Below are positions 1 through 32,000 of a stretch of DNA of 32,000 nt, one piece after another. This DNA is from Pelagibacteraceae bacterium AG-430-E20. GTDB taxonomy: Bacteria; Pseudomonadota; Alphaproteobacteria; Pelagibacterales; Pelagibacteraceae. The notes beneath the pieces are model-generated. The model saw nothing but the letters and a program-made list of their open reading frames with translations. It had not been told where the DNA came from and did not search any database. The stretch is from contig QCOF01000004.1 of assembly GCA_003209915.1 (NCBI GenBank), forward strand, positions 43,149-75,148, given 5' to 3'. Position numbers and translations under genes: made by a program. How positions within the stretch are numbered: position 1 is the stretch's first letter; every line of letters starts with the position of its first letter.

Positions 1-2
1 TT

Positions 3-140
3 GTAAATTTAGTTAGACTTGAAGTTACTTTATACCCTACACCTGACCTCGCTTTTAGTAATGACTCTAATCCTGTTTCTTGTAAAGGGGGCTTAGAAAC
101 TGAAACTAATGAGATAGTTATCTCAATGAAATACAACTAA
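3..140 (+). CDS. 3' end of an unidentified ORF running off the left edge (partial)
   Basis: Frame 3 is open from the window edge to TAA at 138-140 (46 codons, ...VSCKGGLETETNEIVISMKYN*) in a sequence where random frames close quickly. G+C is visibly higher than in the true spacers. No family recognised. A minus-strand frame over the same bases is also open, so the assignment is weak. Confidence 0.25.
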   Translation, partial: VNLVRLEVTLYPTPDLAFSNDSNPVSCKGGLETETNEIVISMKYN

Positions 141-151
141 AAAGTTATCAT

Positions 152-184
152 TTTAACAAAAGTGTAACAAATCTGTAATATTAA
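152..184 (+). promoter_or_regulatory. Candidate Pho box plus -10 of the pst operon
   Basis: TTTAAC (152), TGTAAC (163) and TGTAAT (174) are direct repeats spaced exactly 11 bp. TATTAA (179-184) lies 10 nt after the second repeat. The same composite geometry recurs at 11549, 13643, 15414 and 26609. Confidence 0.6.
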
Positions 185-228
185 AGATTCAATGAATTTG
201 TACGAGTTGATCATCTTTTAATTAATTA

Positions 229-1278
229 ATGAAAGGATTAAAGATAATGAAAAAACTAACTATAATTGTTGCATCTTTAGTTGCACTAACAATTGCAACT
301 GTTGCACAAGCAAGAGATCAAATCAAAATAGTTGGTTCATCTACAGTATTCCCATATGCAACTGTTGTTGCTGAAAGATTTGGTAGTTCAGGATTTAAAA
401 CTCCTGTGATCGAATCTACTGGTACTGGTGGAGGAGCTAAACTGTTCTGTGCTGGTGTTGGTGAGAACCATCCAGATATAACAAATGCATCAAGAGCAAT
501 GAAAGATAAAGAGAAAGCTCTATGTAAAAAAAATGGTGTTAATGAAATCGTTGAAATCGTAATCGGTAATGACGGTATTACTTTAGCATACAGCTTAGAT
601 GCAAAACCAGTAAACTTTACTAAAGAGCAACTTTGGAAAGCATTGGCGAAACACTCTGTTGTTGACGGTAAATTAGTTGATAACATTTATACTTCATGGG
701 ATCAAATAGATCCGAGTTTACCAAAACAAAAAATTTCAGTTATGATTCCCCCAGGAACTTCTGGAACAAGAGATGCTTGGAATTCTTTGGTAATGAAAAA
801 AGGTATGCCAAAAGAAGCTAAAGCGCTTTATAAAAAAGGTTTTGAAGCTGGAAACAAAAAATATAAAAAACCACAAAAACTTTACAGAGAAGATGGTGCT
901 GCAATTGAAGTAGGTGAAAATGATAGTTTAATTATTCAAAAACTTACTCAAGATAAAGAAATGTTTGGTTTCTTTGGTTTCAGTTACTTCTTAGCTGCTA
1001 AAGATAAACTTCAAGCTGCAAGTATTGAAGGTGGTCAACCTTCTTTAGAATCTATTCAAGATTACAGCTATGCAGTTGCAAGACCATTATTTTTCTACGT
1101 TAAAAAGGCTCACGTTGGTGTAATCCCTGGTTTACATGAATTTGTAAAAGAGTTCACTACAACTAAAGCTATAGGTAAAAATGGTTATTTAGCTGACATT
1201 GGTTTAGTACCGTTAGATAAAAAGTTGTATAGAACAACTAGAGATAACGCGAAAAATCTTGTCGCAATGGCTGACTAA
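229..1278 (+). CDS. pstS: Phosphate ABC transporter substrate-binding protein PstS
   Basis: 349-aa ORF with a signal peptide (KKLTIIVASLVALTIATVAQA) and PstS-type motifs GSSTVFPY, TGTGGG and PPGTSGTRD. It is first in a pstSCAB-phoU array. ATG at 247 is an alternative start. Confidence 0.93.
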   Translation: MKGLKIMKKLTIIVASLVALTIATVAQARDQIKIVGSSTVFPYATVVAERFGSSGFKTPVIESTGTGGGAKLFCAGVGENHPDITNASRAMKDKEKALCKKNGVNEIVEIVIGNDGITLAYSLDAKPVNFTKEQLWKALAKHSVVDGKLVDNIYTSWDQIDPSLPKQKISVMIPPGTSGTRDAWNSLVMKKGMPKEAKALYKKGFEAGNKKYKKPQKLYREDGAAIEVGENDSLIIQKLTQDKEMFGFFGFSYFLAAKDKLQAASIEGGQPSLESIQDYSYAVARPLFFYVKKAHVGVIPGLHEFVKEFTTTKAIGKNGYLADIGLVPLDKKLYRTTRDNAKNLVAMAD

Positions 1279-1303
1279 TAAGTTTGGTTATCAAATAGAA
1301 ATT

Positions 1304-1331
1304 AAGGGGTCTTTTTAGACCCCTTTTTTTT
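1304..1331 (+). terminator. Rho-independent hairpin (attenuator) between pstS and pstC
   Basis: AAGGGGTC-ttttta-GACCCCTT is a perfect 8-bp GC-rich stem followed by a T run. It lies 26 nt after the pstS stop and before the pstC start. Confidence 0.75.
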
Positions 1332-1364
1332 AGAAAAGTGTAAAGTCAACTTAAAGGGGATTCA

Positions 1365-2750
1365 TTGAACTTAATATTATTTATATTTATAGTTTTACTA
1401 GGCTTTACAAGTTATTATTTTGGAAGAAAAAAAGCATATACCATACAATCTACTAATAAAAGATTAACCGCACTCCCACAATTCTATGGATATTATCTTG
1501 CTATATGGTGTGCTATTCCTGCATTTATCATTTATTCTTTATGGGCGATCTTTGAACCAACCATCGTAAAATTACTAATTTTAAGTGATTATGCAAATCA
1601 AGGTTATCTAGATGATGAACTAAATCTAATTTACGAAAAAACGAAAGCACTTTCCCGTGGTCAATTTACAGGAGAGGTTACATCTCTTATACAAACTTCT
1701 TCAGAAAAATATTTAAATCTTCGTTCAATAGCTCAAAGCTCAAAAGTTGTTATAGTTTTATGTATTATTATTGCTTCTGTAGCTTATGCATACAAAAGAA
1801 TCTCATTGAATAATCGAACGAGAGAACCAGTAGAAAAGTTTTTTAACGCTGTTTTATTTACTGCTTCTTTAGCTGCAATTTTAACTACTGTTGGAATTGT
1901 CTTTTCATTAATATTTCAAACAATAGATTTTTTTAAAGTAATCCCTTTGTTTGATTTTGTTTTTGGAACTCATTGGTATCCAGCAAAAGCTTTTGTAAGA
2001 GACTCATCTGAAGCATTAGATCCAACAATGTATTCAGATACTTTTGGCGCAGTTCCAATTTTTGCAGGTACTTTTTTTATAGCCTTCATTGCTATGTGTG
2101 TAGCTATACCGATTGGTCTAATGAGTGGAATATATTTAGCTGAATATGCATCATATAAAGTAAGACAGTATGCTAAACCTTTGATAGAAATTTTAGCTGG
2201 AATACCAACAGTGGTTTATGGTTTTTTTGCAGCTTTAACTGTTGGACCATTTTTAAAAGATATAGGAACAGCAATGGGGCTAGAAGTATCTGCTGAGAGT
2301 GCTCTTGCTGCTGGTGGAGTGATGGGGATTATGATTATTCCATTTATATCAAGTCTTAGTGACGATGTTATCACAAGTGTTCCTCAAAGCCTTAGAGATG
2401 GAAGTTATGCCATGGGTGCAACTAAATCAGAGACTATTAAAAAAGTTATTTTTCCTGCAGCCTTACCTGGAATTGTTGGATCAATATTATTAGGTGTTTC
2501 AAGAGCAATAGGTGAAACAATGATTGTAGTGATGGCATCTGGATTAGCTGCGAACTTAACTTTAAATCCACTAGAGTCTACTTCAACAATTACTGCACAA
2601 ATTGTTGTCATTTTAATTGGTGACCAAGCATTCGGAGATCCAAAAACGCAAGCTGCATTTGCTTTAGGAATGTCATTATTTATAGTCACTTTGTGTTTAA
2701 ACATTGTTGCTTTAAGAGTAGTTAAAAAATATAGAGAAAAATATGAATAA
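1365..2750 (+). CDS. pstC: Phosphate ABC transporter permease PstC (long form)
   Basis: 461-aa multi-TM protein with a permease core and EAA-type loop (SLRDGSYAMGATKSETIKKVIFPAALPG). TTG start follows AAGGGGA by 4 nt. It overlaps pstA by 8 nt. Confidence 0.92.
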   Translation: MNLILFIFIVLLGFTSYYFGRKKAYTIQSTNKRLTALPQFYGYYLAIWCAIPAFIIYSLWAIFEPTIVKLLILSDYANQGYLDDELNLIYEKTKALSRGQFTGEVTSLIQTSSEKYLNLRSIAQSSKVVIVLCIIIASVAYAYKRISLNNRTREPVEKFFNAVLFTASLAAILTTVGIVFSLIFQTIDFFKVIPLFDFVFGTHWYPAKAFVRDSSEALDPTMYSDTFGAVPIFAGTFFIAFIAMCVAIPIGLMSGIYLAEYASYKVRQYAKPLIEILAGIPTVVYGFFAALTVGPFLKDIGTAMGLEVSAESALAAGGVMGIMIIPFISSLSDDVITSVPQSLRDGSYAMGATKSETIKKVIFPAALPGIVGSILLGVSRAIGETMIVVMASGLAANLTLNPLESTSTITAQIVVILIGDQAFGDPKTQAAFALGMSLFIVTLCLNIVALRVVKKYREKYE

Positions 2751-4011
2751 AAATAAAGAAAAACTGTTAGCAAAAAGATATTCCTCAGAAAAAAGATTTC
2801 AGTTTTTAGGTAAAAGTGCAATTTTTATGGCACTTTTGTTTTTGGCAATTTTTATATTTAAAATTTTTTCAACCGGTTATACCGCTTTTCAAAAAACTTG
2901 GTTGATAGTACCTGTCAATTTTGATGCTGAAACTATGTATTTAGATGCTAATCCGTCCAAAGAGGATTTGGAAGACGCTGATTATTTTGAAATATCACTC
3001 CAGTCAATGTTTAACTTAGATAAAAATGCAAATGAGAAACAACAAAATGAATTAAAAAAAATGGTTTCTTATTTTTTTGAAAGAGAAATTAAACAAGAAT
3101 TGATTAATGATCCAAGTTTACTGGGAAAAACAAAAGATGTTTATATCACTGCATCAGATGATTTGGACCAGGTATTTAAAGGAAACTACCCAAGAGACCT
3201 ACCTGAAAACCAAAGAAGAGTTACCGATTATCAATTAAAAATTTTTGATCAACTTGTAGAACAAGGAAAAGTAGAGAGTAAATTTAATTTAAGTTTCTTT
3301 ACTTATCCAGACTCTCGTGAAGCTGAGTTAGCTGGTATTGCAAGTTCGTTTATGGGATCTATATTTTCAATTTTAGTTTGTTTAGCTATTGCTTTTCCTG
3401 TGGCTGTTTTAGCAGCAATATACTTAGAAGAATTTGCCCCCAAAAATAGATTTACAGATTTTATCGAGGTAAATATTAATAATTTAGCAGCAGTACCATC
3501 TATTGTATTTGGTCTTTTAGGTTTGGGAATTTTATTAGCGGTGTTTCAATTACCAAGGTCAACACCTTTAGTTGGAGGAATAACTTTATCTTTGATGACT
3601 TTGCCAACAATAATTATTGCTTGTAGAGCGTCTTTAAAAGCAGTGCCACCGAGTATAAGAGAAGCAGCTCTAGCGATGGGAGCTAGCCGTATGCAAACTA
3701 CAATGCATCATACTGTACCTTTATCGATGCCTGGTACGCTGTCAGGAACTATTATTGGATTAGCTCAAGCATTGGGTGAAACAGCACCATTAATATTGAT
3801 TGGTATGGTAGCTTTTGTAAACACTATCCCTGGCTCACCAATGGACCCTGCTGCAAGTCTGCCTGTTCAAATTTATATTTGGGCTGAAAGTGCTGAGAGG
3901 GGATTTGTTGAAAAAGTTTCAGCTTGTATAATGGTTTTACTTGGTTTTTTAATAGTTATGAATTTGTTCGCACAAATAATAAGACATAAATTTGAAAAAA
4001 AATGGAGTTAA
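2743..4011 (+). CDS. pstA: Phosphate ABC transporter permease PstA (long form with periplasmic insert after TM1)
   Basis: 422 aa. TM1 ([17 protein letters not shown]) is followed by a hydrophilic stretch of about 150 aa and then the permease core ([25 protein letters not shown]). Position is between pstC and pstB. Confidence 0.92.
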
Positions 4012-4012
4012 T

Positions 4013-4768
4013 ATGATTAAGATTAGTGCAAAAAATGTTGATGTTTTTTATGGAAAAAAACAAGCCTTGTTTAATATAAATTTAGACATTGAGGAAAATC
4101 AGGTAACAGCATTAATTGGACCATCGGGATGTGGTAAATCTACTTTTTTAAGATGCTTAAATAGAATGAATGATGTAATCGATATATGTAAGGTTCAAGG
4201 AGAGATAGTTATAAATGATTTTAATATAAACGATAAAGGGTGTGACGTAGTAAGATTACGAGAAAAAATTGGAATGGTTTTTCAAAAACCAAATCCATTT
4301 CCAAAAACATTATACGAAAATATTTCTTATGGTCCTACAATCCATGGTATGGCTCAATCAAAACAAGAAATGGATGAAATAGTTGAGACAAGTTTAAAAA
4401 AAGCTGCGCTCTGGGAAGAAGTAAAAGATAGACTTCATGAACCTGGAACAGGTTTGTCAGGTGGCCAGCAACAACGGTTATGTATAGCAAGAGCTATTTC
4501 GGTACAACCGGAGGTAATCTTAATGGACGAGCCTTGCTCAGCATTAGACCCAATTGCAACAGCCCAAATTGAGGAGTTAATTGATGAATTAAAGAAAGAA
4601 CATACAATAATTATAGTTACTCACTCTATGGCTCAAGCAGCAAGAGTATCTCAAAATACTGGTTTCTTTCACTTAGGAGAATTGATAGAACATGGATCAA
4701 CAGATAAGATATTTAAGAATCCAGAAAATAATAAAACGCAAGATTATATTACAGGGAGGTTCGGATAA
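4013..4768 (+). CDS. pstB: Phosphate ABC transporter ATPase PstB
   Basis: Walker [10 protein letters not shown], signature LSGGQQQRL, Walker B ILMDEP, H-loop IVTHSM. ATG at 4013 lies 1 nt after the pstA stop. The ORF-track TTG at 3992 would overlap pstA by 20 nt and seems less likely. Confidence 0.96.
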
Positions 4769-5475
4769 TGTCGGAAGCAACGCATACAGTAAAATCTTAC
4801 GAAGAAGAATTACAAAGTTTAAATAAAAATATCATAAAAATGGGTGTTTCATGCGAAGAGGCATTAGGAAAAGCAATTATTGCAATAACTACTCGTGATA
4901 GCGAAAATGCAGAAACAGTAATAAAAAACGATGAAAAAATTGATAAATTTGAAACTACAATTGAACAACAAGTAGTTAATTTAATTGCCTTAAGACAACC
5001 AATGGCTATAGATTTAAGAGAAACGGTTACAGCACTAAAAATATCCTCTGATTTAGAGAGAATTGGTGATTTAGCCAAAAACATTTCGAAAAGAACTCTG
5101 TTATTAAATGAAAATTTACCAAAAAATCTAGTTGACGCTTTAGTGAGAGTTTCCAAAAATGTTCAAAAACAATTAAAATCTGTTTTAGACGCTTATCTGG
5201 ATAGATCTTCATCGATGGCTGTGAATGTTTGGGAGAATGATGAGCAAATAGATGAGTTAACTAATCTTTGTATGCAAGAAGTAATTAAATATCTTAAAGA
5301 ACATGAAAGCAATTTAGATGATGGAACTCACTTATTATTTGTTACAAAAAATATAGAGAGAATTGGTGATCACTCAACAAACATTGCAGAACAAATATAT
5401 TATTTAGTTGAAGGTGAGTATTTAGAAGGTGATAGACCAAAAGGCACAGAGCCAATAGTAACTGGAGAAATGTAA
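4768..5475 (+). CDS. phoU: Phosphate signalling regulator PhoU
   Basis: 235 aa with two PhoU repeats (SDLERIGDLAKNI and KNIERIGDHSTNIAEQI). Its start overlaps the pstB stop (TAATG). Confidence 0.95.
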   Translation: MSEATHTVKSYEEELQSLNKNIIKMGVSCEEALGKAIIAITTRDSENAETVIKNDEKIDKFETTIEQQVVNLIALRQPMAIDLRETVTALKISSDLERIGDLAKNISKRTLLLNENLPKNLVDALVRVSKNVQKQLKSVLDAYLDRSSSMAVNVWENDEQIDELTNLCMQEVIKYLKEHESNLDDGTHLLFVTKNIERIGDHSTNIAEQIYYLVEGEYLEGDRPKGTEPIVTGEM

Positions 5476-5477
5476 TA

Positions 5478-6161
5478 ATGTCAGCACATGTTTTTATTGC
5501 TGAAGATGAAACACCAATAGTAACTTTATTAAAATACAATTTAGAAAAAGAGGGCCATAAGGTAAGTTTTTCTGAAAATGGAGAGGAAGCACTTAAATTA
5601 ATTAAAGATAAGCAACCTGATTTAATACTTTTGGATTGGATGCTGCCAGATCTTTCTGGAGTGGATCTTTGTAAAAATTTAAAGAAGGATAAAAAATTTA
5701 GTGATATACCAATAATAATGCTAACTGCTAAAGGCGAGGAAGCAGATAAAATTAAAGCATTTGACACAGGTGCAGACGATTATGTGACAAAACCGTTTAG
5801 TCAAAAAGAACTTAATGCTAGAATAAAATCTCTCCTAAGAAGGTCTAAACCTCAATCTTCAGTGGACGTTGTGGAATTTACTGATTTAAAAATAGATAGA
5901 GTAACAAAACGTGTCTACAGAAATAATAAAGAAATATCCTTAGGACCAACTGAATTTAAATTATTAGATTTTTTTATTAAAAACCCTAAAAGAGTTTATT
6001 CACGAGAACAACTTTTAAATAATGTTTGGGGTGAAAATATCTATGTAGAGTCTCGAACGGTTGATGTTCATATAAGAAGATTGAGACAAGCTATAAATAT
6101 AGAAAAAACTAAACCATTAATAAGAACTGTTAGATCGGCAGGTTATTCTTTAGAGTCCTGA
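5478..6161 (+). CDS. phoB: OmpR-family phosphate response regulator PhoB
   Basis: Receiver domain (FIAEDE, LLDWMLPDLSG, MLTAKG) plus winged-helix output (RTVDVHIRRLR, RTVRSAGY). It lies directly after phoU. No sensor kinase gene is present in the window. Confidence 0.94.
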   Translation: MSAHVFIAEDETPIVTLLKYNLEKEGHKVSFSENGEEALKLIKDKQPDLILLDWMLPDLSGVDLCKNLKKDKKFSDIPIIMLTAKGEEADKIKAFDTGADDYVTKPFSQKELNARIKSLLRRSKPQSSVDVVEFTDLKIDRVTKRVYRNNKEISLGPTEFKLLDFFIKNPKRVYSREQLLNNVWGENIYVESRTVDVHIRRLRQAINIEKTKPLIRTVRSAGYSLES

Positions 6162-6667
6162 AGATCTTTTGGTCTAATAAAATCTTTAATTAATCCATTA
6201 TTTTTTATTTTTTTCCATTCAATTAAATCAAAATTAATTTTGGCAAAGGCAGAGGTTGGAAATTTATAATTTAGCAATTTAAAATGATTATTATTTTGGT
6301 TCTTTGTTAAGGCTTTTACTAAATTTCTTACTGTAGGTTCATGGTTAATTAACAAAATAGATTTATATTTTTTTGGAATTTTTTTAATTAACTCAATAAT
6401 TCTATCTTCATTTGCTAAATAAAGTTTCTTCGATGAAAAAATTTTTCTTGGTGTAGCGATTTTCTTTAAAAGTATACTTAAAGTTTTTTTTGTTCTATTT
6501 GCACTAGAAACTAATACATAATCAAACTTATAATTTTTTTTAATAAAAAATTCACAAATTAATTTAGCATTGTTTTTACCTCTTTTACTTAACGGTCTAT
6601 CAAAATCGTCTAGACTGGGATCACTCCAACTGGATTTTGAGTGACGCATGACATATAAATGTAACAT
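6143..6667 (-). CDS. sixA: SixA-like phosphohistidine phosphatase (histidine phosphatase superfamily)
   Basis: 174 aa. Motifs LYVMRHSKS (RHG-type catalytic His), RPLSKRG, SSANRTKKT, LLINHEPT (second His) and FPTSAFA follow the order seen in SixA. Confidence 0.72.
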   Translation of the reverse strand: MLHLYVMRHSKSSWSDPSLDDFDRPLSKRGKNNAKLICEFFIKKNYKFDYVLVSSANRTKKTLSILLKKIATPRKIFSSKKLYLANEDRIIELIKKIPKKYKSILLINHEPTVRNLVKALTKNQNNNHFKLLNYKFPTSAFAKINFDLIEWKKIKNNGLIKDFIRPKDLQDSKE

Positions 6668-6680
6668 TATTTGTAATTAT

Positions 6681-8840
6681 ATGACTCCATTAAAAAAACA
6701 ACAGAAACAAGAGTTAAAATCTAAATATATCAACAGAGAATTATCTTGGCTTAAATTTAATGATAGGGTGTTATTTGAAGCTCAAAATATAGATAATCCA
6801 CTATATGAAAGAGTAAAATTTCTGTCCATAGCTGGATCTAATTTAGATGAGTTTTTTATGGTTCGTGTTGCTGGTTTATATAGTCAGATAAAACAAGAGG
6901 TAGAGTCGTTAAGTTCGGATGGATTAAATCCAGAAGAACAAATGAGTGAAGTTGTTCAAGAAACTAAAAATCTTCTTGTTAAACAGAACTTAATTTACAA
7001 AAATCTAATTTCACAACTAAAGAAAAATTATATTACTTTAGTTAAACCACAAGATCTTAGCAAAAACGAAAAAATCAAATTAAAAAATATTTTTTATGAG
7101 GAAATATATCCTTTACTGACACCTTCAGCTATTGATCCTGCACATCCATTTCCGTTCATAGTAAATCAAGGCAGAGCAGTGGTTATGAAACTTAAAAAAA
7201 AAAATAAAAAAAGATTATTAAATTCAATCATCGTAATTCCCAAAGCTTTATCAAGATTTATAGAAATAGATGGAGGAAAAAATTACAAAAAATATGTTAT
7301 TCTTGATGATATAATTAGTTTTTTTTCTTCTGAAATATTTCCAGATCACAATCTAGAGAGTAAAATGATATTTAGGGTTATTAGAGATAGTGACGTCGAA
7401 ATACAAGAGGAAGCTGAAGATCTGGTAAGATCATTTGAATTAGCACTCAAGAGAAGAAGAATTGGAGATATAGTTCGTTTAGAAGTAATCAAAAACAGCA
7501 ATAAAGATTTAATAAAATTTATTACTAATAAACTAGAAGTAAACCCAGATTATATATACGAAACAGAAGGACTTGTAGGTATTGAAGATATAGATCAAAT
7601 ATGTAAGTTAAAAAACTCTAAACTCAGATTTAAAAATTTTAATCCTCGAGAAGTAGAAAGATTAAAAGAATTTAATAACAATTTTTTTGATACTATAAAA
7701 CAAAAAGATTTAGTTGTTCATCACCCTTTTGAAACATTTGATGCCGTAATTGAATTTTTAAATCAAGCCGCTTATGATAAAAAAGTTATTGCAATAAAAC
7801 AAACCCTTTATAGAACAACTTTAGACTCACCCATAGTTAAAGCGCTTATCTCAGCTGCAGAAAATGGAAAAACGGTCACAGCTCTTATTGAAATTAAAGC
7901 AAGATTTGATGAAGAGGCCAATATTCAATTAGCTAGAAGTTTAGAAAAAGCTGGGGTTCAAATTGTTTACGGTTTTGCTAAGTATAAGACACACGCTAAG
8001 TCTTCTTTAGTGCTTAGACGAGAACTAGGTAAAATACAAACCTATGTTCATTTAGGTACTGGAAATTATCACCCTGTAAATGCAAAAATTTACACAGACC
8101 TATCTTTATTCAGCTCCAATAAAAAAATTGCTGGTGATGTAGAAAAATTTTTTAATTACGTTACAGGTTATTCAAAACCTAGAAATTTAAATAAAATATC
8201 AATTTCACCAATTAATCTAAGAATTACTCTTAACAAATGTATAGATATAGAAATTTCAAACGCTAAAAAAGGAAAAAAAGCTGAAATATGGTCAAAAATG
8301 AACTCTCTGGTTGACCCAATCATCATTGATAAATTTTATGAGGCTTCAAACGCAGGTGTTAAAATTTATCTTTTTGTAAGAGGAGTCTGCTGTTTAAGAC
8401 CGGGTGTAAAAGATAAATCTGAAAATATAGTGGTCAAAAGTATGATAGGAAGATTTCTTGAACACTCAAGAATATATTGTTTTGCAAATGGAAAAGAGAT
8501 GCCTAACAGAAATGCAAAAGTTTTTATTTCTTCAGCTGATTTAATGCCTAGAAATTTGAATAGAAGAGTTGAACTTCTAGTACCAATTGAAAATTCAACA
8601 GTTCATGAACAAATATTAGATCAAATAATGTTAGCAAATTATTTAGACAACAAGCAAAGTTGGCAATTAGATCCAACTGGAAATTATAAAAAAATTAAAT
8701 ATAGTAAAGATGATTCTTTTTCAGCCCATGAATATTTTATGAATAATCCAAGTTTGTCAGGTAGAGGTAAAGCAAAATTAAAAATTCGTCCTAAAAAACT
8801 TAATTTGAGATTAATTAAAAATGACACTCAAAGTTCTTAA
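6681..8840 (+). CDS. ppk: Polyphosphate kinase 1
   Basis: N-terminal YINRELSWLKFNDRVLFEA, central KARFDEEANI and KTHAKS, GTGNYH, C-terminal SSADLMPRNLNRRVE. Size is about 720 aa. ATG at 6681 is preferred over the ORF-track start at 6648, which lies inside the divergent sixA-like gene. Confidence 0.96.
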   Translation: MTPLKKQQKQELKSKYINRELSWLKFNDRVLFEAQNIDNPLYERVKFLSIAGSNLDEFFMVRVAGLYSQIKQEVESLSSDGLNPEEQMSEVVQETKNLLVKQNLIYKNLISQLKKNYITLVKPQDLSKNEKIKLKNIFYEEIYPLLTPSAIDPAHPFPFIVNQGRAVVMKLKKKNKKRLLNSIIVIPKALSRFIEIDGGKNYKKYVILDDIISFFSSEIFPDHNLESKMIFRVIRDSDVEIQEEAEDLVRSFELALKRRRIGDIVRLEVIKNSNKDLIKFITNKLEVNPDYIYETEGLVGIEDIDQICKLKNSKLRFKNFNPREVERLKEFNNNFFDTIKQKDLVVHHPFETFDAVIEFLNQAAYDKKVIAIKQTLYRTTLDSPIVKALISAAENGKTVTALIEIKARFDEEANIQLARSLEKAGVQIVYGFAKYKTHAKSSLVLRRELGKIQTYVHLGTGNYHPVNAKIYTDLSLFSSNKKIAGDVEKFFNYVTGYSKPRNLNKISISPINLRITLNKCIDIEISNAKKGKKAEIWSKMNSLVDPIIIDKFYEASNAGVKIYLFVRGVCCLRPGVKDKSENIVVKSMIGRFLEHSRIYCFANGKEMPNRNAKVFISSADLMPRNLNRRVELLVPIENSTVHEQILDQIMLANYLDNKQSWQLDPTGNYKKIKYSKDDSFSAHEYFMNNPSLSGRGKAKLKIRPKKLNLRLIKNDTQSS

Positions 8841-10329
8841 AGCAAATCCAAATTTAAAGTTAAAGCAAGCGAAACTTGCTATAATTGATATAGGTTCAAA
8901 TTCAATTAGAATGCTAATTTATGATGATTTTACCTCGTCTAGAGTTCCTTTTTTTAACGAAAAAGCTGTATGTGAACTTGGCAAAAATTTAGATAAATCT
9001 AGAAAGTTGCACCATTCTGGAAAAATATATGCTCTTAAAGTACTTAAGAGATTTTCAGAAATTTTAAATGTATCACAAATTACAAATTTAAAAATCATAG
9101 CAACTGCAGTTCTCAGAGAAGCTTCGGATGCCAGGTCTTTTACTGAAGAGGTTGAAAAATTATTTCAAAAAAAAATAGAAATTCTTAGTGGTGATCAAGA
9201 AGCAGAATGTGCAGCTGAGGGTGTAAAAATAGGTTTTGAAAACGTTGATGGTCTTGTTGCTGATTTAGGTGGAGGTAGTTTAGAATTGGCTAGAGTTGAA
9301 AATAATGTAATCACTAATAAAACTTCCTTACCCCTTGGTGTTTTAAGATTAATTAATAATCCAATAATTAAAAAAAGAAATTTATCAAAGTACATTAAAA
9401 ATTTATTTGCTGATGAAAAATGGTTATCCAAGAAAAAATTTAAAAATTTATATTTAGTTGGAGGTACATGGAGAGCTTTATTTAAACTTCATTTATTTCA
9501 GAATGAATACCCCGTTCATATTATTCATCAATATTCGATTGATAATGATAGATTAACAAAATTTTTAGATAAAATCTCATCTTTTAGTAAGTCAAAATTA
9601 AAAACTGTAGAATATATTTCCAAATCTAGAACTCAATATTTGCCGTATAGTTCGATAATTTTAAACGAGATAATAAATTTAACAAATCCTAAAAAAATTG
9701 TATGTTCTATAAGTGGTTTGAGGGAAGGAGCTTTAGTAAAAGAACATTTTAAAGATTTTGAAAGTCCAGATATGTTTAATAAATCTCTTGAGCATATCGC
9801 AAAAAAAAGAGGTGATTTAGGATTAACATTTAAAAAATATTATGATTTTATTAAGCCTGTTTTTGAGGGTAATGAGCATTATAATAAAAAATTATTAAAC
9901 CTAGCATGTGTTTTAAGCCATATGGACTGGGGACTTGGCGCTTTTCAAAAGGCAGAATTAGTTTTTCAAGAAACTCTTAATACACCTTTGCTTAAACTAA
10001 CACATAAAGAAAGAATTCAAATAGCACTGTCATGTTACTGGAGATATTGCAGCATCAAATATAATCCTAAGATTGAATATTTAACTTTTCTGAACAATAA
10101 TGAAATCTTTTCAAGTAAACAAGTAGGTTCAGCTTTAAGATTTGCACACGCATTAACATCAATATCAACAATTTTTTTAGAGGAATTTAAATTATATAAA
10201 AGAGGCAACTCTGTTTTTTTGAAAATACCGTCTCATCATCAAGAAATAATTTCCAAACAAGTTACAAAAAAGTTTAAAGCCCTAGCAAGAGAATTATTTT
10301 TAGAACCTAGAGTAATTTATTCAAATTAA
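8821..10329 (+). CDS. ppx: Exopolyphosphatase Ppx/GppA family
   Basis: ASKHA phosphate-binding motifs IIDIGSNSIRM and ADLGGGSLEL. 502 aa. It overlaps the ppk 3' end by 20 nt, the classic ppk-ppx pairing. Confidence 0.92.
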   Translation: MTLKVLKANPNLKLKQAKLAIIDIGSNSIRMLIYDDFTSSRVPFFNEKAVCELGKNLDKSRKLHHSGKIYALKVLKRFSEILNVSQITNLKIIATAVLREASDARSFTEEVEKLFQKKIEILSGDQEAECAAEGVKIGFENVDGLVADLGGGSLELARVENNVITNKTSLPLGVLRLINNPIIKKRNLSKYIKNLFADEKWLSKKKFKNLYLVGGTWRALFKLHLFQNEYPVHIIHQYSIDNDRLTKFLDKISSFSKSKLKTVEYISKSRTQYLPYSSIILNEIINLTNPKKIVCSISGLREGALVKEHFKDFESPDMFNKSLEHIAKKRGDLGLTFKKYYDFIKPVFEGNEHYNKKLLNLACVLSHMDWGLGAFQKAELVFQETLNTPLLKLTHKERIQIALSCYWRYCSIKYNPKIEYLTFLNNNEIFSSKQVGSALRFAHALTSISTIFLEEFKLYKRGNSVFLKIPSHHQEIISKQVTKKFKALARELFLEPRVIYSN

Positions 10330-10433
10330 TTTAAAATTTTTTTAAAATAAACTTAAGATTTTAATAATATAATTGAAATAATTTTTGACTAATGAGTAGA
10401 TGTTTTAAATTTATTCTTCTCTTGTGGGGGTGC

Positions 10434-10925
10434 TTACTTAGTAGGCGCCTCTATAACTTTAAGAAATGATGCTATATGAGAGGCATTACAAAATTTATTT
10501 TTAAGAATTAACTTATTAATTTTATCTTTAGATAGTAAATGTATCTTAATACCTTTCTCAGATTTTTTTTTTTTAATCATATTATTTGAATAATAACAGT
10601 AGATTTTAGTTGTTAGTCTTCCTGGCTCACAATTTATTGTGAATATTTTTTTTGGTGTACCTGATATCTTATATCCTGTCTCCTCATAAAATTCTCTACA
10701 AGCTGCACTTAAAGGATTTTCTCCTTTATCAATTATACCAGATGGAAATTCATAGGTGATTTTACTTACTGGGACTCTTTTCTGACTTACTACAACAAAT
10801 TTATTTTTTTTAATTTCACATACTATCAAGGATAAATTAGCTGTTTTTAAAAAATGATAATAACCTTTTTTTTTGTATGGTTTATTAATTAGTTTTATAT
10901 TTTTTGTTAAATTAATATTTTTCAT
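10434..10925 (-). CDS. Nudix hydrolase (ADP-ribose pyrophosphatase-like)
   Basis: Complete Nudix box GIIDKGENPLSAACREFYEETGY (G-x5-E-x7-RE-U-x-EE-x-G-U). 163 aa. Confidence 0.85.
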   Translation of the reverse strand: MKNINLTKNIKLINKPYKKKGYYHFLKTANLSLIVCEIKKNKFVVVSQKRVPVSKITYEFPSGIIDKGENPLSAACREFYEETGYKISGTPKKIFTINCEPGRLTTKIYCYYSNNMIKKKKSEKGIKIHLLSKDKINKLILKNKFCNASHIASFLKVIEAPTK

Positions 10926-10984
10926 GCATCCATAACATATTTTTATTTGACTAATATTAAAGTTTTTTTTAATCCTAAAATGAA

Positions 10985-11536
10985 TTAAATTATTTTTTCT
11001 GAAATTAATTTGGAAATTCTTGGTATTAGTTCCATGGTGTTGCTGTTCATTGGATTAATATATGAAGATTCAAGAAAGCTATTAAATGCTTTTTCGTACT
11101 CTTTCATTTCGATATATACTTGTCCTTTCCCGATTAAAGCACCAAAATGTCTTTTTTCGAGTTTTAATACTATATCAATATCATTTAATGCATTTTTATG
11201 TTTGCCCATTAAATACAAAGTGGTTGCTCTTCTATTCCAAGCCTCTGCCCAATTAGGGTCTTTATCAATAATTTTACTAAAAATGTTGTAAGCTTTTAAA
11301 TAATTTCGATTTTGGACGAGCCTAGATCCTTCTTTTAAATCTATTGTTAATTGGAAGTTAGTTGGGTGTGTCTCCCATAACCTCCATATCTTATTTTCAA
11401 GTATTTTAGATTGTTTTTGTGAATTACATTCCTTCAACTGAATAAAAAGTTCATTTAATTTTGTATTTGTAGTCTCAGCATTTAAACCCAAGGATGAGAA
11501 TATAAGTATAAATAAAACGTAATAGTATTTTTTCAT
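10985..11536 (-). CDS. Secreted TPR-repeat protein
   Basis: Signal peptide (KKYYYVLFILIFSSLGLNA) followed by TPR-like helical repeats (YLKAYNIFSKIIDKDPNWAEAWNRRA, HKNALNDIDIVLKLE, YEKAFNSFLESSYINP). Confidence 0.7.
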   Translation of the reverse strand: MKKYYYVLFILIFSSLGLNAETTNTKLNELFIQLKECNSQKQSKILENKIWRLWETHPTNFQLTIDLKEGSRLVQNRNYLKAYNIFSKIIDKDPNWAEAWNRRATTLYLMGKHKNALNDIDIVLKLEKRHFGALIGKGQVYIEMKEYEKAFNSFLESSYINPMNSNTMELIPRISKLISEKII

Positions 11537-11537
11537 T

Positions 11538-11581
11538 TGTAATAAATTTGTAATATTTTTGTAACATTAATGAAACAATAA
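11538..11581 (+). promoter_or_regulatory. Candidate multi-repeat Pho box plus -10 upstream of phnX
   Basis: TGTAAT (11538), TGTAAT (11549), TGTAAC (11560) and TGAAAC (11571) are all spaced exactly 11 bp. CAATAA (11576-11581) lies 10 nt after the third repeat. The array begins 2 nt from the start codon of the divergent TPR gene. Confidence 0.6.
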
Positions 11582-11681
11582 GAAAAATTCAATTAAGACA
11601 ATAAAACTAAGAGTTTCTAACAAATAAAAGGTATAAACAATATTTGTTCTCTAAATTTAACTAATCTGATTCGAAAATTAA

Positions 11682-12476
11682 ATGAAAAATACAAAAATAG
11701 AGGCAATTGTTTTTGATTTAGCTGGCACTCTAATAGATTTTGGAAGTCAAGCACCATCTAAAGTACTTATTCATATTTTTAATGAAAATGGAATACCAAT
11801 TACTAAAAAAGAAGCTATTGGCCCTATGGGCATTGAAAAAAAAGCACATATAAGTCAATTAATCTATTCAAAGAAAATAAATCTACTGTGGAAAAAAAAG
11901 TATAAAAAAAAACCCAGTAAGAATGATATAAATAAATTATTTAAACTTTTTAATCCTGAGCTTAAAAAAATTATTAAAAAACACTCTAAATTAATTACAG
12001 GGAGTAAAAAAACTATTAAATTTATAAAAAAGAAAAAAATTAAAATAGCTACAAATACTGGATACTCTGATGATATTTTAAAAATTATATTGTCGGAATT
12101 AAAAAAACAAAAATTTACACCAGACATTGCATATGGTTCTTCATATGCAAAAATTGGAAGACCAACAGCAGAGATAATATACAAAATTTTTTCTGACCTA
12201 AATATAACAAAGGGATCAAGTTGTATAAAAGTAGACGATACTATTCCTGGACTATTAGAGGGAGTAAATGCTGGGATGTGGGTAGTAGGTGTCATATTTT
12301 CAGGTAATGAATTTGGTAAAACAGAGGTCGAATTTAACAAACTATCTTACAGAGATAAATTTAAATTTAGAAAAATGATCAAGAATAAATTTAAAAAAGT
12401 AGGTGCTGACTATGTAATAGATACAATTAAAGATTTACCTAAAGTAATTAAATTAATTGAGAAAAGAATTACGTAA
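11682..12476 (+). CDS. phnX: Phosphonoacetaldehyde hydrolase (phosphonatase), HAD family
   Basis: IEAIVFDLAGTLIDFGSQAP (HAD motif I), GPMGIEKKAHI (Schiff-base Lys region) and KVDDTIPGLLEGVNAGMWVVGV (motif IV). It appears colinear with my recollection of Bacillus PhnX over the full 264 aa. Confidence 0.87.
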   Translation: MKNTKIEAIVFDLAGTLIDFGSQAPSKVLIHIFNENGIPITKKEAIGPMGIEKKAHISQLIYSKKINLLWKKKYKKKPSKNDINKLFKLFNPELKKIIKKHSKLITGSKKTIKFIKKKKIKIATNTGYSDDILKIILSELKKQKFTPDIAYGSSYAKIGRPTAEIIYKIFSDLNITKGSSCIKVDDTIPGLLEGVNAGMWVVGVIFSGNEFGKTEVEFNKLSYRDKFKFRKMIKNKFKKVGADYVIDTIKDLPKVIKLIEKRIT

Positions 12477-12478
12477 AA

Positions 12479-13156
12479 TCACCTATTGAAAAGCATTTTT
12501 TTAACCACAAATATTGCTAATATTGCACCTAGTAATTCTGCAATAATAAATAAAGGTGTATTTAAATAATTGATACCAGTAAATGTGTCTGTAAAGGTTC
12601 TGGCTATAGCAACGGCAGGATTTGCAAATGAGGTTGATGAAGTAAACCAGTATCCTGCGGTTATGTAGAATCCAACACACGCAGCGGTTACAACTTTTCC
12701 ACTTTTCATTGATCCAAAAATTACTAAAATTAATCCAAACGTAGCTATTATTTCTGCAACAAATATATAAATACCATTTCTAGTTTTTGATGATAATTCA
12801 TATATAGGTAATTCAAAAAAAAAATTCGCTAATCCCACACCTACAAGGCAACCTGATATTTGTGAAAAAATATAAATATGAATTAATTTAAATTTTAGTT
12901 TTCCTGTAAAAACCATACTTAAACTCACAAATGGATTAAAATGAGCTCCTGATATATCAGAAAACACTGTTATAAGAACAAATAAACCTGCTCCTGTTGC
13001 AATTGTATTTGCTAATAACATAACTGCAAAATCGTCAGTAAGATTTTGAGCCATTATACCAGAACCAACAACTATCATCACTAGGAAGCAACTACCTAAG
13101 AATTCACTATAGATTATTTTTTTTTTGCTATTTTTCATAATTTTTAATCCATTCAT
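12479..13156 (-). CDS. MIP-family channel (aquaporin/aquaglyceroporin), candidate arsenite channel
   Basis: 225 aa, six TM segments, two half-helix boxes SGAHFNPFVS (NPF variant) and FANPAVAIAR. It overlaps the arsC 3' end. ATG at 13138 is an alternative start. Confidence 0.85.
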   Translation of the reverse strand: MNGLKIMKNSKKKIIYSEFLGSCFLVMIVVGSGIMAQNLTDDFAVMLLANTIATGAGLFVLITVFSDISGAHFNPFVSLSMVFTGKLKFKLIHIYIFSQISGCLVGVGLANFFFELPIYELSSKTRNGIYIFVAEIIATFGLILVIFGSMKSGKVVTAACVGFYITAGYWFTSSTSFANPAVAIARTFTDTFTGINYLNTPLFIIAELLGAILAIFVVKKMLFNR

Positions 13157-13583
13157 TAATTCTAGTTTCTAGTTTAGAATAAGTTTTATGTATTTCTAAT
13201 GAAATTAGTTCTTCTTTATTTGTTTTTTCACTATTTTCTAATTCATTAATAATATGAACAGGATCTTCAATATCCCAATGTATTATTTTTTCTGGAGATG
13301 GCCACACCGGACAAACTTCATTACTAGCATTGTTACATACAGTAAATACCTGGTCAAATTTTGTTTTTTCATCTAAAAATTTATTGAAGTTTTTTGATGA
13401 TAGATTTTTTGTTTCAAAATTATTTTCATTAAGATACTTGATGACATATTTATTAATTATTCCAGATGGTTTGCTACCTGCACTATAACCAGCAAATTTA
13501 TCTTTGTGATATTTATTAACCACACTTTCAGCTAATATGCTTCTATGAGAATTTCCTGTACAAACAAATAAAAGTTTTTTCAT
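13128..13583 (-). CDS. arsC: Arsenate reductase, LMW-PTPase (thioredoxin-coupled) type
   Basis: P-loop LFVCTGNSHRS (C-x5-R-S) plus a downstream Cys pair (TVCNNASNEVCP). 151 aa. Confidence 0.87.
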   Translation of the reverse strand: MKKLLFVCTGNSHRSILAESVVNKYHKDKFAGYSAGSKPSGIINKYVIKYLNENNFETKNLSSKNFNKFLDEKTKFDQVFTVCNNASNEVCPVWPSPEKIIHWDIEDPVHIINELENSEKTNKEELISLEIHKTYSKLETRINEWIKNYEK

Positions 13584-13642
13584 TGTTAACTTTTATAAAT
13601 ATAAATAATTTTTGCTAGAGTTATTGATGTTTAAATCGAAAT

Positions 13643-13675
13643 TGTAACAAAACTGAAACATTAGTAATTTAATAA
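13643..13675 (+). promoter_or_regulatory. Candidate Pho box plus -10, leaderless geometry (PhnZ-like gene)
   Basis: TGTAAC (13643) and TGAAAC (13654) are 11 bp apart. A 10-nt spacer follows, then TAATAA (13670-13675), which ends 6 nt before the ATG at 13682. Confidence 0.55.
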
Positions 13676-13681
13676 ATTATT

Positions 13682-14233
13682 ATGCATACGATTTCTAGCA
13701 TTAATAAATTATTTAAAATTATAGAAAATATTGGGTCTGATAAACAATATGGAAACGAAAATGTTTCACAACTTGAACATGCAATTCAATGTGGATTATT
13801 GGCAAAAAAAAATAATGAGAGTGATTTTTTCATTACTGCTGCTTTGTTTCATGATATTGGCCACCTAATTATCAATGATAAAGAGTCTATAAAAAAAGGA
13901 ATAGATAAAAAACATGAAAACTCTGGATCTCTTTTTCTATCTAAATTTTTCCCTGATGATGTTACAAAATTAATAAAAGGACATGTTCCGGCTAAAAGAT
14001 ATTTGGTTTATTGTGAAAAAGATTATTATGAATCTTTATCTATTGCTTCAAAACAAAGTTTAGATGTACAAGGAGGAAGTTTTTCCAAAGAGGAAGCAAA
14101 CGAATTTATTAAACAACCTTTTATGCAAGATGCAGTTAGGTTAAGAAAATATGATGATCTTGCTAAAATTGAAAATTTAGAAATTCCAAATATAAATTAT
14201 TTTTACAAACACGTAGAGAGAAGCTTTAAATAA
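13682..14233 (+). CDS. phnZ: HD-domain diiron oxygenase, PhnZ-like (C-P bond-cleaving family)
   Basis: 183 aa. Metal-ligand pattern QLEH, FHDIGH, KKHE, KGHVPAKRYLV and KYDD appears colinear with PhnZ as I recall it (QLEHSLQCA, LLHDLGH, GHVAAKRYLV). The QYGNE stretch has the same Y-x-x-E spacing as the PhnZ substrate-contact residues, from memory. Confidence 0.72.
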   Translation: MHTISSINKLFKIIENIGSDKQYGNENVSQLEHAIQCGLLAKKNNESDFFITAALFHDIGHLIINDKESIKKGIDKKHENSGSLFLSKFFPDDVTKLIKGHVPAKRYLVYCEKDYYESLSIASKQSLDVQGGSFSKEEANEFIKQPFMQDAVRLRKYDDLAKIENLEIPNINYFYKHVERSFK

Positions 14234-15398
14234 ACTTTTTTTTGTTTAAAAAAATTGCTGTTACGTTACCAAAAATTGCTAAAACAAAAAATACAAATAT
14301 TAACAAATCATATCCTCCTACATTCCATACCAACGAACCAATCCATGGACCAGCAATACTACCAATCATATATTGTAAAGCTAAAATACCATGAATATTG
14401 CCAAAGTTTTTTTGGCCAAAAGTATCATTTTGAACCAGAGGTTTTAAAATAGCCATACTGCCATATGCTGAACTATTAAATAAAACAAATAAAAATGCTA
14501 AGTAATGATTAATATTTATAAAGTATAAAAATATCATTCCAACTACCATCGAGTAAAAACAAATTACAAATAATTTTAAATTTGATTTATCACTTCCATA
14601 TATCATAACTAAAATTCTACCTATTACTTGTCCTGGTCCAAACAGAGATGCTGTTAATACAGCTTGGGATAGGCTCATGCCTTTTTCCTGCAACATTGGA
14701 ATTACATGAGTTGTAATAGCACCAATATTAAATCCAATAACAAACAATGAAAAACTAAATAACCAAAATCTAAAATCTTTAAGTATTATTTTAATTTTTG
14801 AATTTTGATCTGTTTTCTTTTCAATTTTTTTAAATTTTTTTATAATTATATTTTTGAAACCAAAATAATTAGCTGGTGAACTAATCAATATATTTAATAT
14901 TCCAAAAATAAATACAGTAAATCTCCAGTCATATTGTTCTGTTAAATAAGTAGCAGTAGGAAATGTGTATGTGCTTGCAAATCCAGCAAATAAAGTAATT
15001 ATTGCAATAGATGTTTTGGCCTTTGATTTTAAATTAATAGTAATGACACTAAAAAGCATCGTATAAAGACAGCCACCCGAGGTTGCACTTACAAGTATCC
15101 ATGCAACTAAAAATTCAGTGTATGTGTTTACTAAGGATAGATAGATTACACTTAATCCCAGCAATATTGGACTTACCCACATCATAGGAAAACTAAGATT
15201 TTTATCAACAAACTTACCAAGAATGGGTAACAATAAACTATGTACAACCAAGCCTAGAGAATAAATAAAAGTTAAATTATTCCTTGAAATACTAAGTTCA
15301 TTTTCCCAAGTTAGCAACAACGCTGAGAACAGATACATACAACTGCTGTAACAAAAGGTAACTGATATACCTATTAAAAATGCAGACAAATATTTCAC
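14226..15398 (-). CDS. MFS transporter (unknown substrate)
   Basis: 390 aa with about 12 predicted TM helices and a central hydrophilic loop (KKFKKIEKKTDQNSK). GTG start. Its 3' end overlaps the PhnZ-like gene by 8 nt, convergently. Confidence 0.8.
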   Translation of the reverse strand: MKYLSAFLIGISVTFCYSSCMYLFSALLLTWENELSISRNNLTFIYSLGLVVHSLLLPILGKFVDKNLSFPMMWVSPILLGLSVIYLSLVNTYTEFLVAWILVSATSGGCLYTMLFSVITINLKSKAKTSIAIITLFAGFASTYTFPTATYLTEQYDWRFTVFIFGILNILISSPANYFGFKNIIIKKFKKIEKKTDQNSKIKIILKDFRFWLFSFSLFVIGFNIGAITTHVIPMLQEKGMSLSQAVLTASLFGPGQVIGRILVMIYGSDKSNLKLFVICFYSMVVGMIFLYFININHYLAFLFVLFNSSAYGSMAILKPLVQNDTFGQKNFGNIHGILALQYMIGSIAGPWIGSLVWNVGGYDLLIFVFFVLAIFGNVTAIFLNKKKFI

Positions 15399-15413
15399 AA
15401 ATTTTTTTATTTC

Positions 15414-15446
15414 TTTAACATTTTTTTAACAAAAGTAAGTTAATAG
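15414..15446 (+). promoter_or_regulatory. Candidate Pho box plus -10, leaderless geometry (secreted orphan)
   Basis: TTTAAC (15414) and TTTAAC (15425) are 11 bp apart. A 10-nt spacer follows, then TAATAG (15441-15446), which ends 6 nt before the ATG at 15453. Confidence 0.55.
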
Positions 15447-15452
15447 ATTATT

Positions 15453-15875
15453 ATGAATAAAATCCTAATCTCATTTATATTAACTTTATCCACAATTTCT
15501 ATTACTCAAGCTGACAATCATGCTAAAATAACAGAGCAACAAGCAGGCAGTAGTTATTCACAAAATACTGAGGATACATTTAAAAATGAAATAGGGAATT
15601 GTGAAGACCCTGGCGTTCTTATGTTAAGAGCTACTGTTAAAAATGATATTTCAAGATCTAGTCCCGAAAAAGCATCTGAGGCAGAAGCATTAATGAAAGA
15701 GGGTATGAAATTGTGTAATGAAAATAGAGTTTTTGAGGCAAAACTAAAATTAGAAGACGCTAAAACAACTGCCCGTGCAGGATTGGTAGACGGAGAAGAT
15801 CCATCCGTAACTAAAATTGTTGCTGAAAATAATGAAACACCAAAGGAAGAAAAACCATGGTGGAAATTTTGGTAA
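15453..15875 (+). CDS. Small secreted acidic protein, no recognised family
   Basis: 140 aa with a signal peptide (ILISFILTLSTISITQA), two Cys, a helical Glu/Lys-rich body and an aromatic C-terminus KPWWKFW. The ORF fills the spacer exactly. Confidence 0.55.
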   Translation: MNKILISFILTLSTISITQADNHAKITEQQAGSSYSQNTEDTFKNEIGNCEDPGVLMLRATVKNDISRSSPEKASEAEALMKEGMKLCNENRVFEAKLKLEDAKTTARAGLVDGEDPSVTKIVAENNETPKEEKPWWKFW

Positions 15876-15894
15876 AATAATTTCTAATTTTTTT

Positions 15895-17295
15895 TTATCT
15901 TACAATTAATTGATCTGTTCCAATTAGTATTCTTCTAAGCCAAGCAGATAATCTATCCATAAATATTACTACAGCCAAAACTAATATTGCCATGTAGGCG
16001 ACATTTTCAAAATCATTTCCAGTACCTAGTGCACCTAAAAATTGTAAACCAATTCCTCCTGCGCCCATTGCACCTATTATTACGGCTCCTCTAGTATTTG
16101 ACTCTAAATAGTATAAGGATTGAGATACAAAAATTGGAAGTATTTGAGGAATTATACCAAATCTATGTTGTAGAAATTTGCTAGCCCCTGTAGATTGAAC
16201 TCCTTCTTGTTGTTTCTTCTCAGTATTTTCAATTGCTTCAGAATACAATTTCCCTAACGTACCTGTATCGGTAAAACCAATCGCAAAAATACCAGTGAAG
16301 GGTCCTGGACCAAAAGCTCTCAAAAATATTAAACTCCAAATTAAAAAGTCTATTCCTCTTAAAGTATCAAATAATCTTCTCAACGTAAATCTTAGAGCTT
16401 TAATAGGTGTAACGTTGTATGCAGCAAGGAATGACAAGGGCAGAGCCATTACTGTAGCAAACATTGTCCCAAGTACAGCCATAACTATTGTTTCGAGCAT
16501 TGCCCACCAAACTCTACCGTGCATAAATGCTTCATTATCCTTAATCTCTGTTAAGAAAAGTTTTAAATTAGACATTTCAGGAACAACTCTTTCTTTAGAA
16601 AAAGTCAAACCTAATGCTTCGAAAAAGCTATATGGTTCTAACGGACTTGAGAAATCAAACCAAAAATATTTCCATCCTATGCTGTAACGATGAATTTCTA
16701 CTTTTTTAGGATATACCTGAACTCTCTCATGTAAAGTTGGTCTAAATTCAACTCTGTTTTCTGTAATTCTAAAACCTTTTAAGTCATCTTTAGCTAAGTC
16801 TTCCGAACCTACTACGTAAGGTTTACCATTTGTGTTTAATTTTATGGTAAAATTTCTTTCGTATTTAGGGAAATTTACAATCTCAACCCTATCTTTGTAT
16901 AATATTGCTTTACCTTCATTATTAAATTCAATGACATTTCCAATATTATCAGAATTTTTATAAAACCATTCTGGAATTGATTTATCAAGATTGTCTCTTC
17001 CATAAACACTTCTATAGTTACCCTCAAAAGCTATTTTAATATCGTCAGGATTTTCCCATTTCATAGTAACATGATCTTTGTGGGCGTATGTGTCTAAAAC
17101 AAACATCGCCGCATTTTGTGGCTTCCATTTTTTTGGAATATCCACAACATCTAAAGTAAAAAAACCTATTATTAAATATATTAAAATGAGAAAGAAAATT
17201 ATTTGACCTTTTATTCTACTTTTTCTAGCTTGATTGAATGTGTCAGGAAATAATTTTCGAATATTATCTCTTTCAATTGCTAAACTAGAACTCAT
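15895..17295 (-). CDS. phnE: Phosphonate ABC permease PhnE paralog with large periplasmic insertion
   Basis: The C-terminal 200 aa or so form a PhnE-type core (LYSEAIENTEKKQQEGVQSTGAS EAA loop, AMGAGGIG). The N-terminus has one TM and then a hydrophilic stretch of about 210 aa. It overlaps the upstream phnE by 4 nt. Confidence 0.87.
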   Translation of the reverse strand: MSSSLAIERDNIRKLFPDTFNQARKSRIKGQIIFFLILIYLIIGFFTLDVVDIPKKWKPQNAAMFVLDTYAHKDHVTMKWENPDDIKIAFEGNYRSVYGRDNLDKSIPEWFYKNSDNIGNVIEFNNEGKAILYKDRVEIVNFPKYERNFTIKLNTNGKPYVVGSEDLAKDDLKGFRITENRVEFRPTLHERVQVYPKKVEIHRYSIGWKYFWFDFSSPLEPYSFFEALGLTFSKERVVPEMSNLKLFLTEIKDNEAFMHGRVWWAMLETIVMAVLGTMFATVMALPLSFLAAYNVTPIKALRFTLRRLFDTLRGIDFLIWSLIFLRAFGPGPFTGIFAIGFTDTGTLGKLYSEAIENTEKKQQEGVQSTGASKFLQHRFGIIPQILPIFVSQSLYYLESNTRGAVIIGAMGAGGIGLQFLGALGTGNDFENVAYMAILVLAVVIFMDRLSAWLRRILIGTDQLIVR

Positions 17296-18161
17296 TGATT
17301 TACTCCAATTAAATTATGTCTCCAATATGCAGATAAATAATCCAATGCAATTATCGTACCAACCAACAAGAACATACATGCCAAAACATCAGCTCCATAA
17401 TTCCATTGTATTAAAGCTGCTAACATTTCTCCAATTCCACCCGCACCAACAAAACCTAATATTGTAGATTCTCTAACATTAATTTCTAATCTTAAAATTC
17501 CATAACTTAGAAAAAGAGGAAGCACTTGTGGAAGAACTGAGAACCTTATTTTTTGTGTCCAAGTCGCACCAACAGAACTTAAACCCTCAATAGGTTTTCC
17601 ATCACAATTTTCTATAGCTTCCGTGAATAATTTACCAAGTGCTCCTGCAGTATGTATTGTTATGGCAATCACTGCTGGTAAAGATGATTTACCCATCAAA
17701 TATAAAAACACCATTGCTATTATTAATGTTGGAAATGATCTTGTCACATCCATAAAAAATTTTGTAAATTGAATAACTCTTTTATTTCTTATTAAATTTC
17801 TACTAGAGAAGATTGCAAAAATAACTGCCAAAACAAATCCGATCGAAGTTGAAAATAATGCAATATTTAATGTAGTAATTAATTCAGGTATGTATTTTAC
17901 AACTCTTGGCCAATATTTCCATCCCATCTCAAATGTATCAATAAATAAATCTCTTGGATAATTAAAAAAATTAGCTATACCTCTACCAAAAGATCCTGCA
18001 TTTGCCTCTAACGATACCAGGGTACCACTAAAAAAAACTAATATTAAAATTGCAATACCTAATAGTGAGGATCTAGTTCTCTGGTTTGTTAATTTTTTTA
18101 AATTAACTTCAATTTGTTCTAAATTTGCTGGTAATGCTTTTGACATAATATTAAAAACCAA
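17292..18161 (-). CDS. phnE: Phosphonate ABC permease PhnE
   Basis: 289 aa with EAA loop LFTEAIENCDGKPIEGLSSVGAT and GAGGIGEML. The TTG start sits in the U-tract of the upstream hairpin, so the ATG five codons further in is an alternative. Confidence 0.92.
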   Translation of the reverse strand: MVFNIMSKALPANLEQIEVNLKKLTNQRTRSSLLGIAILILVFFSGTLVSLEANAGSFGRGIANFFNYPRDLFIDTFEMGWKYWPRVVKYIPELITTLNIALFSTSIGFVLAVIFAIFSSRNLIRNKRVIQFTKFFMDVTRSFPTLIIAMVFLYLMGKSSLPAVIAITIHTAGALGKLFTEAIENCDGKPIEGLSSVGATWTQKIRFSVLPQVLPLFLSYGILRLEINVRESTILGFVGAGGIGEMLAALIQWNYGADVLACMFLLVGTIIALDYLSAYWRHNLIGVNQ

Positions 18162-18196
18162 AAAATTAGAGGCAAAGATTTTAAGTCTTTGCCTCT
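18153..18196 (-). terminator. Hairpin plus U-tract (attenuator) between phnD and phnE
   Basis: The minus strand reads AGAGGCAAAGA-cttaaaa-TCTTTGCCTCT (11-bp perfect stem) followed by AATTTTTTGGTTTTT. It starts about 15 nt after the phnD stop. Coordinates may be off by 1 (see rejected note on 18120-18601). Confidence 0.6.
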
Positions 18197-18211
18197 AAAT
18201 GGGGTACTTAA

Positions 18212-19162
18212 TTAATTATTTTTTTGTGCTTCAATTTTAGCTTTTCTAGCAGCTACAACCGACTCATAAAAAGAATGATCTACCGGAACCCATTTTTTAA
18301 CAATACCGTTTGCAACGTTTTCGCTGCACTTCGGATCGTTTTCGTGTATCCATTGTTTCATTCCAATCATTACTTGATGTGCTCTAACAGGTAAAAAAGT
18401 AGGCATCACAATTGGACCATTAGGAATTAATTTTGAAGACCAAATTTGAACAATGTCGTCCATATTTAAAATCCCTTTATCAACCATTTTTCTTAAATTC
18501 CCTGACGAATATCCTTCTTCCCAGCTACCAACACCAGATACCCATGTTACACCAGCATCAACATCACCATTCATTACCGCTAATACATTGTTTTCATGCC
18601 CACCAGAAAATTGTGTTTTTGAAAAATATGTATCTGGGTCCATACCCATAGCCTTTAATTCAATTGACGGAATTAAAAAACCTGATGTAGAGTTAGGGTC
18701 AGCCCAACCAAAGGATTTACCTTTAAGGTCTGCCATTGATTTAATTCCAGATGATTTAGTTGCTACTGCAACAGAGTAGTAACCCATATCACCAGTTGGC
18801 TGCATTCTTGTTAGTACTGGTACTACTGCAGTTGGATCTTTTAAATACATACCTGCGTATCCTGAAGAACCGAACCAAGTGTAATCTAGATTACCACCTA
18901 GCATCGATTCCATTGTTCCAGCGTAGTCTTTAAAAGTAAAAAATTTAGCTGGTACACCATAAGCGGCTTCGATATACGGCATGAAACATTCATTTCTAGC
19001 TATAATATCTTGTGCTGCTTCGTCACCTAAAAAACCAACTCTAAACTCTGGTTGATATTTACTTAAGTCCATTTTTGGACCCGTGTAAGTTACCGCATTA
19101 GCTTGGGTTGAAAAAAACACCATAGCTAAAAGTGCAATAACTCTTGTTAGTTTATTAAACAT
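18212..19162 (-). CDS. phnD: Phosphonate ABC substrate-binding protein PhnD
   Basis: 316 aa with a signal peptide (VIALLAMVFFSTQANA) and PhnD-type motifs (YYSVAVA, NSTSGFLIPS). It has an unusually strong SD for this window (AAAGGAGACAATT-ATG). Position is between phnC and phnE. Confidence 0.93.
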   Translation of the reverse strand: MFNKLTRVIALLAMVFFSTQANAVTYTGPKMDLSKYQPEFRVGFLGDEAAQDIIARNECFMPYIEAAYGVPAKFFTFKDYAGTMESMLGGNLDYTWFGSSGYAGMYLKDPTAVVPVLTRMQPTGDMGYYSVAVATKSSGIKSMADLKGKSFGWADPNSTSGFLIPSIELKAMGMDPDTYFSKTQFSGGHENNVLAVMNGDVDAGVTWVSGVGSWEEGYSSGNLRKMVDKGILNMDDIVQIWSSKLIPNGPIVMPTFLPVRAHQVMIGMKQWIHENDPKCSENVANGIVKKWVPVDHSFYESVVAARKAKIEAQKNN

Positions 19163-19228
19163 AATTGTCTCCTTTTTATAATTTTAGTCTCTCGACTTAT
19201 TTGTATTTGTAACGATGAGTTATTGATC

Positions 19229-20053
19229 TCATGCAGTTGCAAATTCTTTCTCAACATCTCCATTTATCTTTTTTTTTGTTTTAAGCTCAGTGGATGTTAC
19301 TTGTGGTTCAAAAGCTTCATCAGCTTCTGCACCATAAATTTCTCTTGCAAGTTTGTCTGATAATTTTTCTGGTAAATCATCAAAGACAATTGCGCCATCT
19401 TTCATTCCAATAATACGGTCACAATAGGTTTTTGCTGTATCTAGGGTATGAAGATTTGAAATGACCGTTAAATTTTTTTCATCATGAATTTTTCTTAATG
19501 ATTCCATTACCATTCTTGCATTCATTGGGTCTAAAGATGCTATAGGTTCATCTGCCAAAATCATTTTAGGATTTTGCATTAATGCTCTGCATATAGCTAC
19601 ACGTTGTTGTTGACCACCAGATAAAGTTTCTGCTCTTTGAAGTGCAGTATTAGCCATACCAAGGGTGTTAAGCAAAATTAAAGCATCAGCTCTCTCATCT
19701 CGAGAAAACATTTTTAATGATGCTCTAAATGATCCTTGATAATTTAATCTACCTAAAATGACATTTGTTAATACATCTAGTCTCGGTACTAAGTTAAATT
19801 GTTGAAAAATCATTGCACAATTTCTCTGCCAGGATCTTTTTTCTTTGCTTTTTAGTTGTAATATATTTTGACCATCGATTTCTACTTCTCCATCTGTTGC
19901 ATCAGTGAGTCGATTTATGATCCTGAGAAGAGTTGATTTACCTGCACCTGATCTTCCAATAATTCCTATCATTTGAGGTTTATTGACCTCAAATGAAACA
20001 TTTTTAACAGCGTGATTATTACCAAAGAATTTATTTACTTTGCTTATTCGCAT
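19229..20053 (-). CDS. phnC: Phosphonate ABC ATPase PhnC
   Basis: Walker A GRSGAGKST, signature LSGGQQQRV, Walker B ILADEP. It is first in the phnCDEE array. Confidence 0.95.
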   Translation of the reverse strand: MRISKVNKFFGNNHAVKNVSFEVNKPQMIGIIGRSGAGKSTLLRIINRLTDATDGEVEIDGQNILQLKSKEKRSWQRNCAMIFQQFNLVPRLDVLTNVILGRLNYQGSFRASLKMFSRDERADALILLNTLGMANTALQRAETLSGGQQQRVAICRALMQNPKMILADEPIASLDPMNARMVMESLRKIHDEKNLTVISNLHTLDTAKTYCDRIIGMKDGAIVFDDLPEKLSDKLAREIYGAEADEAFEPQVTSTELKTKKKINGDVEKEFATA

Positions 20054-20172
20054 ACCAGTTTATGCATCTCATTTTTTGAGAAAATGTTAAAATTTTATTA
20101 ATAAAATTTATAAGTTTTGTTTAGTAAATGTTAAAATAAAACCTCAAGTAGAAAGTCTAGTTTTTTATCAAT

Positions 20173-20883
20173 CTAAACTTTAACAAGTATCTGAATTTTA
20201 GACCCGTCAAAATAACTTTCACTAAGCTCTATTGGTTTTTGGTTGAAGTCAACATTAATGGATGTTGTTTTTATTAAAGGTTTTCCAACATCAATATTTA
20301 AAAAATTTGATTTTATTTTGTCTGAAATTTCTGCGTTTATTAACGTTTTAGATCTTATTATTTTTTTAACATTTAATAAATTAAATGTTTTAGTTACAGA
20401 CTGTTTTTTAACAAAATGATTAATAAATTTTGGAAATCTTTTATGTGGTATAGATCTAAATGTTATTACTGAAGGAGAGTTATTTATATAACCAATACTA
20501 TTTATTCTAGTCACTTTTTCATTTTTTTTTAAATCTAACTCTTTTTTTTCAAATAAATTGCATTCTGCAATATCAAAACTCTTAATTTCAATTCGTGCTG
20601 ATTTGTTTTCTTCAAGAATATTTTCAGTAAAACGAACATTTTTGCTTATTGAATAACTAATTTTTGATGATTTAACAAAAACACCCAAACCTCTTTTTGA
20701 ATATATTAAATTATCATTTTTAAGTTCTTTAAAAGCTCTTCTTATCGTGTGTCTATTTACATTAAATTGTTTTGCATAGTCACCTTCGGAATCTAATTTT
20801 TTATTAATTTTGTACTTGTTTAAAACAATTTCTCTTTTGATTGAATTGTATATTTCTTTCCAAAGCAAATCTTTTGTTGTCAT
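20173..20883 (-). CDS. phnF: GntR/HutC-family regulator PhnF
   Basis: N-terminal wHTH (YAKQFNVNRHTIRRAFKELKNDNLIYSKRGLGVFV) plus a C-terminal UTRA-sized domain. It is divergent from phnG and upstream of phnC. Confidence 0.85.
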   Translation of the reverse strand: MTTKDLLWKEIYNSIKREIVLNKYKINKKLDSEGDYAKQFNVNRHTIRRAFKELKNDNLIYSKRGLGVFVKSSKISYSISKNVRFTENILEENKSARIEIKSFDIAECNLFEKKELDLKKNEKVTRINSIGYINNSPSVITFRSIPHKRFPKFINHFVKKQSVTKTFNLLNVKKIIRSKTLINAEISDKIKSNFLNIDVGKPLIKTTSINVDFNQKPIELSESYFDGSKIQILVKV

Positions 20884-20929
20884 AAAATTTTAATAAATAA
20901 TTTATTGAAATTTTTTTTAATTTTGTTAC

Positions 20930-20945
20930 TTGTCTAGTTGTATAG
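20930..20945. promoter_or_regulatory. Candidate PhnF (HutC-type) operator
   Basis: Tandem TTGTCTAG-TTGTATAG in the phnF/phnG divergent spacer. The core GT(C/A)TAG resembles HutC-family half-sites (GTCTAGAC type). GTCTAGTT recurs at 20155-20162 upstream of phnC. Confidence 0.35.
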
Positions 20946-20949
20946 TATT

Positions 20950-21393
20950 ATGCAAAATGAATCAAGAAAACAATGGTTAAGTTATTTAGCAACAGCAGAT
21001 GAAAATTATCTCATTTCACTTTGGGATAATTTAAATATGAAAATAGAATATAATTGGTTAAGAGAACCTGAGATTGGCAGTATTATGGTTCAAGGAAAAG
21101 CAGGCGCCACAGGTGATAATTTTAATGTTGGAGAAGTAACTATAACGAGATGTTCATTAAATTTAGATAAAAAAATTCAAGGACATGGTTATGTTCAGGG
21201 TAGAAATAAATATAAATCCAAAATTGCAGCTTTGTGTGATGCATTGATGCAAACTGAAAAAAAAGAAATAATTAAAAGAAATATAATAGATAAATTAATT
21301 AAATATAAAAATAACAAAAGAAATGAAATATTATCTAAAACAGAAGCTACTAAGGTTGATTTTTTTACCTTGGTGAGAGGTGAGGATAAATAA
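20950..21393 (+). CDS. phnG: C-P lyase core subunit PhnG
   Basis: About 147 aa. The N-terminal RKQWLSYLA resembles my recollection of E. coli RQHWMSVLA. It is first in a colinear phnGHIJKL array. ATG at 20950 is preferred over TTG at 20938. Confidence 0.85.
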   Translation: MQNESRKQWLSYLATADENYLISLWDNLNMKIEYNWLREPEIGSIMVQGKAGATGDNFNVGEVTITRCSLNLDKKIQGHGYVQGRNKYKSKIAALCDALMQTEKKEIIKRNIIDKLIKYKNNKRNEILSKTEATKVDFFTLVRGEDK

Positions 21394-21396
21394 GTT

Positions 21397-21951
21397 ATGG
21401 AAGTTGTTTCTAAAAAAAACAATTCTCAAACAAGTGCTGATTATTTTAGAAGTATTTTGTTTGCAACTTCATATCCTGGTTCGATCGAAACATTAGACAA
21501 TATAAATTCGCCTTCGAACATGTTTTCAGCCAGTTGCTCTATTATAAAAACTTTTTGTGACAGTTATTCAAATATTTTTTTAGGTCGTAATATTAATAAT
21601 TCAGAAACTATTGATTGGATTAAATTTAATACAGGTGCAAACATTACAGATAAAAAAAATGCAAATTTTGCAATTGGTACTTGGGATGATCTTTTACCAC
21701 TAGGTGAATTTAAAAAGGGGGACGAGCAAAATCCTGATCAATCGTGTACTATTATTTGCCAGTCTCAATTTGAAAAACCAAATGCCATAATTACTGGTCC
21801 TGGTATTAAAAGTTCTAAAAGTATATTTTTACCTGATAGAGAGATTATAAAAAAAAATAACCAGCAATTTCCATTAGGACTTGATTTTTATTTTGTTGAT
21901 AATGAAAAATTCTATTCAATACCAAGATCATTAAAAATAGGAGAGCTATAA
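21397..21951 (+). CDS. phnH: C-P lyase core subunit PhnH
   Basis: 184 aa. Correct size and position between phnG and phnI, with 3-nt and 1-nt spacers. Confidence 0.8.
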   Translation: MEVVSKKNNSQTSADYFRSILFATSYPGSIETLDNINSPSNMFSASCSIIKTFCDSYSNIFLGRNINNSETIDWIKFNTGANITDKKNANFAIGTWDDLLPLGEFKKGDEQNPDQSCTIICQSQFEKPNAIITGPGIKSSKSIFLPDREIIKKNNQQFPLGLDFYFVDNEKFYSIPRSLKIGEL

Positions 21952-21952
21952 A

Positions 21953-23032
21953 ATGTATGTATCTGTAAAAGGTGGAGAAAAGGCAATCAATAATGCACAT
22001 TCTTGGTTATCTGAAATAAGAAGAGGCGATGTAAATATAGCAGAACTAAATATTAAACAAATTAGTGAACAACTAACTTTAAGTGTTGATAGAGTTATGT
22101 CAGAAGGATCTTTATATGACAAAGATTTGTCTGCTCTTGCAATCAAACAGTCTAGAGGTGACTTGATTGAGGCAATTTTCCTAATGAGAGCCTATAGAAC
22201 TACTTTACCTAGAATTGGTTCAAGCAAACCTATCGAAACTAGCAAAATGTTATGTCTAAGAAGAATATCTGCAACATTTAAAGATATCCCAGGTAAACAA
22301 AAGTTAGGCCCAACATTTGACTACACACACCGTTTACTTGACTTCAAACTTCTTGCTGATGGTGAGTATGAAAAAGCTAAAATCGAAAAATATGATGATA
22401 AAGAAATCCCCCATGTTTTAAGCTTTTTAAATAAAGAAGGATTAATTCAGAAAGAAATACCTAGTGGCAAAACATCTAAGGATATTACAAGAAACCCAAT
22501 TAATTTTCCTTTAACAAGATCTGAACGACTGCAATCTCTTTCAAGAGGAGATGAAGGTTTTCTTCTTGGTTTAGCTTACTCAACACAGAGAGGGTATGCT
22601 AGAAACCATGCATTTGTTGGTGAATTAAGAACTGGTTACGTTGAAGTTCAATTTGAAATTCCAGAATTAGGTATAGAAATAAATATTGCTGATGTCATGT
22701 TTACTGAGTGTGAGTCAGTAAACCAATTTAAAGGTAGTAAAAAAATACCTGCTCAATTTACTCGTGGATATGGTTTAGTTTTTGGTCAATTAGAGAGAAA
22801 AGCAATTTCAATGGCTTTGGTTGATAGATCAATGAGATGGAAAGAATTTGGTGAGGAGTACTTGGGTGTTGCTGCTCAAGATGAAGAATTTGTTATATCA
22901 CATTGTGATAATATTCAAGCTACTGGTTTTTTGGAACATATCAAATTACCTCATTATGTAGATTTTCAGGCGGAATTGGATTTAGTAAGAAAAATTAGAG
23001 AAGAATATAATAAAAATGAACAACGTACTTAA
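21953..23032 (+). CDS. phnI: C-P lyase core subunit PhnI (nucleosidase component)
   Basis: 359 aa. Correct size and position. It overlaps phnJ by 17 nt. Confidence 0.92.
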   Translation: MYVSVKGGEKAINNAHSWLSEIRRGDVNIAELNIKQISEQLTLSVDRVMSEGSLYDKDLSALAIKQSRGDLIEAIFLMRAYRTTLPRIGSSKPIETSKMLCLRRISATFKDIPGKQKLGPTFDYTHRLLDFKLLADGEYEKAKIEKYDDKEIPHVLSFLNKEGLIQKEIPSGKTSKDITRNPINFPLTRSERLQSLSRGDEGFLLGLAYSTQRGYARNHAFVGELRTGYVEVQFEIPELGIEINIADVMFTECESVNQFKGSKKIPAQFTRGYGLVFGQLERKAISMALVDRSMRWKEFGEEYLGVAAQDEEFVISHCDNIQATGFLEHIKLPHYVDFQAELDLVRKIREEYNKNEQRT

Positions 23033-23897
23033 ATTTAAAAATAAAAAAGCTAATGTTGTAGCTCAAGATGAAATTTATAATTTTGCTTATTTAGACGAAA
23101 ATACAAAAAGAATGATAAGAAGAGCTTTAATCAAAGCTCTTTGTATACCAGGTTATCAGGTCCCATTTTCATCCAGAGAAATGCCAATGCCTTACGGATG
23201 GGGTACAGGCGGTGTGCAAGTAACTTCATCTTGTTTAACAACAGACGATGTCCTTAAAGTTATTGATCAGGGAGCAGATGATACTACTAATGCAGTTTCA
23301 ATAAGAAATTTTTTTAAAAAAACAGCAAATATTGAGACTACTGAAACAACTGGAGATGCTTCAATAATACAAACAAGACATAGAATACCAGAGAATCAAT
23401 TAAATGAAAAACAGATACTTGTTTATCAAGTTCCAATTCCGGAGCCACTTGCTTTTCTAGAACCTAGATATCAAGAGACAAAAAAAATGCACGCTTTATC
23501 AGAATACGGAATTATGCATGTTAAGCTTTATGAGGATATCACTAAAAATGGACATATAGAAACCGCATATGCGTATCCAGTGAAAACAAATGATAGATAC
23601 ATAATGGATCCATCGCCTATACCAAAATTTGATAATCCAAAGATGAATAACAATCCTGCTATACAATTGTTTGGTGCCGGTAGAGAACAAAGAATTTATG
23701 CAATACCACCATATACTGAAGTAACGAGTCTTGATTTTGAAGATTATCCATTTGATCCTTCAAAAGCACCACATAAATGTTCTATTTGTGGATCAAATGA
23801 TAGTTTTTTAGACGAAATAATCACTGACGATGATGGTAATAGATCGTTCATATGTTCAGATACAAATTACTGCAATCAAAGAATGAAAGATAAGTAA
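23016..23897 (+). CDS. phnJ: C-P lyase radical SAM subunit PhnJ
   Basis: YNFAYLDENTKRMIRRA, IPGYQVPF (glycyl-radical Gly region), REMPMPYGWGTGG, and a C-terminal C-x2-C-x21-C-x5-C cluster (CSICGS...FICSDTNYC). The spacing matches the E. coli PhnJ cluster as I recall it. Confidence 0.96.
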   Translation: MNNVLKFKNKKANVVAQDEIYNFAYLDENTKRMIRRALIKALCIPGYQVPFSSREMPMPYGWGTGGVQVTSSCLTTDDVLKVIDQGADDTTNAVSIRNFFKKTANIETTETTGDASIIQTRHRIPENQLNEKQILVYQVPIPEPLAFLEPRYQETKKMHALSEYGIMHVKLYEDITKNGHIETAYAYPVKTNDRYIMDPSPIPKFDNPKMNNNPAIQLFGAGREQRIYAIPPYTEVTSLDFEDYPFDPSKAPHKCSICGSNDSFLDEIITDDDGNRSFICSDTNYCNQRMKDK

Positions 23898-24665
23898 ATG
23901 GAACCAATTTTATCTGTTCAAAATTTAAATAAATATTATGGCGATCAAGTTGGATGTAAAAATATGAATATGACATTGTATCCAGGTGAAGTCGTAGGAG
24001 TAGTAGGAGAGTCTGGCTCAGGAAAAACAACTTTTATAAATTCAATATCGGGAAATCTGAACCCTGATCGTGGAAAAATCCTAATTAATAAAGATAATGA
24101 AATTATTAATTTCTTAGAAATATCAGAGTCTTTGAAAAGATTATTGATAAGAACTGAATTAGCTTTTGTTCACCAAAATCCTAGAGATGGTTTAAGATTG
24201 GACGTAAGTGCTGGCGGAAATATTAGTGAAAGATTAATGTCTATTGGACAAAGAAATTATGGAAAGATTAGGCAAACTATTTTTAAATGGTTAGATAAAG
24301 TGGAAATCGATAAAAGTAGGGTAGATGATTTTCCAAGAACATTTTCTGGTGGAATGTTACAGAGATTACAAATAGCAAAAAACTTGGTTACGAGTCCTAA
24401 AATAATTTTCATGGATGAACCAACAGGAGGACTTGATGTTTCTGTTCAAGCAAAAATTTTAGATTTGTTAAGAAAATTAGTTAGAGAATTAAATTTATCA
24501 GTTGTCATTGTTTCTCACGATCTTGCAGTTATTAGATTGTTAGCTGATAAAATTATTGTGATGAAAAATGGTGAGGCTGTTGAGTCAGGGCTTTGCGATC
24601 AAGTATTAGATGATCCACAACATTCTTATACTCAGTTATTAGTCAGCTCAGTACTTCAGGTTTAA
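23898..24665 (+). CDS. phnK: C-P lyase ATP-binding subunit PhnK
   Basis: Walker A GESGSGKTT, signature FSGGMLQRL, Walker B IFMDEPTGGLD. The start abuts the phnJ stop (TAAATG). Confidence 0.93.
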   Translation: MEPILSVQNLNKYYGDQVGCKNMNMTLYPGEVVGVVGESGSGKTTFINSISGNLNPDRGKILINKDNEIINFLEISESLKRLLIRTELAFVHQNPRDGLRLDVSAGGNISERLMSIGQRNYGKIRQTIFKWLDKVEIDKSRVDDFPRTFSGGMLQRLQIAKNLVTSPKIIFMDEPTGGLDVSVQAKILDLLRKLVRELNLSVVIVSHDLAVIRLLADKIIVMKNGEAVESGLCDQVLDDPQHSYTQLLVSSVLQV

Positions 24666-24666
24666 A

Positions 24667-25344
24667 ATGATTGAACTTAATAATATTACAAAAAAATTTA
24701 CACTTCATAATCAAGGAAGAACAAACATATCAGTTTTTAAAAATTTGAATTTGAAAATTAATCCTGGAGAAATTGTAGCTTTGACAGGACCATCAGGTGT
24801 TGGAAAATCTAGTATTTTAAAAATGATTTATGGAAATTATTTTTTTCAATCGGGAGAAATTAAAATTAATAATTACAAAATAGATCATAAATATCCTAGA
24901 AATATTATTGAACTTAGAAAAAATACAATAGGATATGTTAGTCAATTTCTAAGAGTGATACCTCGTGTTCCTACAATTGAAATTGTTATGGAGCCATTAT
25001 TAAAAATAAATTTTGATCAAGAGGAAGTTCGTGAAAGAGCTGAAAAAATTTTACTAGATCTTAATATCGATAAGAATTTATGGAATTTATCGCCACTTAC
25101 TTTTTCAGGAGGTGAGCAACAGAGAGTAAATGTTGCTAGGGGATTGATTAGAAATTATCCATGCTTGCTACTAGATGAACCAACCGCTAGCTTGGACAAT
25201 GTTAACAAAGATATTGTTTTGAATTTGATTAATGAAAAAAAAGATAAAGGATCTTCAATAATTGGTATTTTTCATGATGAATCTTCACGTAAATATTTAA
25301 ATGCTAGAGAAATAGATATTACAAAAATATCACATGCAAACTAA
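24667..25344 (+). CDS. phnL: C-P lyase ATP-binding subunit PhnL
   Basis: Walker A GPSGVGKSS, signature FSGGEQQRV, Walker B LLLDEPTASLD. It lies 1 nt after phnK. Confidence 0.9.
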   Translation: MIELNNITKKFTLHNQGRTNISVFKNLNLKINPGEIVALTGPSGVGKSSILKMIYGNYFFQSGEIKINNYKIDHKYPRNIIELRKNTIGYVSQFLRVIPRVPTIEIVMEPLLKINFDQEEVRERAEKILLDLNIDKNLWNLSPLTFSGGEQQRVNVARGLIRNYPCLLLDEPTASLDNVNKDIVLNLINEKKDKGSSIIGIFHDESSRKYLNAREIDITKISHAN

Positions 25345-25870
25345 CGGTCAGCTTTTTGTAGTCGTTGGACCATCCGGCTCAGGAAAAGATACATTATTAA
25401 AAAAAGTAATAAATAAAATTCCTAATTCCATTTTGGTTAAAAGGTACATTACCAGGAAAAAAGATATTAAAAATGAAGATCATTACAGTATATCAATTAA
25501 AAATTTTGAAGATAAAATTTCAAAAAAATTTTTCTTCATCTACTGGAAAGCTCATGGTTTTTCATACGGTATTCCGTACAAAGAAATAAAGAAAATAAAG
25601 CAAGGTAAAAAAGTAATTTTTAATGGTTCTAGAAAAATACTTTTTAAAATAAAAAAAAAGGTTAATAACGTAAAAATAATAAACATTACTGCCTCATCAA
25701 CAATTATAAAAAGGAGACTCGTAAATCGAGCAAGAGAAGACAAAAAATCAATTATTAAAAGGATAAAAAGAAAAATTAATTTACTTCCAAAAAATACAAT
25801 TACAATAATTAATAATAAATCAATATCTATAGGTACAAATAAATTAAAAAAAATAATTTTAGCTGAGTGA
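25334..25870 (+). CDS. phnN: Ribose 1,5-bisphosphate phosphokinase PhnN
   Basis: Guanylate-kinase-like P-loop VVVGPSGSGKDTLL. 178 aa. It overlaps phnL by 11 nt. Confidence 0.85.
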   Translation: MQTNGQLFVVVGPSGSGKDTLLKKVINKIPNSILVKRYITRKKDIKNEDHYSISIKNFEDKISKKFFFIYWKAHGFSYGIPYKEIKKIKQGKKVIFNGSRKILFKIKKKVNNVKIINITASSTIIKRRLVNRAREDKKSIIKRIKRKINLLPKNTITIINNKSISIGTNKLKKIILAE

Positions 25871-26572
25871 AAAATTTTCTAAATTCTCAAACATTCCTTT
25901 TTGGTTTTCACCAAATATATATATTTTATCAAAATCATTTGTTTCATTTAAGATAATTTCTTTGTTTTTTTCGATTTTTTTTAATTCAAAGTACAATTTG
26001 TTTCCTGATACCTCAGATGCAAGGGTCATGTGAAAATTAAATTCTGACATTAAATAGGGATATCCCCATTTATATAAAATACTTAATTGTAATTTACTTA
26101 GTTTAGAGGGATTTCTTCTATCAATTTCTTTTTTTGTAAGAGGTGACCTAAATTTAAATAACTCTCTAACAAGTCTATTTGATAACTTATTAATGTTATT
26201 ATTCTTTTTAGATTGTACAAAAGCATAAAAATTATCAATTTTTTTTAATTTAAATTTATAAAAATTAAATTTTTTATATTTTTTAGCTACAACCTCAATT
26301 TTTTTAAATAATTTTTTTCTATTATAATTATTGTTTAGTTTAAAAGGAGGTATAAGTGTCCCATGAAATCCATATTTTTTTGCCATTAAAATATTATTAT
26401 CTATACTTTTTAAGTTTTTTATTCCAAATCTGTTTAGATAATTAATTCTTTTCTTATTATTTATAAATTTTGCGACAAGGGGATCCCAACCAAACCAATA
26501 TTTGCCAAATTCTTCTAGAACGCTTCCTTTTGGAGGGGCGTAATAAATTGCAAATCTAGAATATTTTTTCAT
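25859..26572 (-). CDS. DUF1045-like phosphonate-cluster protein with 2H-phosphoesterase signature
   Basis: 237 aa. N-terminus RFAIYYAPP, plus two H-x-T motifs (GFHGTLIPPF and NFHMTLASEV) typical of the 2H phosphoesterase fold. It lies between phnN and phnM on the opposite strand. Confidence 0.72.
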   Translation of the reverse strand: MKKYSRFAIYYAPPKGSVLEEFGKYWFGWDPLVAKFINNKKRINYLNRFGIKNLKSIDNNILMAKKYGFHGTLIPPFKLNNNYNRKKLFKKIEVVAKKYKKFNFYKFKLKKIDNFYAFVQSKKNNNINKLSNRLVRELFKFRSPLTKKEIDRRNPSKLSKLQLSILYKWGYPYLMSEFNFHMTLASEVSGNKLYFELKKIEKNKEIILNETNDFDKIYIFGENQKGMFENLENFSLS

Positions 26573-26608
26573 AATTCAACTTATAATACTTATATAAATT
26601 TTCTCTAA

Positions 26609-26641
26609 TTTAAAATATTTGTAACAATTCATCTGTAATAA
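26609..26641 (+). promoter_or_regulatory. Candidate Pho box plus -10, leaderless geometry (phnM)
   Basis: TTTAAA (26609) and TGTAAC (26620) are 11 bp apart. A 10-nt spacer follows, then TAATAA (26636-26641), which ends 6 nt before the ATG at 26648. Confidence 0.45.
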
Positions 26642-26647
26642 AAGTTG

Positions 26648-27784
26648 ATGCATGAATATATTTTAAATAATGCCATGATAATTAAAAAGGATGAGATTAT
26701 TCATGGTCATATAAGGATAAAAGATAACAAGATTATCGATATAAGTAGTGGATTAACTAATAACAAAACTTCAATAGACTGCGAAAAAGATTACATCTCT
26801 CCAGGATTGGTTGAATTACATACTGACAATCTTGAAAGACACATGACACCAAGACCTAAAGTTTCATTTCCAGTAGAAAATGCAATTTTATCTCATGATA
26901 GAGAATTAGCATCTGTTGGAATAACTACAGTTTTTGACGCATTGAGAGTTGGCTCTATTGAAAAAACAGGAAAATATAAAAAATATGCAAAAAACTGTTC
27001 AGATATAATTTCAAATTTTAAAAAGGATAATATTCTCAAGATTGATCATAAAATACATTTAAGAGCCGAAACATGTTCAGAGAATTTGATTGATGAATTA
27101 GATGAATACAATGAAACTCACGATGTAAAACTGATTAGTATTATGGATCATACACCAGGTCAGCGGCAATTTAGAGTTATAGATAAGTATAAAGAATACC
27201 TATCAATTAAACATGGTATGACAGAAAATGAAATGGAAATTCATTTTGATCACTTAAAAAATCTCCAAAAAAAAAATAGCAAGAAACACATAGATAGAAT
27301 TCTAGAATTTAAATCTTCATATGATTGTATTTTAGCTAGTCATGACGACACTACAAAAAATGACGTACATAACTCAAATAAATATGGTGTAAAGTTAGCT
27401 GAATTTCCAACAACATTAGAAGCAGCCAAGACTTCAAAGGAATATGATATTAAAATTATGATGGGTTCTCCTAATTTAATGAGAGGTGGCTCACACTCTG
27501 GTAATATATCAGCAAAAGAGCTTTTAGAAAATGATTGTCTAGATATTTTAAGCTCAGATTATATTCCATCCTCATTAATTATTTCTGTTATTAAATGGGG
27601 TTTAGAAATTGATAATCTTCCGAAAGCATTTGCAGCAGCTAGTCACGCTCCATCTTTAGCTACAAATTTAAATGATAGAGGTTTAATTGACAATAACAAA
27701 AGAGCAGATTTGGTAAGGTTTAAAATTTACCAAAATTTACCTGTTGTAAAAAATGTTTGGTCAAATGGATACCAAGTAAGCTAA
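26648..27784 (+). CDS. phnM: Amidohydrolase-family PhnM (ribose 1-methylphosphonate 5-triphosphate diphosphatase)
   Basis: VELHTDNLE metal-binding start, IMDHTPGQRQF, LASHDD, LSSDY. About 378 aa. ATG at 26648 is preferred over TTG at 26645. Confidence 0.9.
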   Translation: MHEYILNNAMIIKKDEIIHGHIRIKDNKIIDISSGLTNNKTSIDCEKDYISPGLVELHTDNLERHMTPRPKVSFPVENAILSHDRELASVGITTVFDALRVGSIEKTGKYKKYAKNCSDIISNFKKDNILKIDHKIHLRAETCSENLIDELDEYNETHDVKLISIMDHTPGQRQFRVIDKYKEYLSIKHGMTENEMEIHFDHLKNLQKKNSKKHIDRILEFKSSYDCILASHDDTTKNDVHNSNKYGVKLAEFPTTLEAAKTSKEYDIKIMMGSPNLMRGGSHSGNISAKELLENDCLDILSSDYIPSSLIISVIKWGLEIDNLPKAFAAASHAPSLATNLNDRGLIDNNKRADLVRFKIYQNLPVVKNVWSNGYQVS

Positions 27785-28020
27785 AATATTCCTGTTGTAT
27801 AAGAGTATTTAATTATACCTGCTATCATTATCGGTATTTGTAAAGAAAAATTTGTTAATAATGGTTTATCCTTTGTAATAGTGCCAACGATTGTCCAACC
27901 AATTATACCTAAGCTGTGTGGTATCATGCTGTAAGGATAGTAATCCAAATAAAAAGTTAATATACCTAAAAGTGTTAATACTGTACTTGTCCATTTTAAT
28001 ACTCTGATATTTGTAGTCAT
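27781..28020 (-). CDS. Small 3-TM membrane protein, no recognised family
   Basis: 79 aa with three hydrophobic segments. A strong SD precedes it (AAGGAGAAAA-ATG), which is unusual here. It lies downstream of and co-directional with znuA. Confidence 0.5.
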   Translation of the reverse strand: MTTNIRVLKWTSTVLTLLGILTFYLDYYPYSMIPHSLGIIGWTIVGTITKDKPLLTNFSLQIPIMIAGIIKYSYTTGIF

Positions 28021-28128
28021 TTTTCTCCTTAATATTTTTTAAGTCTATTATCGTTTTAATAAACAGTAATATCATATTAAAGATTTGTTAAAATTAATTT
28101 TAATTAATGCTTTGAATAAACTAACAAA

Positions 28129-29130
28129 TTAGCAACCTTTAAATGATGCTGACATATTTTTAATCAAAGAAAAATATAAATCTTTACCTGGATTTAATGT
28201 TGCTCCTAATGGATCAATTACACCAGTTTTTATATTCATATCTTTTGCTACAGCTTTAATTATATCAGGATTAAATTGTGGTTCTGAAAATACACATGCA
28301 ACTTTATCGTGTTCGATTATTTCTCTAATTTCCGCTAATTGCTCAGCTCCAGGCATTACATCAGTATTAACTGTAAAAGCACCTAAAATATTTACGTTAA
28401 ATCTCTTTTCAAAATATTGATAAGCATCATGAAATACGATCGAGGAAACACTGTTACTTAATTCAGTCATTACATCAATTGTAAGCTTATCTATATCCTT
28501 TAAAGCTTCATCTAAATTACTTTTATATTTAGCCTCATTTTTTGGATCATTTTCAATTAAATGCTCAACCATTTCATTTAATATTACCTTTGCATTAATT
28601 GGATCTAACCAAATGTGTGGATCAAATTCACCGTGTGCATGTTTTTCATGATCATCGTGATCTTCTTTTTTACCATGATCATCGTGATCTTCCTTTTTAG
28701 CATGTGAGTCATGATCTTCCTTTTTATCATGATCATCATGTCCATGATCATCGTGATCATCAAAAATATTTCTTTCTCTAAACTTTAAAACTTGAAGTCC
28801 CTTTATTTGCATTAATTCAATTTTTTCTGCTTTTTTAGCAATTGATCCTAATGGCTTTTCTAGAAAATTTTCCACATCTTCACCAACCCAAAAAATTAAA
28901 TCAGCATTTTGTAACATCTTTGCATGAGATGGCTTCATCGCAAATCCGTGTGGAGATGCATATCCATCTACGATTAAGTCAGGTTTAGCCACTCCGTTCA
29001 TAAGGTAACTAGCTAACGAATGTATTGGTTTAATTGAGGCAACTACTTTAATATCAGCATTAGCTGGTACAAAAAAAGTAAATAAAGATAGAATGGATAT
29101 TATTATTGGGAGTTTGTTTAAAATTTTCAT
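28129..29130 (-). CDS. znuA: Zinc ABC substrate-binding protein ZnuA
   Basis: Signal peptide, cluster-9 SBP motifs (ASPHGF, DPHIWLDP) and a long His/Asp-rich loop (DDHDDHGHDDHDKKEDHD...HEKHAHGE). Confidence 0.93.
   Translation of the reverse strand: MKILNKLPIIISILSLFTFFVPANADIKVVASIKPIHSLASYLMNGVAKPDLIVDGYASPHGFAMKPSHAKMLQNADLIFWVGEDVENFLEKPLGSIAKKAEKIELMQIKGLQVLKFRERNIFDDHDDHGHDDHDKKEDHDSHAKKEDHDDHGKKEDHDDHEKHAHGEFDPHIWLDPINAKVILNEMVEHLIENDPKNEAKYKSNLDEALKDIDKLTIDVMTELSNSVSSIVFHDAYQYFEKRFNVNILGAFTVNTDVMPGAEQLAEIREIIEHDKVACVFSEPQFNPDIIKAVAKDMNIKTGVIDPLGATLNPGKDLYFSLIKNMSASFKGC
28645..28725 (-). repeat. Three tandem 27-bp coding repeats (KKEDHD[DS]H[AGE]) in the ZnuA His-rich loop
   Basis: Plus-strand units are ttcatgatcatcgtgatcttctttttt, accatgatcatcgtgatcttccttttt and agcatgtgagtcatgatcttccttttt. 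The first two are 24/27 identical. Confidence 0.85.
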
Positions 29131-29149
29131 AAATACACAATTAATTGGT

Positions 29150-29183
29150 TGTTATAACATAACACTATGTAATAATATAACAT
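29150..29183. promoter_or_regulatory. Zur boxes in the znuA / znuC divergent spacer
   Basis: ATGTAATA-A-TATAACAT (29167-29183) matches the core ATGTTATA-A-TATAACAT, recalled from memory of the E. coli Zur box, at 16 of 17 positions. A perfect 10-bp palindrome TGTTATAACA lies at 29150-29159. Confidence 0.65.
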
Positions 29184-29201
29184 TTACAAGTCAAGGGTTA
29201 A

Positions 29202-29948
29202 ATGAATTCTAATAATAATATTTTAGTTAAATTAAATAATGCTGGTTTTCGTCAAAGCGAAAAATGGTTAGTGGAAGGTGTTTCTCTTACGGTTGAAAAA
29301 GGTAAAATTGTAACTCTCATCGGACCAAATGGTTCTGGTAAAAGTACCACTGCTAAAATCGCTTTAGGAATTTATAAAAATATTGAGGGGACTGTTGAAA
29401 AATATACAACCAAAGTTGGTTATGTTCCCCAAAAAATTTCAATTGATTGGACTTTACCTATTAGAGTTTATGATTTTATGCTTTTAACAGAAACTATAGA
29501 AGATAGTGCTATTGATGAAGCACTATCATTAACAGGCGTAATTCATCTTAAAAACAAAAATTTAGGTAGTTTATCAGGTGGAGAATTTCAAAGAGTTTTA
29601 ATTGCAAGAGCAATTTCTAAAAAACCAGAATTATTAGTGTTAGATGAACCAGTGCAGGGAGTTGATTATACAGGTGAGATTGATTTGTATAAATTAATTA
29701 AAAAAATATCTGATACTTTAAATTGTGGAATATTATTAATCTCTCATGATCTGCACATGGTGATGAAAGCAACTGATCACGTAGTTTGTTTAAATGGTCA
29801 TGTTTGTTGTTCAGGCTCACCAATAGATGTAGCAAAAAATAATGAATATAAAGCTTTGTTTGGTGAAAAAGCTTCTCAAATTTTAACAACATACGAACAT
29901 AAGCATGATCATGTTCATTCTGATGAGGGGGAAATCAAGAAAAATTAA
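29202..29948 (+). CDS. znuC: Zinc ABC ATPase ZnuC
   Basis: Walker A GPNGSGKST, signature LSGGEFQRV, Walker B LVLDEP, and a His-rich C-terminal tail (YEHKHDHVHSDE). Confidence 0.93.
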   Translation: MNSNNNILVKLNNAGFRQSEKWLVEGVSLTVEKGKIVTLIGPNGSGKSTTAKIALGIYKNIEGTVEKYTTKVGYVPQKISIDWTLPIRVYDFMLLTETIEDSAIDEALSLTGVIHLKNKNLGSLSGGEFQRVLIARAISKKPELLVLDEPVQGVDYTGEIDLYKLIKKISDTLNCGILLISHDLHMVMKATDHVVCLNGHVCCSGSPIDVAKNNEYKALFGEKASQILTTYEHKHDHVHSDEGEIKKN

Positions 29949-30751
29949 TGTTTGATGATTTTTTTATAAGAGCACTAATTGCAGGTATTGGAATAGCATT
30001 TGTAACTGGTCCACTTGGATGTTTTGTTGTGTGGAGAAGATTGTCTTATTTTGGAGATACGCTTTCTCACTCAGCTCTTCTTGGAGTTACAATGGCTTAC
30101 ACATTTGATTTAAACATCGCTATTTCAGTATTTTTAATTTCATCAGTTATTGCACTAATATTAATTCAGCTTCAGAAAAAAACTAATCTTCCAGGTGATG
30201 CATTGCTAGGTCTTTTAGCTCATTCATCATTAGCCGTTGGATTAGTAGTTATTGGTTTCTTAACATTTATAAGATTTGATATTATGGGTTTATTATTTGG
30301 TGATATTTTAGCGGTAACGACCGATGATTTACTTGTAATTTGGACAGGCGGAGCATTAATTTTAATTGTACTTAAATTAATTTGGAAACCTTTGCTTGCA
30401 TCAACTGTTAATTATGAATTAGCTGAGGCAGAGGGATTAAACCCTGATAGAGCAAAGGCTATTTTCACAATATTAATGGCAGCGGTAATTGCTATTTCTA
30501 TCAAAATGGTTGGATTATTATTGATTACAGGAATGTTAATTATCCCTGCTGCAATAGCTAGAAATATCTCTGATAGTCCTCAGAAAATGGTTCTATTTTC
30601 TATAATTGGGGGCCTATTATCTGTTATCTTAGGACTATATTCTTCATTAGAATTTAATACATCTTCCGGACCTTCAATTATTGCAGCGGCGTTGATATTG
30701 TTCATATTATCTTTGTTTAAAATTAAACAATCGATTAAATTAAAAAACTAA
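29948..30751 (+). CDS. znuB: Zinc ABC permease ZnuB
   Basis: 267 aa, ABC-3 type multi-TM protein. Its start overlaps the znuC stop (TAATG). Confidence 0.92.
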   Translation: MFDDFFIRALIAGIGIAFVTGPLGCFVVWRRLSYFGDTLSHSALLGVTMAYTFDLNIAISVFLISSVIALILIQLQKKTNLPGDALLGLLAHSSLAVGLVVIGFLTFIRFDIMGLLFGDILAVTTDDLLVIWTGGALILIVLKLIWKPLLASTVNYELAEAEGLNPDRAKAIFTILMAAVIAISIKMVGLLLITGMLIIPAAIARNISDSPQKMVLFSIIGGLLSVILGLYSSLEFNTSSGPSIIAAALILFILSLFKIKQSIKLKN

Positions 30752-30764
30752 GTAGAAATTTAAA

Positions 30765-31166
30765 ATGGAAAAACAACATAATCTTTCAAAAAACCAAAAA
30801 ATTATTTTTGATTTAATTGATAAATCTCATGAGCCGTTAAAAGCATATTCAATTCTTTTTAATGTACAGAAAAAAGGTATCAATGCGCCTCTACAAGTTT
30901 ATAGAGCATTAGATAAATTAGTTGAAATAGGTAAAATCCACAAAATTGAAAGTAGAAATGCCTTCATCGCATGTCAGAATTCTAGTTGCCAAATTTCTAA
31001 GGCTACAGCATTTTCAATTTGTGAAAGTTGTGAAAAAGTTTCTGAAATAAGTAACACTAAACTATCAAAATATTTATCAAACTTTACTGATGAAGCAGGG
31101 ATGAAATACAGTAAATACAATTTAGAATTTTTTGGTTTATGTAAGAAATGTAAATCAAAAGAATGA
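30765..31166 (+). CDS. zur: Fur-family zinc uptake regulator
   Basis: 133 aa. N-terminal wHTH (QVYRALDKLVEIGKIHKIE) and two C-x2-C pairs (CESCEKV, CKKCKS). It is last in the znuCB array. Confidence 0.82.
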   Translation: MEKQHNLSKNQKIIFDLIDKSHEPLKAYSILFNVQKKGINAPLQVYRALDKLVEIGKIHKIESRNAFIACQNSSCQISKATAFSICESCEKVSEISNTKLSKYLSNFTDEAGMKYSKYNLEFFGLCKKCKSKE

Positions 31167-32000
31167 ACACTGTTTCATTAACCCTAGACGAAATTAATAA
31201 TTTAGCGAAAAAAACTCTCTTAGCAAATGGATGTGATGAAGATACAGCATCAATACTTTCAGAATTAATTACAAATGCAGAAAGAGATGGTTCGCTCTCT
31301 CATGGTTTATTTAGATTACCAGCTTATGTTTCAGGATTAAAAAGTGGAAAAATAAATGGTAAAGGAAAACCTGAAATTAAAAAAATATCACCATCTGTGA
31401 TTAAAGTTGCAGGAAATAATTGTTTAGCTCCTGTGGTATTAAATAAAAGCTTACCAGAGTTAAGTAAAGCTGCTAAAGAAAACGGTGTTGCAGTCTTAGC
31501 AATAAATAATTCACATCATATGGCTGCTATGTGGCCAGAAACCGAAAAATTAGCTGAAGATGGTTTAGTTGCTTTTGCATGTACTTCTTACAAGCCTGCT
31601 GTTGCACCTGCTGGTGCAATTAAACCTCTTTTTGGAACAAACCCAATTTCATTTGCATGGCCTAGACATGGAAAGACACCTGTAGTTTATGATATGGCAA
31701 CTGCTTCAATGGCTATGGGGGAAGTACAAGTTGCTAAAAGAGAAGGGCACAAAGTTCCATTAGGAACAGGACTTACGAAAGATGGTAAAGAAACTACTGA
31801 TCCAGGACAAATAGCTGATGGTGGAGTGTTGCTTCCTTTTGGTGGCTACAAAGGTTCTGCAATTGCTATGATGGTAGAATTATTAGCTGGTGCTCTCGTT
31901 GGTGATAATTTTAGTTTTGAAACAGCTGCTAAAGATAACAATGATGGTGGTCCTCCAAGTGGGGGTGAATTTATTTTAGCAATTAGTCCAGATAAAACAT
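31163..32000 (+). CDS. Ldh_2-family (malate/L-lactate dehydrogenase type 2) oxidoreductase, 3'-truncated by the window edge
   Basis: Not in the ORF track because it runs off the window. Hand translation gives MNTVSLTLDEINNLAKKTLLANGCDEDTASILSELITNAERDGSLSHGLFRLP...GTNPISFAWP...LPFGGYKGSAIAMMVELLAG, which fits the Ldh_2 family. Its ATG overlaps the zur stop (ATGA). Confidence 0.85.
   Translation, partial: MNTVSLTLDEINNLAKKTLLANGCDEDTASILSELITNAERDGSLSHGLFRLPAYVSGLKSGKINGKGKPEIKKISPSVIKVAGNNCLAPVVLNKSLPELSKAAKENGVAVLAINNSHHMAAMWPETEKLAEDGLVAFACTSYKPAVAPAGAIKPLFGTNPISFAWPRHGKTPVVYDMATASMAMGEVQVAKREGHKVPLGTGLTKDGKETTDPGQIADGGVLLPFGGYKGSAIAMMVELLAGALVGDNFSFETAAKDNNDGGPPSGGEFILAISPDKT

Follow-up and report, generated by a model that had tools for sequence, protein, structure and literature searches.

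Pho-box promoters predicted to start transcription at the start codon in a SAR11 phosphorus island

Three genes of a SAR11 phosphorus island, encoding a PhnZ-like oxygenase, a secreted orphan protein and PhnM, are preceded by a compact predicted promoter in which a PhoB-type direct repeat, a 10-nt spacer and a candidate -10 hexamer end 6 nt short of the ATG, an arrangement that would place the transcription start site (TSS) on or next to the start codon. That both parts of this reading hold together, a Pho box and a TSS within ~3 nt of the start codon, has in our estimate a probability of about 0.6; leaderlessness is what we infer from the placement of the elements. An earlier sequence-only reading of the window, that is, of the whole 32,000-nucleotide stretch of DNA analysed here, had flagged these genes and proposed that their mRNAs are PhoB-dependent and leaderless.

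Results

The window is an island of phosphate and phosphonate genes from SAR11 (Pelagibacteraceae). Its PhnH is 88-100 % identical in 42 genome loci, every one of them from Pelagibacteraceae/SAR11 single-cell genomes. Genes for phosphate uptake and regulation (pstSCAB-phoU-phoB) and for polyphosphate (ppk, ppx) are accompanied by phnX for phosphonate hydrolysis, an arsenic cluster (MIP channel, arsC, ArsK-like MFS), the phosphonate transport genes phnCDEE, the C-P lyase genes with a regulator (phnF, phnGHIJKLN), a divergent pair formed by a DUF1045 gene and phnM, and the zinc uptake genes znuABC-zur; the flagged PhnZ-like gene and the orphan belong to the island as well. Each flagged gene heads a divergent pair, and the spacers measure 98 bp (13584-13681, holding site a), 54 bp (15399-15452, site b) and 75 bp (26573-26647, site c). 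The MFS gene divergent to the orphan starts with a GTG at 15398, where several relatives have ATG. Spacer DNA of the window totals 1217 nt at 19.6 % GC. An Rfam scan over the full length of the window brought no family to its gathering score; the sites are therefore not explained by any known RNA element.

The presumed regulator is encoded nearby by phoB (5478-6161, + strand), whose product the NCBIfam profile TIGR02154 matches at equivalog level (331 bits, cutoff 296.2). E. coli PhoB has the same recognition helix, RTVDVHIRRLR, and its structures 3T72 and 1GXP, of PhoB with sigma4 and with DNA respectively, align with the DNA-binding domain of the window's protein, as does 1QQI. Induction of the C-P lyase in HTCC7211 is cited, though not gene by gene, by one paper (PMC6852614).

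The 39 nt upstream of the ATGs at 13682, 15453 and 26648 align without gaps, with pairwise identities of 28/39, 22/39 and 23/39, and sites a and b agree at 17 of the 19 nt at their 3' ends. All three carry half-sites at -39 (T[GT]TAA[CA]) and -28 (T[GT][TA]AAC), 11 bp apart, followed after a 10-nt spacer by TAATAA (a, c) or TAATAG (b) at -12 to -7 from the ATG; the coordinates and sequences given by the sequence-only reading proved exact. The full composite pattern occurs three times in the window and 0.00 times in shuffles, a comparison that is circular because the pattern was taken from the sites themselves.

At site a the predicted Pho box TGTAAC-AAAAC-TGAAAC (13643-13659, + strand) precedes the gene for a PhnZ-like phosphonate HD-domain oxygenase (13682-14233, + strand; TIGR03276, 199.7 bits), whose residues 7-181 align with profile positions 4-178. 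The predicted -10, TAATAA at 13670-13675 (+ strand), lies 10 nt past the box, contains an in-frame TAA stop and would put the TSS on the A of the ATG. Site b consists of TTTAAC-ATTTT-TTTAAC (15414-15430, + strand), also a perfect TTAA-N7-TTAAC, and the predicted -10 TAATAG (15441-15446, + strand); the ATG that is its predicted TSS opens the gene for a SAR11-restricted secreted orphan of 140 aa with a signal peptide (15453-15875, + strand). Full-length homologues of the orphan are all at least 85 % identical to it and nearly all 140 aa long, those with a named source belong to Pelagibacterales, and one further match is weak (28 %). Site c, with the box TTTAAA-ATATT-TGTAAC (26609-26625, + strand) and the predicted -10 TAATAA (26636-26641, + strand), precedes phnM (26648-27784, + strand; NF011984, residues 1-377 aligned to profile positions 1-378), and here too the ATG is the predicted TSS.

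Among relatives, the site a box is invariant save for one C/T position (37 genomes) and the site c box is invariant (36 genomes), while non-consensus letters make up 1 % of the site b box vs 14 % of third codon positions. Across the 36-37 relatives the non-consensus fraction is 0-3 % in the boxes, 0 % at T-12 and A-11, and 12-14 % at third codon positions; the box is conserved far better than adjacent or synonymous positions. Positions -6 to -1 vary at 26 % (a) and 19 % (c) and are nearly invariant at site b (3 %). The hexamer reads TAATAA, TAAAAG, TAAAGT or TAAAAT at site a, and TAATAA, TATTAA, TAAAAA, TAAGAA, TAAAAT or TAAAGA among the variants of site b; at site c most relatives have TATTAA and some TATAAA. 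The TAATAR element earlier named as the -10 is present at all three sites of the window; in relatives, its T-12 and A-11 alone never change. Since the 42 genome loci differ little (~13 % at third codon positions), their fixed spacing counts as no more than modest evidence.

In SAR11 the repeat takes the general form T(G/T)TAA(C/T)-N5-T(G/T)TAA(C/T). The two-repeat pattern matches five times in the window against 0.89 expected, always on the + strand and in the spacers before pstS, phnX and the three flagged genes, and the G-containing form TGTAAY-N5-TGWAAY also has five matches, against 0.09 expected. A position weight matrix (PWM) trained solely on pstS promoters of other SAR11 metagenome contigs, used with a threshold of at least 12 bits, gave 11 matches in the window (1.07 expected), all upstream of P-island genes: at pstS (152 and 163, + strand; 25.3 and 22.9 bits), phnX (11538, 11549 and 11560, + strand; 17.2, 12.8 and 12.3 bits), phnC (20102, - strand; 13.8 bits), the phnF/phnG spacer (20878; 12.2 bits), sites a, b and c (21.6, 13.4 and 13.0 bits) and an unannotated gene described below. 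Ten of these lie wholly within spacers, where shuffling of each spacer leaves 0.08; AT-richness therefore does not account for the motif. The score of site a is about the best of 200 null simulations; sites b and c score no more than about the maximum that a scan of the whole window gives under the null. In some lineages the orthologous pstS and pstC boxes are built of half-sites that lack G (TTTAAT, TTTAAC), which makes site b acceptable as a Pho box; other SAR11 half-sites read exactly TGTCAT. The earlier assignment of the repeats to PhoB is borne out by the foreign pstS matrix, by conservation of the pstS promoter and by the PhoB equivalog nearby, and very probably they are lineage-specific Pho boxes of the PhoB type.

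An E. coli Pho box is separated by 10 bp from the -10 downstream of it, which has the form TAN3T/A (PMC1906773), and the transfer of this spacing rule to the window holds up well: five of six promoter families (pstS, pstC, PhnZ-like, orphan and phnM) have an unchanging TA at 10 nt from the box, against a TA background frequency of 0.136 in spacers. At pstS the hexamer is TATTAA in close relatives and TAAAAT, TATAAT, TAGAAT or TAAAAC in distant clades, and at the pstC of a distant clade it is TAAACC, TAAACA, TACATA or TAATGA; many of the predicted -10 hexamers end in G or C, not T/A. A generic sigma-70 scan showed no enrichment (14 matches, 15.6 expected), and its lone match at site b, rejected as a promoter, has a -10 over the ATG and would delete the start codon.

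Ordinary leaders with strong SDs (GAAAGGA and AAGGAGA, respectively) follow the box-bearing promoters of pstS and of a 79-aa gene described below. At pstS, half-sites at 152 and 163 and a third at 174 are followed 10 nt past the box by TATTAA (179-184, + strand), which predicts a TSS at ~191 and a leader with the SD AAAGGA (232-237) before the ATG at 247. This ATG, and not the one at 229, is the true pstS start, most homologues aligning from residue 7; PstS of HTCC7211 has 344 aa (PMC12421899). The promoter is conserved in 76-80 metagenome loci whose PstS is 64-99 % identical, and the foreign pstS promoters read T(T/G)TAA(C/T)-A(A/T)(A/T)(A/T)N-T(G/T)TAA(C/T) a few nt past the stop codon of the upstream gene. 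A palindrome before the pstS box, AACTAAAAAGTT, includes the stop codon of the upstream gene and is not claimed as a regulatory element.

Four in-phase half-sites precede phnX (TGTAAT at 11538, TGTAAT at 11549, TGTAAC at 11560 and TGAAAC at 11571; 11538-11576, + strand), with a long leader to the ATG at 11682, and the repeats are kept in relatives with 74 % PhnX identity. A clear TA hexamer is absent 10 nt downstream of them. The claim that pstS and phnX carry the same composite as the flagged genes is only approximate for phnX, which has in-phase repeats but no clear hexamer at 10 nt, and the pstS hexamer is TATTAA, not TAATAR. The remaining match of the matrix (28076-28092, - strand; 20.7 bits) precedes an unannotated gene for a 79-aa membrane protein (27781-28020, - strand) with the SD AAGGAG(A) and an ordinary leader. 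This box is conserved in relatives, most of which have CATAAT 10 nt past it; in the window itself, the promoter of this gene lacks a TA at the canonical spacing.

A replicate comes from pstC of a distant clade. In SAR11 lineages whose PstC is 61-66 % identical to that of the window, a separate Pho box lies between the pstS terminator and pstC, and the distance from the start of the box to the ATG is 39 nt in seven distinct sequences and 42 nt in three, the latter implying leaders of ~3 nt. Box-led pstC always begins with ATG and never has an SD, whereas SD-led pstC begins with TTG (12), GTG (3) or ATG (6). As a fourth, independent gene family, pstC strengthens the leaderless prediction. Nine distinct SAR11 pstC upstream sequences have neither SD nor box, which suggests that leadered mRNAs may often be translated by SD-independent initiation.

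The start codons of the flagged genes are pinned by in-frame stops at -9 (TAA or TAG inside the hexamer at sites a-c), by the signal peptide of the orphan and by the profile alignments; in addition, variation in the first nine codons of phnM falls mostly at third positions. No SD is found in positions -20 to -1 of these genes, and clear SDs precede phnD, phoU, pstC, phnH and phnI of the same window. The distance from box to start is 39 nt in four unrelated gene families and ~70 to 145 nt in SD-led genes. In viral contigs, a scan with a degenerate box returned 126 chance matches of box plus TA, none of which (0/126) has an ATG-led ORF at +39. Every orthologue of the orphan and of phnM starts with ATG, as do the three flagged genes of the window and the 10 box-led pstC variants; at site a, where many genomes have ATGATG, the predicted +1 falls on GTG in seven genomes and on ACG in one, and in one genome the box lies 1 nt nearer to the start (38 nt). 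With a -10 at -12 to -7 the TSS is expected on the start codon or 1-3 nt from it, and a predicted TSS within ~3 nt of the start codon is, on these grounds, the probable one.

Discussion

The mechanism proposed for the flagged genes would run as follows. Under P starvation, phosphorylated PhoB would bind head-to-tail to the T(G/T)TAA(C/T) repeats, 11 bp apart, which would occupy the -35 region of promoters that have no -35 element, and sigma-70 RNA polymerase, recruited by PhoB, would then use a weak -10 (TAN3T/A) that begins 10 bp past the box. With that -10 at -12 to -7, transcription would start on the start codon or 1-3 nt from it. Translation of the leaderless mRNAs would do without an SD, presumably through direct recognition of the 5'-terminal AUG by 70S ribosomes with fMet-tRNA. 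The sequences themselves show the motif with its conservation, enrichment and geometry, the pinned starts and the lack of an SD; from them we infer PhoB binding, phosphate dependence, the exact TSS and the translation mode of these genes.

A close known model is the E. coli Pho box, CTGTCATA(A/T)A(A/T)CTGTCA(C/T), in which two direct repeats replace the -35 (PMC1906773). Shared with E. coli PhoB promoters are the 11-bp repeats in place of the -35, the 10 bp between box and TAN3T/A, the recognition helix of the regulator and the extra tandem repeats at strong promoters, here pstS and phnX; the half-sites differ, TGTCA(T/C) in E. coli against T(G/T)TAA(C/T) in SAR11, the fourth base being A in place of C and the second also admitting T. 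On repeats, spacing, enrichment and a cognate PhoB, sites a-c qualify at sequence level as PhoB promoters. To our knowledge, E. coli Pho genes have ordinary SD-containing leaders throughout, whereas three genes here, four with the pstC of the sister clade, leave no room for a leader. Pho boxes are also known from other Alphaproteobacteria, such as Sinorhizobium and Caulobacter. In cyanobacteria the SphR boxes consist of CTTAACCT repeats, with at least three repeats in Synechocystis (PMC1906773). These boxes likewise are tandem repeats before pst and pho genes, and their TTAAC core resembles the SAR11 half-site; they differ in regulator lineage and repeat number, and none of them is known to be joined to the start codon at a fixed distance.

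Leaderless mRNAs, for their part, are familiar from lambda cI, Caulobacter, Mycobacterium and Streptomyces. The flagged genes resemble such genes in having a -10 at about -12 to -7 from the start and no SD; their start is ATG except for the GTG or ACG at site a of some genomes. A -10 at this distance, a missing SD and a predominantly AUG start form the signature by which leaderless genes are predicted, with the difference that here the TSS is predicted only. The acuR operon of Rhodobacter is an alphaproteobacterial precedent (PMC3017554), and another paper cites PhoP-regulated genes of Streptomyces among verified leaderless genes (PMC3160421). PhoB promoters and leaderless mRNAs are thus each of a known kind, and a PhoB promoter that gives a leaderless mRNA would combine them, which is the prediction we favour for the flagged genes. 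In the literature searched, leaderless mRNAs are not documented for SAR11, nor for PhoB-activated genes of Proteobacteria, and Pelagibacter is absent from two supplementary files of Zheng 2011. The same search found no published SAR11 Pho-box consensus or TSS map, in agreement with the sequence-only reading, which knew of no described consensus for the lineage; it yielded only an unspecified bioinformatic prediction of Pho boxes near SAR11 plcP (PMC4796936).

Genuine Pho boxes could also drive leadered mRNAs, if transcription used another -10 register or began inside the divergent neighbour and the leader were A/U-rich, unstructured and free of an SD. In one variant, TAATTT at -17 to -12 of site a, an alternative hexamer that is itself invariant, would act as the -10 and give a leader of ~5 nt. 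The box-to-ATG distances of 38 and 42 nt, the +1 on GTG or ACG in some genomes and the nine pstC upstream sequences that lack both SD and box are compatible with such leaders. A -10 just 5 nt past the box would, however, break the spacing of the other promoter families, the spacers measure merely 54-98 bp, and an identical 39 nt in four unrelated families is left unexplained if leader length is free; we rate leadered mRNAs as fairly unlikely. Distant PhnZ-like homologues (45-48 % identity) lie inside operons of other organisms and were set aside as uninformative about the promoter.

The CtrA box of Alphaproteobacteria, TTAA-N7-TTAAC, is likewise the direct repeat of an OmpR-family regulator, phased at 11 bp and overlapping the -35. 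A regulator of this family other than PhoB, CtrA for example, might act at least at site b and place the orphan under the cell cycle or some other signal, which would suit the exact match of site b to that motif, the lack of G in both of its half-sites and its modest score with the PhoB matrix. Yet TTAA-N7-TTAAC is not enriched in the window (4 vs 2.26 expected) and among the three flagged sites fits b alone, whereas sites a and c, pstS and phnX carry the G typical of Pho boxes; G-less half-sites moreover serve as pstS and pstC boxes elsewhere in SAR11, and the orphan sits in the P island between other box-bearing genes. Control by CtrA or a similar regulator is on this evidence very unlikely. 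It is more improbable still, to the point of being hardly credible, that AT-rich spacers or the recent copying of one promoter segment produced the likeness of the sites, which would then lack any common regulatory meaning. The low GC content of the spacers, the 17 of 19 nt common to the 3' ends of sites a and b and the unenriched sigma-70 scan fit such an origin, but the shuffled spacers, the conservation of the box far beyond neighbouring or synonymous positions, the same architecture at pstS and pstC of distant clades and the negative viral-contig control all speak against it. PhoB promoters with a TSS at or beside the start codon remain the reading we prefer.

It is tempting to go one step further and regard the 39-nt unit of box, 10-nt spacer, -10, 6 nt and ATG as a compact, reusable promoter-plus-start module of SAR11, an idea that we hold only tentatively. 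If it is true, genes could enter the Pho regulon with no need of a 5' UTR, and lineages could switch between an SD-led TTG or GTG start and a leaderless ATG start, as at pstC. The driver of such a module could be genome streamlining, perhaps together with the phosphorus cost of RNA under P starvation, and leaderless initiation would then recur regularly among the starvation genes of the most abundant heterotroph in the ocean.

SAR11 dominates P-poor surface oceans, and its gene regulation is almost uncharted. A validated SAR11 box with its TA-led -10 would make the Pho regulon readable from thousands of SAR11 genomes and metagenomes, would single out uncharacterised genes, the secreted orphan and that of the 79-aa membrane protein among them, as P-starvation genes, and would improve the annotation of gene starts. 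Should the flagged mRNAs indeed be leaderless, a streamlined genome would be seen to accommodate a pair of promoters and a pair of gene starts within 54-98 bp, and leaderless translation would be extended to a major marine lineage.

Promoter architecture and arsenic genes in the phosphate island

The gene for a secreted 140-aa protein (the orphan, ATG 15453) and the divergent ArsK-like MFS gene (start 15398) must fit both of their promoters into one 54-bp spacer (15399-15452). The second Pho half-site of the orphan, taken as its reverse complement, yields TTGTTA, a plausible -35 element for the MFS gene; through this overlap PhoB, on binding in the spacer, could switch on one gene while occluding the other. 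Whereas the MFS gene opens with GTG in the window, some relatives have ATG there, and the protein of 370 aa called automatically is probably too short. Together with a MIP/aquaglyceroporin and an LMW-phosphatase-type ArsC, the MFS protein makes up an arsenic-handling set (12479-15398) enclosed by the phosphate island, a placement that fits the entry of arsenate via Pst during phosphorus starvation.

The Pho box/-10 elements predicted before the PhnZ-like gene (site a) and before the orphan (site b) have 3' halves (13663-13681 vs 15434-15452) that are identical at 17 of 19 positions in the window's lineage and at about 13 of 18 in other lineages. The N-terminus of the PhnZ-like protein also varies by lineage, reading MHTISS in some and MDNM or MDIK in others. 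This lineage-dependent identity and the differing N-termini suggest patchy exchange or convergence at the junction of promoter and start codon.

Before phnX, four in-phase half-sites form two tandem Pho boxes (11538-11576) that directly adjoin the start codon of a divergent TPR gene (ATG 11536, minus strand), and the phnX leader exceeds 100 nt, with no clear -10 at the canonical spacing after the repeats. A further Pho box (28076-28092, minus strand), at 20.7 bits on a weight matrix built from pstS promoters of other SAR11 contigs, is among the best in the window; it precedes an unannotated gene (27781-28020, minus strand; SD AAGGAG) for a predicted 79-aa membrane protein, which matches no family in Pfam or NCBIfam and whose gene is kept in about 27 relatives.

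Start codons, a probable operator and leaders

The pstS reading frame as read opens at ATG 229, whereas homologues, a conserved SD (AAAGGA, 232-237) and the published length of HTCC7211 PstS (344 aa; PMC12421899) indicate that the true start is ATG 247. Downstream, the pstS-pstC junction (window 1279-1364, compared with the spacers of related SAR11 loci L107-L123) takes several forms across SAR11. In the window's clade the terminator precedes an SD-led pstC that begins with TTG or GTG; in a distant clade an internal Pho box lies after the terminator, and pstC begins at an SD-less ATG; in a third group both SD and box are missing.

Overlapping the phnG start region, the direct repeat TTGTCTAG-TTGTATAG (20926-20949) is unchanged across 40 relatives and is a likely candidate operator of the GntR-family regulator PhnF; for phnG itself, ATG 20950 is the probable start codon, not TTG 20938. 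The phnC leader of most relatives (the SAR11 loci L011 and L026 among them; equivalent to window 20054-20100) carries an inverted repeat, GAGGAttaataaaTTCCTC, that as a predicted structure would sequester the SD; it is absent from the window's lineage.

On the minus strand, further first genes without an SD have TA-led hexamers at or near -12 to -7 (window 13584-13600, 20884-20895, 26573-26590), for instance TAAAAG for arsC, an invariant TATTAA for phnF, and TATTAT or TATTAA at -16 to -11 for the DUF1045 gene. In SAR11 generally, leaders may be very short or absent, and not in Pho genes alone.

Follow-up and report, generated by a model that had tools for sequence, protein, structure and literature searches.

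A PhnZ/TmpB-type HD-domain oxygenase gene without a linked hydroxylase in a SAR11 phosphate island

A SAR11 phosphate-starvation island carries a real, conserved PhnZ/TmpB-type gene that encodes a 183-aa HD-domain protein, a predicted diiron oxygenase of a SAR11-specific clade, and the gene is not accompanied by the hydroxylase with which such enzymes are classically paired. We propose, with a probability of roughly one half, that the product is a stand-alone oxygenase, induced by phosphate starvation, that would act on phosphonates already hydroxylated at carbon 1, this substrate class being putative. The gene itself is not new to the lineage, since phnZ was listed for HTCC7211 by Grote et al. 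2012 (PMC3448164).

The window, by which we mean the whole 32-kb stretch of DNA that was analysed, is an HTCC7211-type Pelagibacterales phosphate island containing pstSCAB-phoUB, ppk/ppx, phnX, aqpS-arsC, the HD gene, an MFS gene, phnCDEE and C-P lyase genes. The PhoB response regulator (5478..6161, + strand) scores 331 bits on TIGR02154 (cutoff 296), and the phosphonoacetaldehyde hydrolase PhnX (11682..12476, + strand) scores 266.5 bits on TIGR01422 (cutoff 220). An aqpS-arsC arsenate-resistance pair (12479..13583, − strand; MIP and LMWPc ArsC-like) is divergent from the HD gene (13682..14233, + strand), which converges on an MFS transporter gene (14226..15398, − strand; MFS_1). Beyond these lie the phosphonate ABC importer phnE-phnE-phnD-phnC (15895..20053, − strand; PhnE 230.6 and 235.4, PhnD 253.1 and PhnC 318.9 bits) and, at 20173..27784, the phnF regulator with the C-P lyase cluster phnGHIJKL-N, a DUF1045/PhnPP-like gene and phnM, recognised by profile matches and a syntenic locus; phnH, phnI, phnJ and phnL were assigned through that locus and through HMMs built for this analysis rather than by direct scans. 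The preliminary description had placed phnX and C-P lyase in one island with the HD gene, and both were found, C-P lyase as a full cluster, PhnX constituting the second C-P cleavage chemistry of the window and C-P lyase the third. Six close loci recovered from a metagenome scan added synteny and no diversity.

The HD ORF of 183 aa, present where it had been reported, belongs to the PhnZ/TmpB oxygenase family by its sequence, active-site conservation and predicted fold. Homology spans the full length, with E 5e-27 for TmpB (residues 18-180) and E 2.5e-25 for PhnZ (residues 5-180). A six-ligand pattern had been read from the sequence, and the alignment bears this out for the H...HD...H...H...D diiron site as defined in PMC8177086: H33, H57, D58, H78, H101 and D158 align with H34, H58, D59, H80, H104 and D161 of PhnZ, and the catalytic H61 with PhnZ H62. 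The iron ligands are invariant or nearly so among 29 aligned homologues, and the GHV-x-AKRYL signature noted earlier occurs as GHVPAKRYL and is nearly invariant across the family. Residues Y23-G-N-E26 align with Y24-I-G-E27 of PhnZ, the substrate-gating YxxE loop that is formed by Y24/E27 in PhnZ and Y30/E33 in TmpB (PMC8177086); within the SAR11 clade this loop does not vary. The spacing of this pair thus matches PhnZ as had been claimed, but it does not discriminate between substrates, because TmpB and nearly all relatives carry the same loop.

The AlphaFold model (pLDDT 90.9) retrieved only PhnZ or TmpB at ranks 1-10 of a fold search against the PDB (E about 1e-11, TM 0.85-0.92), while the best HD protein other than these reached E 0.17 and TM 0.34. 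When the oxygenase clade is set against ordinary HD phosphohydrolases, a comparison that the preliminary description had named as able to refute its reading, the protein groups with PhnZ and TmpB both in sequence (E 1e-25 to 1e-27) and in its top ten folds. The best NCBIfam model is TIGR03276, 'phosphonate degradation HD-domain oxygenase', at a borderline 199.7 bits below the trusted cutoff of 214.6; NF052439 (HMP dioxygenase PhnZ1) comes second at 158.6 bits, and NF049941 (TmpB) gives 141.2 bits, each below a cutoff of 300. IMG names the members of this protein cluster as phosphonate-degradation HDIG protein or by the TIGR03276 name.

PhnZ, the (R)-1-hydroxy-2-aminoethylphosphonate oxygenase of the uncultured bacterium HF130_AEPn_1 (PDB 4MLM, 4N6W, 4N71), matches the window protein in length and in its all-helical HD fold (TM up to 0.92, rmsd 1.6 Å), is about 31% identical over the full length and shares the six ligands, catalytic His, YxxE loop and AKRYL motif; unlike the SAR11 gene, however, phnZ adjoins the PhyH-type hydroxylase gene PhnY*, and the SAR11 clade does not group with PhnZ with any support. 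TmpB, the (R)-1-hydroxy-2-trimethylaminoethylphosphonate oxygenase of Leisingera caerulea (PDB 6NPA), is the best sequence match among solved structures and has the same ligands and YxxE loop, but almost all members of its clade adjoin a TmpA (GBBH_N+TauD) gene, and the window protein falls outside that clade. GmPhnZ1, the hydroxymethylphosphonate dioxygenase of Gimesia maris (NF052439), differs in being paired with a PhyH-type methylphosphonate hydroxylase; the hydroxylase-neighboured relative L014 scores 252 bits on this model, compared with the 158.6 bits of the window protein.

The preliminary description had stated that no PhnY*/TmpA-type 2-oxoglutarate oxygenase is encoded in the 32 kb, and none was found in any of the six frames. 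PhyH-type and TmpA-type HMMs returned only noise in this six-frame search (best E 2.9 and 0.89), the profiles having been built from few neighbours of relatives, such that another oxygenase family could escape detection by them. Scanning the larger non-overlapping ORFs of the window with Pfam and NCBIfam likewise gave no 2OG oxygenase. No hydroxylase was called in syntenic flanks of about 5 kb upstream, taken from a contig found via PhoU, and 10 kb downstream (about 47 kb together with the island), and no PhnY*/TmpA-type gene was seen in nine further SAR11-type loci over the DNA that their contigs cover, 6 of the 9 being short contigs. The canonical two-gene arrangement of PhnY*-PhnZ or TmpA-TmpB, with an adjacent PhyH or GBBH/TauD hydroxylase, is absent from the window, the flanks and, within the reach of their contigs, the SAR11-type loci. 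Of the 59 related genome loci that have 3 kb or more of flanking DNA on each side, 44 lack a hydroxylase, and the clades without one are found in C-P lyase/PhnCDE, FAD-oxidase or PhnW/PhnA contexts. Within this DNA the gene is partnerless, as its earlier designation as an orphan implied, but it is less unusual than it had seemed, since most of the retrieved relatives are likewise without an adjacent hydroxylase and phnZ had already been named in HTCC7211.

A missing neighbour is not necessarily a missing enzyme, and the HD protein could carry out the second step of the classical two-enzyme pathway, acting on material derived from 2-AEP, methylphosphonate or TMAEP, with its 2OG hydroxylase encoded elsewhere in the genome. 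All characterised family members operate with a hydroxylase (PMC8177086, PMC10574752), pathways in streamlined SAR11 genomes need not show in gene order, and the PhnX of the window likewise stands without PhnW, which was not found in the 32 kb. We nevertheless consider this unlikely. Wherever relatives have a PhnY*/TmpA-type gene nearby, the two genes are no more than 1.5 kb apart or fused (17/17 loci). None was seen in the roughly 47 kb and, as far as the contigs reach, the nine loci described above, and in ocean surveys phnZ is several-fold more frequent than phnY*, at 9.4% versus 1.6% of GOS genomes (PMC3266647). Because no PhnY*/TmpA hydroxylase is linked in any SAR11-type locus over the DNA covered, the preferred reading is that the enzyme acts alone.

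A neighbour-joining tree built from 83 loci together with PhnZ and TmpB separates the clades linked to TmpA, to C-P lyase, to FAD-oxidase and to PhnWAY. The SAR11 proteins form a separate deep, long branch joined by a single other locus, L007 (91% bootstrap), with identities of at most 56% to all other members and at most 48% to those from C-P lyase operons. The branch of SAR11 and L007 attaches to the rest of this tree at <25% bootstrap, and the attempt to assign a substrate from phylogeny therefore failed.

The proximity of C-P lyase suggests another role, in which the HD protein would be an accessory that takes 1-hydroxyphosphonates poorly handled by C-P lyase or that processes an intermediate of the pathway. 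The SAR11 HD gene is always beside phnCDE and C-P lyase where contigs reach that far, and a coherent hydroxylase-less clade lies in or beside C-P lyase/PhnCDE operons (for example L002, L011, L038, L044 and L064). The protein resembles in this respect many members of TIGR03276, a hypothetical equivalog some of whose members are inside C-P lyase operons and which was originally defined by C-P lyase association; those members too have no adjacent hydroxylase and stand beside phnCDE and C-P lyase, although the SAR11 protein differs in its score just under the trusted cutoff and in its separate long branch. Several observations make an accessory role quite improbable: the SAR11 and C-P lyase-associated clades share no supported common branch, the HD gene is transcribed separately and lies about 6 kb from phnG, and, against the version concerned with an intermediate, PhnM, PhnN and the DUF1045/PhnPP-like protein of the window are already candidates for the known processing steps. 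The version concerned with 1-hydroxyphosphonates overlaps the stand-alone scavenging that we favour and is no real competitor to it.

The genes flanking the HD gene on either side were also considered. The MFS ORF overlaps the end of the HD ORF tail to tail by 8 nt, exactly as first reported, and this arrangement recurs in 8/8 other SAR11-type loci whose DNA reaches downstream. An alternative ATG start of the MFS ORF yields a 370-aa product, the form annotated in relatives. Among NCBIfam models the MFS protein matches ArsK (NF033733) best, with 130.6 bits that fall far below the cutoff of 400. SAR11 MFS paralogues of about 69% identity are abundant and occur in unrelated contexts, beside a sugar ABC transporter or housekeeping genes; an identity as ArsK was not adopted on these grounds. 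On the other side, ArsC divergently adjoins the HD gene in 9/9 other SAR11-type loci, the source names include 'arsenate reductase ArsC', and the aqpS-arsC pair has been described in SAR11 ecotype 1a.3 (PMC6426599).

As a partner of these arsenic genes (aqpS-arsC and the ArsK-like MFS), the HD enzyme would act on the organoarsenical counterpart of a hydroxyphosphonate, for instance by cleaving a C-As bond. The constant ArsC neighbour with its shared divergent promoter region and the top match to ArsK fit such a role, as do ArsC-like genes near relatives in L007 and L046 and the demethylation of dimethylarsenate by SAR11, for which the enzyme is not yet identified (PMC6426599). HTCC1062, however, which lacks the island and represents an ecotype (1a.1) where no ArsC-aquaporin pair was found, metabolises DMA too (PMC6426599). 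Together with the low ArsK score and the non-arsenic contexts of the close MFS paralogues, and with arsenate-detoxification genes being expected in phosphate-starvation islands regardless, this makes an arsenic function very unlikely. Positions aligned to what we take to be the phosphonate-binding residues of PhnZ are mostly kept, and are given no weight in the argument. Least credible of all, and largely refuted, is the idea that the gene encodes a common HD phosphohydrolase or survives as the decaying relic of a phnYZ pair since lost. Although the only Pfam match is the generic HD domain (30.8 bits) and NCBI names one cluster member just 'HD domain-containing protein', fold and sequence match the oxygenase clade only, the ligands and YxxE loop are retained in 10/11 SAR11-type variants, and a dN/dS of 0.07-0.13 against five SAR11 variants indicates purifying selection, on which ground a pseudogene or relic was rejected.

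The HD gene had been credited with its own Pho-type promoter, and a conserved Pho-box-like direct repeat, TGTAAC-AAAA-CTGAAAC, does lie at 13643..13659 (+ strand), 22 bp 5' of the ATG, in the 98-bp divergent region common to the HD gene and arsC. The pattern, which was derived post hoc from the same regions, occurs 4 times in the window, where 0.06 matches would be expected, the remaining ones lying upstream of pstS and phnX, and the site is kept in L001, L005 and L006 although their flanks diverge. PhoB is presumed to act at these sites. A scan for sigma-70 promoters was uninformative in such AT-rich DNA (14 sites versus 15.6 expected).

In the stand-alone reading, the HD gene would form its own transcription unit behind the PhoB-type site and, on the strength of that arrangement, would probably be switched on in phosphate starvation, together with pstS and phnX. 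If the enzyme works as PhnZ does, a 1-hydroxyalkylphosphonate would use its hydroxyl and phosphonate oxygens to coordinate one of the irons and would push the YxxE-loop Tyr off the second; O2 would take the vacated position, and oxidative C-P cleavage would yield phosphate and a carboxylic acid. The substrate would probably be imported by the adjacent PhnCDE system, and the enzyme would add to the phosphonates covered by PhnX and C-P lyase. The data themselves show the family, active site, fold, purifying selection, gene order and lack of a linked hydroxylase; we infer control by PhoB, the class of substrate, its route into the cell and the ability to do without a hydroxylase.

Candidate substrates are hydroxymethylphosphonate (HMP) and (R)-1-hydroxy-2-aminoethylphosphonate (R-HAEP). 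R-HAEP is a natural compound with scavenging enzymes of its own (PMC12366243), and HMP is plausible here because nearly all marine hepD, the marker of its synthesis, is of Pelagibacterales origin (PMC9381506). Both compounds are substrates of GmPhnZ (PMC10574752). We extend the proposal only tentatively, and at less than even odds, to SAR11-type 'phnZ' in general as stand-alone scavengers of hydroxylated phosphonates such as HMP and R-HAEP, rather than half of a 2-AEP oxidation pathway. A more remote variant would have the enzyme act on organoarsenic analogues along with the flanking aqpS-arsC and MFS genes.

The matter is one of substrate assignment within a known enzyme family and not of a new kind of system, but it is useful and testable. 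Pelagibacterales account for about 45% of marine phnZ sequences (PMC9381506), and published phnZ abundances range from <1% to about 20% of genomes, depending on whether uncharacterised subclades are included (PMC10574752, PMC8316502). A stand-alone function would account for phnZ outnumbering phnY* in ocean metagenomes, an imbalance noted for a long time, and the commonest marine 'phnZ' signal would report a different substrate pool than is usually assumed. Should the SAR11 clade need no hydroxylase, counts of phnZ in the sea would be no measure of 2-aminoethylphosphonate oxidation; they would indicate instead that 1-hydroxyphosphonates form a pool from which phosphorus is drawn where the ocean is poor in phosphate.

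The strongly AT-rich window represents a SAR11 (Pelagibacterales) island for phosphate acquisition, in which pstSCAB-phoU-phoB, a SixA-like gene, ppk1 and ppx are followed by Nudix and TPR genes and phnX (phosphonoacetaldehyde hydrolase, 11682-12476), then by an aquaporin gene and an LMW-phosphatase-type arsC (together 12479-13583), the HD-domain gene (13682-14233, + strand, 183 aa) and an MFS transporter gene (14226-15398, − strand). Beyond these lie a gene for a 140-aa secreted protein without family, phnE-phnE-phnD-phnC, phnF, phnGHIJKL-N, a DUF1045/PhnPP-like gene, phnM, znuABC-zur and the 5' part of an Ldh_2 gene. ORF coordinates confirm that the HD and MFS genes converge tail-to-tail with an 8-nt overlap, as the preliminary description had it. 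The 140-aa protein (15453-15875), encoded divergently from the MFS gene, has a signal-like N-terminus and no Pfam or NCBIfam match, and is 89-98% identical in those SAR11-type loci that reach that far. One of the two PhnE permeases (15895-17295) has 466 aa, of which the N-terminal ~220 fall outside the PhnE model, and a small membrane ORF of ~79 aa (27785-28128, − strand) between phnM and znuA carries DUF6552 in a syntenic contig (L094).

For the HD protein, Pfam offers no more than a generic HD domain (30.8 bits), and three NCBIfam models score below their cutoffs: TIGR03276, "phosphonate degradation HD-domain oxygenase" (199.7 bits, cutoff 214.6), hydroxymethylphosphonate dioxygenase PhnZ1 (158.6, cutoff 300) and TmpB (141.2, cutoff 300). 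Among solved structures, TmpB (6NPA, E = 5e-27) and PhnZ (4MLM, E = 2.5e-25) align with the protein over its full length. With PhnZ numbering counted along its chain in the alignment, H33, H57, D58, H78, H101 and D158 correspond to the six PhnZ iron ligands H34, H58, D59, H80, H104 and D161, H61 corresponds to H62, and Y23-x-x-E26 to the Y24/E27 loop. The six-ligand pattern and Y-x-x-E pair of the preliminary description are borne out by alignment, match the ligand motif and YxxE-type loop described for PhnZ and TmpB (PMC8177086), and are invariant or nearly so across 29 homologs. The ten best PDB matches to an alignment-based AlphaFold model (mean pLDDT 90.9) are exclusively PhnZ or TmpB chains (TM 0.85-0.92, E about 1e-11), and the next HD proteins (HD-GYP and alarmone hydrolases) reach no better than E = 0.17, with TM below 0.4. 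By fold, the protein groups with the oxygenases and not with ordinary HD phosphohydrolases, and it very probably belongs to the PhnZ/TmpB family.

Identity of database matches falls abruptly from 85-97% within SAR11 to 48% or less, and the only intermediate in the genome scan was L007, a locus from a "Proteobacteria" MAG (56%). In a neighbor-joining tree L007 groups with the SAR11 clade (91% bootstrap), the deeper attachment of this joint branch has less than 25% bootstrap, and the SAR11 clade was not assignable to PhnZ, PhnZ1, TmpB or a C-P lyase-linked group; it is a distinct, uncharacterized branch within a known enzyme family. Exact or near-exact copies come from Pelagibacterales single-cell genomes. 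The protein is entered as "phosphonate degradation associated HDIG domain protein" in IMG and as "HD domain-containing protein" in NCBI, and its phnZ-like identity is already published, because Grote et al. 2012 explicitly list "phnZX" in HTCC7211, which carries the same gene set (PMC3448164). The protein is a new, uncharacterized family member at loci where the gene was already annotated.

Compared with five SAR11 variants, the HD gene has a dN/dS of 0.07-0.13, and ligand and loop residues are intact in 10 of 11 SAR11-type variants. The exception, in a single-cell genome (GCA_902567405.1; L001 10001-10549), replaces the first iron-ligand histidine, kept by the other ten, with tyrosine (H33Y), a change that may stem from faulty sequencing or mark a rare inactive allele. 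Between arsC and the HD gene lie 98 bp that include TGTAAC-AAAA-CTGAAAC, a repeat that ends 22 bp 5' of the ATG and resembles the E. coli Pho box (7-bp/11-bp period). The window has four matches to the pattern TGTAAY-N4-YTGWAAY versus 0.06 expected, a statistic that is indicative only because the pattern was derived from the regions tested. All four read along the + strand; one precedes pstS, two precede phnX and one precedes the HD gene, and this last site is kept in three other SAR11 loci amid varying bases. A generic sigma-70 promoter scan was uninformative. Three to four tandem TTGTAAY repeats with an 11-bp period, upstream of phnX (11538-11580), form the window's strongest Pho-box-like array, and a similar pair with a 5-bp spacer directly precedes ppk (~6660-6680).

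PhnZ and TmpB are usually partnered by the 2-oxoglutarate hydroxylases PhnY* and TmpA. Reference hydroxylases were drawn from relatives by ORF calling and clustering around the HD genes of retrieved loci, yielding a GBBH_N+TauD type above the NCBIfam TmpA cutoff (441 vs 400 bits) and a PhyH-family type whose sole NCBIfam match, the Gimesia methylphosphonate hydroxylase PhnY*, is sub-cutoff (132 bits). HMMs of these two types, which other oxygenase types could escape, gave no match when run on the window in six-frame translation (best E 0.89 and 2.9), upholding the earlier observation that a partner is missing from these 32 kb. Syntenic SAR11 contigs likewise carry no PhyH or TauD genes in the ~5 kb upstream (phoR, a 202-aa uncharacterized ORF, metallophosphoesterase, glycosyltransferase and acyltransferase genes) or the 10 kb downstream (housekeeping genes). 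In nine other SAR11-type loci, with 84-99% protein identity, arsC is divergent upstream of the HD gene (9/9), the MFS gene is convergent wherever sequence is available (8/8), and the block adjoins phnE..C and C-P lyase in every contig long enough. PhnW-type aminotransferase and PbfA, the usual feeders of PhnX, were not found in the window either, so that two of the island's three C-P cleaving systems stand without feeder enzymes.

Partnerless HD genes were also common among the relatives retrieved. Scanning one genome per species with a homolog alignment gave the 80 loci closest to the SAR11 query, so that the following fractions are not a whole-family census: of 59 genome loci flanked by 3 kb or more on each side, 15 carry a hydroxylase gene of the PhnY* or TmpA type, always within 1.5 kb, and 44 carry none. 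Lacking an adjacent hydroxylase is therefore not unusual in this set. In L009 and L082 the hydroxylase is fused to the HD domain, as HD+PhyH in a Micropepsaceae MAG (3947-5368, 474 aa) and GBBH_N+TauD+HD in Kitasatospora sp. (8948-10540, 531 aa), single-chain combinations of both pathway enzymes with a counterpart in the fungal PhoF fusion (PMC10574752). Tree clades are coherent by gene context: TmpB with members nearly all adjoining TmpA; a hydroxylase-free clade in or beside C-P lyase/PhnCDE operons, a context shared by a 48%-identical metagenomic relative; and clades paired with TIGR03364 FAD oxidoreductase, DUF5690 and HAD hydrolase, placed in PhnW/PhnA/aldehyde-dehydrogenase clusters, or adjoining a different MFS type. 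Two Poribacteria loci (L012 2500-9966, L014 712-9945) have three to five PhyH-type (PhnY*-like) paralogs upstream of the HD gene, several in tandem, which suggests a hydroxylase battery feeding a single C-P oxygenase. A ureidoglycolate-lyase-like protein (PF04115, ~210-330 aa) lies near PhnZ-like genes at seven loci, including L017, L062, L067, L072, L077 and L007, the closest non-SAR11 relative.

By analogy with PhnZ/TmpB-type enzymes (summarized in PMC8177086), a 1-hydroxyalkylphosphonate would bind one iron, the gating tyrosine would leave the second iron for O2 to bind there, and oxidative C-P cleavage would yield phosphate and a carboxylate. Because a hydroxylase is absent from every SAR11-type locus, the substrates probably arrive already hydroxylated, plausibly through the adjacent PhnCDE system. 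(R)-1-hydroxy-2-aminoethylphosphonate (R-HAEP) occurs naturally and is broken down by dedicated enzymes (PMC12366243), nearly all marine sequences of hepD, a marker of hydroxymethylphosphonate synthesis, are from Pelagibacterales (PMC9381506), and Gimesia PhnZ cleaves both compounds (PMC10574752). A stand-alone oxygenase for pre-hydroxylated phosphonates is, as a whole, the best explanation, at a probability of roughly 0.5; the orphan oxygenase of the preliminary description is confirmed as an observation and supported as an interpretation.

The main alternative, an unlinked hydroxylase elsewhere in the genome, is unlikely, since hydroxylases that occur in relatives are strictly adjacent or fused. 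Somewhat less probable again is a role tied to C-P lyase, which partly overlaps with the stand-alone oxygenase; processing of C-P lyase intermediates is improbable, given that the island already has PhnM, PhnN and a PhnPP-like gene. An arsenic-related role would fit the conserved aqpS-arsC neighbor, ArsK as best match of the MFS protein, and a dimethylarsenate (DMA)-demethylating activity of SAR11 whose enzyme was not identified in PMC6426599, but the ArsK score is weak, the MFS paralogs sit in unrelated contexts, and DMA is also metabolized by a strain of an ecotype without a detected ArsC-aquaporin pair, leaving this role very doubtful. Fold, motifs and selection all contradict the least credible reading, a plain hydrolase or relic.

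PhnZ has been reported in 9.4% of genomes in the GOS marine survey versus 1.6% for PhnY* (PMC3266647), and phnZ estimates range from <1% to ~20% depending on the subclades included (PMC10574752, PMC8316502). This imbalance, left unexplained in the cited literature, parallels the partnerless relatives. As the preliminary description also pointed out, a stand-alone oxygenase would give the island three complementary C-P chemistries: HD oxygenase, PhnX and C-P lyase. With about 45% of marine phnZ sequences belonging to Pelagibacterales (PMC9381506), what the many SAR11 "phnZ" sequences in ocean metagenomes stand for would depend on the substrate of the SAR11 enzyme.
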